From NCBI GenBank assembly GCA_002099625.1, contig GCA_002099625.1_4857.1: DNA of 64,000 nucleotides. One strand, written 5' to 3'. Within the stretch, counting starts at the first letter, position 1, and every line of letters starts with the position of its first letter. Shown piece by piece: positions 1 through 64,000 of the stretch. The stretch comes from Escherichia coli (lineage in GTDB: Bacteria > Pseudomonadota > Gammaproteobacteria > Enterobacterales > Enterobacteriaceae). The notes beneath the pieces were generated by a model. That model was given only the letters and a program-made list of their open reading frames with translations. It had not been told where the DNA came from and did no database searches. The position numbers and the translations under genes were made by a program.

Positions 1-611
1 GTGATTGCGCGGTTGTAAGCCCAATCGGTAGTGAACTGTTTTTGCAGTTCAGTCCAATCGTAACCATACGCCACATACTCAGCCTGTGGTTTACTAGCAA
101 CCACGAACGGCGCGATGATTGCGCTGAGGTCAACATCCGTCACCACATCCGCCAAGTTCGGGAAGAACTTCGCAAAGCGTAAACGGAAACCACCTTGCCA
201 GGCCAAGCAACCAGGCTTAATAGTCACATCGATTAACCAGCTTTCTCCCAAATCTTTTACTGACTGGTCAACGATATCGTCGGCAACTAAAGACAAGCCG
301 TATTTCGCATTCAGAAACGGCAACAACTCAGAGAGTTTATTTACCGGGTCGGCAACGACTACCGGTATTACGTTCCTGAACAGAATTTCCATTTCGATAC
401 GGTCGTATTCGAGCGTAACGTTGCCTTTGTAGCCCTTGCCGTTCAACCCGTATAAGAGCACACGCGTATTCCGGTCAGCGCCAGGCGTTTGGACAGACTC
501 AGGGAAGCCAGTTGCAACCTGCTCCCATGTGAGTGGATTGGCCGTTAATCCGTTCTGTCGGTTAATAGCATCTAACAACATCTCTTTCGAGGGCTTATCG
601 TAAATAGACAC
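1..611 (-). CDS. hypothetical protein, 3' end beyond window edge
   Basis: Minus frame open from GTG at 611-609 to position 1, checked codon by codon. SD AGGAGG lies 5 nt upstream and overlaps the stop of the upstream gene. Absent from ORF track because no stop lies in the window. Confidence 0.5.
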   Translation of the reverse strand, partial: MSIYDKPSKEMLLDAINRQNGLTANPLTWEQVATGFPESVQTPGADRNTRVLLYGLNGKGYKGNVTLEYDRIEMEILFRNVIPVVVADPVNKLSELLPFLNAKYGLSLVADDIVDQSVKDLGESWLIDVTIKPGCLAWQGGFRLRFAKFFPNLADVVTDVDLSAIIAPFVVASKPQAEYVAYGYDWTELQKQFTTDWAYNRAI

Positions 612-621
612 CTATACCCTC

Positions 622-1419
622 CTAGTTGTTAAAGTGTAGGTTGAGGGTGCCCTGGAAGTTCGTACATTTATCGGTCAGTTGCACTGACACGACTTTCGCG
701 AACGCCGTATTTGCTCCCGGCAAGTCTGCAGGTACGCCGTCGAATACGACAGTGGCACCACGCAGGTTATACGGGGATGGGGTATCTTCAGCTACCCAAA
801 TCTCAGGAACACATTTGTTGAGTTCGATTGCCAACGCCGTGTCATCTACCTCGATACCGACCGCTAAGAGGCTCAGGAAACGAGAGATGTGGCTACAATC
901 GATGTCACGCGAATAGATATACGCCTGACCCAACTGGATGTCCTGGTGATCCGGGTACAGAAGACCGCTCAACTCTGTATTGGTTACTACTTCTGCCAGA
1001 GGTGTAGCAGGTTTCAGCTCGATGACCGCTTGACTTCGCCACTCGTGGGAAGTTTCAACAGCAACGACTGTGTGCGTCTGTCCATCAATGGGGTTATCTT
1101 CGATATCCTCAGGTAAGATAGACAGATTAAAACGCTCGTTAATCGCCGCGAGTAAGTCGTGCGTGGTTTGCACGTCCTCGTCTCCAAAGGCAACATCGCC
1201 TTTAAGGTAGTCCTCTAATGGACGACGATGGTAGTCCACAATCACTTGCGTACCTTCATCACCGCGCATCTTCGAGGTAAGGACTACCTCCGAATCACGA
1301 CCGTCTACTGACACAACCTCCGGCAGTCCGATATCAACATCGTCAAAGGTAAGCGGTGGGCTTATCTTATTCTCTTCGTTGATGAGTTTTAGCAGATTCT
1401 GTTTTGAAGTAAAAGACAT
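622..1419 (-). CDS. hypothetical protein
   Basis: 265-aa ORF; stop TAG overlaps SD of next gene (coupled). Confidence 0.6.
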   Translation of the reverse strand: MSFTSKQNLLKLINEENKISPPLTFDDVDIGLPEVVSVDGRDSEVVLTSKMRGDEGTQVIVDYHRRPLEDYLKGDVAFGDEDVQTTHDLLAAINERFNLSILPEDIEDNPIDGQTHTVVAVETSHEWRSQAVIELKPATPLAEVVTNTELSGLLYPDHQDIQLGQAYIYSRDIDCSHISRFLSLLAVGIEVDDTALAIELNKCVPEIWVAEDTPSPYNLRGATVVFDGVPADLPGANTAFAKVVSVQLTDKCTNFQGTLNLHFNN

Positions 1420-1540
1420 CGCGTTAACTCGAGTTAAGGGATTATTGAGGTCGTAAGATTTTTAGACCCCCTGCCAGCATATTAAAAGCGTAGTGCGTAC
1501 CAGAATCCGAACAAGAGCAAACAAAAAAAGAAAAGGAAAC

Positions 1541-1575
1541 AAAAAAGAAGGGGAGCCGAAGCTCCCTTTTCTTCA
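1541..1575 (-). terminator. intrinsic terminator hairpin
   Basis: Stem gggagc/gctccc with cgaa loop, T-run follows on minus strand; sits after stop of 1573..2004. Confidence 0.55.
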
Positions 1576-2004
1576 CGACTTCGACTGCTCCCATTCAGGA
1601 TAGACGAAGTTTCCATTGTGTTCTTTGTAGTGTTTGTAGAGTTCCTGGACAAGATCAGAAATCTTATCCCCGCAATCATGAAACCAACTATCCCAGCAAA
1701 AGTGCGGGAAGTCGTTCCACGAATAAGATACCTTGTCATTGAAAGCTTCCCAACTGACATACCACCAATAGCCCTTCTGCAGTTCATAGGCATCCCAGAA
1801 CTTATACCCACTAGACGTTTCGTATACCACGATAATCCATTTGACATCGTTCGTCCCTTCGTCGCAGATACCGAAAGCGTGGTCAGTGGTGTCGAACGTG
1901 TAGTCCGTCTTATAGGGTTTGTTTTTGTTGTTTATCCGAATACGTGCACCCTTCGGCATCAGAGCATGGAAAGTATCGCCGTTCAGCTTTTTGATTACGT
2001 TCAC
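1573..2004 (-). CDS. hypothetical protein
   Basis: 143-aa ORF, W/Y-rich; the overlapping 1482..1847 and plus-strand 1618..2379 ORFs are judged spurious. Confidence 0.55.
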   Translation of the reverse strand: MNVIKKLNGDTFHALMPKGARIRINNKNKPYKTDYTFDTTDHAFGICDEGTNDVKWIIVVYETSSGYKFWDAYELQKGYWWYVSWEAFNDKVSYSWNDFPHFCWDSWFHDCGDKISDLVQELYKHYKEHNGNFVYPEWEQSKS

Positions 2005-2025
2005 GACTTTATCCTCAATCGTCGA

Positions 2026-2244
2026 TTAACAGACCCACACAAGGCCGTTATTCTTTGGGCGGTCTTTAACACCGTAGGTTACTTCAACGTTGTCAATCAT
2101 TTTATCGCCGTCTTTCATTGTTTTCATGAAAGCTTTGGCTTCTGCTGCAGACATTTTCAGCAGCAGGTCAATCATGTCAGGCTTACGTTTGGCGGTGGTT
2201 TCAACAACAGGTTTGATTTCAGATTTGGAGAAGAGGTTGCGCAT
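2026..2244 (-). CDS. small hypothetical protein
   Basis: 72-aa ORF in minus operon. Confidence 0.45.
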   Translation of the reverse strand: MRNLFSKSEIKPVVETTAKRKPDMIDLLLKMSAAEAKAFMKTMKDGDKMIDNVEVTYGVKDRPKNNGLVWVC

Positions 2245-2305
2245 GGGATATTCCTTTTTTGTAGATTGCAGGTTGATTGGCGGGACTTTGCCCGCCGGGT
2301 TATTG

Positions 2306-2752
2306 TTAGTGTACTTCTTTTTCTAAACGCAGGCGATGCGTCGCTAAGGCGATTGCACGGTTTTCGAATTCAAGACTGAATGGGCTGATTTGTGCCATGT
2401 ATTTCTTTACGATGTCGTCAGAGACAACTTGACGACGATAATCACGAATCATTTCAGCAAAGCTGCTAGTAGGAAGTTCATCGTATTCGATTTCCATACC
2501 ACGTCTATTGATGTAGTACGAAGCAACCATGTCGTTAAACATTACATCGCCGGCTTCACCTAGAGGGAACTCGTCGCGAGTAGGTTCTGTGGTCTGGAAC
2601 GTGGCTTCTTTGGCGTTGGCGATAATCTCTTCGAAGTCCTCAGTAGTGAATTCGCTAGGGTCTTGTTTGTTGGCCGCCATCACGATTAGGAAAGAAATCA
2701 TAATCGGGTTTTTGCTAGCGTATTTAGTAAGTTCGTTATTCAGAATGTACAT
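2306..2752 (-). CDS. hypothetical protein, first gene after class A promoter
   Basis: 148-aa ORF; SD AAGGAG; class A promoter, hairpin and conserved leader lie about 50 nt upstream. Confidence 0.6.
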   Translation of the reverse strand: MYILNNELTKYASKNPIMISFLIVMAANKQDPSEFTTEDFEEIIANAKEATFQTTEPTRDEFPLGEAGDVMFNDMVASYYINRRGMEIEYDELPTSSFAEMIRDYRRQVVSDDIVKKYMAQISPFSLEFENRAIALATHRLRLEKEVH

Positions 2753-2805
2753 GTTAAAACTCCTTAAGATAATGGTCGATTAGATAAGAGTTAATTGTTA
2801 ACTCT

Positions 2806-2829
2806 CACCTAAGTAATATATATCTGAAA
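2806..2829 (-). promoter_or_regulatory. class A phage promoter-like motif
   Basis: Minus-strand TTTCAGATATATATTACTTAGGTG; near-identical copies at 24757, 54641 and 63146, each about 50 nt upstream of a minus gene start. Confidence 0.6.
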
Positions 2830-2849
2830 ATAATTGTAATCGGACTAGG

Positions 2850-2888
2850 CAAAAAAAGAAGAAACCCTACTCCCGAAGGAGTAGGGTA
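2850..2888 (-). terminator. intrinsic terminator
   Basis: Stem ccctactcc/ggagtaggg with cgaa loop, then T-run on minus strand; after stop of 2924..3352. Confidence 0.75.
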
Positions 2889-2923
2889 CTGCTTTATTCG
2901 CCACCCTTGGGATAAGCGTCATC

Positions 2924-3352
2924 CTAGTTGATGTGGAGTAGAGTGTCCTTCAACGCCTTCTGCTTTTCGTACGACTGACGACACAAGGAAGTCAGCGTCG
3001 AATACGCCGTGCCGGTACGCACCGGTAATTCGCCACCCGCTTCGGTGGGTTCTGTACGAACAAAAGACCCTTCTTCAAACGGCGGCGCTGCGTGTGGGAA
3101 GTTCTTTTTCATGTATCGCTTATACCAGCCGGCCACAACACGGATAACTTTTGGCATCTGAGATCGTCGGTCACGTACTTTCTTCCCGTGCATCTGATTC
3201 ATCTCGGAAGACATGCATAGCGAGGTGTACTGACTGAATCCGTCACTGACCCACTTACCGTCCTGGACCAGTAATTTCTTACCAACTGCTACAGCGATTC
3301 TCGGAGAGAAAATGACCGCACCATCTTTACGTTTCTTAGGCTTAAGCATCAT
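2924..3352 (-). CDS. hypothetical protein
   Basis: 142-aa ORF. Confidence 0.5.
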   Translation of the reverse strand: MMLKPKKRKDGAVIFSPRIAVAVGKKLLVQDGKWVSDGFSQYTSLCMSSEMNQMHGKKVRDRRSQMPKVIRVVAGWYKRYMKKNFPHAAPPFEEGSFVRTEPTEAGGELPVRTGTAYSTLTSLCRQSYEKQKALKDTLLHIN

Positions 3353-4145
3353 TATCGTCCTTGTATAGGGAGTCGTAAGGGCTGTTAGTGTTCATGTTAA
3401 ATTCTTGTTCTACTTCAGGATGTTGTGAAAGGGAATCCAGAAAGATCGGTTGATATCCACCCTCTGTACGTTTCTTTATCATTTCAAGGAACGACTTTCC
3501 ATCAGGAACATCAGGTGTTGATACTAACACCGTGTCAGAGACTGTCGGTAAACGCGTGCAGCCTTCAGTGTTCAGCTGTAGTACCGCGTCTGGTGCGATG
3601 TGTCTGATGTTAGGAAACTTCAACGCGATCTCTTCCATCTTCGCTTTCAATGCATCACCGTTTAGCAGCGGTACAGTCGGCGTCATATAAGCGAACTCAA
3701 CATCTCGATCGGCCACATAATCGCGTAAGTGTTTTCGGGCTGCTACTGTAGCAGAAACTTGCTCTTTATTAGCGTTTATGCCGATGCCATTAAAACGTTT
3801 TAGTTTGTCTAAGAAAACGTTAATGTTTTCCTTCGGCATAGGGCGTGGGAACTTACGCAGAAAATAAAGTTGTTCGCGGCCAGGCACCCAGCTGAGCACC
3901 CAGCACGCTTTTAGTGTACGGAAGATATCACGATAGGGTTTCTTCTCTTGAAAGAAATCCCCTTTTAACTGGCAACGGTCTTCAACCATTGCCTGGAGTT
4001 GGGTGGCTACGTTGGCCATTGCCGACCAGGTGATAAGACGACTACGGTGTTTACCCACGTAGAGACGTCCACCTGTAATACGACGAGACTGTGGATGTAC
4101 TATTTTGACAAACTGTAATCTTTTCTGCTTGCGTGGTTTTAACAT
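3342..4145 (-). CDS. hypothetical protein
   Basis: 267-aa ORF; SD AAGGAG upstream. Confidence 0.55.
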   Translation of the reverse strand: MLKPRKQKRLQFVKIVHPQSRRITGGRLYVGKHRSRLITWSAMANVATQLQAMVEDRCQLKGDFFQEKKPYRDIFRTLKACWVLSWVPGREQLYFLRKFPRPMPKENINVFLDKLKRFNGIGINANKEQVSATVAARKHLRDYVADRDVEFAYMTPTVPLLNGDALKAKMEEIALKFPNIRHIAPDAVLQLNTEGCTRLPTVSDTVLVSTPDVPDGKSFLEMIKKRTEGGYQPIFLDSLSQHPEVEQEFNMNTNSPYDSLYKDDNDA

Positions 4146-4190
4146 TTGAATACTCCTTAAGGTCGTATCTAATTTGAAACTGTTGTTTTT

Positions 4191-4562
4191 TTAAGGATTA
4201 ACGAACAGTCTGCCAACCTCGTAAGATGGCGGTGCCTCGGTACTTTTGCGTTCGGGGCTAATGGGGAAATCGAACACAGGTGTTTCCATAATGTCCGGCG
4301 GCATAACCCCGTCGTTCATTTCCAGAACTCGTCTGCGTACCTTGTCCCTGAACTCGGTATCCTCGCCTTGCCACAATACGGTCAGGATTTCCTCCCGTGT
4401 AAAATCCTTACGAAGCATGTATTCTAGCGCTGCATAAATGAACACTTTTTCTTCATGTAACTGTGCTTCGTATTCTTTCCTGGCAGACAACGCTTGTTTA
4501 TAAAGTTCGCGCTCCTCATGCCCAAAGAACAGACGCCGCCACCACACCATTAATTTACTCAT
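4191..4562 (-). CDS. hypothetical protein
   Basis: 123-aa ORF. Confidence 0.5.
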   Translation of the reverse strand: MSKLMVWWRRLFFGHEERELYKQALSARKEYEAQLHEEKVFIYAALEYMLRKDFTREEILTVLWQGEDTEFRDKVRRRVLEMNDGVMPPDIMETPVFDFPISPERKSTEAPPSYEVGRLFVNP

Positions 4563-4971
4563 CTTTTACCTCGTATCCATGACTACGAAAATACTCGATG
4601 GCCGCAGAACGTTTACCTACACAGGAGAGTTTTTCATAGAGTAACTCAAGGAGTGTCTTTGGTTCCCAACGCCGCTCTATGAAATAGATTAGGGCACCCA
4701 GGTTCCATCCTAACATCTTGTCACGCAGATCCGCATCTCGTCGGGCATCCCGTAGCTCATCTTCGAGTTTCCGGTTCTTAGACTGTTCCTCAGAAAGTAG
4801 TCGTGTAAGCTTACGGCGTTCTTCGAAAGATTCATCAAGATTTCTCTTCCACGCTTCTTTCGAAATTTCTAACTCAGTCTTTGATAGGCTGAGTTCCAAT
4901 TCCAGTATTTCTAATTGGCGGCGCAATTGTTTTTTCTCCTGAAACAGGCCGAACATGTTTTCTCCTTGCAA
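4555..4971 (-). CDS. hypothetical coiled-coil protein
   Basis: 138-aa ORF, E/K/R/L-rich heptad-like sequence. Confidence 0.5.
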   Translation of the reverse strand: MQGENMFGLFQEKKQLRRQLEILELELSLSKTELEISKEAWKRNLDESFEERRKLTRLLSEEQSKNRKLEDELRDARRDADLRDKMLGWNLGALIYFIERRWEPKTLLELLYEKLSCVGKRSAAIEYFRSHGYEVKDE

Positions 4972-5021
4972 TAGCCCTATCGATTCTGTTACGAACTTCT
5001 GCTAACGATAACGTTTCCCAC

Positions 5022-5342
5022 TTAAAATCCATTGCGACCTCCCTGTGCGATGTATAACGCACATTTCGCATTGAGTGCTTCGATATTAGCGATAAGTATC
5101 ATCACGCCGCCGAGTGTTCGTGGTACGCGAACTGCTTCGTACTCGCGACTTTGTGTACGGACACAATATTCATCGCCCAGGAACGCGATTTCGTAATACT
5201 CAGCACGTAACGGCACAAATGACTGTAGCAACATATCTGCGGTTTGATAGTCGTCAGTCAGTTTTCCGCCCTCGAGTAAATATTTCTGAATCTCGTGAAT
5301 GGTCAATCCCTGTAATGAAATAGACACCAGCTTCTCCTTCAT
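5022..5342 (-). CDS. hypothetical protein, start uncertain
   Basis: ORF track 106 aa. Leader motif TAATCGACCAT spans the ATG at 5342; AAGGAG plus 6 nt then GTG at 5327 is an alternative start. Confidence 0.45.
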   Translation of the reverse strand: MKEKLVSISLQGLTIHEIQKYLLEGGKLTDDYQTADMLLQSFVPLRAEYYEIAFLGDEYCVRTQSREYEAVRVPRTLGGVMILIANIEALNAKCALYIAQGGRNGF

Positions 5343-5679
5343 GGTCGATTAATAACAGTTCAGGTGGCACGTCATAGTCGATGGGTGCGGACTCCTCCAT
5401 CACGCTATACAATCGCTGATAGAACTCTCTGGAGGTTTCCAGGTGCCCTCTTGACACGTGTCTGACATGCGGTGTATTAGGATGATAAAACTCGCCGTAG
5501 GTTATCGCTAACTCGACAAACCATAGACATAGTTCTCTTGGCCCGTACCGGTTATAAAACTTTATCACCCCAACATCAAACATCTTGTTGTAATGCGGTA
5601 AATCACGATAACGAAGTTTTAGTGTACCTACACCGATGCGTTGAAGCTCGATAGAGATAGCTACGTCTATGGTTACCAT
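5254..5679 (-). CDS. hypothetical protein
   Basis: 141-aa ORF; 3' end overlaps next gene by 74-89 nt in another frame. Confidence 0.5.
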   Translation of the reverse strand: MVTIDVAISIELQRIGVGTLKLRYRDLPHYNKMFDVGVIKFYNRYGPRELCLWFVELAITYGEFYHPNTPHVRHVSRGHLETSREFYQRLYSVMEESAPIDYDVPPELLLIDHEGEAGVYFITGIDHSRDSEIFTRGRKTD

Positions 5680-5702
5680 TCACAATCACCCTTATCCGCA
5701 GA

Positions 5703-6086
5703 TCATTTAAATCCGCTGTATTCGTCAATGGTGCCGTCTTTGATGTACACGCCCGGCGTCAGTGCGACTTTACGCGGATCTTTATCAGCACGCTCGCCGT
5801 TACACTGGACATTCCATTCGTTGGTTAAACGTTCCATTTCACGACTTGCATACAGCCGCACATTCGTAACTAACTCGCTGGCTTCGCCCAGGTGCGACGC
5901 ATGAAGCACGCTGTTTTCCAGCCCGTAAAGTTTAGCGAGTAGAATCTTGTTAAGTTCTAACGCTGCTTTTGCAACGAGCGCATACCCTTGACGTTGCCCT
6001 TCTGTGCCTGCATTCAGTAACGTCAGCTGATGGTTTTTCATGTGTTCGATTGCCAGTGCTAAGTCGGTGTTCGTTGGCATTTCCAT
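5703..6086 (-). CDS. hypothetical protein
   Basis: 127-aa ORF. Confidence 0.5.
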   Translation of the reverse strand: MEMPTNTDLALAIEHMKNHQLTLLNAGTEGQRQGYALVAKAALELNKILLAKLYGLENSVLHASHLGEASELVTNVRLYASREMERLTNEWNVQCNGERADKDPRKVALTPGVYIKDGTIDEYSGFK

Positions 6087-6406
6087 TAGTATTTATCCTC
6101 ACGTTTGCTAAACTCTTCTAACATCTCGTCGTACGCATTCCTGGTATCTTTTAATCCCTGGACGGCCGCGTCATAGACGCGACGCGCAGGAGACGTAAGA
6201 TGGTAGTGTCCAATACGTTCGATGATATCGTGGCAGCGGCTAATGTGCGTGCAAAGCCTACTCGCGTTAACACCTAGTTTCGCGAGGTCGTGTCTTAACT
6301 GCAAGTTATCGGCCTGTACACGACGGATAGCGGCAGCTAATTCTCGATTTTCTTCGTACAGTTGTTTTTGTCGCTTGTTAATCAGCGCAAGTAACCAGTT
6401 CAACAT
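6086..6406 (-). CDS. hypothetical protein
   Basis: 106-aa ORF; start overlaps upstream stop. Confidence 0.5.
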   Translation of the reverse strand: MLNWLLALINKRQKQLYEENRELAAAIRRVQADNLQLRHDLAKLGVNASRLCTHISRCHDIIERIGHYHLTSPARRVYDAAVQGLKDTRNAYDEMLEEFSKREDKY

Positions 6407-6416
6407 CCTGTCCCCC

Positions 6417-6935
6417 TTAACGCTTCAGATAGATAACGTTATGGTTTTCGTACTTCGCGTCTACCCAGGAAAATTCCCAGTAGTGGCGAGGACGATCGGC
6501 GATTTTCATGTCCAGTTCCAGTATACCGTCTAAAGGTACCTGTCTGAGCACCTCTACGATGCTCTGCAGCTCGTTACGAGGCCGGTCGTGGATTAGCTCC
6601 AGATAACGCTCCAAACGCGCAGGCGTCGCTACAGTGCGAATATGAGTACGTTTATCATCGTCGTGCAGGTAAAGGAAGTTTGGTGTGCGTGGAACGTACC
6701 AGTGCCAGGTACCGATGTACGGGCCAGGCTGATAATCAGACAGTTGCTTGATTGCATTTAATACCGACGAACAACGGAAATACCAGATGTCCCATTCATC
6801 ACGAGGGAACAGTTCCGCGACTTTCACTTTCAGTGGGTCGATACTAATATCCCCCGCAGCCAATACTTCTGGGGCAACGCCAGATTCTAAAACGTTACGT
6901 TCCCGTTTGGTGTACAGGTTCATGATAATATTCAC
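6417..6935 (-). CDS. hypothetical protein
   Basis: 172-aa ORF. Confidence 0.5.
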   Translation of the reverse strand: MNIIMNLYTKRERNVLESGVAPEVLAAGDISIDPLKVKVAELFPRDEWDIWYFRCSSVLNAIKQLSDYQPGPYIGTWHWYVPRTPNFLYLHDDDKRTHIRTVATPARLERYLELIHDRPRNELQSIVEVLRQVPLDGILELDMKIADRPRHYWEFSWVDAKYENHNVIYLKR

Positions 6936-6962
6936 TTAATGCTCCTTAGGATTTAAACTAGC

Positions 6963-7316
6963 TTACTGTTTAGCCCAGTATTCGGCCAACGTTTGGTCAC
7001 CTTTACCGATGCGAGCATGAATGCCCATTTTACGCAACCGGTACAGTTCAAGGGACATGGTGTTTAGTTTGATAAGATTTACGTCCGTTGGACTCTTAAG
7101 GCAATCGTCTAATACATTAACGAATTTATCCAGCGCCTCTTGCGGAACTTTACCTTCTGGGTAGTCGTACAGTGTTATCACTTTAAAGGTGTAACCGTCG
7201 ATATTCGACAACTGTTTTACAGCTTCACTGATATCACGATTTATCATTGGTGTCCTATTGAGACGCATTGGTCTGGCAACACCGACTACTCTACTCATTG
7301 ACCACCCCCAAACCAC
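6963..7316 (-). CDS. hypothetical protein
   Basis: 117-aa ORF. Confidence 0.5.
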   Translation of the reverse strand: MVWGWSMSRVVGVARPMRLNRTPMINRDISEAVKQLSNIDGYTFKVITLYDYPEGKVPQEALDKFVNVLDDCLKSPTDVNLIKLNTMSLELYRLRKMGIHARIGKGDQTLAEYWAKQ

Positions 7317-7623
7317 TTACAGTGGATGCTGCGGGGACATCCAGGTTATTCATCCATAACGACAGCTTGTTCATCTTCGCTGCGGTCTCTGGGCTAGGGT
7401 TATTGCGCAATTCACTTAAAGCCATCGCATACTGGGTTGCCAGTATTTGACTGCCGTAGAAAGCACCACGGCTTACAGGCAACGCTTCGAAGCGTGCATC
7501 GAAATTGTTTGCTTGGTTAAGTTCTTTAACAGTGCTCAGAATGGCTTCCTGCATTCGAAGTTCACCGTCACCTTCAAGGTCAGTTGCCTGACGCAATACC
7601 GCTATGTGATAGACTTTGGACAT
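7291..7623 (-). CDS. hypothetical protein
   Basis: 110-aa ORF; SD TAAGGAG; class B promoter about 60 nt upstream. Confidence 0.5.
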   Translation of the reverse strand: MSKVYHIAVLRQATDLEGDGELRMQEAILSTVKELNQANNFDARFEALPVSRGAFYGSQILATQYAMALSELRNNPSPETAAKMNKLSLWMNNLDVPAASTVSGLGVVNE

Positions 7624-7682
7624 TTTAATTGCTCCTTAATACATGACATAAGTTCTGATTGAAACGTAAATTTCAGAGGTTC

Positions 7683-7706
7683 ACTGAGATAACATCTATC
7701 TGAAAT
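7683..7706 (-). promoter_or_regulatory. class B phage promoter-like motif
   Basis: Minus-strand TTTCAGATAGATGTTATCTCAGTG; related copies at 18184, 26453, 46767 and 47567. Confidence 0.55.
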
Positions 7707-7745
7707 AAAATAAAGCGTACCAGCCACCCCGAAGGATAGCTGGTA
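7704..7745 (-). terminator. intrinsic terminator
   Basis: Stem accagc/gctggt around ccccgaagg, T-run on minus strand; after stop of 7751..10768. Confidence 0.6.
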
Positions 7746-7750
7746 TACAC

Positions 7751-10700
7751 TTAGTTAGTTTCGAGTGGATCGTCTGGAATAGTAAACGTTATATCAAGTG
7801 AAGCTGTTGTGTGGTCGGGGATTGCCAAGTCGTGATAGATATCATGCCCTGCACCATGTTCTTTATAGAGGAGATACAAGCCGATTGCACGCATCGCTTC
7901 CCCGGTATAAAACCCAAAGGCTTGACCGTTATCCGTAGTAGGGTTTGCCCACGGAGACCAGGCACCGTTAATGGCTTTTCCTGGAATGTCTGTGACGGTG
8001 AAGTTGTCACCCATCTCTTTCATCCCCATATCCATAATACGGCTCAACCCTTCCACTGTACAGCCAGCCATTGCTGCATAAGCGCTGCCTGCTATCCAGA
8101 GCGCACACATATGTGCTGTGAAATCGTTCTCTACCCACACCGGTTTATTTGGTGCCGTAGGGAATTCATTCGGCGTGTGGTTGTCAAAGCGGTCTAAGAA
8201 CCCTACGAGCCACTTAGCCCAATTTTCAACGTACACTACTAGCTCAGGTGGAACCTCTTTACCACGCACAACTAATTCGTACCAACAACGCGCAGCGGCG
8301 TTATACGCGCGCGGCTGATAACCTGCCCACGGATGTCCATCTCCCCAATGGAACGTTGTCCACGTATCTGCCGGGCCGTAAGAGTAATTATCCCAACGGT
8401 TCCAAATATACGCCGCACAACCTGGACCTAACTCACCTATCTGCTTTTGGTAGTTGGTTTGTGAATCGTGCATAAACCGAATCTGATTTAAGAGCCAGTC
8501 TTTGTAGCGATCATCGGTGTGTATGGTGTACATAAACGGATACTGATAGCCAGGATACGGCATCCCGTGCCATGCACCTAGCTGATACGTTCCTTCCGAA
8601 TAGATGTTCGAGAACGGTATCGTTCCTGGGCAATACGCGAGCGAGTCAAGACGGTAATCTTTTATCGTACAATCGCCCACTTTACCCGTAAATGCAGAAC
8701 CTCCCCGAATTACAATACGGAACGTTAATGTCCAGCCATCGTCTGCATTAAACAGTGGCGGAACATCGTTTACGCAATACCAGCTAAAGTGCGCATTCTC
8801 CACAGCCGAATCGGGCAGTATGGTTACCTGATCGATAGTTGTATAGTTTGGCGCAGCCGGTTTTGGTTCGACGTCGGTATCGTGGTCAGGTTGATAGCCC
8901 GAGAGTGTTGCGTCTTCAGGGCGAATAATAACCTGTTTCCATTCCCCGTTAGTCGCGGGCAACATCCACCACCAACGCCACTTGTCGGTATCTTCGAAAC
9001 GGAAGTTGAAATCAGCATCAGCACGATAGACAATTGACTGTGGGGGTGCAACTCCGGCATCGGTTAACCAGAAGCCGATAATGAAACCCGCATCGTCGTT
9101 CGGGAATAACGCTTCTACGATTGTGCCTGAACGACCATCGTAAATGTTGTTCTCAAACTTCTCCTGCCACGTACACCCACCGTAGTCCGAACATGCTCGC
9201 GCATCGGCAATGATGTAATCTTCGCCGTTGGCCGGATTGGTCATTCTGGCCAGATGCCCTAAATCGATGTCATGCTGTTCTACTTCCATCGATGTTGATC
9301 CCGGAAGCGTACAGCCGTACCAGTTTACTTCTTCAGTATCCGCTTTGACGGGGTTAATATCCACCATCACTTTACACGCAAGTGCATCACCGTTGTCGCA
9401 AACACCGCCATACGTCACACGTAACTTCGATTGACTGTTTATCCTGAAACGCACGGCTTGCTGTTCCATAAAGTTCTGCACAGCTTTCTCAGAACGGAAC
9501 ACAATATCACCATTTTCATCACGACTGTAAGCGACCTCAACAGTGCTGGGGTATTTATAGTCGTACGAGATACCGTCTGTAAATGGTGTTTCGGCTAGCT
9601 TAGAACGTCGGAAAAACTTGTCCTTCGCATCGATATACGTGTATTCGTGCGCTGTATAGAACACAGAGTCTAGTGCGGCTTTATAGCGCGCTTCACCTGT
9701 GATACGCCAGAGCAGATAGCAGGCATCAATAAACCACACTTCCGCATCTGCCGCGTTACCCATCTGGTTAACAGACCCTTTTAACGGGGTATGAACCGGA
9801 CGGTTGTGCCACGGCTCATTGCGGTCAAACAAATAACCGCCGTGCTCTACAGGTACCTGGGAAGCGTAGTTAATCAAATATACACCGTTAATACTGGTGT
9901 CCTTTAATTGTACGGTTCCTTTCTGGGCATCAGGTAAACCGGATTCGATGACATCGCCGTCTTGAACCTTCTCACCCGTCCACACAACAAACCAGTCAGG
10001 TTCGTACCGCGGACCTTTCGAGGTAGAACCGCCCCACATTGGTGTATATCCGGTTGGGTCGTTTAACATCCTGTTCCAGTCCACCCATGCTTTTACATCG
10101 TAAGGTTTCTCTGGATTGGTGATTAAGTAATCAGGGACTTTAGACCAGTCAATTAACCCGTTTTCCGATTCCTTAATTTTCTGTACGTCGGCATTAACCG
10201 CACCCCAGGTAGGATGGCCACGGTGCGCAGAAAAGAAATTGTTCAGATACTCACCAAAGAATGGTGCGCCTTGGGGTATCTGGCAACGCCCGTTCGTAAA
10301 CGTTACCGGTACACACTTGTAACCACCGTGGGTTGGCTCGGTCGGATGCACTGGATAGTCTGCCAGCACCGGTTCTTTACCGTTAACTAGCCAGTTACAA
10401 ATCCATCGTTGCGGTGAATCGGGAATGGCCTGACCTGCGTAATAGTAGGTAGCGTACGCTTCCCATGCATGAATCGCCGCATCTAACCACATCTGGTTTT
10501 TGGTAGCAATGTACATGTGACAGTAGCCAATAATCAGCAACGATTGACCTTCTGTGGTGGCGTCACCATTAGGTTGATACACTGCCATGGAGTCAGCAAT
10601 GAAATGCCGGTTATTAGATAGCACCCCTTCTGGGTTAATCAGATAATGGTCATTGTGGGCGTCGTTAGTTAAGCCGGTGTTTCGACGAACAAAGTCCTGA

Positions 10701-10768
10701 TGTCCGTAAGCCAGCGACAGTGCGTAGTTCAGCGCATGTCGTTTAGCAGAGATTTTAAATTTGCGCAT
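7751..10768 (-). CDS. large multidomain protein, glycoside-hydrolase-like (alpha/alpha toroid) candidate
   Basis: 1005-aa ORF, W/Y/G-rich with repeated aromatic motifs typical of six-hairpin glycosidases; fold assignment by eye only. Confidence 0.6.
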   Translation of the reverse strand: MRKFKISAKRHALNYALSLAYGHQDFVRRNTGLTNDAHNDHYLINPEGVLSNNRHFIADSMAVYQPNGDATTEGQSLLIIGYCHMYIATKNQMWLDAAIHAWEAYATYYYAGQAIPDSPQRWICNWLVNGKEPVLADYPVHPTEPTHGGYKCVPVTFTNGRCQIPQGAPFFGEYLNNFFSAHRGHPTWGAVNADVQKIKESENGLIDWSKVPDYLITNPEKPYDVKAWVDWNRMLNDPTGYTPMWGGSTSKGPRYEPDWFVVWTGEKVQDGDVIESGLPDAQKGTVQLKDTSINGVYLINYASQVPVEHGGYLFDRNEPWHNRPVHTPLKGSVNQMGNAADAEVWFIDACYLLWRITGEARYKAALDSVFYTAHEYTYIDAKDKFFRRSKLAETPFTDGISYDYKYPSTVEVAYSRDENGDIVFRSEKAVQNFMEQQAVRFRINSQSKLRVTYGGVCDNGDALACKVMVDINPVKADTEEVNWYGCTLPGSTSMEVEQHDIDLGHLARMTNPANGEDYIIADARACSDYGGCTWQEKFENNIYDGRSGTIVEALFPNDDAGFIIGFWLTDAGVAPPQSIVYRADADFNFRFEDTDKWRWWWMLPATNGEWKQVIIRPEDATLSGYQPDHDTDVEPKPAAPNYTTIDQVTILPDSAVENAHFSWYCVNDVPPLFNADDGWTLTFRIVIRGGSAFTGKVGDCTIKDYRLDSLAYCPGTIPFSNIYSEGTYQLGAWHGMPYPGYQYPFMYTIHTDDRYKDWLLNQIRFMHDSQTNYQKQIGELGPGCAAYIWNRWDNYSYGPADTWTTFHWGDGHPWAGYQPRAYNAAARCWYELVVRGKEVPPELVVYVENWAKWLVGFLDRFDNHTPNEFPTAPNKPVWVENDFTAHMCALWIAGSAYAAMAGCTVEGLSRIMDMGMKEMGDNFTVTDIPGKAINGAWSPWANPTTDNGQAFGFYTGEAMRAIGLYLLYKEHGAGHDIYHDLAIPDHTTASLDITFTIPDDPLETN

Positions 10769-10771
10769 GGC

Positions 10772-11245
10772 CTAGTATCCTGTTCCGCAAATGGCCCCTT
10801 TCCAGGTTGTACCGCCATCCGTAGATGACAAAGACAACACATCCTCGGCGTCCAGCTTGTACGATAACGGAGGTTCTGCACCGTTAGGCCATTTAACCGA
10901 AGTCGGCCAGGTGATTTTGTTTGCACCGGTACCCTGACGTAGCGTCAGTAATAATTCATATCGCGTACCCGGAACCGGGTCGGTAATAGGTGTGATAGAA
11001 AGCGCAGTGGTGGGGTCACCTAAACGGATGATGAAGTCGTCCGCAACATTGGGATCTATTTCAACGATACCGTCAGCACCGGATAAGTTTTGGATAGGGT
11101 TTGCGTCTGCCCCACCACCGCCGATTTCACTGAGGGGAAGTTTGTACTCCTTTTCATCAACGCTGATAAGCGCTACTGCGCTCGACTTATCGCCGTTGTA
11201 AGAATCGAGTTCATGCAAACGTTTCTTTTTGACTACAGTTGCCAT
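10772..11245 (-). CDS. hypothetical protein, possible small adhesin or Ig-like structural protein
   Basis: 157-aa ORF, G/T/P-rich; start overlaps stop of upstream gene. Confidence 0.5.
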   Translation of the reverse strand: MATVVKKKRLHELDSYNGDKSSAVALISVDEKEYKLPLSEIGGGGADANPIQNLSGADGIVEIDPNVADDFIIRLGDPTTALSITPITDPVPGTRYELLLTLRQGTGANKITWPTSVKWPNGAEPPLSYKLDAEDVLSLSSTDGGTTWKGAICGTGY

Positions 11246-13194
11246 TATGCATCGTCTCCGTAGGTTAACACTGCATCATCACCGATGCATAAAACAGTTT
11301 CTTCATCCAGACTTGCCACAGCTTCTTTTTCATTAAACGCCGTGAATGTAAAGGTAGCCGTCCATGCCGGCGAATCGTCACTCATCGGTGCAATCAACGG
11401 CTCGTTTGTTGGTGTAATAACCCCTGTCGAGATGTCTTCACGTGACAAGTTTAAACCGCACAACTGGTTTACAACTGTCGCTAAATCAGCATAGGTGTCG
11501 CCGGGAGCTACAGTAACTAGTATCGGTCCTTGCGGGTCGATAATTTTATTAGCGACTAGACGGTCGTAATAGACGGTAACCTTCTTGCCGTTAGGTTTAC
11601 GTGCTTTTGCAATGTACGCTTGCGTGGTACGGGCACTTTCAACACCTAAGTCGATAGGCCCCACTCCGCTTATTACAATCTCGTCAGGCGATAATGACAA
11701 TCCGTTATCGTGATTAATTAACGCCACAACGAGGCCCTTGGAGTCTAATCTAAGGTCAGGTGTAAAACGATTAGGGGGACTGTATTTTGCATTCAGTGCA
11801 GGTTTATCAACTAACCAAAAGCCGCTTGGTACGCAGGCCAAAATCACCCAGGCGGTATTTGTTGTCGACGGCCAATTAGGTAAAGTGTCGTAAGTTGGGT
11901 CATCGCACGAATCGCGATAACCGTGTTCACCCAGGAGAACATCGATATTATTAATTAGTTCAATTGCCCTAGTATCGTTCCCTAATTGTCTTTCAAATAA
12001 GGCAACACCGGCAGTTCCTTCAACCCAAACGCCGTCGACCGCAGTCGGATAACCCAATTCAACCTTATAAGGTGTGTAACCGCTGCATTCGGACGTTACT
12101 GCTCGAAACTTTTCCATGTAGCTGTGACACTGCGAAGCCAGCTCCGGTTTGAACTTAGCGATAAACAATCCACCCCAGCTTGACTGGTCTAAAGCGGCAG
12201 CGTCGTCATCGACATCGGCTCTAACGCCTTGACGCAATCGACCCTCTTCTTCTATCCAAAACTTGTCTAAAATTAGATTGCCTAACTCTATCGCCTTCGC
12301 GGCGTAGCTATCAAATCCAACCCTTCCCAATATCTCGAATAAAAACCACAAATCAACACAATGTTCCAAGGCCGAGAACGGTGCTACATAATTTTCATCG
12401 AACGTTTGCGTACCATCGGGGTTTGTAATAAAGCGGCCTTTACCCCCGAGATATAAGCCGTATCTCCTATCGTTTACATCGCTAACACGGAATCCTTCAA
12501 CCCAACTGAGCGAAAGAGTGAGCTTACTCCTAACTTGACCAACTAAGGTGCCGTTTGGATATTTCTCTAGGTAAAAAGCAAGGGCGTATAATACCCATGC
12601 CACATTGCCCATCCGATAATAGTTACGTGGAGACTTGGCAGACAAACGATTTACATAAAACTTAATACCACCGTCTGTGTCCACTAAAGCACAAAGCCCT
12701 TTAACATATTTCTCAACGGCTCCGTGATCTATAGCCATTAGTGCTAAAGCTGCCACCGCCTGATCGTACGTGTAACATCGATCTTTCATTACCTTGATAA
12801 CATCAGGTTCGGCGTCGCTGGGCATTAAGTAACTGCGTATACATAGAGGAAATTCCAGGGTTGTAATCCACTCTCCAGTTGATATATTGATTAGTCTAAA
12901 CTGTTTAGCACCGGCCCACGTACGTTTAAAAGAAAACGCCCCTGAGGCATCAAGAGGGGCTTCACCTAGCAAATACTCCCCGGTGGTGTAAGCATACATT
13001 ACCACTTTGTGGTTTGTGGGGTTGGTAACGTTGCTTTTTCCCGTCACGACCCCGATATAATCGTAGTCTACATTCTGATCTACGGACAGACTTACACTCG
13101 GGTCGTAGACCTCAGGAAGATCCAAGGTTAGCATTGTCTCTGTAGTATATTCGACCAACTCAGCAAAGTTGCGGATTATAGGTTTCGTCGTCAC
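11245..13194 (-). CDS. glycosidase-like (alpha/alpha)6 toroid protein candidate
   Basis: Start reassigned to GTG at 13194 (SD GGAGG 5 nt upstream); the ORF track start at 13290 would read through the terminator at 13223..13250. Contains YDQAVAALAL-like motifs. Confidence 0.55.
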   Translation of the reverse strand: MTTKPIIRNFAELVEYTTETMLTLDLPEVYDPSVSLSVDQNVDYDYIGVVTGKSNVTNPTNHKVVMYAYTTGEYLLGEAPLDASGAFSFKRTWAGAKQFRLINISTGEWITTLEFPLCIRSYLMPSDAEPDVIKVMKDRCYTYDQAVAALALMAIDHGAVEKYVKGLCALVDTDGGIKFYVNRLSAKSPRNYYRMGNVAWVLYALAFYLEKYPNGTLVGQVRSKLTLSLSWVEGFRVSDVNDRRYGLYLGGKGRFITNPDGTQTFDENYVAPFSALEHCVDLWFLFEILGRVGFDSYAAKAIELGNLILDKFWIEEEGRLRQGVRADVDDDAAALDQSSWGGLFIAKFKPELASQCHSYMEKFRAVTSECSGYTPYKVELGYPTAVDGVWVEGTAGVALFERQLGNDTRAIELINNIDVLLGEHGYRDSCDDPTYDTLPNWPSTTNTAWVILACVPSGFWLVDKPALNAKYSPPNRFTPDLRLDSKGLVVALINHDNGLSLSPDEIVISGVGPIDLGVESARTTQAYIAKARKPNGKKVTVYYDRLVANKIIDPQGPILVTVAPGDTYADLATVVNQLCGLNLSREDISTGVITPTNEPLIAPMSDDSPAWTATFTFTAFNEKEAVASLDEETVLCIGDDAVLTYGDDA

Positions 13195-13207
13195 AATTTC
13201 CTCCAGA

Positions 13208-13252
13208 AACAAAAAAAAATAAGCTACCACACATATGATCGTGTGGTAGCCT
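13208..13252 (-). terminator. intrinsic terminator
   Basis: Stem gctaccacac/gtgtggtagc, T-run on minus strand; after stop of 13265..13660. Confidence 0.7.
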
Positions 13253-13264
13253 ACTCGTACGCTG

Positions 13265-13660
13265 TTAGTGCAGTGTAGCACTGTGCACAACAGTTAACCC
13301 GCGACGTTTGATCTCATCCGCGATGGATTGCAACAGCTTATCGTAACCCACCTTTACAAATTCAGGTAAGCCACGGTCAACCATCTCCATCTCGGTGATT
13401 TCTTCACGGAAAACTTGACAACAGCCTTCTAAATAACGTTTAGCTTCTGTCACGTCATCGACATACCGCGCATAACTCAGGGCGATCGCGTAACCTTCTG
13501 CAATAAACGCATACTTCATGAAGACTTCTGGGTCGAGTTCTTCAACTGCCACGTCTAGACGTGAAGCGGTCTGACGTACAGAGTTACGTAATGATTCAGA
13601 AAACAGTGTAGTCGTAACCATATCCTGATTAGGAACGGTTTTAGGCATAATCAATTTCAC
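13265..13660 (-). CDS. hypothetical protein
   Basis: 131-aa ORF. Confidence 0.5.
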   Translation of the reverse strand: MKLIMPKTVPNQDMVTTTLFSESLRNSVRQTASRLDVAVEELDPEVFMKYAFIAEGYAIALSYARYVDDVTEAKRYLEGCCQVFREEITEMEMVDRGLPEFVKVGYDKLLQSIADEIKRRGLTVVHSATLH

Positions 13661-13671
13661 GAGGACTCTCC

Positions 13672-14055
13672 TTACGATAACTCGCCCATGTAAATTACTT
13701 CATAACCGAACCACTCACCGATTTCAATAAGGTAAGAAACTAGCAAGTGGCGATGACAGAATTTCCCCGGTGGGCAATAGCACATTAGTACGACCTCGCC
13801 CCGGCGGAGAATCTCTATCAGCTTATCAGTGTCTTCATCAAACAACCGACTAAGTTTCTGCAGGTAGCGTTTGGTATACGCAGCTTCTGCGTCGGGGCCT
13901 TTGTCAGACTTCTTGTAGTCCATCAGAAAGTCCCAGTCGGGTGCCAAATATTTCAGCCCCGACTTAACCGTTATATCCAGCTTTGGCAAATTCCGTTTTT
14001 CAGCTATCCGCCACTTCGCCAGTTGGAGCGTCCACAGCTTTACTTGCTTTGGCAT
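13672..14055 (-). CDS. DUF488-like protein
   Basis: Motif VVLMCYCPPGKFCHRHLL (C..C....CHR) and LAPDW region resemble the DUF488/YeaO family; start taken at ATG 14055 (MPKQ); overlaps 3' end of upstream gene. Confidence 0.45.
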   Translation of the reverse strand: MPKQVKLWTLQLAKWRIAEKRNLPKLDITVKSGLKYLAPDWDFLMDYKKSDKGPDAEAAYTKRYLQKLSRLFDEDTDKLIEILRRGEVVLMCYCPPGKFCHRHLLVSYLIEIGEWFGYEVIYMGELS

Positions 14056-15007
14056 TATTCGCTCTCTCTTTTTCTTTCTCCTGAAGCGCTTTAAAATGCG
14101 GTGCATATTCGCACCACTCTTCTGCTGTAAATGACGTGATAAACAGTCTTTCGGTATCTTCAGTTACCGTAAAGGTTGTGTGATTTCTTTTCGGGTCCTT
14201 AAAGTTAGCAAAAGTCGGTACGTCCAAACCCATAGCAGAAATAGCACCACCAAGAGCAGAGCACCATACCCGTCTGTAAGCATCGTTGATTTTAATCTCC
14301 CATCCCACAGACGGTGTAATACCAAGACTACGATAATTCTGCGACTTTGCCGACGGATGGGCATAAACGATGAGCATGTTATTCTCACGGTCTATCGCGA
14401 ATTCGTAGTTGTTGTAGTTACTGACCTGCACCAATCTACGAATGTCTTCCGGCAACTCCTGCCACATTTCCAGTTTCTCTTTATCCCACGCAGGTGTTAG
14501 AAGCGGTGGAACGCGGCCGGCATGATCTTGGAAATACATCAGTTCGCTATAAAGGTTCTTTAAGCGAGCGTACTCGTCTAATGTCCAATCTCCCAGCTCT
14601 AGACTATTCTCCAACGCATCTAACTTATTCCAGCCAACAACTGCATAGGCGTGGTGCTGTTTGCGTGTAATGTCGCACATCAGTTTAGCGAGGCCGTTAA
14701 CAACATTGCCTTGCTGAACCAGAGGCGACCAGCCGTTAGCGTAGCCGGCGCTAACGACAGGCGGAAAGTTCTCTTCCCCGAGCACCGCCCATGTAACACG
14801 ATCGGTTTGTGCGTGGTATCTGTCCATTAACCGTTCAACAATGGCCACACTACAAAGAATTTCCATGAAGTTCGCGTTACCTCCATTCCACATGGAGAAA
14901 TATGCAGGACGGACATGTCGTGCTTCATTGGCCGGTGCTTTGCACAACAGCTGATACATTATCCAGGTGGAATCCAACCCTGCTGAAAACGAAACGAGCT
15001 TCGTCAT
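14000..15007 (-). CDS. PP-loop ATP pyrophosphatase superfamily protein
   Basis: N-terminal SFSAGLDST matches the PP-loop SGGxDS motif (QueC, PAPS reductase, asparagine synthase class); 335 aa. Confidence 0.5.
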   Translation of the reverse strand: MTKLVSFSAGLDSTWIMYQLLCKAPANEARHVRPAYFSMWNGGNANFMEILCSVAIVERLMDRYHAQTDRVTWAVLGEENFPPVVSAGYANGWSPLVQQGNVVNGLAKLMCDITRKQHHAYAVVGWNKLDALENSLELGDWTLDEYARLKNLYSELMYFQDHAGRVPPLLTPAWDKEKLEMWQELPEDIRRLVQVSNYNNYEFAIDRENNMLIVYAHPSAKSQNYRSLGITPSVGWEIKINDAYRRVWCSALGGAISAMGLDVPTFANFKDPKRNHTTFTVTEDTERLFITSFTAEEWCEYAPHFKALQEKEKERANNAKASKAVDAPTGEVADS

Positions 15008-15015
15008 CCTTTACC

Positions 15016-15348
15016 TCACTTTTGTTTCTGTTTTTCTTCACGCATCAACTTAGCGTTCAGGTCGACCATGTAACCCGGTTTTTCCATCACCTGCACTTCT
15101 TCCCAGTTGCTTCCCACCGCCATTTTGAGGGTTCCTTGACGTACCGCGATTTCTTTTGCAGTGTCACGGCAGACCTCTAACGCTTCGTCCAAATCGTTAA
15201 AAGTTGTCTTCTGTGGTCCGTTAAAGGTTTTAGCGCATTCCAGGAATACACGTTCGTAAACATCCTGGTCGAGTAAGAGTGGTTTGTCCGCAGCGTGGGC
15301 AACCATAGGCGCAACGAGTGCGCCTAACAGAACTAAAACTTTCTTCAT
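15016..15348 (-). CDS. secreted small protein with Sec signal peptide
   Basis: Start at ATG 15348 (MKKVLVLLGALVAPMVAHA-AD, AXA cleavage site); ATGA overlap with upstream stop. Confidence 0.5.
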   Translation of the reverse strand: MKKVLVLLGALVAPMVAHAADKPLLLDQDVYERVFLECAKTFNGPQKTTFNDLDEALEVCRDTAKEIAVRQGTLKMAVGSNWEEVQVMEKPGYMVDLNAKLMREEKQKQK

Positions 15349-15830
15349 TGTTTCACCGTACGTAGAAATTGATAACGTGGGGTTTCTTCTGCCACAACAT
15401 CGAAAGATGGGATGCAAACAATCTTCCCATATCCATCGAGTTCTATACGTGGAGAAATCGTGATGGTGCCTGCACGCATCACTTCAATCGCTAACGCTTT
15501 GAGTGGGCCGTATGGTGTGAATTCACCGCGGAGTTGAAAGTAACCATCGACAACGCCATAGCAGACATTCGATACATAACCGCAAACGCGTACGAGTTCA
15601 ATACAACGTATCCGATCAATGGCGGCCTTTACTTCCCCGAACGATTGACACGGTTTAATCACAGGCGCGTCGAATTCACAGAAAACGTGTCCGCGACGTA
15701 ATGCTAACGATATCGTTTCGTCGGGACGGGCCGAGTCTTTAAATTCGTCGCACGGTATAGACAGTAGCAGTCCACTCGCGGATGCCACGGTTTGTGCGGG
15801 TATTTCCTTAACCTCGGTTTGTAGTTTCAT
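15345..15830 (-). CDS. hypothetical protein
   Basis: 161-aa ORF. Confidence 0.5.
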   Translation of the reverse strand: MKLQTEVKEIPAQTVASASGLLLSIPCDEFKDSARPDETISLALRRGHVFCEFDAPVIKPCQSFGEVKAAIDRIRCIELVRVCGYVSNVCYGVVDGYFQLRGEFTPYGPLKALAIEVMRAGTITISPRIELDGYGKIVCIPSFDVVAEETPRYQFLRTVKQ

Positions 15831-15920
15831 TTATTCACTCGATAATTAATGGGGTTAAAATCAAATCCATGTAACCTAGGGTCAATAGCGCCACTATCTC
15901 AATCGGCGTTAAATTCTCCA

Positions 15921-16130
15921 TTAATTTTCCTCTTTGAGTATCATGGCAACCGCTTTACGACACGCATCCACCGCATCAGGATAAGTGTCACTGTTCGGGT
16001 CCACACGGTCAATGCACATCCTAAACGTGCTGGTTGCGGTCTCTCGACGTTCCGCAGTACGAGTGCTGGTACTGATTGCGATATAAATACAAAACAGCAC
16101 CGCCGCGGCGATAGGCCAACGTAAGTTCAT
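15921..16130 (-). CDS. small membrane protein
   Basis: 69-aa ORF with N-terminal hydrophobic segment WPIAAAVLFCIYIAIS; coupled to upstream stop. Confidence 0.45.
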   Translation of the reverse strand: MNLRWPIAAAVLFCIYIAISTSTRTAERRETATSTFRMCIDRVDPNSDTYPDAVDACRKAVAMILKEEN

Positions 16131-16828
16131 CAGTAATCCCCCGTTGCCCCTATCGCAGTCGCTACTTTACTGGCAACCTCGTCAACCGGAAGCACCACCT
16201 CGTCTTTCTTGCTCACAATCTCTGGCACTTCTTTGACATGTTCAACGGTCACGTCAAATTTCCGAGTATAACCAACAAGTAACTTTGCCATATCTGCACG
16301 ACTAACGAACTGTTGTTCTTCTGACAGATGCAACGACGTATCAAGTAGTCCGGAATGCATGAAGTTTTCAATGAGTTGGTCTTCTTCTGCTTTGAAGTCG
16401 TACCGCTCGTTCGGTGCAGCCACAAATGCATAACCGAAATACTTCCCCTCTTCCTGTTCAGGGCGTAACGATTTAACTAACTCCTCAGCGTGTTCACAGA
16501 AGTCCGCCAAAGTATAATCGTCAAGTGTGGCAACTGCGGTTTCTGTTACAATTTCACCGCTGTCGAGTTCGGTGAGGTGCATCACCCACAGGTGCCATGG
16601 GCGCGGTTGGTCGAACAATCCGCCGACTAACATGTCTGTGGCGATAGCACGAATACGTGGACTTGCTGTAAAGTGAAAACCGCGGCCCGCGTACGGGCCG
16701 AGACGGCGAATGGAGCTGCCAATAAAGGTGATGCGGTTCAGCGCGTTTTCAGCGATGGTGTGCGCTGTACGCTCTGTAGCAGCTTTTGGGTTATACTTTT
16801 TGTTACGGGGTTTCTTTTGCTTAGCCAT
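16130..16828 (-). CDS. hypothetical protein
   Basis: 232-aa ORF. Confidence 0.5.
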   Translation of the reverse strand: MAKQKKPRNKKYNPKAATERTAHTIAENALNRITFIGSSIRRLGPYAGRGFHFTASPRIRAIATDMLVGGLFDQPRPWHLWVMHLTELDSGEIVTETAVATLDDYTLADFCEHAEELVKSLRPEQEEGKYFGYAFVAAPNERYDFKAEEDQLIENFMHSGLLDTSLHLSEEQQFVSRADMAKLLVGYTRKFDVTVEHVKEVPEIVSKKDEVVLPVDEVASKVATAIGATGDY

Positions 16829-17298
16829 TACTTAAAAACCTTTTTACAGACAGTGTGGAATACTTTACGAATTTCGCGAAGAGTTTGTTCGGTATGCAGA
16901 TGCCGATACGTTATTTTCCATGCGTTATACGTGTTCTTCAGGGTGATCTCGCTGAGGTCGTAGACGAAATCCTCATCAGGGTACAAGAGTCTCGCCATGC
17001 ACAAATCCCACAGTGGCGGAATATCCGCTTTCATTAACTCAGCGACAAGCTCATGTGCTTTGTGTTCAAAGCCGATGCCAAGAACGAACACCACATGAAA
17101 TTCCCCCGGTGTGTTCTTTTTAGAATATGGTCCGTGTCCATGACACGACCACATTGTCGTGGCACCAGGATAACTACAAATGACCTCACACGCATCCCGT
17201 ACGCCTTTCTCAACCCAACCGTTTACGAGCGCCTTAGACGTTCGTAGTTTAAACCGACCCAGAACATCCAGGTCCACGCCACCGTATAAAACTGGCAT
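16828..17298 (-). CDS. hypothetical protein
   Basis: 156-aa ORF. Confidence 0.5.
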   Translation of the reverse strand: MPVLYGGVDLDVLGRFKLRTSKALVNGWVEKGVRDACEVICSYPGATTMWSCHGHGPYSKKNTPGEFHVVFVLGIGFEHKAHELVAELMKADIPPLWDLCMARLLYPDEDFVYDLSEITLKNTYNAWKITYRHLHTEQTLREIRKVFHTVCKKVFK

Positions 17299-17326
17299 CT
17301 TTAATTCTCCTTAAGGGTGTCTTCAT

Positions 17327-17779
17327 TTAATGGTTATGTTCTGTAAAAATTGCGAGTGCGAGCCAGTGCTCCATCACTCTTTCCATCACATCCGGGTCAG
17401 GTCGATAGTTGAGTCTAAACGTCCAGCTTGGATAACAGAGGTTCGCGTTGCCTTCTTGACGCAGCCAAGTAAAGTTTAACTGAAAACGTTTCCCGTATTC
17501 GTGCGGCTGCCATCCTTCTAATAAATGATTAATGTCTTTAAGACCCGCCTCGGTTGCCACAAATGTTAAGCTGTGGTGTCTACGTGTACGAAGCTTGTCT
17601 CCGTCTTTGCGAACTTCTCCCGTGAATGCCCAAACGGTTGCGATATTCGGCCATTCGCTAAATGCCCTAATGATTGCACGCGTTTTAACATCGACTGGTT
17701 TTTCAGCATCCAGCGCCCGGATTGTGCGCTGCTTGTACGCGGCCAATTCCGCATCATTGACGACTGAACATTGAAACAT
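17327..17779 (-). CDS. hypothetical protein
   Basis: 150-aa ORF. Confidence 0.5.
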   Translation of the reverse strand: MFQCSVVNDAELAAYKQRTIRALDAEKPVDVKTRAIIRAFSEWPNIATVWAFTGEVRKDGDKLRTRRHHSLTFVATEAGLKDINHLLEGWQPHEYGKRFQLNFTWLRQEGNANLCYPSWTFRLNYRPDPDVMERVMEHWLALAIFTEHNH

Positions 17780-17799
17780 GGTATACCCCCCAAAGGGTT

Positions 17800-17840
17800 A
17801 AAAATAAAAAGAACCCTACCTAACCGAAGTTAGGTAGGGG
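17800..17840 (-). terminator. intrinsic terminator
   Basis: Stem ccctacctaa/ttaggtaggg with ccgaag loop, T-run on minus strand. Confidence 0.7.
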
Positions 17841-17845
17841 ACTAT

Positions 17846-18151
17846 TTAAGCGACAACGCGTTTGCGTTTATCGACGACTTTCTTGGTTGCTTTCGCTACC
17901 TTCTTAGTGGCAGGGATGGTATCAACCGGGGTGTCGGCTACCAAGGCACGTTCTACGCCGTCTGCGCGGAGAACACGCAGATTCTTCGCCTGTGGTAAAC
18001 CTTTGAAAGTGATGGTCAAACCCGCGCGGAGACCTTGATACAGAAACCCTTGCAGGTTCAGTTTCTTGGTGGTTGCAGTGCTCTCACAACCTTTCTCCAC
18101 GTACAGCAGAGTCGTACCTGCACGTTTGACAATTGTGTATTGTTTAGCCAT
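17846..18151 (-). CDS. small basic protein, possible nucleic-acid binding
   Basis: 101-aa ORF with K/R-rich C-terminus; class B promoter 33 nt upstream. Confidence 0.5.
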   Translation of the reverse strand: MAKQYTIVKRAGTTLLYVEKGCESTATTKKLNLQGFLYQGLRAGLTITFKGLPQAKNLRVLRADGVERALVADTPVDTIPATKKVAKATKKVVDKRKRVVA

Positions 18152-18183
18152 CTACTTTTTCCTTTCTTTACAGTTAGGTTCAG

Positions 18184-18205
18184 TAAAATAACATCTATCT
18201 GAAAA
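18184..18205 (-). promoter_or_regulatory. class B phage promoter-like motif
   Basis: Minus-strand TTTTCAGATAGATGTTATTTTA. Confidence 0.5.
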
Positions 18206-18213
18206 GTCGTGCG

Positions 18214-18528
18214 TTAAACCACCATCTCTAAGCGCACATACTCCTTACGGCTAGGATGTACCTGCGCCCTAATCCGATGATGCACACGGTCGATGAGTAG
18301 CGTTTCGTTTACGCGCGGAATAAACCGAAATACGTTTAACAGTAACGTGAACTCAACACCCGTCACAATATTAGACAGTGTCATTAGTTCTTCGCCGATA
18401 CCTTTAACTTCTGCAACCACGGAACGATCGTGTACCTCACCACCTAACGGGGGTGTGAACGCCCGAATAAAACGGACGTGCAGTTCCTGGTGCGTCAGTG
18501 TGGGCTCAATGGGGTTTAGGTTCGACAT
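18214..18528 (-). CDS. hypothetical protein
   Basis: Start reassigned to ATG 18528 (MSNLNP); the longer ORF track version overlaps the next gene in another frame. Confidence 0.45.
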   Translation of the reverse strand: MSNLNPIEPTLTHQELHVRFIRAFTPPLGGEVHDRSVVAEVKGIGEELMTLSNIVTGVEFTLLLNVFRFIPRVNETLLIDRVHHRIRAQVHPSRKEYVRLEMVV

Positions 18529-18823
18529 GAAGCTGTCCTGGGGCATACGCGGTACCTTTTTCATTGGTTGTGTTAGCAACGCACCACATCCACTGTTTAG
18601 TTTCTTTGTCTTGCCAAGAAAACAAGATAGAACCCTCGCGGATTTCAGACGCATCAACTTCGGGATGGAATAACATGAATTCGTTTTCATCGTTGTCCAC
18701 CACGACATACTGCCCTTCTTCCATACGGTCGAAGTTAGCGACACCAACGGTAATCGGTTCCGCATCGACAGAAAGGGTCACTTCACGTTTTGGCAGGTCA
18801 CGATGAATAGCACTTAACCACAT
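18506..18823 (-). CDS. hypothetical protein
   Basis: 105-aa ORF. Confidence 0.5.
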   Translation of the reverse strand: MWLSAIHRDLPKREVTLSVDAEPITVGVANFDRMEEGQYVVVDNDENEFMLFHPEVDASEIREGSILFSWQDKETKQWMWCVANTTNEKGTAYAPGQLHVEPKPH

Positions 18824-18875
18824 TCTCTTAATTCCTCTTTACGTGGGTTGTTTCACATAAGTTAGTGGACTGATG

Positions 18876-18918
18876 TAAATAAAAAGGGACCTCCTCACCC
18901 GTGGGCAAGGAGGCGGGC
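18876..18918 (-). terminator. GC-rich hairpin, probable terminator
   Basis: Hairpin cctcc...ggagg preceded on plus strand by A-run; after stop of 18920..19414. Confidence 0.45.
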
Positions 18919-18919
18919 C

Positions 18920-19414
18920 TTACAGTTGGTTTTCTTCACGGTCGTCTGTCAGGACGGCAGCACAGATAAAGCGTGCGAGTTTCAATTTCGCAGCTGCAGT
19001 CTCCTCTGCAGACGGATTCGGGTCAACCGGCGCAGCCAAATCGACATCTGCCAGCTCTTCCGCGTATTTCTCAGCAGCTTCATCGAAGCCTGCACGGATA
19101 CCTGCCAGAAGGTCTTGTACTTCATCACTTGGCACAGGACCATCGATAAGAATCTTCTGAGCATCTGATGGCTCTACATCGGCAAAGTTCATTTCGTTCA
19201 ACATGCCAATGCGTTCTGCGTTAGAGGTGATGAGTTGTGCCAACAGTTTTTCAAAACGGTTGATATGTTCATCGTCCAACGGTTGACCGGTCAGTAGCTC
19301 GTAGTAGCGGGCCATAAGTGTGTTCGCGTCGGCCCCTTCCTCATGACGCACGCCTAAATCAAAATCGTGCTGAGGGAGCTGACCTAATTCGATCATATCC
19401 ATAGTTAACCTCAA
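18920..19414 (-). CDS. acidic hypothetical protein
   Basis: 164-aa ORF, D/E-rich. Confidence 0.5.
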   Translation of the reverse strand: MRLTMDMIELGQLPQHDFDLGVRHEEGADANTLMARYYELLTGQPLDDEHINRFEKLLAQLITSNAERIGMLNEMNFADVEPSDAQKILIDGPVPSDEVQDLLAGIRAGFDEAAEKYAEELADVDLAAPVDPNPSAEETAAAKLKLARFICAAVLTDDREENQL

Positions 19415-19442
19415 CGGTGTTTAAGGGTCATACAATGACGAA

Positions 19443-19733
19443 TTACGCCGTTACCGGAACAGGGGTGATTAACAGCTCCCCTTCCACCTCACGTAACTGA
19501 TAACCGTGCATAACGTTGTAGGATTTAATGCCGTCGCGTTGTTTGGCTTTCGCGACGAGTTTTTCCAACACGCGGCTATGTGCACGAGTCATCTCTTCTT
19601 TCGAATAAACAACTTGGAGTACGTGCTGTTCGTCAATAACGGCACGGAACTGCAGTACATCACCGTCTTCAACGTTGTAAACGACTTCTTTAGACTTCGA
19701 CACTGTACGATTAATTTGCATTATTTTCTCCAT
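19443..19733 (-). CDS. hypothetical protein
   Basis: 96-aa ORF. Confidence 0.5.
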   Translation of the reverse strand: MEKIMQINRTVSKSKEVVYNVEDGDVLQFRAVIDEQHVLQVVYSKEEMTRAHSRVLEKLVAKAKQRDGIKSYNVMHGYQLREVEGELLITPVPVTA

Positions 19734-20523
19734 TAGTAGTTTTCAGGGCACGTCCGTAGACATAACTTTCGGGTAGCCAACCGTTTTCTAATAACCACAT
19801 TGCGGCAGGCCCCCCAGTATATTGGTGGTAGGTGTAAATCAGTTCATCCCCCACCGGTATTTCAGACTGGATACAGTGCATCAACAGCCCGAACTCCTCT
19901 CGGCTTAGAGTAACCACCCCTTCTGCGGTAAACCATCCACCGATAACCCAGCGATGCCCACGGTGCGAAAGCACTGTCAACTTGTAGCTATCAGCGTTTC
20001 GCCACGACATCAGCCTCCCGCCCGTAACGAGCGTTGAGTAGATAGAGCTTGTACCGTAAAGCATTCTAACCCAATCCAAGAACGCTTTCTTACTATCGAA
20101 CAACGAACTGACATCCCCACAGAAATCCTCATCGTGGCTAGGCACCGATGAATTAATTTTGCGGTAGTTTATCGTTTCGCAACAAAAGCCCATGCGAGCA
20201 TATTCGTCCCCTTCCGAACGAGTAAAATGCATCGCGTAGTTACACCCCGCTGAGCGGAGTAAAGCATCCGCAAGCGAGGTTAACTGGGCGTCTAAAGCAC
20301 GAACCATGTTGATAACTTCTAACATGTATCCGTGGTCCAGACAGAGCACGATCGCGTCAGGCGCAACCGTGTCCCGACTGAATACTTCAAAGATTCGGTA
20401 GTAAAGACGGCGTTCATCTTGTAACGTGGAAGGATCGATATCATTTAACAACGATAACGCTTTACGGTCTTCCAACCACGTTCGGTCCAGAATCCTCTCC
20501 GTGCGTTCGATAACTCTCAGCAT
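19711..20523 (-). CDS. hypothetical protein
   Basis: 270-aa ORF. Confidence 0.5.
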   Translation of the reverse strand: MLRVIERTERILDRTWLEDRKALSLLNDIDPSTLQDERRLYYRIFEVFSRDTVAPDAIVLCLDHGYMLEVINMVRALDAQLTSLADALLRSAGCNYAMHFTRSEGDEYARMGFCCETINYRKINSSVPSHDEDFCGDVSSLFDSKKAFLDWVRMLYGTSSIYSTLVTGGRLMSWRNADSYKLTVLSHRGHRWVIGGWFTAEGVVTLSREEFGLLMHCIQSEIPVGDELIYTYHQYTGGPAAMWLLENGWLPESYVYGRALKTTNGENNAN

Positions 20524-20532
20524 ATTCTCTCC

Positions 20533-21336
20533 TTACGCAAGGGTGTAGTGATGTGTGATTACACGATACTCCAACCCTTCGATAGAAGGAAACTCGTGCT
20601 CTATCGCAACGCCCATGTTGACCTTTTTACCTTTCTGTCCCGCCAAATGCAAAATAGCGTGGTAGTGTTTTAGAAACTCTACCGAGTAAGCAACCGGGTC
20701 AAAAGTTTGGCAGCAGAATTGCTCAGTAATGATGCTCTTCGGGAATTCCTTATAAAGCATTAATGAAAACGGTTTCTGGCCGTGCAACCCCACGAACGCA
20801 GAGACAAAACCATTTGCTAATTCACCCAACATCTCACGCGTTCCTGCGTCTTTTAGCGTAGGTCGCATTAGATAGCAAACATCCTGGGTTTGTTCTAATG
20901 ACAATGTCTCCAACGGGACAACCGATGGGTCTGACGTAAAACCGTATTTCGGACTGACAGTAATCTCCACACGCTTCGTTACAGCTTCGAACCCCAGGCG
21001 CTGGTATAGTGCTGCGTGCTCAGTGTCGTGCGGAAAGCAGGTAATATCGAGCATCTGCACTTCCAGGAGTCGCGTTAAACGCTTCCACTCGTGGAACAGG
21101 GGCTCGGAGAGCACGTGAAGCTCGTAGATGTAGTAAACAATACCTGAACGACATCCACGAAAATACATTTGCGCACGACCGCTATTGCTCAACACTAACC
21201 AATGATCGTCTTCTTGGTCTGCGACGGGTCGCAAATCTTGAATCCGTTCGCGGAGTTGCCCCAAGGTGGTCAACCGACCACTAAACTCTACGGTCAGGTC
21301 GTTTTTGTCCATACCGTATAGATTAAATAGTTGCAT
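20533..21336 (-). CDS. hypothetical protein, possible N-terminal acetyltransferase-like domain
   Basis: 267-aa ORF; weak GNAT-like C-terminal motif HAALYQRLGFE, no clear motif A. Confidence 0.4.
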   Translation of the reverse strand: MQLFNLYGMDKNDLTVEFSGRLTTLGQLRERIQDLRPVADQEDDHWLVLSNSGRAQMYFRGCRSGIVYYIYELHVLSEPLFHEWKRLTRLLEVQMLDITCFPHDTEHAALYQRLGFEAVTKRVEITVSPKYGFTSDPSVVPLETLSLEQTQDVCYLMRPTLKDAGTREMLGELANGFVSAFVGLHGQKPFSLMLYKEFPKSIITEQFCCQTFDPVAYSVEFLKHYHAILHLAGQKGKKVNMGVAIEHEFPSIEGLEYRVITHHYTLA

Positions 21337-21345
21337 GTTGGTACC

Positions 21346-22164
21346 TTATAAGGTGCCGATTAGCTCCGTCACCGCTTTACGCTTATTCGCATCCGCAGAC
21401 ATATATCGACCTACTTGAACTTCGCGCCAAGTAAAGCCGTAATAAATATCGCGTGTGAGTAACGTATCTGCGTTTGACAGAACGACCTTATTGCCATCGG
21501 CAGCTTGTTGTTTTAAAAGTTTCGCTAACTCGCGGTGGTCAGCTTGTGAAAATTCTTTGCTGTGATACTGCGCGTGTTTAGCCGTATCCGAAAGTGGGAT
21601 GTAGGGCGGGTCGGCGTATATCACAGCGTTAGATGGGCACTTATTTAGGATGTCGCGGAAGTCCGCGCAGAGCAGCTCGACGTTGGTTTCCGAACAACGT
21701 TTTGCCCACGCCAGAATTTCCTCTTCAGGGAAATAGACACCGTTCGGGTGTTGACCATAGGGCACGTTAAACCCACCCGACTGATTGTATCTGCACAAAC
21801 CATTGTAACCATGACGTGTAAGATACAGGAACATCGCGGCGCGCTGGAGATTAGGTTTCCCCGTGGTTGCTTCGCTGTTAAATCCCTCGCGTCGTTCCAT
21901 GTAGAGACCGCGGTCCGTCCCATTTGCAAAGAGCGCCTTTGCTTCCAGAATCAGCGCTTCCGGACGATCGCGCGCCATGGTCAGTAACTCGATTAAGTCC
22001 GGGTTCGTGTCGCCGAGAATATAGTTCGGGTATTTAGTGTTTAAAAACACTGACCCTGCGCCCACAAAAGGTTCAACGAAATACTCAGCATCCGGAAACA
22101 CCTGTAGCAGCTCGGGCAGTACACGACTCTTACCACCCATCCATTTTAAAATTGGTTTTATCAC
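21346..22164 (-). CDS. dam: DNA adenine methyltransferase (Dam-like, GATC-type)
   Basis: Motifs FVGAGSVFLNT (SAM binding), LYLTRHGYNGLCRYN and DPPY catalytic motif; 272 aa. Confidence 0.85.
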   Translation of the reverse strand: MIKPILKWMGGKSRVLPELLQVFPDAEYFVEPFVGAGSVFLNTKYPNYILGDTNPDLIELLTMARDRPEALILEAKALFANGTDRGLYMERREGFNSEATTGKPNLQRAAMFLYLTRHGYNGLCRYNQSGGFNVPYGQHPNGVYFPEEEILAWAKRCSETNVELLCADFRDILNKCPSNAVIYADPPYIPLSDTAKHAQYHSKEFSQADHRELAKLLKQQAADGNKVVLSNADTLLTRDIYYGFTWREVQVGRYMSADANKRKAVTELIGTL

Positions 22165-22167
22165 CCG

Positions 22168-23169
22168 TTAACATCCTCTCATGCCAGATTGAAACATATC
22201 ACTGATAGTCAGCCTGGTTGTAGTCTCCACCGGAATGCTAGGTTCTTCTTTCAGCACTCGATCGGCGCGGTTCCCATTCACCCGTTTCCAGCTAATAAGT
22301 TCAGGATCGCGTTTCAACGTTAGTGTACGCAGTACCTGCTTGCAACGTAAGATGTTACCGTACAGGTGATTTGCTGGATTATTATCAGCAGCTGTTTCAA
22401 TATAGACTTGGTCGGAATGACGTTGTGCGAAATCGAATAGCGCGCCCATTAGCCGGCGGCCAATGCCACGTTTACGGTGCGTGGGTGCAACGGTTAAACC
22501 AGAAAGTTCAACGACGCCTGGTGTAACCAAGCGCATCTGGGCAATACCGACGATATCATGGCCGTCTCGCCAAATTGCAGTCTCCACATTAGCGTGCTGA
22601 ATTCTTGCTATTACTGTTTCTGCTAACGGACCAATGTGTGTATAGTAGCCACGCATATCGTATTCTAGCTCTTCGCAAATTGCACCGCTAATCAAATTCA
22701 GGATAACGTCTTTATCTTCCTTGGTAAGTTCTGCGTATGCATCACCAGAAATAATCTTGATTTCTGATGCGGTGATTACTTTGTCAAACAGTTTAGAATG
22801 ACATGCCCAAACGATATCTGAAAGAACAAACCCTTTTTCGACCAGTTTTTGTTCAACATCGTCAGTAGGTGCTGGGCACGACATATATTCGAATCCGGTA
22901 TGGTCGAGCACAAGGGCCAAACCAACTTTATCGAATGCCCCAGGTACAAACTCCTCAAAATAGTGACAGGTTAGCGTAGGGTCACCGTGTCGATAGGTGG
23001 CCACTAAATAACCCTCCCAGGTTTCTTTATTCTTCACCACGTAAACAGAATAAGTCTCGTCCTTTAGAAACTCTTTTAGGCGGCGTGCTCGTACAGTATC
23101 GCTACCGACGTTATTTCGGAACTCGGCAGTGCGGATGCTGGTGCGAAACAATTTAGCCACAGTTTTCAT
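22168..23169 (-). CDS. GNAT-family acetyltransferase domain protein
   Basis: C-terminal motif A HRKRGIGRRLMGALFDF; start set at ATG 23169 (MKTVAKLF) so the ORF does not run through the terminator at 23221..23255. Confidence 0.5.
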   Translation of the reverse strand: MKTVAKLFRTSIRTAEFRNNVGSDTVRARRLKEFLKDETYSVYVVKNKETWEGYLVATYRHGDPTLTCHYFEEFVPGAFDKVGLALVLDHTGFEYMSCPAPTDDVEQKLVEKGFVLSDIVWACHSKLFDKVITASEIKIISGDAYAELTKEDKDVILNLISGAICEELEYDMRGYYTHIGPLAETVIARIQHANVETAIWRDGHDIVGIAQMRLVTPGVVELSGLTVAPTHRKRGIGRRLMGALFDFAQRHSDQVYIETAADNNPANHLYGNILRCKQVLRTLTLKRDPELISWKRVNGNRADRVLKEEPSIPVETTTRLTISDMFQSGMRGC

Positions 23170-23220
23170 TGTAATGCCCTCAAAAGGTATTGCTGTCACA
23201 ACATGAGGATAATGCGTAAA

Positions 23221-23255
23221 AAGACAAAAAATTAAGGGGTCCGAAGACCCCTTAA
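23221..23255 (-). terminator. intrinsic terminator
   Basis: Stem aaggggtc/gacccctt with cgaa loop, T-run on minus strand. Confidence 0.7.
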
Positions 23256-23258
23256 TGA

Positions 23259-23915
23259 TTACAGTTCCGGTTTGGAGACAAGCGTCGTCCAAGTTTCGGA
23301 ATGTTTGACACTGACGTGTGCTAGGCGATTCACCATGAACGCAAATTTGTCCATATGTTTCTGCACTTCGTTATCAGTCAGATTGCCAGCGATAACTTTA
23401 CCGTCTTTGGTCAGCACGATATAGCCGTGGTTGTTGTCTACCGTAGTGAACGCCACATCAATCGTAACCGGGTAAAGTTTCACCAGCGTCGGCAGAATGT
23501 GGCCAACACGATCGGCCATACCCGCAAGCTGGCCACAAAGGTCGGCTTTATCCTGCATGAACAAACGCAACATCGCTACTGCAAACACCGGATAGATGTT
23601 TTCGATTTGCGTGTCGTAACGAGACAGGCCGATAACTTCATCACCGCGGGTTAGCACCATGTTGTTCAGATGCGCTCCTTTATAGATGGTAAAGCGTACG
23701 TCGCTACCAAGGTTAACCGAAACGATTTCCTGACCAAGGTCAATCGGAAATTCACGTTCGATGTGAATCGTTTTCAGACGCTCACTGATCGGTACAATCA
23801 CATCCGGCTTCGGAATGCTAGATGTACGCGTGGATTCAGTAGTGCGCGTTTTTGTGGATTTAACCGCGCTGCTTGCCATTGAATCTTTTGCTACAGTTTT
23901 AGGGGCCTTCGCCAT
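23259..23915 (-). CDS. hypothetical protein
   Basis: 218-aa ORF with S/T-rich N-terminus. Confidence 0.5.
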   Translation of the reverse strand: MAKAPKTVAKDSMASSAVKSTKTRTTESTRTSSIPKPDVIVPISERLKTIHIEREFPIDLGQEIVSVNLGSDVRFTIYKGAHLNNMVLTRGDEVIGLSRYDTQIENIYPVFAVAMLRLFMQDKADLCGQLAGMADRVGHILPTLVKLYPVTIDVAFTTVDNNHGYIVLTKDGKVIAGNLTDNEVQKHMDKFAFMVNRLAHVSVKHSETWTTLVSKPEL

Positions 23916-23941
23916 GGTATACTCCTTAAGGTTTACACTAG

Positions 23942-24328
23942 TTAATCCCAGAAAGCTGCTTCTGGAAAGTCGTGTTCAAATGCCCGACGGTCATTCTCTA
24001 CACGGTTTAAATGTGTCGGTAAAGACACGCAGTTATTACAGATACAAAGTTCTTTATCCCCTTGACTGGGGTCAAAGTCGTACCATTTCCATTCAACGGT
24101 ATCTCGTTTCGGGAAGGTACCTTTGCAGTCGTCGCAGACCACTTCTTCAGCTGCAATTTCAGCCTGCAGTTTTTCCCAGCAGTTCTCGCACATGTAGTAC
24201 GTTTCGCGGCCCCATGGGTCGCACTCTGCCGTATAACGTGGAGCTATAGAGCCCACTTTAAGATGTTTACATCGTTCATCCTCTTCCGTCATCACGCGAC
24301 GGGTGATACCATTTACAAACCAATTCAT
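23942..24328 (-). CDS. Cys-rich putative zinc-binding protein
   Basis: Several CxxC pairs (CENCW, CDDCK, CICNNC) in 128 aa. Confidence 0.5.
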   Translation of the reverse strand: MNWFVNGITRRVMTEEDERCKHLKVGSIAPRYTAECDPWGRETYYMCENCWEKLQAEIAAEEVVCDDCKGTFPKRDTVEWKWYDFDPSQGDKELCICNNCVSLPTHLNRVENDRRAFEHDFPEAAFWD

Positions 24329-24339
24329 ACGTTTGCTCC

Positions 24340-24705
24340 CTACATCACTGCAGAAGGTTTACGTGCCATGACTTTAAGTCCCGTATCTCGTACCCGGATA
24401 GGACAATTATTCATGTAATCAATGCAGGATTCAATTTTGAAGCTGTGTCGACATTTACCGTTGATGGAACGGTAGACGATTTCGTAATTCAGGCGCAGTG
24501 TATCGGCAACCCGCATTAACGTTTCAATAGTCACGGCCTTCTCACGTTCATTTTTAATCGCAGATATTTGTGACGGCGAGCAACCTACTAATAACGCAAC
24601 GTCTTTCTGCGTAACGTCCTTCGCAGTAACACGTGTAATAATGTAAGAAAGACGAACCAAAAACGCTTTCTTTGCCAACACAACTGTTTGATGTTTAAAA
24701 CGCAT
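24340..24705 (-). CDS. HTH (XRE/Cro-like) transcriptional regulator
   Basis: Helix-turn-helix signature TQKDVALLVGCSPSQISAIKN; first gene after class A promoter. Confidence 0.55.
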   Translation of the reverse strand: MRFKHQTVVLAKKAFLVRLSYIITRVTAKDVTQKDVALLVGCSPSQISAIKNEREKAVTIETLMRVADTLRLNYEIVYRSINGKCRHSFKIESCIDYMNNCPIRVRDTGLKVMARKPSAVM

Positions 24706-24756
24706 TAGAATACTCCTTTAGATTAATAGTCGATTAGAGAGTTTAGTAGTAACTCT

Positions 24757-24780
24757 CACCTAGGTAATATATATCTGAAA
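24757..24780 (-). promoter_or_regulatory. class A phage promoter-like motif
   Basis: Minus-strand TTTCAGATATATATTACCTAGGTG, followed by hairpin GAGAGTT/AACTCTC and leader TAATCGAC. Confidence 0.6.
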
Positions 24781-24821
24781 TTTAGTGGACTGGAAGCAAA
24801 AAAGCATAAGACTGTTCTGAT

Positions 24822-24866
24822 CTGTAAAAAAGGCAATACCCTCTTACCCGAAGGTAAGAGGGGGTA
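24822..24866 (-). terminator. intrinsic terminator
   Basis: Stem accctcttacc/ggtaagagggggt with cgaagg loop, T-run on minus strand. Confidence 0.75.
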
Positions 24867-24869
24867 CAA

Positions 24870-25493
24870 CTAACCTGCCAAAATTCGTTCAACGATACGG
24901 GCGGCCTGTAACGCCATATCGTCGTCTGCTGCGATTCGCATCAGTGGGAATTTATCACCACCGTCTGTAGTGATGTGGAACGCAAAACGGTAATGGTCGC
25001 GTAATGCGTCCCAATCGGTCTGTGAGCGCAGATACTTCGCTGTCAGTACCTCATCATCCCAGTTCTTACCTTGTGCTTCTACGCGCTTCTTAAAGCGTTC
25101 TGTGGCGGTTTCGTAAGATACATCGGTTGCCACGTAAAGCTTTGGTGCGTTAATGTGGTCTAATACCCGCGAACGGAAAACTTCCCCTTTACCATCTACG
25201 CCCTGGTAGACAATGGTCGATTGACAAAAACGGTCAAAAATAACGACATCGTGCTCTGGTACAACGAAGTCCATTGTATATTGGAAATCCAGACACATCG
25301 CTTTGGCAATACGTTCACTAGAGGCGTGCTGGATAACCAGAGAGCGTGCACTAATACCGGCTTCAGTGGTATTCGTCGGGTGATTGACGATGATGGCATT
25401 AACGCCAGCGGAGCGCAACATCGCTTGAATCATTTTAGCGAGTGTTGATTTGCCAGAAAAATCTGGACCATCCAGCGCCACTGAGTTTAACAT
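24870..25493 (-). CDS. tmk: thymidylate (dTMP) kinase-like P-loop kinase
   Basis: P-loop GPDFSGKST and DRF...YQG motif; start at ATG 25493. Confidence 0.6.
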   Translation of the reverse strand: MLNSVALDGPDFSGKSTLAKMIQAMLRSAGVNAIIVNHPTNTTEAGISARSLVIQHASSERIAKAMCLDFQYTMDFVVPEHDVVIFDRFCQSTIVYQGVDGKGEVFRSRVLDHINAPKLYVATDVSYETATERFKKRVEAQGKNWDDEVLTAKYLRSQTDWDALRDHYRFAFHITTDGGDKFPLMRIAADDDMALQAARIVERILAG

Positions 25494-25549
25494 TTTATTC
25501 TTCCCCAAAAGTTTAATTAATTGTAGTGGTGTCACAATATAGCGACCAG

Positions 25550-25594
25550 ACGTAAAGAAAAAAAATAAAACAGGCACCCCGAAGGATGCCTGAC
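25550..25594 (-). terminator. intrinsic terminator
   Basis: Hairpin caggca..ccccgaagg..tgcctg with long A-run on plus strand (T-run on minus). Confidence 0.6.
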
Positions 25595-25605
25595 ATTAGA
25601 TGTTA

Positions 25606-26364
25606 TTACTCGATAGCCTTGTGGTTCTTCATTTCTGGTGTCCAGGTGTGCTCAATCCATGCTTCGATGACCGGCTTGATGCCCGGACTTTTGAAGAATG
25701 CATTTAATGACGGCCATTCCCCTAACGCGTACTTGTTAGTGAAATTGAGCGACATTACACTGAAGCCTTCGCGTTTGTTAAACAACGCAGAAGGGGCCAA
25801 GGAATAAGACAACATGGCCTGCGGCGTATCCGATTCGGGACGCAGCAGTGTCATGCGGCGGGTGACACGCAGTTCAATATCGTTGAAGTTAGCCCGGAGG
25901 TCTTCTTTAAATTTGACACTGCGGAAGAAACGATTTCCTGTTTCGGATGCTTTATTTACCAATCGCTCGGTTTGCATCACGTCTTTAAAATACGCATTGA
26001 TACATTCTTCAATGAAGACATAGCGTGGTGCAGCTTCACGCAGTGCTTCTAAGTCGAACTCTTTCCACGCGGGTATGAGTTCAGGCTTACGAGCGATGTG
26101 TTTAAAGAACATCCTGGCTGAGACTTCACGCAGTGCTTTCAGCAACCCGCGAATAACATCTTCCCGCGTTGCGTTAGTTGCGAAGAACTCAGTCGTGCCG
26201 TGTACAAAGGTAGCGCCAGTTTTAGCGCTGATGAGCTTATGCTCTATCATAATCGGCATCCCGCCCTTACCGATCATCTCTTCGTTATACAAAAACACAT
26301 AACGATATTCGCCACAGGCAGTGGGGACGGACAGGAACTCTTTCTTCGTAGTATTAACAGTCAT
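25606..26364 (-). CDS. hypothetical protein
   Basis: 252-aa ORF; class B promoter about 90 nt upstream. Confidence 0.5.
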   Translation of the reverse strand: MTVNTTKKEFLSVPTACGEYRYVFLYNEEMIGKGGMPIMIEHKLISAKTGATFVHGTTEFFATNATREDVIRGLLKALREVSARMFFKHIARKPELIPAWKEFDLEALREAAPRYVFIEECINAYFKDVMQTERLVNKASETGNRFFRSVKFKEDLRANFNDIELRVTRRMTLLRPESDTPQAMLSYSLAPSALFNKREGFSVMSLNFTNKYALGEWPSLNAFFKSPGIKPVIEAWIEHTWTPEMKNHKAIE

Positions 26365-26452
26365 GGTATTTCTCTCTTAGTTTAAGTTGGTGAGTTTTAA
26401 CCGACTCACAACGGCTTCTAGCATATGCTAAGGATGAAACGTAAATTTTGCA

Positions 26453-26482
26453 CGTCTCCCTAAGATAATATCTATCCGAAAA
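26453..26482 (-). promoter_or_regulatory. class B phage promoter-like motif
   Basis: Minus-strand TTTTCGGATAGATATTATCTTAGGGAGACGTG. Confidence 0.5.
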
Positions 26483-26518
26483 ACAATAGAGTCGACCCAC
26501 TCCCGAAGGAGTGGGTAT
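26478..26518 (-). terminator. intrinsic terminator
   Basis: Stem acccactcc/ggagtgggt with cgaa loop. Confidence 0.6.
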
Positions 26519-26521
26519 AAC

Positions 26522-27121
26522 TCACTGATGATCAACTTTCGGTTCAGACCACTCGGGGACTGGCGGAAGTTTAATATCAGTTGCGTATTCTGAAGGCACC
26601 GCGAGTGTGGTAAAGCCACGACACGCTAAATAGTGCTGCATTCGTGCTGCCTGATTCGCTGTATCGGTGATCACCAAATGGGTCTTACGCATAAGCGCGA
26701 GTACCGCCTGTCCTTCTTGCGGCGTGGGTGTACGTGGATGCTTACTGATAATACTCATTAACCAGTCACGTGCAATACCACCCACATTACAACTGGCCTC
26801 GCGCAAATCAACCACACCTTCACCCTCGCCCACCACCTGTTTGGTAGAGTTAGGATAAAAGCGATACGGTGCACGACGACGCTTACGACGTACTTCTGAA
26901 ATAGCACGTCCAAGTATCATCTGTGCGTGTTTAACGCTACAGCCGTCCACCGGTCTACGCATGTTCGTTACTAAACAGGCAATTTCTAACACCTTACCGA
27001 TTTGATAGCGACGCTTAAAGCCATGACGACTTATGTCTACGTATTCTGGAAGATTGCCGTTTTTATTGATGTTTGCAACCGTAATCAAAAACAGCGAATC
27101 GAGAATCATCTCAGACATCAC
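26522..27121 (-). CDS. hypothetical protein
   Basis: 199-aa ORF. Confidence 0.5.
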   Translation of the reverse strand: MMSEMILDSLFLITVANINKNGNLPEYVDISRHGFKRRYQIGKVLEIACLVTNMRRPVDGCSVKHAQMILGRAISEVRRKRRRAPYRFYPNSTKQVVGEGEGVVDLREASCNVGGIARDWLMSIISKHPRTPTPQEGQAVLALMRKTHLVITDTANQAARMQHYLACRGFTTLAVPSEYATDIKLPPVPEWSEPKVDHQ

Positions 27122-27130
27122 AGTTTCCCC

Positions 27131-27502
27131 TTAAAACCCCGCAACGACTGCAGACATAAAGTCATGAACGACTTTACGTTGTTCTGCAAGCGGGTAGCCA
27201 AATTTAGTAATGTCGTGCATCCACCGAACCCGGTGAGTCCGACCATCGTGACTGAATGTGGAGCGCAGTACCAGGAAATAATCCGCACTGACTCGGAAAT
27301 GTAACGAGCAGCTGCCATGTTTGGCTCGCACGGTCAACTGAATACGCTTTACGCCGTCGCCTAAATATTTAGCGTCGATGTCGACCTGGTCAACCTCCGG
27401 CACAGCCCGTAAGGCTTGCGCGACGTCTTCCAGGTCCCCGTTCTTGCTCACATTAGCGCCATGGAGCGCTGCGGTACAGAGTTGAAGCTCTCGATAGAAC
27501 AT
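27131..27502 (-). CDS. hypothetical protein
   Basis: 123-aa ORF. Confidence 0.45.
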   Translation of the reverse strand: MFYRELQLCTAALHGANVSKNGDLEDVAQALRAVPEVDQVDIDAKYLGDGVKRIQLTVRAKHGSCSLHFRVSADYFLVLRSTFSHDGRTHRVRWMHDITKFGYPLAEQRKVVHDFMSAVVAGF

Positions 27503-28056
27503 CCTTCTAGTCTCCTGTCCCTCCCATAGTTCAAGGGATTTTTATAATACCAATCTTCATGCACAGGAGTCACGCGGATATACCGGCTGTAAAACAACAA
27601 GTATTTGTAGAAGGTATCAATACTGACGTCTTTGTCTACCGATAAAAAGTAGTTTAAAGACGGGTCGTCTGGGAACGACACAAAGATACCGGTGAAGTAC
27701 GCATCGGCATAGGGGCCATTAAACGGCGTCACTTCACACTTCAGGCAAGGTAAGCCAACCTGAAACGCGTTCTGTCCTGTCCAGTAAATTCCACGTGTGG
27801 TTGCATCGCGTGTTTTCCCATCGGGACGACAAACAACCCCTGCCATAAAACTGGACCGTTGACTTGGGTCAGCCGCATTTAAGAACTGGGCTATTCTGTC
27901 TACTGAAAAATATTTTAACGTGCCGGGCGGTAATTGCCAGAACTGTCCCATCGCACGTACCACCTTCCAACCAGGGCGATTTCTTGCCCCAAAACGCTTT
28001 ACACAAAAAGTATATCGCGAGCCAGTCTGATGTGGCACGCTGCGGACAGCTACCAT
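27448..28056 (-). CDS. hypothetical protein
   Basis: 202-aa ORF; 3' end overlaps next gene. Confidence 0.5.
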   Translation of the reverse strand: MVAVRSVPHQTGSRYTFCVKRFGARNRPGWKVVRAMGQFWQLPPGTLKYFSVDRIAQFLNAADPSQRSSFMAGVVCRPDGKTRDATTRGIYWTGQNAFQVGLPCLKCEVTPFNGPYADAYFTGIFVSFPDDPSLNYFLSVDKDVSIDTFYKYLLFYSRYIRVTPVHEDWYYKNPLNYGRDRRLEGCSIESFNSVPQRSMALM

Positions 28057-28057
28057 G

Positions 28058-28534
28058 TTAAAGCTCCTTTACCATATCCTGGTATTCAGTTCGGAATCCG
28101 AAACGTTCATAAAACGCAATAGCACGGTCGTTATTACCGAGCACGTTAAGCTGCATCCATGCGCAGCCTTTTGATTTGCCATAGTTCTCTACGGCTTCGA
28201 TCAGTTCATGGCCAACGCCTTGTGAACGAACCGATTCATCTACAAAAAAGTTATATACCCAGAGGAAACGTTGTCCCTTTTTGGTGTAGCCAAAGGTGAT
28301 GAAGCCAACAGCCACACCACGGTCATCAACGGCGCAAGCGCACAGCGTACCTTCACCCCAAACCTCCTCCAGTTTTGAGATTTGATTAAACCCTTCACGA
28401 CCGTTTAAGTCGGCGAGTTTTATTTTCTGATCGTCGTATAACTTGTTGTGTAGTCCTAACAAATCCGCGTAGTATTTCTTTCCATACGGGGAGTTGGGCT
28501 TGGTGACAAAAACGATTTTCATCACACCCTCCAA
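28058..28534 (-). CDS. GNAT-family N-acetyltransferase
   Basis: Motif A RSQGVGHELIEAV and motif B AIAFYERFGF; 158 aa. Confidence 0.65.
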   Translation of the reverse strand: MEGVMKIVFVTKPNSPYGKKYYADLLGLHNKLYDDQKIKLADLNGREGFNQISKLEEVWGEGTLCACAVDDRGVAVGFITFGYTKKGQRFLWVYNFFVDESVRSQGVGHELIEAVENYGKSKGCAWMQLNVLGNNDRAIAFYERFGFRTEYQDMVKEL

Positions 28535-29016
28535 TACATCTGGTAAGCACCTACCTTAAAGCCAGCTTTGTCGTAGAGCGACTTCGCGGCAGCGTTACCG
28601 GCGTTCACGGACAGGTGAACAACTGTACACCCTTTTTCCGTTGCGGATTTCTTTACCGCATCCATCAACGCGGTGCCGTAACCTTTACCACGTGCGCTGC
28701 TGCTAACGACCAGTGAGGATACCGACATCATCGTCACACCCTCTTCAGTCATCGTGCGGTATTGCGCAAAGCCATACAAGACACCGTCGTCCACGACCGC
28801 CAGTAAACGACCCCGGAAGCGCTCGGCTAACGATTTAGCCGGCGTAAAACGGACATTAATACCCGTCTCTTTTCGATAGCTTTCTATTTCGCTTTTGTCC
28901 AGCTCGTTATAAAGCGCGAGGATATCTGTGGAATATTTCCTGCCGTTAGCCGTGTCTGGCCCCACTATGGTAATAATCTTCATCAGTTCACCTCGGCCAG
29001 CGATTGCTTCGTCCAC
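28522..29016 (-). CDS. GNAT-family N-acetyltransferase
   Basis: Motif A ARGKGYGTALMDAV and motif B KSLYDKAGF; 164 aa; tandem with 28058..28534. Confidence 0.65.
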   Translation of the reverse strand: MDEAIAGRGELMKIITIVGPDTANGRKYSTDILALYNELDKSEIESYRKETGINVRFTPAKSLAERFRGRLLAVVDDGVLYGFAQYRTMTEEGVTMMSVSSLVVSSSARGKGYGTALMDAVKKSATEKGCTVVHLSVNAGNAAAKSLYDKAGFKVGAYQMYWRV

Positions 29017-30116
29017 TCCATTAGACCCTCCGCCACGCGTACCAACGCCGTGGTGAATGCGTCTTCCATCGCCATTGCATTACGGTAACGTAACGTGGCC
29101 TCCTTCAGCTCATCCCCTTCTAGGTTCTTAAGCTCGGACTTCATCGCTTCCACTTCTTCGTAAATGCCGGTGTAGCCCACAACACGGTTCTTTGTTCCAC
29201 GTGCAGCAATAGATTTGATAAGTGCTTCCACAGCCTCTATTGCTTTCCCACACTGATGCATATCCAGCGATTTAATGGTTTCACCATACTCACCGTCACG
29301 CGCAATTGCCCAACTGACCTTACCACTATGGTGCTCAACCACAACGATATTTCCAGGGACAGGAAAAGCTTCCACCTTTTTAAAGGGATCGATGATGCCA
29401 AGCAACCCAGCAGCACGCTTAACTGCCCAGTTCGTGGACTTGCTGATTTGTTTTAAGCCTGGCCCTTCGAATGCTTTGCTTTTCTTCAGAGCGGTGCGTG
29501 TGTAAACCGTGTACTTTTGCACGACGCCTTCGTACGCATTTGTTTGTTTAGAAAACTTAACACACGCTTCAAAATCGGGTCGATCTTCAAAGCAAACTTT
29601 AGACGTCCAGCTGCTCGTGTGAACGTCGACCGCAGCGAGTGTTTTGTGGTCATCCAATAACGACATTCGTGCTTTGAGCTTATTGAGCTTACGCTCCATG
29701 AAAGCAGCTTTCGAAGTTATTTCTTTCAAACGGTCGGCTTGTTCTTTCGCTAGCGCTTCCGCGAAATCGTAAAAGCGTAATGCGAGCTTTTTCGAAAGTT
29801 TACCCGCGCCCTTTGCGGTTGCGCCTAGTCCAGCACCCACTAACTTTCCAGTACCTTTAACAGCTTTCGCAGTAATGCGCCCTGCTGCGCGATGGATGCC
29901 AGCCCGCGGGTCAGTATCAGTCATAAACTGAGCACGCTCCATCGCTTCGCGCGATTCACGAGCAACCAACATATCTTCACCGTCGTCGGTTAAGCACCAA
30001 CGCTGACGAATCGCGCAAACCGCAGGGAAGTCGGGCTTAACTCCCAGACCTTCGAGTGCGACCAGGCGATCGTAGTCGTCAGTCAGGACTTCTAAATCTA
30101 AATCGAGCGTCGACAT
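28983..30116 (-). CDS. hypothetical protein
   Basis: 377-aa ORF with K/A/G-rich segment. Confidence 0.5.
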   Translation of the reverse strand: MSTLDLDLEVLTDDYDRLVALEGLGVKPDFPAVCAIRQRWCLTDDGEDMLVARESREAMERAQFMTDTDPRAGIHRAAGRITAKAVKGTGKLVGAGLGATAKGAGKLSKKLALRFYDFAEALAKEQADRLKEITSKAAFMERKLNKLKARMSLLDDHKTLAAVDVHTSSWTSKVCFEDRPDFEACVKFSKQTNAYEGVVQKYTVYTRTALKKSKAFEGPGLKQISKSTNWAVKRAAGLLGIIDPFKKVEAFPVPGNIVVVEHHSGKVSWAIARDGEYGETIKSLDMHQCGKAIEAVEALIKSIAARGTKNRVVGYTGIYEEVEAMKSELKNLEGDELKEATLRYRNAMAMEDAFTTALVRVAEGLMEWTKQSLAEVN

Positions 30117-30126
30117 CCCCTGCTCC

Positions 30127-30399
30127 TTACATCCGCGTCAAAGTATAGTAGTAGTTGCGATGTGGCCATCGAACACACAAGGCAAATATCTCTCCCGTAT
30201 CCGGCGTGGTGTAAACTGTCTGAATTGGGTCATTTTCTTGTGGTGCGACTTTCGAATCAAAACCGTGATGTTCCAGGTAATCGAAGAACTCATCTTCAGT
30301 GCCTGGGAACAGACGAAGGCTGGTCACCTTCTTAATCGGTTTTGACGGCGTAGGGAAGAATGCTTCCCACAAACGACGAGCTAAACTGGTAGTTTGCAT
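30127..30399 (-). CDS. hypothetical protein
   Basis: 90-aa ORF. Confidence 0.45.
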   Translation of the reverse strand: MQTTSLARRLWEAFFPTPSKPIKKVTSLRLFPGTEDEFFDYLEHHGFDSKVAPQENDPIQTVYTTPDTGEIFALCVRWPHRNYYYTLTRM

Positions 30400-30429
30400 A
30401 ATAGCGACCTCTGATTAAAGGCAACGTGG

Positions 30430-31029
30430 TCATAATAAGCACAAGCTCTCAAGCCACAGATGTCCTTCAAGCGCATGGTGGTAACAAGGAATACCACACT
30501 GCTTAGCGTATTTCACGCCCATGGCAGTACCGCCGGTCGGATTACCTTGTTTATCTAAAGGCGCAGAGTAATAAACTGCGTCTACAGGCGTTGCTAAATC
30601 ATCGCCCATAATTATATTCAGATTACGGCCATGAAGCGCCCAGGCGAACTCCTGGAGCTTTTCTGGCGCGGGATGAAGCTTACCTACTATCTCACGATAG
30701 CGGTCATCCTGAGGGATTACACGGAACTCTACGTTGGGATTCTGTTTCTTGAGCCAGAGCTTTTTCTCATCGGGTAGGTAACAAATGAACTCATCATCCC
30801 ACACCACTTTCTTGCCGGTATCTTGGTCGATTGTATTCGCCCACTGTCGGGCAAATCGGAATTGCAATTGGTCTGGACCACACCAGCAGCCGCCAGAAGA
30901 AAAATGAATCGTGTAATCCTTGGCGTGCAGCGCATTAAACCCACGTAACAATCGCATGTACATTTCAGACATGGTATCTTCATCAGTCTTCCGAGAACCG
31001 ATTACCGCAATTTTATAAATCTTTTTCAT
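30430..31029 (-). CDS. SLOG/DprA/LOG-like Rossmann-fold protein
   Basis: IAVIGSRK...HFSSGGCWCGPD pattern (GSR plus SGGxxG) typical of DprA/Smf, LOG and SLOG families; 199 aa. Confidence 0.45.
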   Translation of the reverse strand: MKKIYKIAVIGSRKTDEDTMSEMYMRLLRGFNALHAKDYTIHFSSGGCWCGPDQLQFRFARQWANTIDQDTGKKVVWDDEFICYLPDEKKLWLKKQNPNVEFRVIPQDDRYREIVGKLHPAPEKLQEFAWALHGRNLNIIMGDDLATPVDAVYYSAPLDKQGNPTGGTAMGVKYAKQCGIPCYHHALEGHLWLESLCLL

Positions 31030-31062
31030 GGACTTACCTCCTATACGGAGTGGACGATTCGT

Positions 31063-31106
31063 AAGAAAAAAATAAATACCTACCCTCGCTAAACGGGCGA
31101 GGGTAG
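31063..31106 (-). terminator. intrinsic terminator
   Basis: Stem taccctcgc/gcgagggta, A-run on plus strand upstream. Confidence 0.7.
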
Positions 31107-31110
31107 TGTC

Positions 31111-31761
31111 TTAAACAAACACACGATAACGAAAACCGCTAAGCTTCGAGATAGTCACTTCTTCTAACAGCTTACGCCCCCAGAAACCAGCCAAGTCGTA
31201 TTCCAGACCAGGCAGCGTTGTCTTGGTTAAGTCTTGGCCGATATGGTACGGTAGCGTAATACGTGTGCGCGATTCGTAAACAAACGATTCACATTCATAG
31301 ACGAGGATGTATCGATCGGTCAGGATGTCGTACTCTACGTGGCATTGCGCGGGGTTTTCCCACGCCTTACTTACAACGATGCCACGTTCTGCACACGCCG
31401 ATTCAAAACTGGCCATTGCAGGTTCAGACCATACGCGCAAATCGGCCGGTTTACCTTTCGACAAATCAAACCACGTGAGATGATCAGGTCCCAATGTGAT
31501 TATATCATTTAAGCTCAATTTGCGGTAACGCACAACCACATAGTCATCTGGCTTACTCTTATTAGTCAGCAAAGCACTTACACGACCGTCCGGTTCCGGT
31601 GGACCATAACTCTCCACACGGATACGTTCTGTGTTCAGGGGCGTATAAACGGTTTCAGCATTAAAAGCATTGACTAAATCGAGCAAGGTTTGACTATGAT
31701 GGTGGTTAAAGTCAATAACAAAAGACATGCCTCGCTCCTGGTATTTGATTAAGGGGGTCAT
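31111..31761 (-). CDS. hypothetical protein
   Basis: 216-aa ORF. Confidence 0.5.
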   Translation of the reverse strand: MTPLIKYQERGMSFVIDFNHHHSQTLLDLVNAFNAETVYTPLNTERIRVESYGPPEPDGRVSALLTNKSKPDDYVVVRYRKLSLNDIITLGPDHLTWFDLSKGKPADLRVWSEPAMASFESACAERGIVVSKAWENPAQCHVEYDILTDRYILVYECESFVYESRTRITLPYHIGQDLTKTTLPGLEYDLAGFWGRKLLEEVTISKLSGFRYRVFV

Positions 31762-31818
31762 AATACTTCACAGGAAAATAATAAACAGTATAGGGGCCGA
31801 AGCCCCTATACGCTGTGT

Positions 31819-32208
31819 TTAATAATCGTACAAAGGATACCGTGCGGAAATTTCTTTACCTACCCAAAAAGTTAACTGGTGGGTATTAACGCTGCGGTGT
31901 GTTCGTACTGACGGGACAATTTTCGCTTTAACTTTCGGCGAACATGTACCGGCATCTATTGGCTGGTACGTCTTGCGCTTTGTGTTAACGAGATAAAAGC
32001 CACCGCCCGGACACAGTTCAGAACGCCCGTAGTTGACCACGGCAAACTCACCCTTCTCCACTGTCACGACTGGTTCATCTTTGTCGCTAAATTTTACAGG
32101 TGCGTCGGTTTCCCACATCGGTTTATACTGCGGGAAGTCCTGAATGGTAAAGGCGTTTACTGGCGCAGTAACGCAGAGTATAAACACAGCTAATACAGCA
32201 CGCATCAT
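31819..32208 (-). CDS. secreted protein with Sec signal peptide
   Basis: N-terminus MMRAVLAVFILCVTAPVNA-F; 129 aa. Confidence 0.5.
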   Translation of the reverse strand: MMRAVLAVFILCVTAPVNAFTIQDFPQYKPMWETDAPVKFSDKDEPVVTVEKGEFAVVNYGRSELCPGGGFYLVNTKRKTYQPIDAGTCSPKVKAKIVPSVRTHRSVNTHQLTFWVGKEISARYPLYDY

Positions 32209-32210
32209 AT

Positions 32211-32687
32211 CTAGTCCTCTTCCAGATAGGGTAGAAGCCAGTCCATTTTCTCCAAACGGTGAATCATGTTGCGAGTGTTTGGCGATACCTGTAAGGCATC
32301 ATGGAACTGTTTTTTGAAGTGATGCCAGTGATAAGAGAAAGGTTTTGTTGGATAGCCCGCTTCCTTGAGAACTTCTTCCCACTCCAACCTCTGGATAAGG
32401 TGCTCGTCGACCAAAACCTCAACTAAAGCCTTCCAGGCACTCCGACGAAAATGCCGGGACAACCGACGTTTTAAATCGGCATAACTTTTTCTTTTACTGG
32501 ACCGTATTGCTGGTGATGTCTTACTGTGATGAAAAGAACGTCTCGTAAGATTCAGAATCTTAACAGGAGTGCCCCTAAGCGAACTGTCTGCAATATTCAG
32601 TTCATGCTGAGGAACAAGCTCCACACGGCGGATGACGTTTATACGGGTTCCATCCGTATCTCGTGTTTCGTAAGCAACACGTATCAT
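32211..32687 (-). CDS. basic hypothetical protein
   Basis: 158-aa ORF, R/K/H-rich. Confidence 0.5.
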   Translation of the reverse strand: MIRVAYETRDTDGTRINVIRRVELVPQHELNIADSSLRGTPVKILNLTRRSFHHSKTSPAIRSSKRKSYADLKRRLSRHFRRSAWKALVEVLVDEHLIQRLEWEEVLKEAGYPTKPFSYHWHHFKKQFHDALQVSPNTRNMIHRLEKMDWLLPYLEED

Positions 32688-32704
32688 TATACACTCTCGC
32701 TCGT

Positions 32705-33190
32705 TTAGACGAAATGACCTTCTGCCATCGAAAGAAAAATGGGAACGCTTTCGGCGTAATGTGTTAAAAGCTTTTCCTCCGGTGGCGTGTGTGACGAAAT
32801 AACATTGTAGTTCGTCATACGAAAATACCGTTGGCCGTCAGCAGCAATATACCATCGGTCAATCTGGAAGCCTTGTTGGTGAAAGAATCCTAGCGCGGGA
32901 ATGTTGGTCGGGTGAACACGACAGCTGACGTGTTTACGATCGGAGTTCTGCTGAAGATACTTAAGCATAAATCTGCCGACACCGCCCCGGCGCGATTCTT
33001 CGGGCACAACCATATAGACCAAATGGCCAGGTTCCCATGCCATGATTCCCCGCACGATATCATCCTCAACAAACATCGTGAGTTTAATAGGCTCCTCACG
33101 GATACTGTTTAAGTCGCGCACCCATTCAACCAGTTCAGGATAAACATTCGCGGGAATCTTATCCTCGACCACATTAATAACAAGCATCAC
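32705..33190 (-). CDS. GNAT-family N-acetyltransferase
   Basis: Motif A SRRGGVGRFMLKYL and motif B ALGFFHQQGF. Confidence 0.55.
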   Translation of the reverse strand: MMLVINVVEDKIPANVYPELVEWVRDLNSIREEPIKLTMFVEDDIVRGIMAWEPGHLVYMVVPEESRRGGVGRFMLKYLQQNSDRKHVSCRVHPTNIPALGFFHQQGFQIDRWYIAADGQRYFRMTNYNVISSHTPPEEKLLTHYAESVPIFLSMAEGHFV

Positions 33191-33825
33191 TTCTCTCCAC
33201 TAAGCAGGTATCTGGCTTCTGCCAATGACAGGGACGGTTTTAACAGCATGTGTAGCGGCAGGATTGTTGAACGGTGAAACTGTGCCGGTGTTTTTGCCAG
33301 GTGTTCCAGATAGCGATTGACCGACATTTCTTGCCAATCGATAGTAGGACGAACCCAACTTATCTGTAACCATTTCCCCAATGAGACGTCACGCTTACCG
33401 CGTGGCATAATTATACTTAACTTGTACCCGTGGTCAAACTGTCGCGGTGGATGACCCGGCACCCAAGGAACCTCGGGACCTAGCACATCTGTGAGAAACC
33501 CTTCTTTAATTAACACATTTCTGATGGTAGCGAATATCCGTCCTCGTTGCACGGTGATCTCTTTGACATGCGCCATGGCATTTAGTTTACGTTTGGTAAT
33601 CGCAGTAGAGAGTGCACTAACAAACTGCCCTTCAACATACGGCGCGTTCAAACAGCTACGAAACGGCACGACGTAAAACGCTTCCCACAACACTTCTTCA
33701 ACCGCCGACAATAACAACGCTTCTTTCTCAGCTGCAGTAAAATCCACAGACAACATTTTGGTAAACGAACCTAATATAGTGCTAAACGGTAGTAGTACAG
33801 ACCGTTGACGAAATTGTAATTGCAT
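33187..33825 (-). CDS. hypothetical protein
   Basis: 212-aa ORF. Confidence 0.5.
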   Translation of the reverse strand: MQLQFRQRSVLLPFSTILGSFTKMLSVDFTAAEKEALLLSAVEEVLWEAFYVVPFRSCLNAPYVEGQFVSALSTAITKRKLNAMAHVKEITVQRGRIFATIRNVLIKEGFLTDVLGPEVPWVPGHPPRQFDHGYKLSIIMPRGKRDVSLGKWLQISWVRPTIDWQEMSVNRYLEHLAKTPAQFHRSTILPLHMLLKPSLSLAEARYLLSGEK

Positions 33826-33871
33826 TTTTATATTCCTTTTGGTCTTGCTTACACAGTAATTTACGTAGACG

Positions 33872-33917
33872 TAATAAAAAAAATAAGAAGCCTCTTCTCC
33901 CGGAGGAGAAGAGGGCT
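33872..33917 (-). terminator. intrinsic terminator
   Basis: Stem gcctcttctcc/ggagaagagggc, long A-run on plus strand upstream. Confidence 0.75.
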
Positions 33918-33920
33918 TAA

Positions 33921-34493
33921 TTACTCTTTAGGTGCGGTAGTCTGTTGCTTCGCGTTGCTCTTATTCAGCTTATACTCAACGACTTTGGCACCAATGGCCA
34001 TCGAATTGTAAGCAAGCGTCTTAATCGGCCATGTAAAGAACACGGCCTGAGCAAACAAAGGTAAGAGCGCCACAATCAACACATCCGTCAATTCTTGCGG
34101 ATAGTGCAGGTGTGTATCCCAGGCCATTGCTGCGGAGACCAGTACGGTGGTAAGCACCAGTAAAGCGATAAGGACTTTCTGAGGACCTTTTAAATTCGGC
34201 CACAGGGTCAATAACGTTTCTTTGGCGAGCTTTTCATCCATACTCTCCACAGCTGCTTTCGCCTGCGATTCAAACGTCTTCGCCATATTCCCAACCTGTT
34301 CAAGAATCAGGGGGCGCAATGACGTAAGAATCACGTTAGCGGGTTTAGTAACATCAATTTCGACATCACTTCCCAAAGCGGTCTGAGCGGCTGCTTTTAG
34401 TCGGGTGCTCTCTTCCAGGCTTAATTTATTGGTGCCCGCCTGGATAAGAACATCCAACACATCCGTCGAGGCTTCTTGCAAAGACTGCGACAT
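33921..34493 (-). CDS. membrane protein with two predicted TM helices
   Basis: Hydrophobic segments LIALLVLTTVLVSAAMAW and VLIVALLPLFAQAVFFTW. Confidence 0.5.
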   Translation of the reverse strand: MSQSLQEASTDVLDVLIQAGTNKLSLEESTRLKAAAQTALGSDVEIDVTKPANVILTSLRPLILEQVGNMAKTFESQAKAAVESMDEKLAKETLLTLWPNLKGPQKVLIALLVLTTVLVSAAMAWDTHLHYPQELTDVLIVALLPLFAQAVFFTWPIKTLAYNSMAIGAKVVEYKLNKSNAKQQTTAPKE

Positions 34494-34495
34494 CG

Positions 34496-35146
34496 CTATT
34501 TCCTCCGGCGTCTTCCTTTCTGCTTACCGGCCTTAGCTTTAGGAACTTTAACCTTGGGCGGAAGGAGACTATTTAGGTTTAATAAGTTGACCCTGACGAA
34601 GATATTACCCACCGCCACGGCATCGATACTGTGTTCATCCAATACCGATAAGTCGCACCGGGTATGGTTCGCGTAGAGTTTGGTCACCGCTTGTTGCATA
34701 TGCGATTTATCTGTACCCTTTGCTTCCACACCAACGTACGACTTCACAATAATAGGATTAAACCCATGGAGATATTTTTCGGGAAACACGTCCCAAAGCG
34801 TTCGCCGCAACATCAGTTGCAATTCCACCCCAGATTCGTACGCTGAGAGCTTAGCTCTTCGCATGAACGGAGTTTCGGTAGCGACAAAAGTCGGCCTTGC
34901 CAGTTTTAAAAACTCACGAAAGCGTTCTTCTAATTCTACCAAACGCGCATCGCGTTTCCCTACGCACTCACCAAAAGAGCCATTGTGCGTAGGGTCCGCA
35001 ACATGAGCCGTGCCCGCCCAGACAACTTCACCTTGAGGTTGGCCAAATTCCCAGTCGATAACCGCCATCCCAAGATGGGCAGTACCGGGGTCAACAGCCG
35101 CAATCCTCACCATACTGTCGGGTAACCTCGGCTCAGGAATCAGCAT
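34496..35146 (-). CDS. RuvC-like Holliday junction resolvase
   Basis: IAAVDPGTAHLGMAV (catalytic Asp region), ATETPF and DAVAVG motifs; basic C-terminal tail; start may be ATG 35113. Confidence 0.55.
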   Translation of the reverse strand: MLIPEPRLPDSMVRIAAVDPGTAHLGMAVIDWEFGQPQGEVVWAGTAHVADPTHNGSFGECVGKRDARLVELEERFREFLKLARPTFVATETPFMRRAKLSAYESGVELQLMLRRTLWDVFPEKYLHGFNPIIVKSYVGVEAKGTDKSHMQQAVTKLYANHTRCDLSVLDEHSIDAVAVGNIFVRVNLLNLNSLLPPKVKVPKAKAGKQKGRRRRK

Positions 35147-36033
35147 CAGTTAGCTGTCCCTAAAAACCACGGTGCCGGCTGGCCGATACGGATGGTCAGT
35201 GACAGACGATCGTTGGTCTGTGCCAGGTTAGTGAACAGGGAGATGTAGTACAACGCCTGCACACCGATAGCTTCGTCGTAGCTGAACTGTGAACCGGTAG
35301 CCGACTCACCCGTTTCAGGGGTATCAACGCCAGAGCACAGCGCAATTTCAGAGATAATCGAACTGCGTGGCGTACCACGTAGAATCGCCGTCACGTTCAT
35401 GTATTCCTGAACATCAAACTCAGTCCATGGAATCACCAGGTCCGCGCCCGATTCAACATAACGACCGTCGGGGATCTCTACAGTGCCGTCATCGTCGTAA
35501 TCGTAGTCTGGGAGTTCTTTCGGTACCGGGTTCAGTTCCGCATCGGTATAGACGAAATCTTTGACGGTTTCAACACCGTTTTCGCGAGTGATATCCAGGT
35601 CAGTGGTCTTCACTGCGCGCATGTCGATACGTTTCAGATAATACGCCCAGTAATCCCGCGCGCCGATAGTTTCACGAGTACGGAAAGCGTACTGTTTACG
35701 TTGCTCATCAGATAAGTCATTATCCAATGTACGCAGTACCAATGGAACGCGCGAGAACATCCCTGACGTAATCGGGGATTTCGCGACAGGAACAACGTCT
35801 GCCACAACATCAGACTGATCAACGATGTGACCACGGTTACCCACGCACATGTATCCTAAATGCGGACGTGTAGCGCCATCGGGAACTTTCGAGGTCATGA
35901 GTTTATAAAACTCGTTCATCGTGGATTTCTGTGGGTACTGCACGTCAGCACCTGTCAATAACGCGGTCGTAAGTCGCATCGCGTTAAGAGTCACTGTTGA
36001 CAGTTTACCGTCGTAAACTTTGGTGTTAGCCAT
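35146..36033 (-). CDS. hypothetical protein, possible virion protein
   Basis: 295-aa ORF. Confidence 0.5.
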   Translation of the reverse strand: MANTKVYDGKLSTVTLNAMRLTTALLTGADVQYPQKSTMNEFYKLMTSKVPDGATRPHLGYMCVGNRGHIVDQSDVVADVVPVAKSPITSGMFSRVPLVLRTLDNDLSDEQRKQYAFRTRETIGARDYWAYYLKRIDMRAVKTTDLDITRENGVETVKDFVYTDAELNPVPKELPDYDYDDDGTVEIPDGRYVESGADLVIPWTEFDVQEYMNVTAILRGTPRSSIISEIALCSGVDTPETGESATGSQFSYDEAIGVQALYYISLFTNLAQTNDRLSLTIRIGQPAPWFLGTAN

Positions 36034-36553
36034 TTAAAAATTCTCCTGGGCGAAACCCGTCGAGTGCCCGTTTAGTTACCAGCTGCGCCAGCTTACGGGG
36101 AGTTGGGTCAACAAAAGTAATCGCAATCGTGCCTTTGAAAGATAGATGGTGCGGGATTAAGCGCGCCTCATACGATTCCATTTCCGGGGTAATCGGTTCA
36201 ACCATGATATCGTAGGTGTCAAGCTGGAGACCCAGCTCATCGACAATATACGGAACTAATTCATGGCTCCATTCTGCCGCACCCTTCGGGACTTCAACCG
36301 TTACGTCTTTAAGTAACTTGTTTAAGTCCGCACGAGTCAGGTAAAACTCTTGGGTGCCGTGTACCCCATTTACAAAGCGCGCCGCAACTTTAGACTCCAC
36401 ACCTTTAGCGCGTCGCTCTGCTTGGGTTAACGGCCACACCCCACGTGGGTTAAACTCGTAGTTATTTTCACTATACGATAACTTAAAAACGTAATTGATT
36501 CTCTCAACCAGAATCTGTTTCGGGGTTTTTGATAAATCTATACGGTATCCCAT
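36026..36553 (-). CDS. hypothetical protein
   Basis: 175-aa ORF. Confidence 0.5.
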   Translation of the reverse strand: MGYRIDLSKTPKQILVERINYVFKLSYSENNYEFNPRGVWPLTQAERRAKGVESKVAARFVNGVHGTQEFYLTRADLNKLLKDVTVEVPKGAAEWSHELVPYIVDELGLQLDTYDIMVEPITPEMESYEARLIPHHLSFKGTIAITFVDPTPRKLAQLVTKRALDGFRPGEFLNG

Positions 36554-36560
36554 AAGTCTC

Positions 36561-38744
36561 TCACTTTGGTAATTGGTCTAGCCGGAAGCCATCCATGTCA
36601 CGGTCGGCCACGCGCTCGGCAAGCGTCCACTCCTCAAATGACGTCCGCACACGGATAACATCAATAGGCGGCTGTACCATATCGATCACAACATCCTGCT
36701 CGACCTTCACGCGGATACCAGGGTAGACATTCATCCGCAACTTAATACGTTGCGGGATTGCCATTTCCTTTATCACGGGAGCGACAGGGATGGGCTTATC
36801 CGTCGTCATGAATGAACTACGGCTCACACGCTGCACGTCTGTCAGAGGGTAAATGATATTTGTTGTATCGGCAGCCTCTGCGAGAATATCATCCAGAATC
36901 GGGATGACTGGGTCGGTGACATCGTAGGTGTCAGAACCCATACGTGCGGCAAAATGGACAGTGTACGACGAGAGTTTCGTCATTAACCGCACCATCGCGC
37001 GTTGTATTTCAGCTTGTGAGACAGACGCACGTGTTTCCAGATTAGTGGCCACGTTTAAAGCGTCGGTGGCGATGTCCTGCCAGGTTTCCGCGGAGACTAA
37101 CTCGTAATCAAAACCAAACGTTTTGAAGAACTCGTCGTAATCGCGGTAAGGTAGGTCAAGATCGCACTTATAGTCACGGTAATGGTAGGTAAACAGCATT
37201 GTGCCGGCAGCACGGTCGGCTAGCTTGTGTCGATTATACGAGTAACGGTAACGACGACGCTTCTGCACCATGATTTCGCTGATTTCATCGTACAGCTCAT
37301 CTGCAGACATCAAATTGCCGATAACTTCATGATGCGTGTCCGTGTAATAGTTAATCAACGCATTAAAACGGCCGGGCCATGAGCTTGGCAGATGCTGCTC
37401 CATCTCATCAAAACCAACCCAGCGTTTGATTAGCACACCAAACACGTTCCACACCGGGATTTTATCCAGTGCTACACCCGAATAACCTTTGAAGCTCGCA
37501 TACAAGAACAGTGCCAGCAGCTCTTTTGAAGTGAGCTTTAGCGTGTCCCCGTTCGTTGGGTTAAGAATTTCGTGGTAAATGTTGTACTGTCCACGTGCCA
37601 CGATATGCATCCACTCGTTGAACAAGCCATGCATAAATTCCCAACGTTCGATGGCCTCTGGGTCAATCGCCGTTACCTCAACTAACTTCGTTGGCAGGTT
37701 CGGATACTGCGTCAAGCTCAAACGCCGATCGAGGTCTTCCTGATAGTCAGGTTCGTGCACTGGGTTATTGTACGCCAGATTGATTTCTTTCTGGATGATG
37801 TCAGTTGTGCTAACAATGTCCAGGTCACGACCCGAGTCACGTTCAGTATAGTTAAGCGATGACTGGTAGCCGATCGGGAGAGGTGTCAGGTCATCATCAC
37901 TGCCCGTCGTCGGGTCGTGAATCTGCTGGGCGACCTTATATCCAACAGCAGGCATACCCCAACCCGTCAGCAGGGTGTCAATCATCCAGGTAAAGATTTC
38001 TTCCTTACCAGAGTTACGTTCCCAGTAACGGATGTTGCGATACAGTGTGAATTTCTGCTTGAGGGTCAGGTACGGCATGAACTCGTGCAGTTCTTGGTGC
38101 GAAGCCAAGAACTCGGTCACGTAGTAGGAGTGCGTTTCGGTCGTAAACTGTAACCGTTTGCGGATGTACATGATAAGCCCCGGCCACACCGGGTACTGCT
38201 GCATGTAAAAGGCCAGTACGAAACAGTCGTTGTGAACTTTCCAGCCATCGGCCATGAACCGCACATGTGCCGCACGAATAAAGTTCTCAATATGTGTAAT
38301 TAACGACGTCTCCTGCGGTTCAACTAAAGCAGGATCGTAATACAAAATTGAGCAGTCATCGACACGTATCGCGTATGCAATATCAATCGGATTGAAAGTG
38401 CCTCGAATATATACTGCGTAGTCCGGATACTCGGCGATTAAGTCGTCGATATACTCCGGGTTAGAACGATATACGTTTGAGGTCTTTTTATGACGGGAGA
38501 GGTTCTGCGTCGTTAACTCTATCTGCTCTTGCGTGTCGAGTGACGTAATGTATATCGGCTTGTCGATTGCATGTCGTTTACCTGCTAAGTGTAGGTAATA
38601 CCGCCACGTCTCACGGTTCTCGGAAACGAAACCGCCGTTTTTGGTTATTGCCAGGTTCATCTGTTGTGCGATGCTCTCTGATTTGACAATCAGGGATTTC
38701 GCTAACTGGATAGCCTGGTCACGAAAAATGTTAAATCTCTGCAT
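36561..38744 (-). CDS. large hypothetical protein, possible virion protein
   Basis: Start at ATG 38744 (MQRFNIF); head-to-head with plus gene starting at 38756. Confidence 0.55.
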   Translation of the reverse strand: MQRFNIFRDQAIQLAKSLIVKSESIAQQMNLAITKNGGFVSENRETWRYYLHLAGKRHAIDKPIYITSLDTQEQIELTTQNLSRHKKTSNVYRSNPEYIDDLIAEYPDYAVYIRGTFNPIDIAYAIRVDDCSILYYDPALVEPQETSLITHIENFIRAAHVRFMADGWKVHNDCFVLAFYMQQYPVWPGLIMYIRKRLQFTTETHSYYVTEFLASHQELHEFMPYLTLKQKFTLYRNIRYWERNSGKEEIFTWMIDTLLTGWGMPAVGYKVAQQIHDPTTGSDDDLTPLPIGYQSSLNYTERDSGRDLDIVSTTDIIQKEINLAYNNPVHEPDYQEDLDRRLSLTQYPNLPTKLVEVTAIDPEAIERWEFMHGLFNEWMHIVARGQYNIYHEILNPTNGDTLKLTSKELLALFLYASFKGYSGVALDKIPVWNVFGVLIKRWVGFDEMEQHLPSSWPGRFNALINYYTDTHHEVIGNLMSADELYDEISEIMVQKRRRYRYSYNRHKLADRAAGTMLFTYHYRDYKCDLDLPYRDYDEFFKTFGFDYELVSAETWQDIATDALNVATNLETRASVSQAEIQRAMVRLMTKLSSYTVHFAARMGSDTYDVTDPVIPILDDILAEAADTTNIIYPLTDVQRVSRSSFMTTDKPIPVAPVIKEMAIPQRIKLRMNVYPGIRVKVEQDVVIDMVQPPIDVIRVRTSFEEWTLAERVADRDMDGFRLDQLPK

Positions 38745-38755
38745 CGGAGACCCCA

Positions 38756-41500
38756 ATGGAAGATATTAGTAAATTAACGGGCGACCCCGCGGTAGCTGCC
38801 ATACTGCGTAAGTCCACGAGCCCGTCGGCTCAGCAGCAACGCGGTAAGCGTGAAGATGGCGGCGTTACACCAACCCGTACAGAACTCACGGGCATTGCGA
38901 GTAGCCGCATTCGCACCGTTAAAAATGCCGAACGTATCTTTGATGCGCTCCCTGAGTTAGAGGTCATTGTTACCATCGCGACCTCCTCACTCCTGTCCAC
39001 AAAAGATTTGATTAACACCACGCTGATTTACGACAACGTGGCTGATATCCCGATCGACCTGCGTCAACAGTTGTTGGAACCTGTGCGTGAATTCCATGAC
39101 CACACGCGCCAGTTACCCAACAAACTGTATCAGTGGATTTACGATGCACTGAAATCCAAAGGCGCGAGCCCGGTGTTGCTGATTTCAGATACCGGATTCG
39201 ATGAACTCTTCGGCTTAAAGCCGTCTGTTGCAACCGAATCGTTGCGCCGTAGCCAATCTGACTTCTTTGAACGTCAGTTGGGTATCCTGGGCAAGATTGG
39301 CGGTGAAAACAAACCGAAGGTTGGTGTAGAAAGTATTCTGGGCCGTGCACGTGGCGCTGACAAGCCCACCAAGCCACAAACCATTAAACTTAACTTTGCA
39401 GCAGCCCCTAACAGTCCGTTTAAAGCAGACGGTATGTTAGCTTCCCTGGATATCGTTATCACCGACAACCCGCGTATTACCCTGCTACCAGAGGCTTATC
39501 GCCGTGTGGCACAGGAGAATGCTCGCACCGGCCTGTTCGGTCAGTTAGAGCAGTACGCATATGAACAACCTTCTACGCCGACAGGTGCGTCAGAGTATAA
39601 CGCTGACCAGTTCACAGACAGTGAACAAGAGAAGGCAAAACTCGGTTTAATCAACATCGGCGACCTCAACGAAGCGTACCAGAAAACGCCTGAGCAAAAG
39701 CTTTACGGCGAAGTACCGAAGATGAGTTTCTCCGATGCCAACAAAATCGAATACACGGAACGATTACTGCCAGCAGAGTCCACACTCCCGCTCGTTATCG
39801 GCGACGATGTTCGTAACCCCATAGGTTATCTGGCCATCGTTGACGAAATGGGTAACTTCATTAACTCGCGCTCCACACTTTACGGTGATGCGAACTTCAT
39901 GAACTACCTGAACAACGACGGTATGGTGGATTCAACAATCAACCGTGCGAATCTGGGGATGGGCAACACAACCCGAATCACACCAGACATTGCTAACCGC
40001 TTAACAGCGCGTTATGGTGAAATTGCTGAAGACCAGCTAACCAAAGCTCTGGGTGAGGCGTTGGGTGGTGCTGAGATTAGCATGACAGTAACCGAAACGT
40101 TCAGCCGTATCATGCTGGCGCGCCATCTGGCAAAACGTCATACGCAGGTTATCTATATTCCTGCGGAAAACCTTTGCTATTTTGCCACGGACTTTGATGA
40201 AGATGGTATCGGTGTATCTATTACCGAACGCTCGTTCGTTATCTCTACTGTCCGTATGGCGCTGTTGTTCGCTACCATGAACTCTGCGGTGTTGAACTCT
40301 GCACGTCACATGCAGTACGACATTGAGTTGGCACCAGATGACATGAACGGTCAGAAAACAATTGACCAGCTGAAAACAGACATCATGAACTCCTATAACC
40401 GTCGTCAACCGATGTGGGGGGACATGAACGACACCTGGGCAATGACGACAAACGCAGGTATTGCGTTTAACGTTATTGGTAACGACTACTACGGTAGTAC
40501 CAAAGTGTCTGTGTCGGACACTACGCCGGATTATAAATACCCGGATAAGGATTTCGACGAAGGTCTGTTACGACGTACTTGTCACATCGCAGGTGTTGAC
40601 CCTGACCTGGTAATGACCCCCGAGAACATCGAGTTTGCTTCACAGATCTTCTCTAAATCGTTACTGGTCACCCAGCAGGTTGTTAAGAAGCAAGAGATTC
40701 TCTCTAAGCCACTGACACGTTACGTAGTTAATGGGATGTTGGCCTCTCCGTCGTTGCAATCAGCGATGATTAAAATCATTGCAGAGTACATCAATGCTAA
40801 CGGCAATGGGATGACTACTGACCAGATTACGAAAAAGGTCTCTGAGTATCTGGCTGCGTTTATCAACGGTATGAAAGTAACCTTACCACCGCCAGACACC
40901 TCTGCAGCAGCTTCGCAGATGGAGCTGTTCGATAAACGTACGGAGTTCTTTGAGAAGCTGGCTGATCTGGTTGTAACGGATGACATTGCTGCGCAACTCC
41001 AGCAAGAAGGTATCTCGATGGACCCGAACGATCTGAAGACGATGATCAAATCCTTCTATACGCGCAACTGGCTGCGTAAACAAGGTATTGAAACCGACTT
41101 CTTCGATCTGGTTTACGACGATGATTCTCGTCAGGACAACATCACCATGATGACTGATGAAGCGATGGCTGCTTCGAAAACGCTGATTCAATTGGCGAAA
41201 CGTTTCACCGGGCGACTGGAAACGTTAGCGAAGAATGCCGACCTTGATCCTAACGATGCTTCCGGCGGATTCGGTGGTGGTTTTGATGCGGGCGGTGACA
41301 CCGGCGGTGGTGATGGGGATCTCGGCGGTGGGGGTGACGATGATTTAGACCTCGATCTCGATACGGATAACGGCACCGGTGGTGATAGTACAGAGGAAAC
41401 TACTGAGTCGACCGAAACCACGGAAACAACTACCGAGGGAACGGAAGGCACAGAAGGCGGTGAAGGAACTACCGACGACAACCCAGACAACGTCCTCTAA
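38756..41500 (+). CDS. large virion-associated protein, portal-like candidate
   Basis: Continuous 914-aa plus-strand ORF while minus frames are fragmented; C-terminal Gly/Asp/Thr/Glu low-complexity tail; portal assignment is speculative. Confidence 0.55.
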   Translation: MEDISKLTGDPAVAAILRKSTSPSAQQQRGKREDGGVTPTRTELTGIASSRIRTVKNAERIFDALPELEVIVTIATSSLLSTKDLINTTLIYDNVADIPIDLRQQLLEPVREFHDHTRQLPNKLYQWIYDALKSKGASPVLLISDTGFDELFGLKPSVATESLRRSQSDFFERQLGILGKIGGENKPKVGVESILGRARGADKPTKPQTIKLNFAAAPNSPFKADGMLASLDIVITDNPRITLLPEAYRRVAQENARTGLFGQLEQYAYEQPSTPTGASEYNADQFTDSEQEKAKLGLINIGDLNEAYQKTPEQKLYGEVPKMSFSDANKIEYTERLLPAESTLPLVIGDDVRNPIGYLAIVDEMGNFINSRSTLYGDANFMNYLNNDGMVDSTINRANLGMGNTTRITPDIANRLTARYGEIAEDQLTKALGEALGGAEISMTVTETFSRIMLARHLAKRHTQVIYIPAENLCYFATDFDEDGIGVSITERSFVISTVRMALLFATMNSAVLNSARHMQYDIELAPDDMNGQKTIDQLKTDIMNSYNRRQPMWGDMNDTWAMTTNAGIAFNVIGNDYYGSTKVSVSDTTPDYKYPDKDFDEGLLRRTCHIAGVDPDLVMTPENIEFASQIFSKSLLVTQQVVKKQEILSKPLTRYVVNGMLASPSLQSAMIKIIAEYINANGNGMTTDQITKKVSEYLAAFINGMKVTLPPPDTSAAASQMELFDKRTEFFEKLADLVVTDDIAAQLQQEGISMDPNDLKTMIKSFYTRNWLRKQGIETDFFDLVYDDDSRQDNITMMTDEAMAASKTLIQLAKRFTGRLETLAKNADLDPNDASGGFGGGFDAGGDTGGGDGDLGGGGDDDLDLDLDTDNGTGGDSTEETTESTETTETTTEGTEGTEGGEGTTDDNPDNVL

Positions 41501-41565
41501 ACAAAAAAGAAAAAGAAATAAGGTTTACCTCTCCCTTCGGGGAGAGGTACCTTTTCTTTTTTAAT
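41500..41565. terminator. bidirectional intrinsic terminator
   Basis: Stem tacctctccc/gggagaggta with ttcg loop, flanked by A-run upstream and T-run downstream; sits between convergent genes. Confidence 0.75.
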
Positions 41566-41863
41566 CTTCTGTAGCAGCTTTGGGTTTATTAACCAGTTCG
41601 TCGAGCATGATACCAATCGCCAGAGGGTCGTTCTGGAAAGGTTCTAGCTTTTCCAATACCTTTGTATCCTTTGCTGCTTTTAACGCCTTCAGGAGGCCTT
41701 TACGGGCGTTATAGAAGATTTGCCAGCGACGTCCATGACTGATCGCTGTTTTGGCTTTGTGGAAGTCGGCTAAGAAAGCTTCAGTCGCTTTGTTTTCAGG
41801 TAACTCAAAGCGAAAACGCACACTACGCTCAAAATCCATGTTGACAACAATGAACTTTACCAT
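41561..41863 (-). CDS. hypothetical protein
   Basis: 100-aa ORF. Confidence 0.5.
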   Translation of the reverse strand: MVKFIVVNMDFERSVRFRFELPENKATEAFLADFHKAKTAISHGRRWQIFYNARKGLLKALKAAKDTKVLEKLEPFQNDPLAIGIMLDELVNKPKAATED

Positions 41864-41897
41864 GCTCGAACCTCATTATAGAGCTACTCTATAATAA

Positions 41898-42182
41898 TTA
41901 CGCCAGCGTAATGTGGTACTTATCAATGTCAGGGAATCGCTCTTTGATCATCCCGCAGAACATATCTAGCACCGGATCAGTTTTTGCGGCCTTCTCCATC
42001 TCAGGAAAAACGCTACGCAGTGGCACGCCAGGGTTCTGCCCTGCCGTTTTCTTAAGCTCTTCTTTATACTTTGCCAACAGAGATTTAACCCCTGTTGTCT
42101 TCGGGAAGCCACACCCTGCGACCCCATCGTTTTCAAAATAGATTACTGCTTCAACACTAGACATTTTAATACTCCATTTCAC
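41898..42182 (-). CDS. hypothetical protein
   Basis: 94-aa ORF. Confidence 0.45.
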   Translation of the reverse strand: MKWSIKMSSVEAVIYFENDGVAGCGFPKTTGVKSLLAKYKEELKKTAGQNPGVPLRSVFPEMEKAAKTDPVLDMFCGMIKERFPDIDKYHITLA

Positions 42183-42187
42183 GGTAG

Positions 42188-42224
42188 AATAAAAAATAAT
42201 AATAGGAGACCCGAAGGTCTCCGT
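42188..42224 (-). terminator. intrinsic terminator
   Basis: Stem ggagac/gtctcc with ccgaag loop; A-run on plus strand. Confidence 0.7.
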
Positions 42225-42229
42225 ATTAC

Positions 42230-43906
42230 TTAGTACAACACTGGTGCAGTTTTCTCACCATTGCTCAGAAGCAGATAGGTGTGCTGCGGCAGCTGCATCA
42301 ATACAATTGCATGTGGCACGTTTTCCTGCACAGCTTCGTAGATAGATACAACAGGGTCTGCGGTATTGCCCAAAGACGCTACCGTAACCACATCATGCTT
42401 ATCAACGGAATGGTACATGCCTGGAATTACAATAGTGAACTGGCTCTGAATCAGATTAACTACTTTGCCGGAATCGCTCAGCTTAATAGTCAGTTTGCGC
42501 AGAGAGTTCGCCACCATCAAGAACAGGTCACGGAACCAGTCTTCATATTCACTGACGCCGTTGTCGCCAGCGGTTGCAGTGAACAGATCTTTTACGAAGA
42601 AATCAATATCGCTGATTTTGCGTTCGAAATCGATGGCTTTGAACTTCGGCACATCTTTACCGCGCTTAGTGCCCAGCGACAGCGCATTGTGTACCAAGAA
42701 CGTGATGTTCGCCAGGTACGCATTAGCAAAGCGAGAAATCTCACTGATAACCACTTCTGCTTCGCTGCTGTTCGCAATCGCATAATCGTGCAGTTCTTTC
42801 GTGTTCTTACGCAGTTCATCGATCGTACGTTTCACCTTAGCCATGATAGTTTCAACATCTTCTACCAGCGCCAGGCTGTCGAGATCGGATTTCAACGCGT
42901 CGTGCTTAGCAACAAATTGCTTCATGCGTTCGCACATATCAGTGTTAACACCGACCAGATACGCGCGATAACTATCCCGTGCACGCACAATCAGGTCAGC
43001 CCCGTCGTAGAAAACAACCTCTTCATTACCGTTAAAGATATCTTGCAACGGTGTAGCCCAATCACGCGTTTCCGCGTAAACAGATTGCTTAATGCGACTG
43101 TTAGCTTCCTTCGCTGGAATCGACATTTTAAGCTCGGGGGTTTTCAGCTCGTGAAGTGCGTAGTCTTCCATCAAATCAATCTCCTGCAGAATGTTGTTAA
43201 TTGGGCCATTGGTAGTGTCCTTCTCGGTTTCTTCTGTTGCGCCGAGTGGGGAAAGCACTGGGTTATTAACTGTAGCATTAGACACCGGCATTGGTTGTAC
43301 AGGCACCTGTGCTGGTTCAGGCTGGGGCTGTTGTGCTGTGGCTGGGACTACTTGCGCCGGTTGTGGGTTCAGGATAGGATCACTAACCAGGTTAAGACCT
43401 GCACCGCCAGCAATCACGGTTAGTGCCGCATCCGTGTTACCAATCTTAACGCCACCGGATGGCGCAGAAGACATGGTCAAGCCATCAGTAACACGCACAC
43501 CGCCAGAACTGTTACCGCCCAGTAACCCGCCTGCGTTGCTACCACCACCTAAACCACCACTGCCACCCAAACCGCCGGACTGCTGAGAACGAATTTCGGC
43601 AAGAATCTTACCGACTTGTTCCCAAGCATTAACCAGTTTGGTGTGACGATCGTCGTTATACGCGTCGCCTGCGTTATGCACCTGCTGATAGGCAGCTGCT
43701 TTATACGCATCGACTGCATATGCGATAACCTGTGCTTCACTACCCCCTTTGGATGCTGCCCATGCCGCAACATACGTCGCAATCTTTAACGCCTGATCTG
43801 GCGGAATGCTACGACTACGCATCACGTTATTCAACTGCGACAGTACCGCGTCCTGATCGAGGTGTTTAACGATGACGTTTTTGATTTGTTCAACAGTAAT
43901 GCTCAT
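42230..43906 (-). CDS. hypothetical protein with Gly-rich and Pro/Gln-rich low-complexity regions
   Basis: 558-aa ORF; the antisense 380-aa plus ORF is judged spurious. Confidence 0.55.
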   Translation of the reverse strand: MSITVEQIKNVIVKHLDQDAVLSQLNNVMRSRSIPPDQALKIATYVAAWAASKGGSEAQVIAYAVDAYKAAAYQQVHNAGDAYNDDRHTKLVNAWEQVGKILAEIRSQQSGGLGGSGGLGGGSNAGGLLGGNSSGGVRVTDGLTMSSAPSGGVKIGNTDAALTVIAGGAGLNLVSDPILNPQPAQVVPATAQQPQPEPAQVPVQPMPVSNATVNNPVLSPLGATEETEKDTTNGPINNILQEIDLMEDYALHELKTPELKMSIPAKEANSRIKQSVYAETRDWATPLQDIFNGNEEVVFYDGADLIVRARDSYRAYLVGVNTDMCERMKQFVAKHDALKSDLDSLALVEDVETIMAKVKRTIDELRKNTKELHDYAIANSSEAEVVISEISRFANAYLANITFLVHNALSLGTKRGKDVPKFKAIDFERKISDIDFFVKDLFTATAGDNGVSEYEDWFRDLFLMVANSLRKLTIKLSDSGKVVNLIQSQFTIVIPGMYHSVDKHDVVTVASLGNTADPVVSIYEAVQENVPHAIVLMQLPQHTYLLLSNGEKTAPVLY

Positions 43907-43937
43907 TGTAAATAATACTCCTTAAGAGATGTAATAA

Positions 43938-45716
43938 TTAGCGGCCGATTTTAGCAATGTCTTCTTCGGTCGGTCTGATGTACGGGTCCAGTTTAGGATT
44001 CCGCATCATTACCAAACTTGGGTTGGTCTTCATGTACGGGTTGAGGATGTTCGCCTTAAACGGTGCCGACTTAGGAATATAATAGACGTTACCACATTCC
44101 AGATGCGACGCGGATGCGTGCTTAGTACGGTCGTTCAAGTTAACGGTCTTGCCTCCTTTCTTCGAACGCTTAGCATCGGTTTCGGTTTGACCGATGGCGT
44201 GCGTAGACACTGCCAATACCATTGATTCTGTAGAGGCATTGAAGAAACTGATACCGCCGTTGCTCGTAATGGTGCGCATCACCAGATTGAGCACGATCTG
44301 TTTGTTCAGTGCGTCTCGAATAGACTTCGCCGCTGTCTCTGGAGTCCGATGTTCCAACTGCCCCAGCTTCCAACGTATTTTCGAGATCGTTGTGGTAAAG
44401 CCACGTTGGCCCAACAGTAAGTAATCGGTTACCGTGAGACGTTTTCCGTACATAGACGGAATATCATCTTGTTTGGTAAGACGAGTACGCACCATCAGCT
44501 GCGTGGTATACCAGAGGAAATCAAACATATCCAAATCATCAGGGATGGACGGATCGTTTGCCATCAGCTCACCACGGAAGGTGCTGTTGACATAGCGTTC
44601 ACATTCCTGGAAGTGGCTGTCCATACTGCGACTCAGTTCGATATCCGAAGGCTTCAGTCCGCGAATACTGCGGCCCAACACTTCACGCCAAGACGCTGCA
44701 GAGTTGAGGTTTGCAATATCTTCGTCCATTGCCATTTCATTAATCTGTGTAAACAGCCCCGGCAGTGTTGGTGCACGACCGTTCTTACTGTTCTGTTTAC
44801 CTGCGTAATAGTGCGCCGCTTTGAAGAATGCGGCAGTCGCTACCAGCAACAGATGTTCGTTTTGATCCCAACGCCCTGCATCGGTGTTAGGCATATCTTC
44901 ACGTTTAACCAACAGCACGTACTGGATGGTCTTCGCGAGTTGTGGCTCACCGGATTGAATCACCACATACTTCGTTAAGTCCACATCACGTACTTTAATT
45001 GCTGGCCAAATCGCCACATCAACGCCCGCATAACGCTTCACGGCTTGTTTAAAGCCATAACGCCCAAAGAGCCAATACATCAGTGGCTTCTCATCGGTGT
45101 CGTGTCCAATCTGTCCGGTTGAGACAAACAGATTCGATGTACCTGGCAAGAACAGCTGCTCAGGGCGACCATTCACCAGAATCTTCGTTGGTTTCTTACA
45201 GAACTTGATCGACACCTTGCGAGTGAAGTCAAAGTTAATAAAGATACCACCATGCTCACGACATATACCAGGTTGATGGATTACAGGTGCTACGTGGTAC
45301 GTTGTACCATAGTAGTTCATTAAGCCGCCACGACGAATAAACGGCAGGCTCATTGGTCGTTGTACCGGGCGAGGATCACCTGGAACTCGGAACGAGGCCA
45401 TTACCATATACGTGTCAGTGGATGAGATGTTAATAATTGACCGGCCACGATTATTTCGTGAATTGTTATCCGACTTCGATAACTTAAAGATAAAAGCTTC
45501 AAACGGCGACATTTGGCGACAACCTAGTACCGTTAACCCTTCTGGTAATTTCGGGTTATCGATTTCATCATACGTCAACTCACGACGTAGAATGGTTGCC
45601 ACACGATCATGTATCCCATCTTTAGCTTGTGTGTACCCAACTCCTTCTGCAATTGCACGATTAAAAGGCACTATTTCGCCTGCCTCTTTAATCTTCCTAA
45701 TCGCATCTTTAAACAC
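43938..45716 (-). CDS. large hypothetical protein, possible virion protein
   Basis: 592-aa ORF. Confidence 0.55.
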   Translation of the reverse strand: MFKDAIRKIKEAGEIVPFNRAIAEGVGYTQAKDGIHDRVATILRRELTYDEIDNPKLPEGLTVLGCRQMSPFEAFIFKLSKSDNNSRNNRGRSIINISSTDTYMVMASFRVPGDPRPVQRPMSLPFIRRGGLMNYYGTTYHVAPVIHQPGICREHGGIFINFDFTRKVSIKFCKKPTKILVNGRPEQLFLPGTSNLFVSTGQIGHDTDEKPLMYWLFGRYGFKQAVKRYAGVDVAIWPAIKVRDVDLTKYVVIQSGEPQLAKTIQYVLLVKREDMPNTDAGRWDQNEHLLLVATAAFFKAAHYYAGKQNSKNGRAPTLPGLFTQINEMAMDEDIANLNSAASWREVLGRSIRGLKPSDIELSRSMDSHFQECERYVNSTFRGELMANDPSIPDDLDMFDFLWYTTQLMVRTRLTKQDDIPSMYGKRLTVTDYLLLGQRGFTTTISKIRWKLGQLEHRTPETAAKSIRDALNKQIVLNLVMRTITSNGGISFFNASTESMVLAVSTHAIGQTETDAKRSKKGGKTVNLNDRTKHASASHLECGNVYYIPKSAPFKANILNPYMKTNPSLVMMRNPKLDPYIRPTEEDIAKIGR

Positions 45717-45727
45717 ACCGGCCTCCC

Positions 45728-46732
45728 TCAGAGAATCATCCCAACGAGTGCTACCCCTGCAGCCAAATACGCGGGAATGGATTTCAAGAACTCCGAGCTA
45801 TCTTTTCGCTGATAAGCTCGGGACTCGTATTGGTCTTTACGAACATCGGAACGCAACTTAAGCTCATTCGTCTGGATTGCGTTAAGGGTGTTAATCCTCT
45901 CCTTCTCCAGCGCCAGATTATTAAGTTGCGTACGATAATCGAGGTCTTGCCGATTCTTTTTCTCATCGAGATCTTGCAACTTGGCCTGATACGTGGCTTC
46001 CAGCTTCGCACGAACATCTCGCAACTCTGGAATGTTATCGAGCCACCGATAACGCCTCGCTTCATCTTCAGATGCAAACGCCCGGAACGGGGACATCGGG
46101 TCATCGAAAGCGTACATTATCATCTTACCCCCTTCGACACACTCCGCACCACCGATTACCATGTAAATACCCTCGTCGTAATACTTCGATCGAATCGGTT
46201 CGACTTCCAACATCGTTGTATAGAACCTCAGCCACTTTAAAGGTGCTGGGTCTTCGTACTTCTGCACAACTACCACGCCCAAGGCAAATTCTTTACGATC
46301 CCCTCCAGGCTTACCAATAACCTCAGAATCGAGTTTTACTGGTTGGGTAGAGAAAGCCATTCCTAGCTTCTTCAACACCACCAAGTCGCCTCGCATTAAT
46401 GCACCGATATCATCAACTACATACATCAGCGTTGTTTCGCCGTTCGTAGTTAATTCCTTACATATCTGCGCATACTGCTTTGGCGAATGTGCGTCGCGCA
46501 AACCAGATAGGTTAGCACCGTTCGCAAACACCGTATAGGTCACGTAAATAACAATCCCAAATTCCGCCGCTGTGGTGGACGACGGGGCTAAAACAAAATG
46601 CCCGCCACTGAGTTCAGTGACGTAAATGGGAAACCCGGTATTATTTTCGTACGTGATAGTCTTCGACACGGCACCACGGTGCATGGGCCGCTGGGTTAGC
46701 GTTGGCTGAACGTCTAAATCATAACGGTTCAT
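45728..46732 (-). CDS. hypothetical protein with C-terminal TM anchor
   Basis: Start at ATG 46732 (MNRYDL); C-terminus IPAYLAAGVALVGMIL; class B promoter 35 nt upstream. Confidence 0.5.
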   Translation of the reverse strand: MNRYDLDVQPTLTQRPMHRGAVSKTITYENNTGFPIYVTELSGGHFVLAPSSTTAAEFGIVIYVTYTVFANGANLSGLRDAHSPKQYAQICKELTTNGETTLMYVVDDIGALMRGDLVVLKKLGMAFSTQPVKLDSEVIGKPGGDRKEFALGVVVVQKYEDPAPLKWLRFYTTMLEVEPIRSKYYDEGIYMVIGGAECVEGGKMIMYAFDDPMSPFRAFASEDEARRYRWLDNIPELRDVRAKLEATYQAKLQDLDEKKNRQDLDYRTQLNNLALEKERINTLNAIQTNELKLRSDVRKDQYESRAYQRKDSSEFLKSIPAYLAAGVALVGMIL

Positions 46733-46766
46733 TGAGCATCCCAGTAATAATACCAAAAGAATTATT

Positions 46767-46790
46767 CACGTAGATAATATCTATCTCAGA
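46767..46790 (-). promoter_or_regulatory. class B phage promoter-like motif
   Basis: Minus-strand TCTGAGATAGATATTATCTACGTG. Confidence 0.5.
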
Positions 46791-46837
46791 TTACTTTGGG
46801 CACGGGTTCATACCCAGTGCCCGTAACGTAAAAAACT

Positions 46838-47536
46838 TTAGGGTATTAGGCGTTGGGCTATTTCGCGGAGTTGGTCGCGGGTTAAATCAGCCAACTTCTG
46901 GTCGCCGAAGCCCAACTTCAGACCCAGCTCGTATCCAGCTTGCGGATACGTGTTCGTGTTTGCTACTGAGAGGAGTGCATCGGCTATCTTTACCATCGTT
47001 AACTCGAGAGACGCATACGGGGCGGGGATCGGCTGATTCACGATTTGGTAATTATAACGCACTGCGGCGTTATCGTAGTCAAACTCCATCCTTCTGCCGA
47101 GAACGTTAAACGACTCCGCAGAATAACTACCAAATGGGTGATTGGCTTTTTCCCACAAATCTTTCCGTTCAGTAAACCCAGTCGCGAAGTTCTGACGTAT
47201 GGTGTCGAATATTTGCGTTGCCTGGCTAGGGTGTATATTTTTCAGCTCATTGTAGTCGTAGTCGGCGATGGAATATAGAGTGAACACAACACCGTTTATA
47301 TTTAACTGCGGATAATCCATCCGCAGACTATCATCACCTTGTAAATGAAGTTCCCACATCCTCACCCACTGCAATATCGCACTTACCGCATCGTGACTGA
47401 GATAAAAATTAGTAGGTTCTTCAGAATTTTCACGGAAGGGAACAGAGCATTCCGATGCAAAAAAGCCGGCTGCCATAAATCCTCTGCCGTCGAACATAGG
47501 CGCAACTAATCTTGATTTTTCTAAATTGATTACCAT
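46838..47536 (-). CDS. hypothetical protein
   Basis: 232-aa ORF; SD TAAGGAG; class B promoter 30 nt upstream. Confidence 0.55.
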   Translation of the reverse strand: MVINLEKSRLVAPMFDGRGFMAAGFFASECSVPFRENSEEPTNFYLSHDAVSAILQWVRMWELHLQGDDSLRMDYPQLNINGVVFTLYSIADYDYNELKNIHPSQATQIFDTIRQNFATGFTERKDLWEKANHPFGSYSAESFNVLGRRMEFDYDNAAVRYNYQIVNQPIPAPYASLELTMVKIADALLSVANTNTYPQAGYELGLKLGFGDQKLADLTRDQLREIAQRLIP

Positions 47537-47566
47537 TACTGTCTCCTTAAGTTAAAACCGAACGAC

Positions 47567-47595
47567 TCTCTCCCTAAGATAATATCTATCTATAA
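47567..47595 (-). promoter_or_regulatory. class B phage promoter-like motif
   Basis: Minus-strand TTTATAGATAGATATTATCTTAGGGAGAG. Confidence 0.55.
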
Positions 47596-47599
47596 ATTT

Positions 47600-47642
47600 T
47601 TAGAAAAAAAGAAAAAGCTTACTCCCCGAAGGGAGTAAGCTA
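47600..47642 (-). terminator. intrinsic terminator
   Basis: Stem gcttactccc/gggagtaagc with cgaa loop; T-run on minus strand. Confidence 0.75.
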
Positions 47643-47671
47643 ATCTTAGGCAACGTAATCCTTACGGATTA

Positions 47672-49969
47672 TTAGCCGCCAGCGCCTTCACCGCCAGTAC
47701 CTGGCTGGGTACCGCCGCCAACATCACCAGCATTACCACCGTCAGTACCGCCGGTACCGTTGGAAGTAGTAGTGACGTTGAACGCCAGTTTCTCTTCCAC
47801 GAACTTGGTGATACCTTTAATCCAGATCAGACCAGTGATCGGGCAGTGGCAGATGTGCGCGTTACGAGGCTGTACTGCCAGCTCTTTGCTGGTAGCGCCG
47901 TTACGCTGGATGTTGATGTTGGTTACCATGATCGGAGACCAGAAGTGGTTACCCCAGTTCAGAACACAGTAAGAACCATCATCAGCGGTTGGAACTTTCA
48001 GAACCCACTGCAGGCGGCGAGTCCAGCTGCCGTCAGCTTCGTTCTTCACACGCCAGCGGTCATCGTTGGTGGTGATAACTTCGTACTCGTAGCGATCGCC
48101 CAGCAGACGCTGGTCACCCTGAACCAGCAGCAGCATTGCAGCAGTCGGTTCGTCAGTTGCGATAACAACTTTCGGCAGTGCGTTCGGGTCCGCAGTCAGC
48201 AGGCGCAGAGCCGGCATGAAGCGAGAGTCCTGGATAGCACGAGTTACCTGGTCACCGATACGCTGTACCAGACCCTGACGGGCGTTGATGAGCGCATCTT
48301 TGGTATCCAGAGACTGGATCACTTTGTCCACTTCGTAGTCGCTTTCGCTGTACCACGGAGCAACCCAGTGACGGCCCAGGCCGCGGATAGCAGGTTTGTC
48401 CCACGGAGTGATCATGGACGCAGCTGCGTTCTTAACCGCTTCGGTGTAAGACAGAGTCTGAGTGATAGCCAGCATTTCGTTACGGATGTTAACCGCAGAA
48501 ACGAGGTCGTCCAGACGTTCGGTGTCGTCGTATTCAACGCCAACCGGAGATTTGGTCATGATCGGAGAACCGTACTGCAGTTTGTAGTTCTCTTGTTCCC
48601 AAATCGGGTCGAGCAGAAGGCCCTGGGTTCTCCGGTTCTCGTTGGTACGAGTACCGTCGAAGCGCCAGCCCAGCAGCTCCAGTTTCAGGTTGTCGATGAT
48701 CACTTTACCGGTGCCGCTTTCGATATCAACAGCAGTACCAGTTGCGTCGTACAGACCTTCGATTTCCAGAGACGGTGCAGTCACGTCAACACGACCAGAG
48801 AACTGACCGTTGGTGAACAGAGACATGCTGATGTTCATGGAATAACGAATGGTGTAATCGTTCTGTGCCAGAGCGGCCAGTGCCGGGATTTCAGCACCTT
48901 TCCAGTCCAGAGACTTGGCGTTCAGGGAGAACACGGTGCGACGGAACTGCAGGACCAGCTCACGGCCATCACCTTCAGGAGGACGCTGGAAAGTAGCGAA
49001 CTGCATGTCGCGTACGTTCAGTTTGATCAGCGCACCATCTTTCGCTTCTTCGGTCGGCTTACGCACAGACAGCAGCAGGCTACCCAGCGCCGCACCCGGT
49101 GCGATTTCGTCGGTTTCATCGTAACCTTCCTGCACGATACCCGGATGGGCAGACAGCTGGAACAGGTTCAGACGACGTTCAGAGAAGCTCAGGTAGTTGG
49201 TCGGATACGCCGGCACACGACCCAGCTGAACGTTTTCGTTTTCGATGATGTCTTCGGATACGAAGAACTTCGCGTTCTCGCCGGTTTCCATCACGTAAGG
49301 AACGATACGGATAGCATCGTCCTGCAGGACTTTGTGGTTAGACAGCGCGTTATGCAGCGGCTGACGGTTGTCTTCAACCACGTCTTTGGTCAGCAGGGCG
49401 TTCAGGATACCACGAGTTACAGTAGTAACTTTGGTACGAACGGTGATGCCGACGTCGTTGGTGTCCACAGTGATGGTCGGGAACAGGGTTTCTGCAAACT
49501 TGGATTGAGTTTCCAGAGCACGCACGTTCAGCGTCCAGGTCAGACCCAGGTTTTTGTCCAGGTCTTTGTTGGTGTAGTATTCGGTTGCGACCAGCGGAGT
49601 TTTACCGTAGTCAGCAGCCAGAGATGCTGCACCGGAAATAGCGATCGGCATGTAGCTGGCATATTCCGGCTTCGCGCTCTCAGCAGCAACACGGGTCATG
49701 AAGTCATCTTCGTGACCGGCAGCAGCCAGAATCATCGCAGAAGCAACCTGAGCAGCGTGGCTCATGGTTTTGCCAGGGTTTACAGCTTCGTAGTGCTGCT
49801 GAGCAGTGTCACGCAGGTTGGTGAAGCCGGCAGCATTTTTACGTACAGATTCGCCAACGGCTACGGTTTGCCATACGTCATTAGCGGAAGAGCCTGCCTT
49901 GGCAGCAGCGACCAGAGCATTGCCCTGCTGAACCAGCTGGTCCAGACTAGCGATACGGGTATCTTTCAT
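47672..49969 (-). CDS. abundant large structural protein, major capsid or sheath candidate
   Basis: 765-aa ORF with strongly biased codon usage, strong downstream terminator, Gly-rich C-terminal tail; the antisense 715-aa plus ORF has R/V/F/Q-rich junk-like composition. Confidence 0.55.
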   Translation of the reverse strand: MKDTRIASLDQLVQQGNALVAAAKAGSSANDVWQTVAVGESVRKNAAGFTNLRDTAQQHYEAVNPGKTMSHAAQVASAMILAAAGHEDDFMTRVAAESAKPEYASYMPIAISGAASLAADYGKTPLVATEYYTNKDLDKNLGLTWTLNVRALETQSKFAETLFPTITVDTNDVGITVRTKVTTVTRGILNALLTKDVVEDNRQPLHNALSNHKVLQDDAIRIVPYVMETGENAKFFVSEDIIENENVQLGRVPAYPTNYLSFSERRLNLFQLSAHPGIVQEGYDETDEIAPGAALGSLLLSVRKPTEEAKDGALIKLNVRDMQFATFQRPPEGDGRELVLQFRRTVFSLNAKSLDWKGAEIPALAALAQNDYTIRYSMNISMSLFTNGQFSGRVDVTAPSLEIEGLYDATGTAVDIESGTGKVIIDNLKLELLGWRFDGTRTNENRRTQGLLLDPIWEQENYKLQYGSPIMTKSPVGVEYDDTERLDDLVSAVNIRNEMLAITQTLSYTEAVKNAAASMITPWDKPAIRGLGRHWVAPWYSESDYEVDKVIQSLDTKDALINARQGLVQRIGDQVTRAIQDSRFMPALRLLTADPNALPKVVIATDEPTAAMLLLVQGDQRLLGDRYEYEVITTNDDRWRVKNEADGSWTRRLQWVLKVPTADDGSYCVLNWGNHFWSPIMVTNINIQRNGATSKELAVQPRNAHICHCPITGLIWIKGITKFVEEKLAFNVTTTSNGTGGTDGGNAGDVGGGTQPGTGGEGAGG

Positions 49970-49981
49970 TTCAAGTTTACC

Positions 49982-50506
49982 TTATTTAGATAAATGACAT
50001 GCGTACAACTGCGTCAGCACTTCGTGCGCAGCAAACTGCGTCGACGTACTGAACGTATCATCCACGACACGAGTCTTGGGACGCATATATTTAAAAAGTT
50101 CTGCGCAGAACATCTTTTTCGCAGCGTGGTCTTCACTTAAAGAAAAACCCGGTCCGGATTTAGCTTCTGCAAAAGACGCCACAACAACATCGCCACGTTG
50201 TGAGAACACCCAACGTAAACGACCGTCGAATGATTCCCCATATAAATCAGCAAGGGTTTCATTCGTACCTTTCTCAACCAGGTTTAAGACCTGGTCATAA
50301 TAAAGAGTCGGAAGTGCAGGTGGTGCCATAATCGATTTATAAATCGAAATAGGGTCACTCACTGGCAGTATGATGGAACTAAAGCCCGACGAGCAGTCAT
50401 ATAACCAGTTAAAGAAGCTTGCTTGGAGTTCCTCCAACTTTTTAACGCCAGCCCCTTTATCTATGTTAGATTGAACTTCCCACGGTGGACTAAAACGAAT
50501 TTGCAT
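49982..50506 (-). CDS. hypothetical protein
   Basis: Start at ATG 50506 (MQIRFSPPW), 15 nt from the divergent plus-strand start. Confidence 0.5.
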   Translation of the reverse strand: MQIRFSPPWEVQSNIDKGAGVKKLEELQASFFNWLYDCSSGFSSIILPVSDPISIYKSIMAPPALPTLYYDQVLNLVEKGTNETLADLYGESFDGRLRWVFSQRGDVVVASFAEAKSGPGFSLSEDHAAKKMFCAELFKYMRPKTRVVDDTFSTSTQFAAHEVLTQLYACHLSK

Positions 50507-50520
50507 TTTAAGGATGCTCC

Positions 50521-52083
50521 ATGAATAGTAAAATGATGTTGATAACCGCCTTAGCCGCACTGTATACAGAATCTATGCTGACGGACCCTAGCAAGGATCA
50601 TGATGTCATAAGAAAAGTTCTGATGCAGATCAAGCTTCCGGAATATGCGGAAGATGGCGAAGAGCGCTTTGCACTCATCGAGATCAAGGACATTATCACA
50701 TCTATCATAGACGGCGGCATGGAATACGACCACGCGAGCGTTATGAAGCGCTTGAAGCTGGCCACCACTCAAGTACGTCCTCTATACGATACGATTACCA
50801 AATTCCTCGAAGACGATTTGCCCGAGGAAGAAGACAAACGTACCGAGCATCTTAATCGACAACTGTCTCAATATTATTTCCAATTACGTCAATGTTTACA
50901 GAGCGTCGAACTCAAAACAAAAATGGGTCGCGCGTTCGGAGCATTGAATGGAACTGAGACACGTGTTGATCTGAACACCGCAGTGCTCGAACTCAAAGAG
51001 GCGCTATCTACGTTCGGTGAACGCTCTCATAATAAGATTCCATCACTGGTTGGTGAGCTGGTTACGGATAATCGTGCTCCGTTTGTTAAAGTGTTCGACT
51101 CGATTAACAAGAAAGCAGCAGGTAATGGTTTGCAGACGGGCTGGAAAGCCATTAACCAAATGCTCGGTTGTAACAAAGGGATTACCGAAGAACTGTGGCT
51201 AATGCCGGCGTTACCTTTTAACTGTAAGTCTTTGTTCAGTCTCTTACTGAGCTTGTCGATTCCTATCTTCAACACGCCTGAGAAAGTAATGGCGGATGTG
51301 AAGGGCACACTGCAACCAATTATTCTTGACTTGAGTTTAGAAAACGAACTCGACGTTAACTTAGCTTACGGCTATCAAGCACTGTACGGTCATTTTGAAG
51401 GACAAGTTCCACAGATGACCATTGCCCAAGATGCGACCGCTGAAGAGAAGTTAGCACACACAACAGCAATGTCTGATTACCTCTGTGGTAAGATTCGCGC
51501 AAACGGTTGGGACTACGTTTTCCAAAAGCACACCAACTCCGATTTTAAAGTGCACTACATCAACGACCTTATTCTCGACTTACGTCGTCGCGGTTATCAT
51601 GTTGTTGGCATTCGCGCAGACTACTTAGGCACAATCAGCAAAGCAGGACACGGCAACGGTATTGCCGGGAGTGATATCAAAGAAATTTATCGTATTGCTC
51701 GTAACATCCAAGTGGTACGCAACCGTGGGTTCTTAATTGCCCCACACCAGATTTCCCCAGAAGGTAAGCGCTTAAAAGCGTTAGACCCGGTAGGTTTCTG
51801 TAAGAACTTACCTGGTCGTGGTCTTTACGATAGTTGTTCGAGCCTTGATAACGAGGCCGATGGTGAAATGTATTTTAACAAGCGTGTGGTCAACGGCCAT
51901 AGCTTCTTAGAAGTTCAACGCGGTAAGCACCGCACCATTATCGATACTAAAGAATCTTATCACTACACAGTGATACCTTTCCAGGATGTTGGCATCCTGC
52001 CTTGGGATTGTGATAAAGAAGAAACCGTAACAGCGTCGTCTATCAACTTCTTCACCGGTGGAATGGGTGATGATTTGTTCTAA
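50521..52083 (+). CDS. hypothetical protein, plus-strand
   Basis: Continuous 520-aa plus ORF with SD AAGGA; minus frames fragmented. Confidence 0.55.
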   Translation: MNSKMMLITALAALYTESMLTDPSKDHDVIRKVLMQIKLPEYAEDGEERFALIEIKDIITSIIDGGMEYDHASVMKRLKLATTQVRPLYDTITKFLEDDLPEEEDKRTEHLNRQLSQYYFQLRQCLQSVELKTKMGRAFGALNGTETRVDLNTAVLELKEALSTFGERSHNKIPSLVGELVTDNRAPFVKVFDSINKKAAGNGLQTGWKAINQMLGCNKGITEELWLMPALPFNCKSLFSLLLSLSIPIFNTPEKVMADVKGTLQPIILDLSLENELDVNLAYGYQALYGHFEGQVPQMTIAQDATAEEKLAHTTAMSDYLCGKIRANGWDYVFQKHTNSDFKVHYINDLILDLRRRGYHVVGIRADYLGTISKAGHGNGIAGSDIKEIYRIARNIQVVRNRGFLIAPHQISPEGKRLKALDPVGFCKNLPGRGLYDSCSSLDNEADGEMYFNKRVVNGHSFLEVQRGKHRTIIDTKESYHYTVIPFQDVGILPWDCDKEETVTASSINFFTGGMGDDLF

Positions 52084-52216
52084 CGAACACTGGGGAGCTT
52101 AGGCTCCCCTACGGGCAGTTTATGCGTCCTGCCAAGATCAAAAAAAAATACGACGAACTATTTATATGCATGGAATTACCCGAGTGTTCCAGCACTCGGG
52201 TAAGAGTTATTTCATG

Positions 52217-52363
52217 TTAACTTTTGTTTAGTAGTATTTCACCTCCTAAACCCTTGATACGACGAACAGTGTTCTGCTTGGGCGCAGTCAACTGTTGTAC
52301 ACGTTGGTTGAATTGGGTTTGCTTAACGTAATAGTTAAGTATTTGCGAACGTAGTTGTTCCAT
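52217..52363 (-). CDS. micro-protein, paralog A (48 aa)
   Basis: ATG 52363 with SD AAGGAGG; ends IKGLGGEILLNKS; paralog of 52476..52622. Confidence 0.5.
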   Translation of the reverse strand: MEQLRSQILNYYVKQTQFNQRVQQLTAPKQNTVRRIKGLGGEILLNKS

Positions 52364-52379
52364 GTAGTGCCTCCTTAGG

Positions 52380-52400
52380 CAGGTTGTTAATATATCGCTG
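52380..52400 (-). promoter_or_regulatory. class A-like promoter variant
   Basis: Minus-strand CAGCGATATATTAACAACCTG shares the ATATATTA core; low confidence. Confidence 0.3.
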
Positions 52401-52439
52401 CGCTGTGGTGGTACACAATGCACCGATATACTGTCACGG

Positions 52440-52468
52440 GAGTTAAAAGGGGTGCTCGAACACCCCTG
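52440..52468 (-). terminator. intrinsic terminator
   Basis: Stem aggggtg/cacccct; T-run on minus strand; after stop of micro-ORF B. Confidence 0.6.
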
Positions 52469-52475
52469 GTTAGTG

Positions 52476-52622
52476 TTACTTCTTATTGAAGATGATGTCA
52501 CCTCCTAGTCCTTTAATGGTACGGGTGGAAGTCTGCGTTGGGCGGCTAACCTCTTGCAGACGTTGTTGAAAAGCGACTTGTTTCAGCTGTTGCTGACGCA
52601 GTTGTTGCATAAAGGTATTCAT
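52476..52622 (-). CDS. micro-protein, paralog B (48 aa)
   Basis: ATG 52622 with SD AGAGG; ends IKGLGGDIIFNKK; below the 60-aa cutoff of the ORF track. Confidence 0.5.
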   Translation of the reverse strand: MNTFMQQLRQQQLKQVAFQQRLQEVSRPTQTSTRTIKGLGGDIIFNKK

Positions 52623-52648
52623 GTTAACCTCTAAGTGGATGTGAATAA

Positions 52649-52690
52649 GCTCTCTCCTTCGGGAGAGAGCGCCTTTTATTTTCTTTTCGG
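52649..52690 (+). terminator. hairpin with plus-strand T-run
   Basis: Stem gctctctcc/ggagagagc with ttcg loop followed by ttttattttcttttc on plus strand; also lies in the 5' UTR of micro-ORF B. Confidence 0.4.
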
Positions 52691-52731
52691 AAAATAAATA
52701 TAAAACCCTCTTACCCGAAGGTAAGAGGGGT
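52690..52731 (-). terminator. intrinsic terminator
   Basis: Stem ccctcttac/gtaagaggg with ccgaagg loop; A-run on plus strand. Confidence 0.7.
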
Positions 52732-52735
52732 ACTA

Positions 52736-53596
52736 CTACGGTTTATAATCAACTTCGTTGATCTTGCCGCAAGCCGGACAAGCAATGTTCATTGTCTGCG
52801 AAGTATAGCGATGGGTTCTCGGTACTGTAGCGACATGGTTGCGGTTACAGCCGGAACACGTCCAGCCAACCACTGGTGCCTTCGATTGTTTCTGGGCAGG
52901 TGTGTCTTCTTTTAACAATGCGACTACCGCGTGAAATTTACGAAGCTCTGCGTTAACATGCGCTTCCCAGTCGGCGTCCAAACGCGCCGTGAACCAACGT
53001 TGAATCTTCTGGCCAAGTCCGTCTTGATTTTCTTCTTCATGGGACATCACAAACTTGAGATTTGCACGACCCCATTGCACGACGTTCTCTACTTTAATCC
53101 CGTCTACGGTGTCGCTGATTGGCGTATAGTTAAAAGTTGGATAGGTGAGATAACAAGCTTCAGCTGTTGCAAAGACAGTATTGCCTTCAAACAGTGCCAT
53201 GGCCTCATCGCCCTTAGCATCCTTCTGTGCGGCTTCCAATCGTGGGCAATGGAAACCTTCAAGTTGCTGGATTTTGGTCGTTAGCACATTGATACCCTGT
53301 AGCACGGCAATGCGCTTTTTGCTGTCTGTGATCGTCGCCATTACCTTGCACAACGCGCGCGAGATAGCGCTATACATTGACGTTTTGCGGTTTTCATCGA
53401 GGAAACGCTCTTGCTGCTCCAGGTCGTAAGAAGACAGGCCGTAGCTCTGCCCTTCGACCAACACGACATAAGTACGACGTTTGTCGCGGTCCAGCTGGAC
53501 AATGGCCGCATCGGTTAACGGATCGCTAGCCAATACTTCGTGGTTGGGAGGTAGGGGGAAATCCGAACTTTTGATAAAATCAGTAATGCTGTACAT
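52736..53596 (-). CDS. hypothetical protein with C-terminal zinc ribbon
   Basis: 286-aa ORF; C-terminal CSGCN...CPACGK. Confidence 0.55.
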   Translation of the reverse strand: MYSITDFIKSSDFPLPPNHEVLASDPLTDAAIVQLDRDKRRTYVVLVEGQSYGLSSYDLEQQERFLDENRKTSMYSAISRALCKVMATITDSKKRIAVLQGINVLTTKIQQLEGFHCPRLEAAQKDAKGDEAMALFEGNTVFATAEACYLTYPTFNYTPISDTVDGIKVENVVQWGRANLKFVMSHEEENQDGLGQKIQRWFTARLDADWEAHVNAELRKFHAVVALLKEDTPAQKQSKAPVVGWTCSGCNRNHVATVPRTHRYTSQTMNIACPACGKINEVDYKP

Positions 53597-53599
53597 TTT

Positions 53600-54016
53600 T
53601 TAGTCCTTAAGAGAGTTAATAAAGTCATCTAAACTAATATCACGGAATGGGAAGTAAACACCTTCAAGCGGAATCGTGTAGTGTTCACTAATGGCACGTT
53701 GCCAATCCAGAACAGTTGCAGGGTAGTTCACAACCTCAAAGTTAGGATGCGTGATTGGCGGAATTGCGTTGTAAACATAGCCGTTAATATTTTTCGATGG
53801 GAACGCTGCACGGAACTTCGGCTCCATGTAGAACATTTCTTCTTTTACTTCCTGGCCTTCCCAGAAACGATAGCCACCCTTACCGTCAGGAATATAAATC
53901 GCCTTGTCACGGGGTATAGGGGAATCCTTGGATAGCGGAACAAATCGCCCGTACTGGTCAAGAACCATCCAGTCAGTGTCATTCTTTAAATACTTTTGGA
54001 GCTTCTCATTAATCAT
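53600..54016 (-). CDS. hypothetical protein
   Basis: Start probably ATG 54016 or 54022; the ORF track N-terminal extension runs through the terminator. Confidence 0.5.
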   Translation of the reverse strand: MINEKLQKYLKNDTDWMVLDQYGRFVPLSKDSPIPRDKAIYIPDGKGGYRFWEGQEVKEEMFYMEPKFRAAFPSKNINGYVYNAIPPITHPNFEVVNYPATVLDWQRAISEHYTIPLEGVYFPFRDISLDDFINSLKD

Positions 54017-54032
54017 TTTCATGTTCCTTAGG

Positions 54033-54062
54033 CAAAAAATAATACCACCCGTAGGTGGTATT
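54033..54062 (-). terminator. intrinsic terminator
   Basis: Stem accacc/ggtggt with cgta loop; A-run on plus strand. Confidence 0.6.
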
Positions 54063-54074
54063 AAATTATCTATA

Positions 54075-54263
54075 CTACTTCTTCCCGAGTTCCCCACGGA
54101 ACTTCGCCAGCTCTTCTTTCCAGTCCGGCTTCGGTAGTGCGCTTTTCGGCCCCACGATAAACGTACGTTCTGAGGTTTGCGGATTCACCTCTACTGTTTC
54201 GTTATCTTCCACTTCGCGAAGCACGATTCCGTTTTTACCATCGTAATTAACTAAAACGCCCAT
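54075..54263 (-). CDS. small hypothetical protein
   Basis: 62-aa ORF. Confidence 0.45.
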   Translation of the reverse strand: MGVLVNYDGKNGIVLREVEDNETVEVNPQTSERTFIVGPKSALPKPDWKEELAKFRGELGKK

Positions 54264-54445
54264 TAGTAAATCTCCTGCTGCATTGGAAACACATTACCTG
54301 TCGGTGAGACGAGTAAGACTTGCGCGGTAACGTGAACAATTTCTTCTTCGTCCTGATGACGAACACCGTTAGTGAGATTATCCCACTCACGTTTAACACG
54401 AGGGTGAGATAAGAACTCGGCAAACTGCGTATCAGAAAAGTCCAT
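54263..54445 (-). CDS. small hypothetical protein
   Basis: Start ATG 54445 overlaps stop of upstream micro-ORF (TAATG coupling). Confidence 0.45.
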   Translation of the reverse strand: MDFSDTQFAEFLSHPRVKREWDNLTNGVRHQDEEEIVHVTAQVLLVSPTGNVFPMQQEIY

Positions 54446-54588
54446 TAGCCGCGACCTGTGCACATGGCAACAGAGTTACCGTTATCGATGCATTTGTTGT
54501 AATCTTGAGTTACAGTGATAGACAGTACCGCGAAAGCAACAACAGCAACGATTGCGAAGATGGCACGTTTATGGTTACGAGTTAACAT
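54445..54588 (-). CDS. small membrane protein (47 aa)
   Basis: MLTRNHKRAIFAIVAVVAFAVLSITV...; single TM; first ORF after class A promoter; not in ORF track (under 60 aa). Confidence 0.45.
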   Translation of the reverse strand: MLTRNHKRAIFAIVAVVAFAVLSITVTQDYNKCIDNGNSVAMCTGRG

Positions 54589-54640
54589 GGTAATACTCCT
54601 TTAGCTTAATAGTCGATTGAGTTGATAGATTGTCTTCTAT

Positions 54641-54664
54641 CACCTAGGTAATATATATCTGAAA
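54641..54664 (-). promoter_or_regulatory. class A phage promoter-like motif
   Basis: Minus-strand TTTCAGATATATATTACCTAGGTG followed by hairpin GATAG/CTATC and leader. Confidence 0.6.
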
Positions 54665-54689
54665 TTATTTTTATTCAGAGTACACCCTC

Positions 54690-54795
54690 TATAACGCTCT
54701 CAAACGCGTTTTGAGAGCTTTTATCACTTTAGAGGGTCGTTCTACCGTTAGAGTGGCTTTAGAAGGTTGTGTGTGCGTTTAGAGGGCTAAAATAA
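54690..54795. repeat. intergenic palindrome plus four TTAGARKG direct repeats
   Basis: Inverted repeat gctctcaaa-cgcgt-tttgagagc at 54696..54718; repeats tttagaggg, gttagagtg, tttagaagg and tttagaggg follow over about 60 bp. Confidence 0.5.
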
Positions 54796-54824
54796 AGAGA
54801 CCTGGTCTCACAAGGAGACCAGGC
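54786..54824 (-). terminator. intrinsic terminator
   Basis: Stem cctggtctc/gagaccagg; A-run on plus strand upstream. Confidence 0.65.
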
Positions 54825-54830
54825 ACACTT

Positions 54831-55628
54831 TTACATCAAATCCAGGCTCTGAGAGACCGCAACTTCCGGTTCACTGATGCCGCTGGTCACTGACAATGTA
54901 AAGCGACGATCGTTAATCACTTCAACTGCCTCGCTCGCACGCAGTGAATACTTATCGGCGATTGGCAGTACACTGTTATCGTTCTGTGGCGGCAGAATCT
55001 GTGCCGGGAACGGAATGTACGAGTTGAAAGTGATATACGGACCGACTTGCATCATCGGGAACACTTCGTTCACGTTATTCGACATCCCTTCATCCGAAGA
55101 GATAACGGAGTGACGCAGACAGGCACGCAAGCCAACGGTGTACTCCGGATCGCGCGATTCGCCGATCAGTGCGAAACGGAACACGTTGAAATCGTAGTCG
55201 TCTGCAGCGAAGTGTTCTGGCAGGATACGCTGTACGTATTCAGGGTAAGTGGTCACGTCACCCGGAATAACATTCACGGCGAGTTTCTGTGCCAGGAAAT
55301 ACGCATTCGCGAAACCGTACTGCCCCGCCAGCGCAGCTGATATCGGTGCAGTGGTTACGCAGTGCAGGAACAAGTGATAACCCAGCCCGCCTTTATCTTC
55401 GATTGCCAGGTCCTTCTTACTCTGCACACCGTCAGCAGTATAAATAACTGCCACTGTTTTATCCAACGTTGATGCCATGACAAAATCCAACTGCACCTCA
55501 CCGCTTTGCGGCAGTACCTTAACCAGGCGATCCCAGAGCTTGGTCGGTTTGGTGAAGTTAGCGGCTTCGTACGCATCAATGTCGAGAACAGTTTGGCCGG
55601 TCATGCGAAAGGTGTGAATCGCTTTCAT
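54831..55628 (-). CDS. hypothetical protein, possible virion protein
   Basis: 265-aa ORF. Confidence 0.55.
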   Translation of the reverse strand: MKAIHTFRMTGQTVLDIDAYEAANFTKPTKLWDRLVKVLPQSGEVQLDFVMASTLDKTVAVIYTADGVQSKKDLAIEDKGGLGYHLFLHCVTTAPISAALAGQYGFANAYFLAQKLAVNVIPGDVTTYPEYVQRILPEHFAADDYDFNVFRFALIGESRDPEYTVGLRACLRHSVISSDEGMSNNVNEVFPMMQVGPYITFNSYIPFPAQILPPQNDNSVLPIADKYSLRASEAVEVINDRRFTLSVTSGISEPEVAVSQSLDLM

Positions 55629-55671
55629 TGCAATATTTTCCTTAAGGTTACTTACGGGTCATACTAGATGA

Positions 55672-56985
55672 CTAAGCTGTAAATTTTTCATCTTTGAGCC
55701 AAAGACTCAGTTGTGATTGGGTGTTATAGCGTCCTGATGCCATCGTTTGACCGTCGACAGCAGACTGGAACACTTCACCCACCAACGTGCCGTAGCGGGT
55801 ATAGACCCCATACTCGTTGGCAAAAACGTATTTTACTGGCATACCGGGATATAGGATGCCGTGCGTTGATCGGTTCCAGGTTGTTTGCACAATCGTACCC
55901 AGACCCATCTCCAGTTTAGACCGCTGTGGTTTATCGGTATCGCTAAAGTGCTTATCAGGATCGATTGGTGCGTTAACCACACCACCTGGATACGCAGCAG
56001 GGTCGGCCTGTGCCACAAATTTATCAGGTGTGGTCATACTGATGTCGCCAGGCGTAAATGAACTACTACGCCCATCCAACACACGTACAGACCCTACCCG
56101 GTAACCCGTACCCTGGTTAAGCGCGGCCTGGTCACGGTATTCCAAACTACTGGTGTCGCCGCCACAAATCAGATAGATAACATTACCCGCGATATCGGTG
56201 GTGCGGTCAATGTGAGCAGCCTGTTCACGAGGCAAGTTATAAATGACCAGTTTAGGCTTCGTTGTGTTATTAAACTTCAACGAGTCCCAAGGTCGATACA
56301 GATACCATCGTTGTAGGTATTGGAAGACCCCAATACCTTTGCTGTAAACACCGTAATGGTTCTGCAGATAATCAAACACGCTTAAGAAGTCTTCGGAGTC
56401 TGGTATAACGATGTCCCGATATGCCTGCTGTTCTTCTTCATCGTATTCAATCCCTTTCAACTGCCCCTCTGCAGCCACCCCTTCCGGCAACGTATCCGCC
56501 AATATCGAGCGAGCCACTGTTAACCCATCTGTTTCGTGGTAGATGCCGCCCACTTGACGATTACGCAGGAACCACATCGACTCATCCATCAGCTCCAATG
56601 TTACCAATGCGATAGATTTCTCATCAGACTGACTCAAGAACATCGTCGGTGATTCCGCGTTGTGGTCGCGGTTATTTATCACGATGCCGCGGTAGTTAAA
56701 GACCCCTGCGATTTTCTGTCCACGACGCAGTAACAGCTTTACCTTCAAATCCCCTTCTGCGGACGATGTGATCATTCGCATGTGGCTGTAGGGGATAGCC
56801 AAGGTGAGATGTGTCAATAAACAGATATCACGCGTAAAGTGACCGGTGTGAATGATAGACAGCATCTTCAACACCGTCACTGGGGCACCGTGCACCGTGA
56901 GGAATATCCCGTAGTCGATAGCCGGTAACCCCCGAGCATTAGCGATGTGACCGTTCGCCATCTGTTGTAACCGACCAAACGACAT
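55672..56985 (-). CDS. hypothetical protein, possible virion protein
   Basis: 437-aa ORF. Confidence 0.55.
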   Translation of the reverse strand: MSFGRLQQMANGHIANARGLPAIDYGIFLTVHGAPVTVLKMLSIIHTGHFTRDICLLTHLTLAIPYSHMRMITSSAEGDLKVKLLLRRGQKIAGVFNYRGIVINNRDHNAESPTMFLSQSDEKSIALVTLELMDESMWFLRNRQVGGIYHETDGLTVARSILADTLPEGVAAEGQLKGIEYDEEEQQAYRDIVIPDSEDFLSVFDYLQNHYGVYSKGIGVFQYLQRWYLYRPWDSLKFNNTTKPKLVIYNLPREQAAHIDRTTDIAGNVIYLICGGDTSSLEYRDQAALNQGTGYRVGSVRVLDGRSSSFTPGDISMTTPDKFVAQADPAAYPGGVVNAPIDPDKHFSDTDKPQRSKLEMGLGTIVQTTWNRSTHGILYPGMPVKYVFANEYGVYTRYGTLVGEVFQSAVDGQTMASGRYNTQSQLSLWLKDEKFTA

Positions 56986-57524
56986 TAGCGACCTCCTCGG
57001 GCTCTATAAGCGTACTCAATACGTTTCATAATCGTATCATTAAAACGGTGGAGTTTAGACTCCAGGCGGACCTGTCCAAATAACGACTGAACACAGTCCG
57101 CCATCGTTGCGGTGGGTTTCTTGAAATACCCGTAGCGGTTAGCCACAGGAAACAGTTTCGAAGCCAGCACATTGAACTGACGCAACCCTTCGATAGGGAC
57201 TTCCCGGTAAATCAGCGTCGGGTTCTCCAGATAGTTCAGCCAGTCCGCAAGGTGTTCCATAATCCACCCGTACACTTTAATCCCGTCATGCGGGTCGTGT
57301 ACATCCAACGCACCACCTGTCGCTAAATACTCGGCAGCTTCTGAGGGGTGCAGATAGATAGGCTTCATGTTCAGTAACAACGCTTGTCGTTTCTTCGGGT
57401 CTTCTGGCAAGAACAATCCGTGTTCCTGACTGGCGTAGGTTGTGATGGTTGCGTATTCCGGTACCCGGAAGAACACCCACGCTTTAAACAGCATAAATGC
57501 TGCACTGCGCTTCTTCTCCGACAT
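56985..57524 (-). CDS. hypothetical protein
   Basis: 179-aa ORF; coupled starts and stops. Confidence 0.5.
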   Translation of the reverse strand: MSEKKRSAAFMLFKAWVFFRVPEYATITTYASQEHGLFLPEDPKKRQALLLNMKPIYLHPSEAAEYLATGGALDVHDPHDGIKVYGWIMEHLADWLNYLENPTLIYREVPIEGLRQFNVLASKLFPVANRYGYFKKPTATMADCVQSLFGQVRLESKLHRFNDTIMKRIEYAYRARGGR

Positions 57525-57526
57525 TA

Positions 57527-58882
57527 CTACCTCGCGTATTTCAAAATCACGTAGACCATCGGGACGTAATAGAACTGACTGTCCTTCGGTAAAGCCAGCA
57601 CCAATTCTGCTAAACGCGCAGCCACTTCACTAGGTACTGGTTGTTTGTTCAGATACAGGTACAAACAATGCTCCAGAACCGAGCTATACGAGCCGCTATA
57701 GAACGTTTCGCTTAACAGGTAGGGTTTATACGTCAACGGCAGAAAAGCCACCATATCCTCGCCTGCGTTGCCCTGATACTCAGGGAACATAACCGGTTCG
57801 AATGCTTCGAACTCTGGCCACTCCCCATCGTACGTTGCCAACTGACGAATCTGTGATGTAAAGTAACGCGTTGAACTGAACTGTGACCATGCGATGGTGT
57901 TGCGGGTCTGCATCGTTCTGAACGTGCGCGGGTTAACTGCGCTGCATTCTTTCTCGACGTAAGGTAGCAGTTCTGGCTGTTGATTTAACAACACCGTGAA
58001 CAGCGTTTCGATATCTTGCACGGGTTTCGGCGGGTGCGGGTAAATACGGATATCTTTACCAACGGTTCGAAGACCGATACCCTTCACAAACATCGCCAAG
58101 AAGACGTCGTAGTAGCCGCCTGCCTTTAACCCGTCGAGTTTCCAGTCGCGTGGATAAGCAAGGGTTTCTAAACTGGTATCGTAGAAGCGACGGACAAACG
58201 TCGTCTCAATGTCCTTAATGCGGTCTCCCAGCTCCAGGAACGTACGATATTCGTTGGGGGTCAGTAAGGTATCACCACCGGTCCACGCACGCTCACGGAC
58301 GTAATGGAGCGTTCTGACGGTACACAGACGAATCGTCTCTGCAATCTGCGGCGTAATCTCGTACAACATCGTGTAACGTATTTGATACGTTGCAATTTTG
58401 TTGTTCGACATTCGGGTAACGGTAGTGATGTTAAACAGTCCGTGTCGATGATCACCTATTGGGGCAACGAAGAAGTCTCCTTCATTCGGTGTAATCGATG
58501 CTACCAAGGTCGACGTCCCGGTCAGTTCGAAAGTCTTACGTTGTTCGTCCTGCGTACGGTCGAGCGGTGCGTTAACACGTAATGACAGATTAACAATCTT
58601 AAGCAGCTGTTGCGTAGGGCTGTCATTCTGAGTATCGAACATCGTCTTCGGATCGTTACGACCCGACAACGCGTGATAAAAATCAACCGGCCATTCAGAA
58701 CCTTCGTTGTATTGCAGGAGATACTGTTTCGGAATCCTGTCGAAGTCCGTTACCGTGGTGCGGGTTGGAATCGTTACCAAGTTGCTGGCTTCTTTCACCC
58801 CGTCCTGCGGTTTATTGATAATCGGAATTTCAGGTTCAACAGGAACGAATTTAGTATCACCCCTCTTGTTCGCCTTGAGCAT
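57527..58882 (-). CDS. hypothetical protein, possible virion protein
   Basis: 451-aa ORF. Confidence 0.55.
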   Translation of the reverse strand: MLKANKRGDTKFVPVEPEIPIINKPQDGVKEASNLVTIPTRTTVTDFDRIPKQYLLQYNEGSEWPVDFYHALSGRNDPKTMFDTQNDSPTQQLLKIVNLSLRVNAPLDRTQDEQRKTFELTGTSTLVASITPNEGDFFVAPIGDHRHGLFNITTVTRMSNNKIATYQIRYTMLYEITPQIAETIRLCTVRTLHYVRERAWTGGDTLLTPNEYRTFLELGDRIKDIETTFVRRFYDTSLETLAYPRDWKLDGLKAGGYYDVFLAMFVKGIGLRTVGKDIRIYPHPPKPVQDIETLFTVLLNQQPELLPYVEKECSAVNPRTFRTMQTRNTIAWSQFSSTRYFTSQIRQLATYDGEWPEFEAFEPVMFPEYQGNAGEDMVAFLPLTYKPYLLSETFYSGSYSSVLEHCLYLYLNKQPVPSEVAARLAELVLALPKDSQFYYVPMVYVILKYAR

Positions 58883-60359
58883 TATCGGCTCCTCTGATGG
58901 CTATAATCGTGGTATTAAATTGCGTCAACAGGACACGGCGATAGAACTTCGTGATTTCATCAATCACACTTGGTGGTAACACAGGTTTATCCCACCACCA
59001 ATCCGGGCAATCCCAATCTGGGAATAACCACTCAATAAGCACTTTTGCCGCTTTTGGATAAAGATGCAGTGGCCATAAGTCCAGATTACGCCAGTCGTGT
59101 ATTGCCGACTCTGTTAAGTAGTACGCTTTCTCGACATGAACTTCACGGTTACGTAGCGAGAAGACACCGTTTTCCCAATGGTAGAAACGTGGTTCAATGA
59201 TTTGACCGTTCTCGAACAACTCCATACGGATAATGCCCGTCTGACCTGTCGGGTCTATCGTGCGGCAGTGTTCAATATAAGGAACCACCTCAGCGTTCCA
59301 AACATACGGCAGGTCGTCAATGCTACAAACTTCAGGATCGGTCATGTTTTCTTCACCGAATGCTACATCGGTGCCGAACACATGCAGAAGCTTTGCTTTT
59401 AGCGGCGAGTGTGTACGTTCAAACTGTTCTGTCGGTGACAGCAGATACGGTAGGCGTAAGAACTGGCGAGATTCATTAATCCACCAAGTACCGTCAAGGT
59501 TCTTTTGCTGTTGGTGACGTTGCACGCCCTCTTCATTACTCACAAACGGTGGGTCTATCTCAGGCCACCATTCATCAGGCAACGGTGTCTGGTTGATGAT
59601 GTACGGGTAGGTAATCACCACCTCTTCGGGTCGCTGATATGAGAAGCGTATAACGAAGCTGGTCTCGTAATGGTTTTCGTCGTTATCCCAGGTAGGAGAG
59701 ATAACATCGTAAACCGTCTCGATACGGGTTGGTGCGTAGCGTACCGCTAAGACATTCTGACCACCGGCGACATTACCTGTGGTGAAAACGTCTGGTGTGA
59801 AGTGCGCCTTTAGATAATCTTTAAAGTCGTCGTACTTCGGCACACGTGTCCCTGCGGCGATATAGCATTCGTTCAATAGCTTAAGCGCGGGCTTTGGAAT
59901 CAGGTAGTACGCTTCGGATTCCGTCATGGTCGAATAGCGACCCATGTCGATAAGTGAATCCAGGCGGTTCGCCCAACGTAACAATTCGTCGCGTGATGGG
60001 CCGACACGCCGGAGCGTGATGGTCACGTTATACATTACGCGGACAGGAGCAGCGCGTACTTGGTCTTCGGGATTATGGAAGAATGGAATCTCTGCCGCTA
60101 ACCCAACTTGACGGTTAATGCGTGCGCGTTCATCACGTTCTTCTTCCACTTCGACGTAGACACGGTTCGGTGCTGAATAGTCCACCGGTGTCTCATCGCC
60201 GAGCGTAGAGCCTGGCTGATGGGCGGTGTTGAAGCTATCCGTGAAAACAACACTGGCACGTTCAATACCAGATTCGTTTAGCACACGTTCTACGACGCCG
60301 TCGACCACAGCTTTGCGCATGGTCTTGTCCAACGACGGAATTTCAAAATACTGTTGCAT
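58857..60359 (-). CDS. hypothetical protein, possible virion protein
   Basis: 500-aa ORF. Confidence 0.55.
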   Translation of the reverse strand: MQQYFEIPSLDKTMRKAVVDGVVERVLNESGIERASVVFTDSFNTAHQPGSTLGDETPVDYSAPNRVYVEVEEERDERARINRQVGLAAEIPFFHNPEDQVRAAPVRVMYNVTITLRRVGPSRDELLRWANRLDSLIDMGRYSTMTESEAYYLIPKPALKLLNECYIAAGTRVPKYDDFKDYLKAHFTPDVFTTGNVAGGQNVLAVRYAPTRIETVYDVISPTWDNDENHYETSFVIRFSYQRPEEVVITYPYIINQTPLPDEWWPEIDPPFVSNEEGVQRHQQQKNLDGTWWINESRQFLRLPYLLSPTEQFERTHSPLKAKLLHVFGTDVAFGEENMTDPEVCSIDDLPYVWNAEVVPYIEHCRTIDPTGQTGIIRMELFENGQIIEPRFYHWENGVFSLRNREVHVEKAYYLTESAIHDWRNLDLWPLHLYPKAAKVLIEWLFPDWDCPDWWWDKPVLPPSVIDEITKFYRRVLLTQFNTTIIAIRGADNAQGEQEG

Positions 60360-60396
60360 TAGCTGTCCCTCGTTGTAGTCATATCACTGGCCTAAA

Positions 60397-60430
60397 ACGC
60401 AAAAAAAAGAAAGGGAGCCGAAACTCCCTT
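60397..60430 (-). terminator. intrinsic terminator
   Basis: Stem gggag/ctccc with ccgaaa loop, A-run on plus strand; nested in a larger imperfect inverted repeat. Confidence 0.6.
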
Positions 60431-60436
60431 CGTGTT

Positions 60437-60766
60437 TTAGTGGGCCAGCCAAGCTAGCTGCCACTTCTTACATTTTATTCCGCTGTGTCCAACCGGATTG
60501 CGGATAATGTCCATCGTTTTCCCGACAACGAATTCAATCATCTTGTCTGATAGCATTTTACCCATCGCGATAGAGAGGGCCGTAACCTGATCAGGGTCAT
60601 CGATGTACGCATAGACCGGCTCATTACTGCCGAAGATAAGATAGAAGGAACCCTCGCAGGCCACGATTGAGGTCAGTGGCACGATGCACCCGGTATACAC
60701 TCTCGCCAGTTCAGCCGCTTTTGGGGTTACTTCCATTACGTAACCCTTAACAGATTTCTTTTCCAC
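60437..60766 (-). CDS. hypothetical protein
   Basis: 109-aa ORF. Confidence 0.5.
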   Translation of the reverse strand: MEKKSVKGYVMEVTPKAAELARVYTGCIVPLTSIVACEGSFYLIFGSNEPVYAYIDDPDQVTALSIAMGKMLSDKMIEFVVGKTMDIIRNPVGHSGIKCKKWQLAWLAH

Positions 60767-60767
60767 T

Positions 60768-61319
60768 TTAAACTCCAGCGATACGATTTAAAATTTGATA
60801 CGTCCAACGGTGCGTGTGTTTCTGGCCGTCGGGTAAATGGGTCATGGTGTAGTCGACTTGAAAAACATCTCTGTCGATTTCTGGGAAGAAAGCATCGGCA
60901 CCTTCAACAGCGATGTCAATACGCGATAGATAGATACGATCCACTCGAGCGAGGGTTTGATGATAAATTGATGCGCCACCAATAATCATCACCTCTTGCT
61001 CTTTCCCGGTATCTTTCTCAATACGTTCCAGAGCTTTGATAGCTAAGTCAATACTCGTGTGATACGTCACCAAACGCATGTCCGTGTGTTCTTCCCGGCC
61101 ACTAATATAAGCTTCTGGGTTACGAGTAACGATTAAGTTACCGCGGTTAGGCAAAGGACGACAACCTAACGATTCCCAGGTCTTACTACCCATGATAACG
61201 TTCTTCCCTGTGGTAATTGCCTTAAAGTTAGCCAGGTCGGCAGGCAGACGCCACGGCAGTTCATTGTTTTTACCGATGGCATTGTTGCGGTCCATCGCGA
61301 CGATAATAGAGAGTTTCAC
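60768..61319 (-). CDS. dihydrofolate reductase
   Basis: Strong similarity to bacterial FolA signatures: IVAMDRNNAIGKNNELPW, LPADLANFK, VIMGSKTWESLG, MIIGGASIY; 183 aa. Confidence 0.85.
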   Translation of the reverse strand: MKLSIIVAMDRNNAIGKNNELPWRLPADLANFKAITTGKNVIMGSKTWESLGCRPLPNRGNLIVTRNPEAYISGREEHTDMRLVTYHTSIDLAIKALERIEKDTGKEQEVMIIGGASIYHQTLARVDRIYLSRIDIAVEGADAFFPEIDRDVFQVDYTMTHLPDGQKHTHRWTYQILNRIAGV

Positions 61320-61687
61320 GGTTTGCTCCTACGGGCTTTAGATAATTCTTTCATTGCGTGGCGTAAATGGCGACTAAATTCAAGACGGCTATACGAGAAT
61401 GTCACCGGATAGTCCAGAATCACCGACAGTGATACCGTTCTGGCATCCACATCGACCAACAGACTGTTCGTACAGCAACCTGCAAACATCCCACCACCAA
61501 CCAACGGCCTCTTAAGCCTAATAGTTAGCGTGCCAAGCCATTCCCTGTCGCCGAGCAGCAACAAGGCCTCTGCCAGGTCTTCTTCAACTATCGCTAGACA
61601 GTATTCGTCATCTCGTACACGGAGGCGAATCTGCGGTTCTACGTTTGCGGTTTCTGGCATCATCTCAAATTTAAATTTATCGGTCAT
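61316..61687 (-). CDS. hypothetical protein
   Basis: 123-aa ORF; 4-nt overlap with DHFR start. Confidence 0.5.
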   Translation of the reverse strand: MTDKFKFEMMPETANVEPQIRLRVRDDEYCLAIVEEDLAEALLLLGDREWLGTLTIRLKRPLVGGGMFAGCCTNSLLVDVDARTVSLSVILDYPVTFSYSRLEFSRHLRHAMKELSKARRSKP

Positions 61688-61696
61688 CTCACAATC

Positions 61697-61729
61697 CCAA
61701 AAAAGAAGGTGGCTTGTTAGGCCACCTTA
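61697..61729 (-). terminator. intrinsic terminator
   Basis: Stem aaggtggc/gccacctt; A-run on plus strand. Confidence 0.7.
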
Positions 61730-61734
61730 TTAAA

Positions 61735-62280
61735 TCATTGAACCATACGCTGCGCGTCGTAAGACGGTGCGAGGTTCACAACACGACCATGTAGAGTTTG
61801 CTCTGCTTCGTCTAACAGGTCATCGCGTACGAGCGTCTGGCGAATGTAAAGCGTTGCCCGTATCCCCTCAGCGCTGTAAGGCGCGGTGACCATTTTGGTC
61901 TGGTAACCTTCAATCGTCACCGGAACACGCTCGCCATTACGACGAACAAAATGCTCCAGCTTACCGTAATCGTGACTGCAGACTTTAGACATGTCAGACA
62001 ATCCCGCATCGATTAAGTATTTCCAAAGACTGACGATGCCTTCTGAGCAATGTTTGTTAAGTTCACCTTCGACGACAAACTCGTACCCACCGTACGTTAG
62101 AATGTGCGTGCCTGCTGAACGACGGTCACATTCTAAAATGAACACGCCCAGACCAATCATAACCGGACGTGGGATTGTCATGACACTGGTACTAAATTGC
62201 AGCGTAGTAACCTCATCCCAAAGGGGCGATGATTTGTCGTTGCTTACACTAATAACATCTTTGAGATTGACACGTTTCAT
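61735..62280 (-). CDS. hypothetical protein
   Basis: 181-aa ORF; conserved leader TAATCGACCATTA and SD AAGGAG upstream. Confidence 0.55.
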   Translation of the reverse strand: MKRVNLKDVISVSNDKSSPLWDEVTTLQFSTSVMTIPRPVMIGLGVFILECDRRSAGTHILTYGGYEFVVEGELNKHCSEGIVSLWKYLIDAGLSDMSKVCSHDYGKLEHFVRRNGERVPVTIEGYQTKMVTAPYSAEGIRATLYIRQTLVRDDLLDEAEQTLHGRVVNLAPSYDAQRMVQ

Positions 62281-62317
62281 TATAAATACTCCTTACGATT
62301 AATGGTCGATTACATAC

Positions 62318-62346
62318 GGTTTCAGGCTAACGTAATATTTACGCTG
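62318..62346 (-). promoter_or_regulatory. class A-like promoter variant
   Basis: Minus-strand CAGCGTAAATATTACGTTAGCCTGAAACC; overlaps the 3' end of 62339..63100. Confidence 0.4.
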
Positions 62347-63100
62347 CTGGTTCTTCAGCGGTTTTCACTTCAACTGGTTTCATCAACGAGTTCGCACAGT
62401 CGAAGATAGCATCCAGGAAACCACGGAACGGCTTCATGGCTTCACGCTGGGCGTTCTGACGTTCTTCTTCAATTGCTTCTTCTTGCGCCTGAATTTCTTC
62501 AGCAGTCAGCTCTGGGTGTTCCGTCATGCTTTCTGCCAGGGTCATCACTTTCGGCTGCGCATTCAGAATCGGAATACGGCGGATGACCTTGGTGATATTC
62601 CCGAGCTTCATGCCACCCAGCATGGTATCGAACAGCGTACCGAAATCTTGCAGTGGGTCTTCGCTGATTTCCAGTACCGCCGGAGTCGCAACCAGACCAA
62701 AGGCAATGACCAATTCAACGGCAGTGTCAGTGACGTGCGCAGCGAACGGGGTGTCTTCCATCTGCAGGTAATTGTTGCCATTATAGGTCACCGGAATGAA
62801 TTTGATTTCTTCCCCTTTCTTCAGTCGCAGTGTATCGACTGCGGCTTTGTACTGAACTTCGTACAGTTCCGGTTTAACACCGTCAACGTTATCCAGTGTA
62901 AAGAGCAGGTCACCAACCGCCATACGGCGCGGCAGTTTGCGTTTGTTGATTTCGCGCAGCCAGACTTGTAAGCCGGTGAATTGAATTGGGGACAGTCTAA
63001 TTTTAAAGCCGTTGGTTGCTTGCAGGATAGCACCGTCGTCTTCGCTACGTTCGATAGAGCCATTAGCCAGAGTAAGCAGATTGATAGTTTTCATTTTCAT
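62339..63100 (-). CDS. hypothetical protein
   Basis: 253-aa ORF, acidic C-terminus; first gene after class A promoter. Confidence 0.55.
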   Translation of the reverse strand: MKMKTINLLTLANGSIERSEDDGAILQATNGFKIRLSPIQFTGLQVWLREINKRKLPRRMAVGDLLFTLDNVDGVKPELYEVQYKAAVDTLRLKKGEEIKFIPVTYNGNNYLQMEDTPFAAHVTDTAVELVIAFGLVATPAVLEISEDPLQDFGTLFDTMLGGMKLGNITKVIRRIPILNAQPKVMTLAESMTEHPELTAEEIQAQEEAIEEERQNAQREAMKPFRGFLDAIFDCANSLMKPVEVKTAEEPAA

Positions 63101-63145
63101 ATTCCTTAAGTAATGGTCAGTTAGTAAAGCAAATCATTGTTTGCT

Positions 63146-63169
63146 CACCTAGGTAATATATATCTGAAA
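63146..63169 (-). promoter_or_regulatory. class A phage promoter-like motif
   Basis: Minus-strand TTTCAGATATATATTACCTAGGTG followed by hairpin GAGCAAA/TTTGCT. Confidence 0.6.
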
Positions 63170-63185
63170 ATTATTGTAATCGGAG

Positions 63186-63229
63186 ACAAAAAAAGAAGAG
63201 GTAAATCCCCCACCGAAGTGGGGGATTCG
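63186..63229 (-). terminator. intrinsic terminator
   Basis: Stem aatccccca/tgggggatt with ccgaag loop; T-run on minus strand. Confidence 0.75.
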
Positions 63230-63238
63230 CCAGTCTAA

Positions 63239-64000
63239 TTACTTAGACTTTTCATACGCACCGATACCAGCGCTGATGTAGCCGTTAACGCCGGCGATCA
63301 GGTTTTTCTGGCCAGTTGCAACGCAACGTTCGGTCCAGGAGATGTACTGGTTCGCAACGGTGATTGCACGACGCGCAACACGGACGTTGGAAGTCAGTTC
63401 AGCATTGTCATCGATCTTCACGCCGTCGATACGTTTCAGCAGCGCCTCAATAGCCCGCTCGTACGATTCTTGAGCCTGGTTATTTTTGTGGTACGCTTTC
63501 ACGTTCTCTTCGACTGCTTTACCCAGCTGGTTGAAGAACGCAACCAGAGAAGACAGCGTCTGAGCAGACGGAGTAGAAACAGATTTTTCTACGCTGCCTT
63601 CAGCATCGATAACGGTGAAGGAAGCTTCCAGGTCATCCCCGTTCACTTTCACGTCAGCTTTACCGATCTGGTTACCCAGCAGTTGAACTTCGCCCGCTTT
63701 GCCTGCAGTGGCTTTGTTAACCGCTGCTGCGAAGCCGCTGTTCAGTTTGCCGCCTTCAACTGCGCTGACCATGCTGGTTGCAGCTTTGACCACTGCATCC
63801 TGCTCGCCGTAGATGCTGCCGATAGTAGACAGAACACCTTTCAGTGCATTGATGTCGTCACCAACAAACTTACCACCGGTGGTCAGGTTCTTAATGAACC
63901 CACCGCTAATGGTGTCTTTCTTCTGCTTGCCCAGGCCACGCAGAGCCGCGTCATATTTCTTAGCGCGCGCCTGAATGGATTTACCCTGGTTGCTGAACTT
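63239..64000 (-). CDS. abundant-looking protein, 5' end beyond window edge
   Basis: Minus frame open from 64000 down to stop at 63239; the ORF track start at 63793 is only the first in-window GTG; biased codon usage and strong terminator. Confidence 0.55.
   Translation of the reverse strand, partial: KFSNQGKSIQARAKKYDAALRGLGKQKKDTISGGFIKNLTTGGKFVGDDINALKGVLSTIGSIYGEQDAVVKAATSMVSAVEGGKLNSGFAAAVNKATAGKAGEVQLLGNQIGKADVKVNGDDLEASFTVIDAEGSVEKSVSTPSAQTLSSLVAFFNQLGKAVEENVKAYHKNNQAQESYERAIEALLKRIDGVKIDDNAELTSNVRVARRAITVANQYISWTERCVATGQKNLIAGVNGYISAGIGAYEKSK

Follow-up and report, generated by a model that had tools for sequence, protein, structure and literature searches.

Two head-to-head gene pairs in an SPN3US-like phage

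The window, i.e., the whole 64,000-nucleotide stretch of DNA that was analysed, derives from an SPN3US-like (Seoulvirus), phiKZ-type jumbo phage. It aligns to positions 55,459–116,811 of SPN3US in seven collinear blocks with 95.6–98.1% identity. Overall, nucleotide identity to SPN3US-like phages is 96–99.9%; in the regions around the two junctions studied here, identity to SPN3US, EC001, and SPLA3 is 99.3–99.9%. At each junction, a minus-strand gene and a plus-strand gene face away from one another, and terminator hairpins flank both plus genes:

36561..38744, minus strand: gene for a 727-aa virion protein (“virion structural protein 9” in SPN3US; phrog_3222), start ATG at 38744
38756..41500, plus strand: portal gene (SPN3US gp81, 914 aa, long N-terminal propeptide; phrog_3004; homologue of phiKZ gp129)
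41526..41549, bidirectional: terminator-like hairpin, 10-bp stem and TTCG loop, separating the portal stop from a convergent minus gene
47672..49969, minus strand: gene for the major capsid protein (gp75), 12 nt downstream of the 174-aa gene and in the same direction
49982..50506, minus strand: 174-aa gene, first of the capsid unit (phrog_8266, unknown function)
50521..52083, plus strand: gene for a 520-aa replicative helicase, DnaB-like but divergent (PF20307; phrog_3213; homologue of phiKZ gp118)
52176..52203, plus strand: hairpin with a 12-bp stem past the end of the helicase gene, terminator-like

The 727-aa protein is a homologue of phiKZ gp128 (29% identity, E = 6e-90, aligned from residue 4). 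Its divergent partner is 98–100% identical to SPN3US gp81, whose portal assignment comes from mass spectrometry and structure prediction (PMC5694885) and has further literature support (PMC10052503). At the second junction, the 520-aa protein is a DnaB-like helicase (PF20307, 416 bits vs. a cutoff of 26, E = 1.2e-124) with 27% identity to phiKZ gp118 (E = 2e-45). The 174-aa protein has no detectable sequence similarity to phiKZ gp119, though the gene position is the same. The first-pass annotation had regarded both plus genes as large virion-module candidates; this is true of the portal (gp81), but the helicase is not a virion protein. It had also called them the only plus-strand genes in the window, and SPN3US likewise annotates just these two on that strand between 55,459 and 116,811. 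A long plus-strand open reading frame antisense to the capsid gene was considered as a third and rejected: it is broken in Kwan, which marks it as a codon-bias artefact.

Start codons and the spacers between them

Direct reading of the sequence places the minus-strand ATG of site 1 at CAT 38742–38744 and the plus-strand ATG at 38756–38758, leaving an 11-nt spacer (38745–38755, cggagacccca). At site 2, the corresponding positions are CAT 50504–50506 and ATG 50521–50523, with a 14-nt spacer (50507–50520, tttaaggatgctcc). Counted between first bases, the distance from one start codon to the other is therefore 12 nt at site 1 and 15 nt at site 2. Start annotations in RefSeq SPN3US (NC_027402) are identical for all four junction genes, and the same four ATGs are kept in 19 related genomes or UViGs from at least six genera. 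Thus, the starts first proposed for this DNA, 38744(-)/38756(+) with a recurrence at 50506(-)/50521(+), are borne out by the sequence, by RefSeq, and by conservation.

Across the 19 relatives, the spacer ranges from 11 to 15 nt at site 1 and from 11 to 14 nt at site 2. While its length varies, conservation of all four proteins extends back to Met1 (N-termini MQRFNIF / MEDISKL and MQIRFSPPW / MNSKMMLI). In the window, the portal ATG has no other in-frame start candidate within ~80 nt of the junction. The spacers contain the following elements:

38745..38755: site 1 spacer cGGAGACCCCa, 11 nt, with two opposed Shine-Dalgarno (SD) elements
38746-38749, plus strand: portal SD, GGAG
38750-38754, minus strand: ACCCC, complement of GGGGT, the SD-like element of the 727-aa gene
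50507..50520: site 2 spacer tttAAGGAtgCTCC, 14 nt, with two opposed SD elements
50510-50514, plus strand: helicase SD, AAGGA
50517-50520, minus strand: CTCC, complement of GGAG, the SD of the 174-aa gene

The anti-SD duplexes at site 1 have energies of -6.6 and -5.9 kcal/mol with a spacing of 4–5 nt, and they are conserved in all lineages; in Phobos and CR5 the spacer is palindromic (tGGAGacaaCTCCgg). SD-like pairing was found for all four junction genes in every lineage. From these data, we conclude that the annotated start codons are correct at both junctions and that the 11–14-nt spacers are nothing but two opposed Shine-Dalgarno elements, each adjoining the other gene’s start codon.

Sixteen divergent junctions are annotated in SPN3US, with spacers that ascend from 11, 14, 25, 29, and 57 to 280 nt; sites 1 and 2 have the shortest. 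Their more-than-chance status rests on cross-genus conservation, not on statistical rarity within the genome.

TATG as a probable promoter signal

Transcription in phiKZ-type phages is independent of host RNA polymerase (PMC7598289), and initiation by the phiKZ non-virion enzyme (nvRNAP) requires TATG (PMC4666361); promoter determinants beyond this tetranucleotide are still called unclear (PMC7598289). In this analysis, the clade’s bipartite promoter was defined as TTTACG-N14-TATG, in which TTAC precedes TATG by exactly 15 nt. SPN3US has 24 copies of TTAC-N15-TATG, as against one to six for each of the other spacings. When the match coordinates were mapped onto the SPN3US annotation, all 24 fell on the local coding strand.

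TATG is avoided genome-wide. Its complement, CATA, ranks first to third lowest of the 256 tetranucleotides in six relatives. Relative to synonymous-codon shuffles, 76 control genes were depleted of TATG in both the antisense (38 found where 93.4 ± 8.0 were expected, z = -7) and the sense orientation (154 where 243.9 were expected, z = -9.4). No such antisense depletion was seen in the four junction genes (14 observed vs. 13.6 expected). When the same genomes were aligned, five fully conserved antisense TATGs were found in the four junction genes vs. none in 11 co-directional control genes (P about 0.01, estimated from the counts). Within 1 kb upstream of the two plus genes, there are five plus-strand TATGs vs. 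~0.8 expected, as calculated from counts.

Other promoter types were also considered. The 13-nt, AT-rich consensus of the early (virion RNAP) promoter, AGATAKATRTTAY, matches nine intergenic minus-strand sites exactly or with one mismatch; at up to one mismatch, none lies on the plus strand and none adjoins either junction. A sequence upstream of the helicase gene, ATCTATGTTA, resembles the early core but departs from the consensus at 4 of 13 positions and was rejected. Host sigma-70 promoters were likewise set aside: such sites are depleted (12 vs. 19.7 in shuffles), and a single one falls at a junction (50532->50505, minus strand), where its -10 element overlies the start codon of the 174-aa gene. 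Finally, synonymous conservation over the first 12 codons was discarded as promoter evidence. It ranks 1/984 in the portal gene and 13/515 in the helicase gene, but 5′ values are equally high in co-directional control genes (0.67 vs. 0.40; 0.63 vs. 0.39); this signal is thus not junction-specific.

Candidate promoters at the two junctions

Two ribosome-binding sites occupy each 11–14-nt spacer, so the plus-gene promoters, and all 5′ UTRs, must lie inside the opposed coding sequences. The following candidates were identified:

50443..50465, plus strand: candidate helicase promoter TAAC-N15-TATG, inside the 174-aa gene (codons 14–21)
50607..50610, minus strand: candidate late promoter core TATG for the 174-aa/capsid unit, context acttttcTTATGAc, helicase codons 29–31
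51028..51031, minus strand: second conserved minus-strand TATG (ggaatcttatTATGAg), helicase codons 175–178; distance to the 174-aa gene downstream, 522 nt
38489..38492, plus strand: TATG at codon 85 of the 727-aa gene, candidate core of the portal promoter, context ggtcttttTATGAc
39558..39561, minus strand: weak candidate core TATG (palindromic CATATG) within the portal coding sequence; distance to the 727-aa start downstream, 814 nt

At site 2, the helicase candidate’s TATG (50462–50465) is invariant in 19/19 genomes, and the consecutive codons around it have a synonymous identity of 0.9. Its upstream half varies: Phobos and CR5 have the exact TTAC-N15-TATG, and Wellington and UV11741 have TTAC-N16. 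The window’s TAAC-N15-TATG is one mismatch away from the clade’s bipartite motif, and TAAC is not enriched genome-wide. The predicted transcription start site (TSS) is G50465, which would give a 5′ UTR of 56 nt; in SPN3US, this base falls at about 69,609. On the opposite strand, the TATG at 50607–50610 is invariant in 18/18 genomes; it is formed by the rare codons GTC-ATA-AGA (usage 0.16, 0.11, and 0.05), which are invariant everywhere. A capsid-unit TSS is predicted at 50607, with a 5′ UTR of 101 nt. The region of the second minus-strand TATG (51028–51031) comprises a 16-nt block invariant in 18/18 genomes and is the helicase gene’s top window of synonymous conservation. The upstream half of the bipartite motif is absent from the four candidates other than that of the helicase (50607, 51028, 38489, and 39558).

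The conserved TATGs of site 1 lie at a distance from the genes (264 and 814 nt), and there are few synonymous sites behind each. The plus-strand TATG at 38489–38492 is invariant in 19/19 genomes, a conservation that comes down to essentially one His codon; the predicted portal TSS is G38492, with a 5′ UTR of 264 nt. The minus-strand TATG at 39558–39561 is also invariant in 19/19 genomes, with a synonymous identity of 0.9 at three codons. That it is the promoter of the 727-aa gene is speculative. No conserved TATG occurs on either strand within 165 nt of the site 1 starts. Those that do lie near the starts are lineage-specific and were rejected: the window has one at -58 of the 727-aa gene, and phiEaH2-like phages have one at -30 of the portal gene. 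The 727-aa gene would be driven either from 39558 or by read-through from upstream.

How are the minus-strand genes transcribed?

It had been claimed at the outset that both promoters and 5′ UTRs at such a junction must lie inside the opposite gene’s coding sequence. For the 5′ UTRs and the plus-gene promoters, this holds, given spacers filled by two ribosome-binding sites and the portal TSS mapped in phiKZ (130258). The minus-gene promoters, by contrast, need not lie in the plus gene, as upstream transcripts could read through. Neither gp128 nor gp118 was given a TSS in the phiKZ mapping (bioRxiv 10.1101/2023.10.13.562163), which leaves the minus-gene promoters proposed here without direct precedent.

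Could the minus genes (727-aa; 174-aa plus capsid) therefore have no internal promoters, and be served by upstream minus-strand transcripts that read antisense through the portal and helicase genes? The phiKZ data, in which gp128 and gp118 have no transcription unit of their own and a minus-strand TSS upstream of gp130 (P073, 134428) could read through, agree with this idea, as do the lack of a conserved TATG close to the 727-aa start and the poor T-tract of the minus-strand hairpin after the helicase region. However, the strong bidirectional hairpin at 41526–41549, which has T-runs on both strands, separates the upstream minus gene from the portal 3′ end. At site 2, the invariant TCTTATGAC, made of rare codons, is positioned 101 nt upstream of the 174-aa gene, and the homologous phiKZ capsid unit owns a strong late promoter (P119L). 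On balance, we regard read-through as the sole source of these transcripts as unlikely.

Alternatively, the minus genes might start within the spacer, near-leaderless, from a -24-type element, A(A/T)TTTAC, which the Ser-Lys codons AGT AAA create right at the beginning of both plus genes. This heptamer, identical to the upstream half of the clade’s bipartite promoter, is found 24 and 21 nt upstream of the minus-strand ATGs (38775 and 50534, minus strand), and the portal gene’s highest synonymous conservation falls at its first codons. Yet high 5′ conservation is also seen in control genes, and the required N15 position reads GGGT and CTTA rather than TATG. Furthermore, the element is missing in Wellington, UV11741, Phobos, and CR5 despite the conserved junction, and transcripts starting in the spacer would exclude the conserved minus-gene SD elements. 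This scheme is very improbable. Still harder to credit is mis-annotation of the start codons, with downstream initiation leaving ordinary intergenic space with room for promoters: although the literature examined reports no N-terminal peptide for any of the four proteins, this notion is opposed by the Met1-onward conservation despite changing spacer length, the isolated portal ATG, and the correctly spaced SD-like element before every ATG described above, by the alignment to phiKZ gp128 from residue 4, and by the detection of peptides from the portal propeptide region (residues 136–165).

A model for transcription of the junctions

These are genuine, evolutionarily fixed, ultra-compact divergent junctions, and we consider it probable that their TATG promoters are embedded in the neighbouring gene’s coding sequence. 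The transcribing enzymes would be multisubunit RNA polymerases belonging to the phage itself. The clade’s middle and late promoters would, as in phiKZ, comprise a 4-nt TATG core, with the G as the start, sometimes accompanied by TTTACG 14 nt upstream; promoters with so tiny a core fit within coding sequence. Each plus gene would form a monocistronic unit, transcribed from an antisense TATG in its neighbour (~50465 for the helicase, ~38492 for the portal) and ending at the hairpin terminator shortly past its stop codon. The capsid unit would be driven at least partly by antisense TATGs in the helicase gene (~50607 and perhaps 51028). The literature searched contained no transcriptome of an SPN3US-like phage, and every TSS given here is inferred.

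In this model, the paired promoters would face each other, and the resulting mRNAs would have complementary 5′ regions that cover both ribosome-binding sites; at site 2, the predicted 5′ overlap is ~143 nt. Facing promoters would predict interference, not co-regulation. Tight co-regulation of the divergent units, as suggested in the first-pass annotation, is not supported at site 2, where a replication gene adjoins a capsid operon and the two are likely to belong to different temporal classes. Only the site 1 pair, made up of two late head genes, could plausibly be co-expressed.

For annotation, these results mean that the near-touching divergent starts are genuine and that no “correction” is warranted. 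They also show how far genome compaction can go with a polymerase that requires just a tetranucleotide core promoter. The predicted start sites are concrete and testable in a genetically tractable Salmonella jumbo phage. In addition, the comparative signals (genome-wide TATG avoidance, strongest in antisense; the bipartite TTTACG-N14-TATG; and the invariant rare codons that keep antisense TATGs) could help to define nvRNAP promoters beyond TATG.

Comparison with phiKZ and other systems

The phiKZ pair gp128|gp129 (portal) is homologous to the site 1 pair and has the same head-to-head orientation, with a spacer of 35 nt vs. 11 nt. ONT-cappable-seq of phiKZ located the late promoter P070 (“...AAATTTTATGA”; TSS 130258, plus strand) inside the gp128 coding sequence (128154–130328), from which it drives a PHIKZ129-only unit (TU100) that ends at T060, just past the gp129 stop (bioRxiv 10.1101/2023.10.13.562163). 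Thus, the phiKZ portal gene is monocistronic, with a TTTTATGA promoter within the divergent gp128 and a terminator directly after the stop, like the model for site 1. The phiKZ TSS is 106 nt from the portal ATG (gp128 codon ~24), whereas the conserved TATG at site 1 is 264 nt away (codon 85). The predicted 38489 promoter and P070, whose TSS falls in gp128, are therefore analogous but not positionally homologous.

Site 2 has a similar counterpart. In phiKZ gp118|gp119-gp120, the order and orientation are the same: a DnaB-like helicase gene is divergent from a small gene that is followed by the major capsid gene. P063 (= P119L) drives gp119-gp120 (bioRxiv 10.1101/2023.10.13.562163); it is a strong late TATG-type nvRNAP promoter (PMC4666361; bioRxiv 10.1101/2023.10.13.562163). 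The gp118|gp119 spacer of 211 nt holds P119L. In the SPN3US clade, compression of this spacer to 11–14 nt means that an equivalent of P119L has to sit inside the helicase gene. Spacers between gp128-like and portal genes are 24–88 nt in PCH45, Desertfox, Moabite, and RP12. The divergent layout is ordinary for the phiKZ-type family, and the junctions described here are an extreme but known compact arrangement.

Face-to-face promoters and overlapping divergent transcripts of the excludon type are established elsewhere, e.g., pR/pL of coliphage 186 and the Listeria excludons. Those examples use host sigma-70 RNA polymerase; here, phage multisubunit enzymes act inside the phage nucleus, and any interference or antisense regulation is hypothetical. 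The likeness lies in the facing predicted promoters and in the complementary 5′ regions over the ribosome-binding sites; as for function, site 2 pairs genes of different roles. The helicase|capsid junction might accordingly be read as an excludon-like temporal switch, with TSSs at ~50465(+) and ~50607(-) and a 143-nt overlap, in which firing of a strong late capsid promoter would silence the helicase gene through polymerase collision, the complementary 5′ leader, or both. We view this proposal as doubtful. If true, it would mean that the SPN3US clade hard-wires the transition from replication to assembly into a junction of 11–14 nt.

Genes at the two divergent junctions

The whole window is the counterpart of positions 55,459–116,811 of Salmonella phage SPN3US, collinear and in reverse orientation, and its junction regions share 99.3–99.9% identity with those of SPN3US and of two phages closely related to it, EC001 and SPLA3. 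SPN3US, a jumbo phage related to phiKZ, encodes multisubunit RNA polymerases of both the virion and the non-virion type (PMC7598289). Because the phage encodes its own RNA polymerases, promoter reasoning based on the host sigma-70 is inapplicable. In a megablast comparison with SPN3US, segments 2917–3707, 4163–4553, 11734–13199, 28525–28974 and 46847–47492 were unmatched, with flanks 96–98% identical; here the window is locally mosaic with respect to SPN3US. A 232-aa minus-strand ORF (46838–47536), preceded by an early-promoter motif, lies mostly inside one of them.

Four genes meet head to head at site 1 (the first pair) and site 2 (the second):

36561–38744, minus: 727-aa virion protein, divergent partner of the portal; homologue of phiKZ gp128 (E=6e-90)
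38756–41500, plus: portal protein gp81, 914 aa, with a long N-terminal propeptide (PMC5694885, PMC10052503); phrog_3004
49982–50506, minus: 174-aa gene of unassigned function, divergent partner of the helicase; the major capsid gene starts 12 nt downstream
50521–52083, plus: divergent DnaB-like helicase, 520 aa, non-virion; homologue of phiKZ gp118

The first-pass annotation took the two plus-strand genes to be the only ones in the window, and indeed only these two lie on that strand in the matching part of SPN3US. It also took both for virion-module candidates, which is right for the portal and wrong for the helicase (PF20307, E=1e-124).

Start codons and ribosome-binding sites

At site 1, the minus-strand ATG (38744) and the plus-strand ATG (38756) enclose an 11-nt spacer, cggagacccca; at site 2, the ATGs at 50506 (minus) and 50521 (plus) enclose a 14-nt spacer, tttaaggatgctcc. 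The RefSeq annotation of SPN3US has identical starts for all these genes. We compared the junctions in 19 genomes and UViGs from at least six genera (Seoulvirus, Erskinevirus, Machinavirus, Wellingtonvirus and Derbicusvirus, plus unclassified metagenomic contigs). The four start codons were kept in 19/19, and all four proteins were conserved from Met1 while the spacer length varied (11–15 nt at site 1, 11–14 nt at site 2). In the window, no in-frame start candidate for the portal other than its ATG lies within ~80 nt of this junction. The start codons initially called at both pairs thus have the firmest support that a comparison of genomes can give, being borne out by sequence, RefSeq and conservation; these data show that both junctions are real.

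Each spacer is made up of two ribosome-binding sites facing in opposite directions. The portal's Shine-Dalgarno (SD) sequence at site 1, GGAG, is found 6 nt ahead of its ATG, and the adjacent ACCCC reads GGGGT on the minus strand, 6 nt before the ATG of the 727-aa gene; in Phobos and CR5, this spacer is a near-palindrome, tGGAGacaaCTCCgg. At site 2, AAGGA is the helicase SD and CTCC (GGAG on the minus strand) that of the 174-aa gene. Predicted anti-SD pairing was −4.2 to −6.6 kcal/mol at 3–9 nt spacing for the four genes in all lineages, and at least as strong as −5.5 kcal/mol everywhere except at the Phobos/CR5 helicase SD. This strength is moderate: random 20-mers from the window have a 5th percentile of −6.6 kcal/mol. 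The spacers have no room for any promoter, and since the SDs are conserved, each mRNA leader must reach into the opposite gene. Leaders thus overlap the opposite coding sequence at both sites, as had been deduced for the 5' UTRs from gene structure; the 11–14 nt spacers are filled by SDs.

TATG as a promoter signal

In phiKZ, transcription by the non-virion RNA polymerase in vitro requires every base of T(−3)ATG(+1), for which no extended consensus is known (PMC4666361). In SPN3US, TTAC-N15-TATG occurs 24 times, vs. 1–6 times for neighboring spacings or single-base variants. By our mapping onto annotation tables, 24/24 copies lie on the local coding strand, ~15 of them directly upstream of genes. 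The bipartite consensus is (A/T)TTTACG-N14-TATG, and its upstream half recalls the AT-rich element at −24 of phiKZ middle promoters. This motif is probably the middle/late promoter class of the SPN3US clade; a review holds that such promoters could not be predicted by bioinformatics. In the window it was noted at:

7672, 26447 and 55685, minus: bipartite motif

In minus-strand genes of the window, no other of the 256 tetranucleotides falls as far below its Markov expectation as sense-strand CATA, the antisense TATG (O/E 0.38), and sense TATG is third (0.64). Synonymous-codon shuffles that retained each protein and its codon usage gave the same picture in 76 control genes: 38 antisense TATGs were observed vs. 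93.4±8.0 expected (z=−7), and 154 sense TATGs vs. 243.9±9.6 (z=−9.4). CATA ranks first to third lowest in six relatives, alongside two palindromes, GATC and CTAG, which are likewise avoided in the window and relatives (O/E 0.15–0.39 for GATC). Among non-palindromic tetranucleotides, antisense TATG falls furthest below expectation in every relative.

Antisense TATG shows no depletion in the four junction genes (14 observed vs. 13.6 expected from the shuffles). Plus-strand TATGs cluster just upstream of the plus-strand genes (38291, 38374, 38489, 50369 and 50462), five within 1 kb vs. ~0.8 expected by our calculation from the density elsewhere. Three independent signals, namely motif excess, TATG avoidance, and non-depletion and clustering at the junction genes, argue that TATG is a promoter core in this clade; its role as a functional signal is well supported.

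Candidate embedded promoters

In codon alignments of the four junction genes, all TATGs with full conservation in the three large ones lie antisense. The four junction genes hold five conserved antisense TATGs vs. none in 11 co-directional control genes, including the very conserved capsid gene, in an identical five-genome set (P ~0.01, our estimate from the counts). Candidates and flanking hairpins are:

50462–50465, plus: candidate helicase TATG inside the 174-aa gene; invariant in 19/19 genomes
50610->50607, minus: candidate capsid-unit TATG (174-aa and capsid genes) in helicase codons 29–31; context acttttcTTATGAc, invariant in 18/18
51031->51028, minus: conserved TATG inside the helicase gene, in an invariant 16-nt block, ggaatcttatTATGAg
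38489–38492, plus: candidate portal TATG at codon 85 of the 727-aa gene; context ggtcttttTATGAc, invariant in 19/19
39561->39558, minus: palindromic CATATG in portal codons 268–269, 814 nt upstream of the 727-aa gene; invariant in 19/19
41526–41549: bidirectional terminator-like hairpin just after the portal gene
52176–52203: terminator-like hairpin just after the helicase gene

The TATG at 50462–50465 lies within a codon run at 0.9 synonymous identity; the window has TAAC at N15 upstream of it, and the TTAC-N15 match is exact in Phobos and CR5. That at 50610->50607 is encoded by GTC-ATA-AGA, used for 16% of Val, 11% of Ile and 5% of Arg, and that at 51031->51028 falls in the helicase gene's most synonymously conserved window. 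Nucleotide-level selection on the site 2 TATGs is well supported. By analogy with phiKZ, we infer that the conserved TATGs at the junctions are transcription start sites. The predicted starts are 50465 for the helicase (56-nt leader) and 50607 for the capsid unit (101-nt leader), and the portal leader from 38489–38492 would be 264 nt. The site 1 candidates are weaker than the others, being distant and having few synonymous sites behind each; read-through from upstream is a possible alternative for expression of the 727-aa gene.

The putative site 2 promoters would face each other 143 bp apart, and their leaders would be complementary over the stretch with the two ribosome-binding sites. Speculatively, a replication gene and the late capsid unit could in this geometry affect one another through transcriptional interference or antisense control. 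Such a pairing, with promoters inferred to face each other, does not support the earlier proposal of tightly co-regulated divergent units.

Other conserved elements and reading frames

A(A/T)TTTAC, the heptamer that also makes up the 5' half of the bipartite promoter, occurs on the minus strand at 38769–38775 and 50528–50534, 24 and 21 nt upstream of the minus-strand starts. It arises from Ser-Lys AGT AAA (portal codons 5–6, helicase codons 3–4). No TATG lies at the right distance from it at either site, and it is not kept in Wellington-, UV11741- and Derbicus-type phages. At helicase codons 88–91 (~50780–50800), the minus-strand block atcgtatcgtatagagg has invariant synonymous sites in 18/18 genomes and contains no TATG. 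The 174-aa gene carries two sense-strand TATGs (50296–50299 and 50239–50242, minus), invariant in 19/19 genomes, and invariant codon runs in its 3' part (codons 137–145 and 170–178); they could serve as internal promoters or as the capsid-gene initiation region.

A 13-nt AT-rich motif, AGATAKATRTTAY, recurs on the coding strand of intergenic regions, often right after a terminator hairpin. At up to two mismatches there are 24 matches vs. 6.5 expected, nine of them exact or near-exact, and the motif fits the description of phiKZ-type virion-RNA polymerase early promoters:

2813, 7689, 18188, 24764, 26465, 46774, 47579, 54648 and 63153, all minus: AGATAKATRTTAY sites

A 715-aa ORF (47846–49993, plus) is antisense to nearly the entire major capsid gene. 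This codon-aligned frame has no stop over the whole gene in the window or in STsAS, Asesino and CR5; stops break it in Kwan (203 codons) and, in part, in Phobos. We rejected it as a gene because of the break in Kwan; it looks like a by-product of TTA/CTA/TCA codon avoidance in a gene with high expression. A similar 380-aa antisense ORF (42281–43423) is not conserved.

Comparison with phiKZ-type phages

ONT-cappable-seq of phiKZ places late promoter P070 at a TSS of 130258(+), with upstream sequence '...CATCAAATTTTATGA', and transcription unit TU100 runs from it over 130258–133099, containing PHIKZ129 alone (bioRxiv 10.1101/2023.10.13.562163). This TSS lies within the gp128 coding sequence (128154–130328, minus), 71 nt past the gp128 start, and is the same TATG that we had picked beforehand from the phiKZ sequence. 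The type phage's portal promoter is therefore embedded in the divergent gene. The ggtcttttTATGAc context at 38489–38492 resembles that of P070, TTTTATGA, and the hairpins right after both plus-strand genes match the monocistronic phiKZ portal unit. In the same mapping, P063 (=P119L; TSS 117616) drives gp119-gp120 from a 211-nt intergenic region, TSSs inside gp119 (P064–P068) drive gp120 alone, and neither a TSS nor a unit is reported for gp128 and gp118 (bioRxiv 10.1101/2023.10.13.562163).

Both divergent pairs recur in phiKZ: gp128(−)/gp129(+) corresponds to site 1 with a 35-nt spacer, and gp118(−)/gp119-gp120(+) to site 2 with a 211-nt spacer. Both pairs are ancient. Elsewhere, the spacer between the gp128-like and portal genes is 24 nt in PCH45, 32 in Desertfox, 53 in Moabite, 88 in RP12 and, as annotated, 254 in PhiPA3. 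SPN3US itself has 16 clear divergent junctions, with spacers of 11, 14, 25, 29, 57, 63, 66, 67, 70, 76, 98, 124, 163, 180, 206 and 280 nt. Given these series, sites 1 and 2 are the extreme of a compact family trait and no singular anomaly: a real, conserved and extreme case of an arrangement already known in phiKZ-type phages.

Follow-up and report, generated by a model that had tools for sequence, protein, structure and literature searches.

The whole stretch of DNA analysed here, 64,000 nt in length and referred to below as the window, comes from a Seoulvirus (SPN3US-like) jumbo phage, a giant Salmonella phage type, and its portal gene region is 96-98% identical at the nucleotide level to phages of the SPN3US group. 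Three open reading frames, encoding proteins of 914, 765 and 558 aa, had been singled out in the original prediction as virion-module proteins with low-complexity tails, and all three are present as described. They encode the portal protein, the major capsid protein (MCP) and an equivalent of SPN3US gp78 (Table 1). The hairpin that separates the portal gene from its convergent neighbor has a stem of 10 bp, 6 of them G-C, together with T-runs on either strand.

Table 1. Features of the portal-MCP region, in window coordinates
Feature	Coordinates	Strand	Basis or remark
Portal protein gene, 914 aa, SPN3US gp81 equivalent	38756..41500	+	PHROG 3004 E=0; phmmer; Foldseek
Portal N-terminal region, residues 1-254, protease-released in SPN3US	38756..39517	+	ATE-161, AQE-254 here; pI 8.7
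Mature portal core, residues 255-826, wing/stem/clip/crown; last crown helix 789-827	39518..41233	+	AF2 secondary structure
Polyanionic disordered C-terminal tail, residues 827-914	41234..41497	+	No K/R; net charge -27; pLDDT
Proximal tail segment, residues 827-853, NADLDPNDASGGFGGGFDAGGDTGGGD	41234..41314	+	Carries G-Φ-G motif
C-terminal tip DDNPDNVL: acidic, Pro, terminal hydrophobic residue	41474..41497	+	Family statistics
Bidirectional terminator-like hairpin between convergent portal gene and next minus-strand gene	41526..41549	.	Consensus match only
gp78-like essential non-virion protein, 558 aa	42230..43906	-	PHROG 8185; synteny with SPN3US gp78
Internal disordered linker, residues 107-233, Gly-rich then Pro/Gln-rich	43208..43588	-	AF2 pLDDT 22-31
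Major capsid protein gene, 765 aa, SPN3US gp75 equivalent	47672..49969	-	Pfam PhiKZ_MCP PF25620 E 8e-226; PHROG 3231
MCP C-terminal Gly/Thr-rich extension, residues 734-765	47675..47770	-	Past Goslar MCP end
GGNAGDVGG motif, MCP tail residues 744-752	47714..47740	-	Conserved in homologues

The 914-aa protein is a phiKZ-like jumbo-phage portal with the wing/stem/clip/crown fold. Outside its tail it is ~98-99% identical to SPN3US-group portals, and phmmer aligns it with phiKZ gp129 (9xpe; E 5.9e-48) and Goslar gp36 (11ed; E 2.2e-26). With these two proteins and SPN3US gp81 it shares length class, N-terminal protease sites, architecture and an acidic tail. The AF2 model, of moderate confidence (mean pLDDT 64), finds its best Foldseek match in the phiKZ portal (9xpe_M; E 2e-23), followed with weak E-values by the portals of crAss001, N4, T4 and G20c. 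The phiKZ and Goslar portals are dodecamers at a unique vertex, as determined by cryo-EM, and gp129 is essential in phiKZ according to a TnSeq preprint; at 98% identity to SPN3US gp81, the window protein would be expected to occupy a unique capsid vertex as a dodecamer as well. In SPN3US, the protease gp245 cuts after A-x-E, and its sites in the portal (ATE-161, AQE-254) and the MCP (ATE-130) are N-terminal (PMC5694885, PMC10052503). The window portal carries A-x-E at residues 159-161 and 252-254, the window MCP retains ATE-130, and the portal sites are nearly invariant in the clade alignment (E161 in 49/50, A252 in 49/50 and E254 in 50/50 sequences).

When 81 non-overlapping ORFs, 19,947 aa in total, were scanned, six low-entropy tracts were recovered, while 0.18 were expected from shuffled proteins, which excludes a chance origin; four of the six lie in the three proteins discussed here. 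The tracts are thus as unusual as had been proposed. They are also conserved in relatives, and an artefact lacking conservation, which would have undone the original prediction, is not what we found. We conclude, however, that the three tracts are separate phenomena rather than one, because that of the portal is polyanionic and family-wide, that of the MCP is near-neutral, Gly/Thr-rich and clade-specific, and that of the gp78-like protein is a linker that is first Gly-rich and then Pro/Gln-rich. This corrects the record in two respects, since one tract belongs to an essential non-virion protein and another offers a simple explanation for a capsid density.

The protein of 558 aa is the one that does not belong to the virion. 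Its SPN3US equivalent, gp78, is absent from the virion proteome (proteins of Supplementary Table 1), and PMC5105663 describes it as a non-virion protein that is essential and probably has a regulatory role, its amber mutant making no virion proteins. It does contain SGGLGGSGGLGGG and a P/Q-rich tract, but both are internal and the protein has no tail. The low-entropy tracts (103-142, and the P/Q-rich 179-209) fall in or next to a linker for which AF2 predicts no secondary structure and which joins a confidently modelled helical N-domain (1-110) to a C-terminal region, in a model built from 10 sequences with a mean pLDDT of 41 overall. The linker is present but variable in sequence in Asesino, Huxley and Phobos. 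A PDB sequence search with this protein returned no match; gp78 may conceivably be an nvRNAP-associated subunit. Homology to the syntenic phiKZ gp124 was considered and rejected, as BLASTP gave no significant match and a MAFFT alignment is no proof of homology.

The MCP ends in ...NGTGGTDGGNAGDVGGGTQPGTGGEGAGG, as predicted. Its PF25620 domain (751.6 bits, with the gathering cutoff at 27) spans residues 72-725, leaving the tail outside, and the protein matches the MCPs of Goslar, phiKp24 and phiKZ in the PDB. The last Lys is at 727, and residue 733 aligns with residue 738 of the 740 in the Goslar MCP. The phiKZ and Goslar MCPs end at the C-terminal arm and have no such tail, whereas homologues in the window clade, down to ~60% identity, add 14-46 residues rich in Gly, Thr, Ala and Pro; among those at 60-99% identity the motif recurs as GGNAGDV, GGNAGNV, TNAGDVG or GDNAGNVGG. 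At hexon centers, the MCP C-terminal arms form a six-helix bundle in phiKZ and a six-stranded β-barrel in Goslar, and the MCP tail is a clade-specific extension of the arm that plugs each hexon center. SPN3US hexamers bear a central external protrusion that has been likened to T4 Hoc; this "Hoc-like" feature may consist of six MCP Gly/Thr tails, with no extra protein.

The portal tail begins immediately after K826, the final Lys/Arg of the protein, and residues 827-914 contain 27 Asp and Glu, giving a net charge of -27. It is therefore 88 aa long rather than the ~100 aa originally proposed, and the start suggested for it, position 41190, lies ~15 codons upstream, inside the last crown helix. 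Over the last 103 aa the composition is G24/T18/D18/E10. Disorder prediction, which had been recommended as a check, agrees with a disordered region: AF2 assigns residues 828-914 pLDDT values of 26-34 and no DSSP elements following helix 789-827, and values are similarly low in the gp78-like linker. The coding DNA has no tandem repeats detectable by TRF, its longest exact repeat is 10 nt and synonymous codons are mixed, so the low complexity arises at the protein level. Slippage, DNA repeats or an assembly artefact were rejected as origins of the tail, given the lack of repeats and the presence of tails in many independently sequenced relatives. Searched by itself against PDB sequences, the tail recovered just the Goslar portal tail (E 0.9) plus chance low-complexity matches.

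Homologues were chosen using only the portal core as the query, which yielded 1,081 library matches, and 185 full-length members were examined. All 185, including phiKZ gp129 and Goslar gp36, carry an equivalent tail, down to 23% core identity. The last 90 aa have a net charge of -27.5±9, compared with -3.4±1.3 internally, and reach -15 or below in 169 of the 185 portals; the D+E fraction is 0.35 in the tail and 0.14 in the body. Sequence is far less well kept: tail identity is 10-47% where core identity is 43-92% (e.g., 47% in the tail at 92% in the core), indels occur between close strains, and the tail is the quickest-evolving part of the protein. The ω values are 0.24 for the tail and 0.016 for the core against SPN3US, based on few counts (12 non-synonymous and 14 synonymous differences), and 0.27 and 0.10 against Asesino, where dS is saturated. 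The tail is thus a composition-constrained disordered region in which charge and length are kept while sequence drifts, under purifying but relaxed selection (ω<1); at ω 0.24, diversifying selection was rejected.

Positional features are nevertheless found at both ends of the tail. A G-x0-1-[FYWM]-[GDS] motif occurs within the first 40 tail residues of 77/185 members (36±5 in shuffled tails), and in the clade alignment the G-Φ-G residues F843 and G844 are kept in 28/50 and 32/50 sequences. The last residue is hydrophobic in 90/185 members, where 21.7 are expected, and in 53 of 132 cluster representatives, where 16.3 are expected (p 9e-16). Pro stands at position -3 in 23% of C-termini against a background of 4%, and certain clade tips end in ...DDDIPL or ...DDIPL. 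These features are limited to part of the family, the hydrophobic tip to 40-49% and G-Φ-G to ~40%. Term searches of the phiKZ atlas, the Goslar preprint and the proteomics papers on SPN3US turned up no discussion of the tail ('acidic' occurs 0 times in the Goslar text). Among the known portal C-terminal extensions, this family-wide variant has apparently not been described before. Conservation of composition only would also follow from electrostatics alone, which weighs against the tether proposed below.

Removal of the tails by a prohead protease, as originally suggested, finds little support. No A-x-E occurs after portal residue 280 or after MCP residue 153, and hence in neither C-terminal tail. 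The calculated mass of the mature portal is 72.4 kDa with the tail and 63.9 kDa without it, and gp81 peaks in the gel slice that holds proteins of 70.4 and 75.7 kDa in the SPN3US virion proteome, although acidic tails can distort migration. Most probably, then, the mature virion keeps the tail; the argument draws on gel migration because a tail without Lys/Arg is invisible to tryptic MS and the small supplement of the 2023 SPN3US MS paper contains no peptide from it. That the tails are instead propeptides, taken off during maturation by the prohead protease or another, would also explain why the last 48 residues of the Goslar portal and 263 of the 896 of phiKZ gp129 are missing from virion models. 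The motifs cut by the phiKZ-type protease are reported to vary more than those of the SPN3US enzyme, S/G-x-E triplets occur in the window tail, at 878-903, and C-terminal cutting is known for T4 Alt and for the proteases themselves. We nevertheless consider this very unlikely. The SPN3US protease logo is strict and its motif is missing from the tail, clade tails hold no excess of A-x-E (19 occurrences, against 22.8±3.3 after shuffling) whereas the N-terminal sites hardly vary, and the gel mass suits retention. Furthermore, three MS studies reported no C-terminal processing of gp81 or gp75, and the published gp245 substrates, the protease itself excepted, all lose N-terminal pieces.

We propose, giving it an even chance, that the portal tail is a flexible tether or docking element inside the capsid that also supplies DNA-repelling charge. 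In Goslar (preprint), T4 (review) and T7, the crown is the uppermost part of the portal and lies within the capsid, and by analogy with these structures the tail is probably located there too. Twelve copies of a disordered polyanion would then project from the crown into the capsid, where the DNA channel has its inner opening. The proximal segment, with its G-Φ-G, would be ordered across adjacent crown domains; the middle spacer, 50-60 residues of Asp, Glu, Gly and Thr, would be free in sequence as long as it stayed negative and lacked Lys/Arg; and the acidic tip would usually carry a hydrophobic end residue. In the Goslar preprint the crown packs on three neighbors, and Goslar portal chain 36za_o8 stops at residue 921 of 969, with 27 residues after K894 present and the last 48 absent, on the assumption that the sequence given for the 36za chain lists just those residues that were modelled, with which the MCP chain length of 583 agrees. 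The proximal segment is probably ordered on neighboring crown domains in the window phage as well. Such tails could anchor internal head proteins or ejection proteins of positive charge at the portal vertex, in prohead assembly and in the virion, and their charge could keep packaged DNA away from the crown. Of the interactions originally put forward, one with a scaffold is plausible, but DNA binding is implausible for a polyanion, for which repulsion or mimicry is likelier.

Much of this could be had without a partner if the tails formed an electrostatic or entropic brush that repels DNA from the crown and channel mouth and orders the last-in/first-out end or senses headful pressure, an explanation that we regard as possible yet doubtful. 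It accords with the conservation of charge, length and Lys/Arg absence rather than of sequence, with a pressure-sensing role proposed for the T7 crown (PMC6702177), and with the P22 portal barrel (residues 603-725), which stays unfolded when DNA is absent, both in the procapsid and in solution, whose surface is mildly acidic and which was proposed to straighten in response to DNA by repulsion (PMC5290284). A brush, however, needs no positional motifs, whereas the G-Φ-G, the hydrophobic end residue and the Pro at -3 suggest specific contacts, and in Goslar the proximal segment seems to be ordered. The tail could also act before assembly, on the free portal, as a bristle that aids solubility or prevents aggregation, as a mimic that excludes nucleic acid or terminase, or as a partner of the portal's mildly basic N-terminal region until cleavage, and be inert in the virion. 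The pI of 8.7 of region 1-254, set against a strongly acidic core and tail, would suit such a role, and so would the finding that the PhiPA3 portal alone can reach the phage nucleus shell before capsids assemble (PMC10643120) and our estimate that 60-88 fully extended residues reach ~20-30 nm, several-fold the ~7 nm channel reported for Goslar. This seems unlikely to us, as the net charge of the N-terminal region is no more than about +2, too little against -27, and the crown points away from the terminase and the shell-binding clip. Least credible is functionless drift of a tolerated, slippage-prone appendix, despite the rapid evolution of the tail and its indels among close strains: a tail of similar length and charge in every member examined, ω below 1, Lys/Arg wholly absent over 88 residues, positional motifs and the lack of DNA repeats all speak against it.

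The portal tail has partial counterparts in other systems. Like the window tail, the P22 barrel is a long C-terminal crown extension into the capsid (PMC5290284), but it is an inducible α-helical coiled-coil, while the window tail is rich in Gly, Asp, Thr and Glu, has no predicted helix, is much more negative and is non-homologous. In T7 gp8, none of the structures shows the last 42 residues of the crown, which were proposed to become ordered only upon binding of the internal core proteins (PMC6702177), the same tethering logic as proposed here. The T7 segment differs in being predicted helical, with no polyanionic composition reported, and its core stack consists of defined gp14/15/16 rather than an ejection-protein bolus of >40 MDa. 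Disordered acidic tails with Pro and hydrophobic ends also occur in E. coli SSB (...DDDIPF) and in T7 gp2.5 and gp4, where they dock partners and compete with DNA. Their likeness to the portal tail is compositional only, the proteins and their context being unrelated.

Giant phiKZ-like phages carry internal proteins that amount to tens of megadaltons, among them the virion RNA polymerase (vRNAP) needed to start infection, and no classical scaffold has been identified in them. In recent cryo-EM of phiKZ and Goslar, the inner body and the portal end are not visible. A disordered brush of about -324 charges, the sum over twelve tail copies, with docking-like motifs is a testable candidate for the link between portal and internal proteins, and SPN3US offers amber-mutant genetics and proteomics for such work; if the tail proves dispensable, the finding shrinks to a conserved but ordinary disordered appendix. 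More tentatively, and with rather low confidence, we suggest that twelve tails with acidic-Pro-hydrophobic tips constitute a docking system that positions internal and ejection proteins (vRNAP, inner-body-type) at the exit vertex. If so, they would set prohead nucleation and exit order, and this portal-borne recruitment would be unlike T4 capsid-targeting sequences and classical scaffolds. ORF 34496-35146, which has a polybasic C-terminal tail, was discarded as a partner, its product being a RuvC-like resolvase. Among the head proteins of the window, a single basic low-complexity tract was found, in an internal head protein (28983-30116), which is our guess for the partner of the tail.

The DNA around the low-complexity tracts has 96-98% identity to that of Salmonella phage SPN3US and of the related SPFM/SPLA phages, and by sequence this region can be assigned to Seoulvirus, among the phiKZ-like jumbo phages. 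The original prediction placed such tracts in a 914-aa, a 765-aa and a 558-aa protein, the first two being the portal and the major capsid protein (MCP), and all three were found in the window. Scanning 81 non-overlapping window ORFs yielded six low-entropy tracts versus 0.18 expected from shuffled proteins, and these three proteins together hold four of the six. Disorder and conservation were borne out, while the description of three virion proteins and the idea of removal by a protease were not.

Features of the window considered here, with window positions
Feature	Position	Strand	Description
Internal head protein homologue	28983-30116	-	377 aa; PHROG 2497, weak Pfam phiKZ_IP match
RuvC-like Holliday junction resolvase homologue	34496-35146	-	216 aa; PHROG 159
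Portal protein, SPN3US gp81	38756-41500	+	914 aa; synteny with SPN3US record and family searches
Portal 'propeptide'	38756-39517	+	residues 1-254
Portal tail	41234-41497	+	residues 827-914
Hairpin	41526-41549		perfect 10-bp stem, T-runs on both strands
gp78	42230-43906	-	558 aa; SPN3US synteny
SPN3US gp77 counterpart	43938-45716	-	592 aa; PHROG 'polymerase' family member
232-aa ORF	46838-47536	-	PHROG 15414, function not assigned; between gp76-like and MCP genes
Major capsid protein gp75	47672-49969	-	765 aa; Pfam PhiKZ_MCP, 752 bits

The last Lys or Arg of the portal is K826, and the tail beyond it contains 27 Asp and Glu, with a computed net charge of -27, mass of 8.5 kDa and pI of 4.05. The tail is not encoded by repeated DNA: TRF found no tandem repeat there, no exact repeat exceeds 10 nt, and synonymous codons are mixed. 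When disorder prediction was run with AlphaFold2 (50-sequence alignment), a long final crown helix (789-827) was followed by a structureless chain to the C-terminus, with pLDDT 26-34.

The Lys/Arg-free acidic end recurs throughout the family. All 60 close-to-moderate portal homologues (99-42% identity) carry one, 47-110 residues long with a net charge of -17 to -53. Because we wished to avoid selecting homologues on the tail, we also searched 1.84 billion cluster representatives with the mature core only (residues 255-826), obtaining 1,081 matches. For 185 full-length portals pooled from the two homologue sets, net charge is -27.5±9 over the last 90 residues (at or below -15 in 169), compared with -3.4±1.3 in internal windows and +1.5 in the first 90, and Asp and Glu make up 35% of the last 80 residues versus 14% of the body (140 portals scored). 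The same tail is seen in phiKZ gp129 and Goslar gp36. Its sequence is not conserved: tblastn alignments end at residues 826-832 in all relatives, and tail identity is 47% where that of the core is 92%. Relative to SPN3US, 12 amino-acid changes fall in 87 tail codons and 3 in 572 core codons (ω of 0.24 and 0.016, respectively); relative to Asesino, ω is 0.27 and 0.10. The acidic tail is conserved family-wide in composition, under selection that is relaxed yet purifying, and neither neutral nor diversifying.

Hydrophobic motifs recur at set positions alongside this composition-only conservation. G-x0-1-[FYWM]-[GDS] occurs within the first 40 tail residues of 77 of the 185 portals versus 36±5 in shuffled tails, with F843 in 28/50 and G844 in 32/50 sequences of the clade alignment. 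The C-terminal residue is hydrophobic in 90 of the 185 (21.7 expected); restricting the count to representatives of 50%-identity clusters gives 53 of 132 (16.3 expected, p = 9e-16). Pro occupies position -3 in 23%, against a background of 4%, and tips in this clade read ...DDNPDNVL, ...DDDIPL and ...DDNPPL.

Three mass spectrometry studies of SPN3US report N-terminal processing only, at ATE-161 and AQE-254 of gp81 and ATE-130 of gp75, with cuts always following A-x-E (PMC5694885, PMC10052503). These sites are present in the window proteins and nearly invariant in the clade, and A-x-E is absent from both the portal and MCP C-tails of the window and no more frequent in clade tails than after shuffling (19 observed versus 22.8±3.3). 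Mature SPN3US gp81 peaks in the gel slice with the 70.4-kDa MCP and 75.7-kDa sheath, the slice beneath holding 51-61 kDa proteins; calculated masses for the mature portal are 72.4 kDa if the tail is kept and 63.9 kDa if it is lost. The portal tail is therefore likely retained in the mature virion, and its removal by the prohead protease is less likely; the tail has no tryptic sites, and no peptide from it was seen in the SPN3US supplementary data covered. In the Goslar virion, chain 36za_o8 comprises gp36 residues 5-921 of 969, such that ~27 residues past the last Lys (K894) are modelled and the last 48 (DDFGGGDDFGDTDFD...TSGG) are missing from the model; chain length is read here as the modelled length, since the entry's MCP chain comprises 583 residues, as many as the preprint reports building. 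The phiKZ in-virion portal model contains 633 of 896 residues.

These data show a family-wide disordered appendage of the portal crown with a charge of roughly -27. The crown lies inside the capsid in T4 and T7 (T7: PMC6702177), and from this topology twelve tails (about -324 charges) would occupy the space over the DNA channel's inner mouth. There, the main rival reading by analogy is an electrostatic brush or pressure sensor without a partner, for which the P22 barrel, mildly acidic and DNA-repelled, offers an analogue (PMC5290284). We favour a tail that would act as tether and docking element for internal head or ejection proteins in addition to repelling DNA, because positional hydrophobic motifs accompany the conserved composition, because the proximal part in Goslar appears ordered against neighbouring subunits, and because T7 gp8 provides a precedent, its last 42 residues being invisible and proposed to order on core proteins (PMC6702177). 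Pre-assembly roles are less likely, as is functionless drift for a tail under purifying selection.

The portal crowns of T7 (PMC6702177) and P22 (PMC5290284) are known to carry C-terminal extensions that are disordered or inducible; in the part of the SPN3US, phiKZ and Goslar literature covered, and in literature searches, we found no discussion of a polyanionic Gly/Asp/Glu/Thr-rich family-wide portal tail, which provides a testable handle on the organisation of internal proteins at the portal in such phages. The internal head protein homologue, which matches SPN3US gp94 by size and by its syntenic 'internal head protein' annotation, contains the only basic low-complexity tract of the window (residues 81-113, AKAVKGTGKLVGAGLGATAKGAGKLSKKLAL), and we speculate that this tract is a candidate counter-charge partner of the portal tail. 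The RuvC-like homologue has a polybasic C-terminal tail (...PPKVKVPKAKAGKQKGRRRRK).

At the other end of the portal, residues ~40-150 are predicted with pLDDT 70-88, and both published protease sites coincide with or adjoin loops modelled at low confidence (157-162 and 259-295); as modelled, the 'propeptide' looks like a folded domain and not a disposable peptide. In the Goslar virion, the counterpart residues 5-519 belong to the wing domain and are ordered, and many gp81 propeptide peptides persist in SPN3US heads (2023 paper, PMC10052503); cleaved N-terminal pieces may stay bound. Downstream, the hairpin separating the portal gene from a convergent minus-strand gene of 100 aa is, by its sequence, likely a bidirectional intrinsic terminator.

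The MCP tail and the portal tail are different things. The MCP tract comprises 32-38 Gly/Thr-rich residues almost without charge. The window MCP alignment reaches Goslar MCP residue 738/740 and phiKZ gp120 residue 735/747, and window residues 734-765 are therefore extra; the tail is absent in phiKZ and Goslar. Homologues to ~60% identity have comparable tails of 14-46 aa, rich in Gly/Thr/Ala/Ser/Pro and with little charge, in which a GGNAGDVGG-like motif recurs. The C-terminal arm of the phiKZ MCP builds a six-helix bundle at every hexon centre; at pentons it turns outward and binds gp244, an external protein. In Goslar, the arms at the centre of the hexon make up a six-stranded β-barrel. Cryo-EM of SPN3US revealed a small external protrusion centring every hexamer, ascribed to a Hoc-like protein, and a hole at pentamers. 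We infer that six MCP tails (about 6 × 3 kDa) might contribute to or form this protrusion.

GC content at the MCP gene (measured over window 48001-50000) is 0.546, distinctly above the 0.45-0.50 in the rest of the window. The 232-aa ORF sits in a variable accessory slot beside this gene. At this point SPN3US shows no more than a 333-bp gap; the ORF is carried at ≥98.9% identity by most SPFM/SPLA strains, SEGD1 and phage 1252, only 33-37% of the segment is matched in JN03, SaP7, Proteus phage 7 and MET_P1_082_240, and a gene occupies the same slot in Asesino and Huxley.

The 558-aa protein is not structural, contrary to its earlier grouping with virion-module proteins. The SPN3US virion proteome includes gp74, 75, 81, 82, 83 and 84 and lacks gp78, which is one of three essential non-virion proteins; virion proteins are undetectable in its amber mutant, a regulatory role was proposed, and its gene adjoins gene 77, whose product was named the N-terminal fragment of nvRNAP β (Thomas et al. 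2016, PMC5105663). In the window, the gp78-like gene likewise lies immediately downstream of the gp77-like gene, and its product might be associated with nvRNAP or act as a late-transcription factor. Both its tracts are internal (Gly-rich, 103-142; Pro/Gln-rich, 179-209). In the AlphaFold2 model, a helical N-domain (1-110) is predicted with confidence, the linker at 111-233 has no structure (pLDDT 22-31), and prediction of the C-terminal region is poor. Searches detected no homology to phiKZ gp124, which is syntenic, or to any PDB chain. The linker keeps its position and not its sequence in Asesino, Huxley and Phobos. In Erwinia phage Phobos gp77 (L004 13797-15350), it is Asn-rich with four NNPFL/NPFL repeats and lacks the Gly and Pro/Gln tracts; linker chemistry varies between genera while position is conserved.

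Records LR535901, LR535903-LR535908, LR535911-LR535913 and LR535917 (SPFM1, 5, 6, 7, 8, 9, 10, 12, 14, 15 and 20) align to the window only piecemeal, in 14-40 short segments, and several give scrambled 'portal' and 'MCP' proteins, which were left out of the statistics by id or length cutoff; this fragmentation points to indel-ridden assemblies.

What the first reader, a model, noticed from the sequence alone, without database searches (positions are those of the whole stretch)
47567..47595. Class B promoter-like motif at five sites, related to class A
The minus-strand pattern AGATAGAT(A/G)TTATCT followed by AGGGAG or AGTGA occurs at 7683..7706, 18184..18205, 26453..26482, 46767..46790 and 47567..47595, always 30-90 nt upstream of a gene start and usually right beside a terminator. 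The 3' end TTATCTTAGGGAGAG resembles the TATAGGGAGA initiation region of T7-type promoters. Classes A and B share the core CAGATAnATnTTAyCT, suggesting two temporal classes read by one polymerase. Class B drives abundant-looking and structural-module genes (47672..49969 neighbourhood), class A drives regulator-type genes.
Basis: partly seen in the sequence, partly recalled or inferred. Interest (0 to 1): 0.6.

Follow-up and report, generated by a model that had tools for sequence, protein, structure and literature searches.

The report
Early promoters of a jumbo phage
The repeated motif is real. It is this giant Salmonella phage's version of the early promoter that phiKZ-type phages read with an RNA polymerase carried in the virion, so it is an expected element of a known kind and not a T7-like or structural-gene promoter.

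Summary
The window is an SPN3US-like jumbo Salmonella phage (Seoulvirus, 99.7% identical to phage 1252). The five "class B" sites exist as reported.

Class B (TTTC-AGATAGATATTATCT-nnGTGA) nearly matches the published predicted early-promoter consensus of phages OBP and N1M2. Class A (TTTC-AGATATATATTACCT-AGGTG) has the same sequence and spacing as phiKZ early promoters.

In SPN3US the motif occurs about 23 times, always on the gene strand. Class B heads every operon that holds a non-virion RNA polymerase gene, including gp76-gp77-gp78 in this window. It does not drive the major capsid gene, which lies upstream and ends at a terminator.

Each site, and its class, is conserved in the Erwinia phage Asesino, although the proteins downstream are only 22-78% identical.

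Best reading: these are early promoters read by the injected multisubunit virion RNA polymerase. The T7 resemblance is superficial. Whether A and B differ in timing is untested. They do differ in leader architecture: class A transcripts start with a covarying 5' hairpin, and class B transcripts mostly do not. This is a known kind of element of modest interest.

The parts
47562..47603 (-). Class B early-promoter site (15-mer core 47577-47591; inferred start site near 47572). It sits just after the capsid-gene terminator and heads a 232-aa ORF.
   Evidence: The same site and class follow the capsid gene in SPAsTU, Asesino, phiEaH2 and Huxley.
46757..46798 (-). Class B early-promoter site (core 46772-46786; inferred start site near 46767). 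It heads gp76-gp77-gp78.
   Evidence: The core is an invariant island in the alignment with SPAsTU, Asesino, phiEaH2 and an IMG/VR contig. The ortholog pair has the same class.
26448..26489 (-). Class B site (core 26463-26477, GGATAGATATTATCT). It heads the gp99 homolog at 25606-26364.
18171..18212 (-). Class B site (core 18186-18200, AGATAGATGTTATTT). It heads the gp112 homolog at 17846-18151.
   Evidence: The G and TT variant is conserved in Asesino.
7672..7713 (-). Class B site (core 7687-7701). It heads the gp125 homolog at 7291-7623.
63136..63177 (-). Class A site (core 63151-63165) heading the gp55 homolog. A 5' hairpin follows at 63127-63146.
54631..54672 (-). Class A site (core 54646-54660) heading the 47-aa gp66 homolog. 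A hairpin follows at 54624-54641.
24747..24788 (-). Class A site (core 24762-24776) heading the HTH gene 24340-24705 (gp101 homolog). A hairpin follows at 24737-24757.
2796..2837 (-). It heads the gp135 homolog. A hairpin follows at 2786-2806.
47616..47641 (-). Intrinsic terminator (cUUCGg loop plus T-run) that ends the capsid gene, immediately upstream of the 47591 promoter.
   Evidence: Compensatory stem changes in relatives.
7718..7745 (-). Intrinsic terminator immediately upstream of the 7701 promoter.
47672..49969 (-). Major capsid protein gene (gp75 homolog). It lies upstream of the motif and is not driven by it.
46838..47536 (-). 232-aa ORF of unknown function (phrog_15414) between the two class B sites. 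It is absent from SPN3US.
45728..46732 (-). gp76 homolog, function unknown. It is the first gene of the operon behind the 46786 promoter.
43938..45716 (-). gp77 homolog: N-terminal part of the beta subunit of the non-virion RNA polymerase.
   Evidence: PHIKZ123 in PDB 7OGP, E 3e-20. (phrog_2943, polymerase). (PMC5105663).
42230..43906 (-). gp78 homolog. It is essential in SPN3US, where the authors suggested a regulatory role.
   Evidence: No similarity to PHIKZ068 by BLASTP.

Best explanation
The sites are early promoters of an SPN3US-like, phiKZ-related (Chimalliviridae) jumbo phage. The multisubunit virion RNA polymerase (vRNAP), injected with the DNA, reads them. In SPN3US that enzyme is gp42, gp218, gp240, gp241 and gp244.

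The element spans about 30 bp:
- a T-tract (TTTC) at about -23 to -20;
- the 15-mer at about -19 to -5, with its AT-rich centre near -10;
- a conserved (G/T)G purine where transcription is inferred to start, at the 5th nucleotide after the 15-mer, give or take one.

Class B (AGATAGATATTATCT) and class A (AGATATATATTACCT) are two sub-variants of the same promoter. They differ at about -14 (G or T) and about -7 (T or C). Class B heads the operons that encode the second, non-virion polymerase, along with many early genes of unknown function.

Shown here: the anatomy of the sites, their statistics and placement, their conservation, and their match to published promoter consensus sequences. Inferred, not shown: which polymerase reads them, the exact start site, and the timing.
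For: 1. Identity of the phage. The window is 99.7% identical to Salmonella phage 1252 and collinear with SPN3US 55459-116811.

2. Match to published consensus sequences. PMC7058600, Table 2 gives predicted early promoters:
- N1M2: TBYAWWWWWTTTCARRYAKATATTATYWAAGTGWA
- OBP: ...TTTYARRYAKATATTATYWWADTG
- 201phi2-1: ...TTTRARR_BTATATTACDWHDGTG
- phiKZ: TATATTAC
Class B fits the OBP and N1M2 strings almost base for base. Class A fits the 201phi2-1 and phiKZ strings. PhiKZ sites read directly from its genome (aaaaTTTgAGATnTATATTACtaanGTG) have the same spacing as class A.

3. What is known of this promoter kind. A review (PMC7598289) describes a conserved, AT-rich motif of about 10 nt centred near -10. 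It can be found upstream of early operons in every RNAP-encoding jumbo phage and is assigned to the vRNAP. PhiKZ differential RNA-seq describes an extended -10 box plus a T-rich motif upstream of -19 at 32 start sites.

4. Placement. There are about 23 sites in SPN3US, all on the gene strand. In this region 9 of 9 are intergenic although only 6.5% of the DNA is.

5. Logic of the target genes. All non-virion RNAP core genes sit behind class B sites:
- gp22-gp23, with gp23 similar to PHIKZ055 (E 5e-39);
- gp34-gp35, with gp34 similar to PHIKZ071 (E 2e-29);
- gp76-gp77, with gp77 similar to PHIKZ123 (E 3e-20).
No motif lies directly upstream of a virion RNAP gene or of a gene annotated as structural.

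6. Conservation. In Erwinia phage Asesino, 11 promoters whose downstream proteins are orthologous (22-78% identity) keep the motif. Ten keep the class, and even idiosyncratic variants are kept. The 15-mer is an invariant island in otherwise diverged spacers.

7. Inferred 5' UTRs of 30-36 nt at 3 of the 5 class B sites match the 31-40 nt typical of phiKZ.
Against: - No transcript 5' ends, timing data or rifampicin data exist for SPN3US-type phages in the literature I could reach. The polymerase assignment therefore rests on homology with phiKZ, 201phi2-1 and AR9.
- According to a 2017 paper, no vRNAP of this phage group had been purified at that date, so promoter recognition had not been shown directly.
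- Class B contains TATTAT, which matches the host -10 hexamer at 5 of 6 positions. Some host-polymerase activity cannot be excluded.
- One SPN3US site (25214) lies inside a coding region.
Confidence: 0.85

Rival explanations
1. They are host sigma-70 promoters used by Salmonella RNA polymerase early in infection.
For: The class B core holds TATTAT, which matches TATAAT at 5 of 6 positions and keeps A at position 2 and T at position 6. The DNA upstream is AT-rich.
Against: - No -35 hexamer sits at the right spacing. The sigma-70 scan does not call any of the sites on their own strand.
- Class A, with the same architecture, has C where the essential last T of the -10 hexamer would be.
- Conservation runs over about 25 contiguous bp rather than two hexamers.
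- The homologous phiKZ motif marks transcripts that do not depend on host polymerase.
- Sigma-70-like matches in 7001-27000 number 17, below the shuffle mean of 27.1 (sd 5.6).
Confidence: 0.05
2. They are middle promoters read by the non-virion RNA polymerase, with class A early and class B later.
For: The two sub-variants are kept apart over evolution, which could reflect two recognition specificities.
Against: - The genes for the non-virion polymerase themselves lie behind class B sites, so that enzyme cannot be what first reads them.
- The phiKZ middle motif (weak, AT-rich, TACT near -22 to -24) and the late motif (TATG at the start site) look quite different.
- Class B matches the OBP and N1M2 consensus, which those authors assigned to early operons.
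Confidence: 0.05
3. The 15-mers are mainly operators for a phage DNA-binding protein such as the HTH protein gp101, and not polymerase recognition sites.
For: - AGATATTATCT inside class B is an 11-nt palindrome, and class A holds the palindrome ACCTAGGT (sequence).
- One SPN3US site (161907, AGATGTCATCT) keeps the symmetry through a double change.
- An HTH gene lies behind a class A site.
Against: - All sites have one orientation relative to genes.
- The flanks are asymmetric and conserved: a T-tract upstream and GTGA downstream.
- Three class B sites break the palindrome by a single change (AGATGTTATYT).
- The motif is homologous to mapped phiKZ promoters.
- A dual role as promoter plus operator is not excluded.
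Confidence: 0.04
4. They are promoters for a T7-type single-subunit RNA polymerase.
For: TTATCTTAGGGAGAG at 47567-47595 and at 26453-26482 resembles the TATAGGGAGA of T7.
Against: - Three of the five class B sites lack it.
- The part upstream of the start site has no likeness to the T7 -17 to -5 region.
- The SPN3US annotation lists only beta/beta'-like polymerase genes.
Confidence: 0.01

Closest known systems
Early (virion RNA polymerase) promoters of phiKZ and 201phi2-1: TATATTAC core, T-rich tract upstream, start site about 7 nt after the core. Mapped by primer extension, differential RNA-seq and ONT-cappable-seq.
   Same: - The architecture and spacing are the same (TTTnAGATnTATATTACnnnnGTG).
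- There are tens of copies per genome, all co-oriented with genes.
- They lie upstream of early operons, including non-virion polymerase genes.
- Class A is nearly the same sequence.
   Different: - Class B has G at about -14 and TTATCT instead of TTACCT.
- In the 49 kb of phiKZ that I examined, promoter-context sites are essentially all of the TATATTAC type.
- No transcript mapping exists for the Seoulvirus group.
Predicted early promoters of Pseudomonas phage OBP and Klebsiella phage N1M2 (TTTCARRYAKATATTATYWAAGTGWA; PMC7058600, Table 2).
   Same: Class B fits this consensus almost position for position, including the TTTC, the G/T at the position that separates classes A and B, the ATATTAT, and the downstream AGTGA.
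   Different: - Those are single degenerate consensus strings from MEME and were not tested experimentally either.
- In the SPN3US and Erwinia group the two variable positions are coupled. The counts are G...T 15, T...C 6 and mixed 2, which gives two fairly clean sub-classes.
PeSL cassettes of T4-type phages: composite terminator plus early-promoter motifs that flank variable genes (PMC4122927).
   Same: - A terminator hairpin lies directly next to a repeated early promoter.
- The slot between the two class B sites after the capsid gene holds 0 genes in SPN3US, 1 in this window and in Asesino, and 3 in SPAsTU.
   Different: - PeSL promoters are host sigma-70 early promoters.
- I did not show that the indels here arose by recombination between the repeats. 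The SPN3US deletion endpoints lie between the two promoters, not in them.
T7 class III promoters (TAATACGACTCACTATAGGGAGA).
   Same: A TA-GGGAGA box lies at the inferred start site of two class B sites. Both are phage-specific promoters followed by a purine-rich start.
   Different: - The polymerase type is different (multisubunit against single-subunit).
- The upstream recognition sequence is unrelated.
- The box is not a property of the class.

Membership tests
phiKZ-type (Chimalliviridae) vRNAP early promoter | A highly conserved AT-rich element of about 10 nt (TATATTAC-like), centred near -10 of early transcripts. | tested here: met
   The sequence element is present and nearly invariant. 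It has the same register as phiKZ sites read from the genome and as the published consensus strings. The position relative to the start site is inferred, not measured.
phiKZ-type (Chimalliviridae) vRNAP early promoter | A T-rich tract upstream (beyond about -19). | tested here: met
   TTTC or TTTT or ATTT lies directly 5' of the 15-mer at 8 of the 9 window sites. The site at 46786 has TCTG instead. The description of this feature comes from phiKZ differential RNA-seq.
phiKZ-type (Chimalliviridae) vRNAP early promoter | Many copies per genome, intergenic, co-oriented with downstream genes, and heading early operons that include non-virion RNAP genes. | tested here: met
   There are about 23 sites in SPN3US, all on the + strand, and 9 of 9 are intergenic. 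They stand upstream of gp22-23, gp34-35 and gp76-77.
phiKZ-type (Chimalliviridae) vRNAP early promoter | The genome encodes a virion and a non-virion multisubunit RNA polymerase. | tested here: met
   Non-virion subunits were matched to the PDB 7OGP chains. Virion subunits gp42, gp218, gp240, gp241 and gp244 were shown by mass spectrometry in PMC5105663.
phiKZ-type (Chimalliviridae) vRNAP early promoter | Transcripts start here immediately after infection, without new protein synthesis and in the presence of rifampicin. | not testable with these tools
   No SPN3US-group transcriptome was found.
T7-type single-subunit RNAP promoter | A conserved -17 to +6 sequence ending in TATAGGGAGA at every member. 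| tested here: not met
   Only 2 of the 5 class B sites have TAGGGAGA, and the upstream part is unrelated.
T7-type single-subunit RNAP promoter | A single-subunit RNA polymerase gene in the same genome. | tested here: not met
   The SPN3US annotation has only beta/beta'-like polymerase genes, and the literature agrees. I did not run an exhaustive profile search of all ORFs.
Bacterial sigma-70 promoter | -35 and -10 hexamers separated by 16-18 bp. | tested here: not met
   The consensus scan calls none of the sites on their strand. Class A has C at the last -10 position.
PeSL-like mobile terminator/promoter cassette | A terminator stem-loop fused to a repeated early promoter, flanking variable genes and mediating indels. 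| tested here: inconclusive
   Terminator adjacency holds at 3-4 of 5 sites. One flanked slot has variable gene content. Recombination at the repeats was not shown.

The most novel reading that the evidence does not exclude
Classes A and B are two functionally distinct early regulons read by one virion polymerase.

- Class B (TTATCT) has plain leaders of variable length. It heads the conserved core early operons, including all the non-virion polymerase genes.
- Class A (TTACCT) comes as a fixed cassette. The promoter is followed by a hairpin that begins at the first transcribed nucleotide, often by an AATCGACTATTA box, and then by a start codon 56-58 nt from the 15-mer. It heads small accessory genes.

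The difference would set promoter strength or timing, or the fate of the mRNA. The hairpin might protect the 5' end from RppH- and RNase E-dependent decay, or affect handling of transcripts made in the early infection vesicle. No such split of the early class has been reported for phiKZ-type phages in the papers I could read.
Probability: 0.3. Interest if true: 0.5.

Novelty: new member of a known kind. Interest (0 to 1): 0.3.

Why it matters
The result gives an immediately usable map of early transcription units for SPN3US-type phages, which serve as the Salmonella genetic model for nucleus-forming jumbo phages. There are nine start regions in this window and about 23 in the genome. They identify the genes expressed first from the injected DNA, including the second polymerase.

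The result also corrects a misleading picture of a T7-like promoter driving capsid genes.

The one part that goes beyond expectation is the pair of sub-variants. They are conserved between genera and have different leader structures. That makes a concrete question about how the still-unpurified virion polymerase reads its promoters, and about how early mRNAs are handled, testable with a few point mutations and one RNA-seq time course.

Tried and rejected
- **Literal motif strings in the paper library.** The search returned only unrelated hits.
- **Papers and supplements I could not read.** Lavysh 2016 (Virology), Ceyssens 2014, Cornelissen 2012 and Weintraub 2019 are not held. The supplements of the three transcriptome papers are not held either. 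I therefore could not check whether the SPN3US motif was already tabulated. I also could not take exact phiKZ start-site coordinates or use SPN3US protein timing.
- **Exact 15-mer scans of IMG/VR.** Only loci from jumbo contigs (about 200-260 kb) were useful, after filtering with the position-weight matrix.
- **RNAalifold on the class A leaders.** It found no consensus structure, because MAFFT cannot align hairpins with different stem and loop lengths. The evidence for the hairpin therefore rests on single-sequence folds with shuffle controls and on orthologous comparisons.
- **Rfam.** No known RNA family in the window.
- **SPN3US gp22 as chimallin, and gp78 as the phiKZ gp68 sigma-like subunit.** There was no hit in PDB, Pfam or BLASTP, so I claim neither.
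- **Palindrome as operator.** I considered this and ranked it low (see rival explanations).

Full report
**What is there**

The five reported 15-mers are present on the minus strand at 7687-7701, 18186-18200, 26463-26477, 46772-46786 and 47577-47591. With up to two mismatches the pattern AGATAGATRTTATCT has eight hits, all on the minus strand, against 0.11 expected from dinucleotide-preserving shuffles. A weight-matrix scan adds a ninth site, class A, at 2811-2825. It also shows a clean gap between real sites (score 38 or more) and background (12 or less). Each site is followed within 34-98 nt by a start codon, and all but the 26477 site have a recognisable Shine-Dalgarno sequence.

**Which genome**

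The window is 99.7% identical to Salmonella phage 1252 and about 96-98% identical to SPN3US (Seoulvirus, 240 kb). It is collinear with SPN3US 55459-116811 in reverse orientation. SPN3US belongs to the phiKZ-related, nucleus-forming jumbo phages, which carry two multisubunit RNA polymerases. One is packaged in the virion (gp42, gp218, gp240, gp241, gp244) and one is made after infection (PMC5105663; PMC13282480).

**What the sites precede**

In the window the class B sites head these genes:
- a 232-aa ORF (46838-47536) that SPN3US lacks;
- gp76 (45728-46732), followed by gp77 and gp78;
- gp99;
- gp112;
- gp125.

The class A sites head gp55, gp66 (47 aa), gp101 (a Cro/C1-type HTH protein) and gp135. 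Apart from the HTH protein, none of the nine first genes has a recognisable function.

gp77 (43938-45716) matches chain E (PHIKZ123) of the phiKZ non-virion polymerase structure 7OGP (E 3e-20), and Thomas et al. call it the N-terminal fragment of that enzyme's beta subunit.

The major capsid gene (47672-49969) lies upstream of the 47591 site and ends at a strong terminator (47616-47641). The motif therefore does not drive it.

**Genome-wide picture**

In SPN3US the matrix finds about 23 sites, every one on the + strand, which is the gene strand. In the stretch that matches the window only 6.5% of the DNA is intergenic, yet all nine sites are (P about 2e-11).

All core genes of the non-virion polymerase lie in operons headed by class B sites:
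- two tandem sites before gp22-gp23, where gp23 resembles PHIKZ055 (E 5e-39);
- one before gp34-gp35, where gp34 resembles PHIKZ071 (E 2e-29);
- one before gp76-gp77.

No site lies directly upstream of a virion-polymerase gene or of a gene annotated as structural. An enzyme cannot be the first to transcribe its own genes. If the phage is independent of host polymerase as phiKZ is, class B must therefore be read by the injected virion enzyme. This step is an inference.

**Match to known promoters**

Table 2 of PMC7058600 lists predicted early promoters:
- N1M2: TBYAWWWWWTTTCARRYAKATATTATYWAAGTGWA
- OBP: BSHAWWWWWTTTYARRYAKATATTATYWWADTG
- 201phi2-1: TTAWTAVAA_HYWTTTRARR_BTATATTACDWHDGTG
- phiKZ: TATATTAC

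Class B (TTTC AGATAGATATTATCT nAGTGAA) fits the first two almost base for base. Class A (TTTC AGATATATATTACCT AGGTG) fits the last two. I read phiKZ sites directly from its genome, and they have the form aaaaTTTgAGATnTATATTACtaanGTG. That is the same register as class A.

Three further literature points support the assignment:
- The review PMC7598289 states that such a motif, AT-rich, about 10 nt long and centred near -10, can be found upstream of early operons in every RNAP-encoding jumbo phage and defines the promoters of the virion polymerase.
- PhiKZ differential RNA-seq describes an extended -10 box plus a T-rich tract upstream of -19 at 32 early start sites.
- Transcription from 28 early promoters, including expression of the non-virion polymerase subunits, is described.

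Transferring that geometry puts +1 at the G five nucleotides after the 15-mer, give or take one. The inferred 5' UTRs are then 36, 35, 94, 30 and 59 nt, against the 31-40 nt typical of phiKZ.

**Conservation**

SPAsTU is about 79% identical to the window in DNA. The Erwinia phage Asesino (Erskinevirus) is about 70% identical in coding DNA. Both carry the motif at the corresponding positions.

Alignments of four intergenic regions show the 15-mer as an invariant island in diverged spacers. The neighbouring terminators keep their stems through compensatory changes.

I paired promoters by their downstream proteins, which gave 11 SPN3US-Asesino pairs with 22-78% protein identity. Ten of the 11 keep the class, and the eleventh changes only at the first class-defining position (GC to TC). 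Site-specific oddities are kept as well: GCATAGATATTATCT, the tandem AGATTGAT... and AGGCAGAT... pair before gp22, and AGATAGATGTTATT.. Each site is therefore under its own purifying selection.

**Are A and B really two classes?**

In SPN3US the two distinguishing positions are coupled. The counts are G...T 15, T...C 6 and mixed 2. The family is thus mostly bimodal, with rare hybrids.

The leaders differ. In class A a 6-9 bp hairpin begins exactly at the inferred +1 G. Its sequence varies from site to site and between orthologs, but the pairing is kept. Examples are GAGAGTT/AACTCTC, GAGCAAA/TTTGCT, GATAG/CTATC and GAGATTG/TAATCTT.

Among non-identical sites from SPN3US, the window, Asesino, SPAsTU and IMG/VR loci (mostly jumbo-phage contigs), the median folding energy of the first 30 nt is:
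- class A: -6.5 kcal/mol (n = 31, mean z -2.5);
- class B: -2.4 kcal/mol (n = 39, mean z -0.5);
- Mann-Whitney p = 0.0013.

Many class A leaders then carry AATCGACTATTA and place the start codon 56-58 nt from the 15-mer. Class B leaders vary in length and mostly lack the hairpin.

Whether this reflects different timing, strength or mRNA fate cannot be told from sequence.

**Rivals**

- **Host sigma-70 promoters.** There is no -35 element. Class A has C at the key last -10 position. The consensus scan does not call the sites.
- **Middle promoters of the non-virion enzyme.** This conflicts with the location of that enzyme's own genes and with the published middle and late motifs.
- **Operator palindromes.** AGATATTATCT is an 11-nt palindrome. 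However, the strict orientation, the asymmetric flanks and single-base breaks of the symmetry argue against this as the main role.
- **T7-type promoters.** Only two of the five sites have TAGGGAGA, and the phage has no single-subunit polymerase in its annotation.

**Verdict**

The element is the Seoulvirus representative of a known kind, the virion-polymerase early promoter of phiKZ-related phages. A motif of this kind is expected in any such genome, so its presence is not surprising. I could not verify whether it was already tabulated for SPN3US, because Lavysh 2016 is not held.

The positional conservation of two sub-variants, and the class-A-specific 5' hairpin, are the only features that may be new.

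Noticed in passing
window 24737-24757, 63127-63146, 54624-54641, 2786-2806 (minus strand); SPN3US and other loci: Every class A promoter is followed by a 6-9 bp hairpin that starts at the inferred first transcribed G. Its sequence differs between sites and orthologs but the pairing is kept. Of 31 non-identical class A sites, 17 (55%) have a hairpin of -6 kcal/mol or stronger that starts within 3 nt of that G, against 5 of 39 (13%) class B sites. It may protect the 5' end of the transcript. Many of these leaders then carry the box AATCGACTATTA about 15 nt before the ribosome-binding site.
   Followed up: partly
window 46838-47536 (between the class B sites at 47591 and 46786): The slot between the two class B promoters downstream of the capsid gene varies in gene content. 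It holds 0 genes in SPN3US (the promoters are 198 bp apart), 1 gene here and in Asesino, and 3 genes in SPAsTU. This recalls the variable gene slots flanked by terminator/promoter cassettes (PeSLs) in T4-type phages.
   Followed up: partly
window 47616-47641, 7718-7745, 26496-26515, 24839-24862, 25571-25592, 23231-23256, 17814-17839 (minus strand): Many terminators share a C-TTCG-G tetraloop on GC-rich stems. Orthologous terminators in relatives keep their stems through compensatory changes.
   Followed up: partly
window 7001-27000: Sigma-70-like promoter matches are fewer than in shuffled sequence: 17 against 27.1 (sd 5.6). This would fit a genome that does not rely on host polymerase.
   Followed up: no
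window 26441-26454 and 7656-7669 (approximate; minus strand; leaders of the class B sites at 26477 and 7701): These two class B leaders share the 14-mer AAATTTACGTTTCA about 12-20 nt downstream of the inferred start site. Its meaning is unknown.
   Followed up: no
window 47577-47587 and the other class B cores; class A cores such as 24756-24765: Class B contains the 11-nt palindrome AGATATTATCT. Class A contains the palindrome ACCTAGGT, which spans the end of the core and the start region. One SPN3US site (161907) keeps the class B symmetry through a double change (AGATGTCATCT). These could be operator sites, or the symmetry could be coincidental.
   Followed up: partly
window 2917-3707, 4163-4553, 11734-13199, 28525-28974: These segments have no counterpart in SPN3US and carry extra or replaced ORFs (for example 2924-3352 and 4191-4562). 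The first lies about 90 nt upstream of the class A promoter at 2825.
   Followed up: no
SPN3US 15602-15736 (L003); Asesino 16325-16460 (L249): Two tandem, individually deviant class B sites precede gp22, the gene just upstream of the non-virion polymerase gene gp23. Both sites and their deviations are conserved in Asesino. In phiKZ the gene at the same relative position (PHIKZ054) has an early and a middle start site. gp22 shows no BLASTP similarity to PHIKZ054.
   Followed up: partly
phiKZ locus L248 (3586, 14585, 37985, 11195): Several phiKZ early promoters are also followed by short hairpins that begin at or near the ATG/GTG start region, for example ACATG...CATGT and ATGTA..TACAT. A hairpin next to the start site may therefore be general in this phage family.
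   Followed up: no
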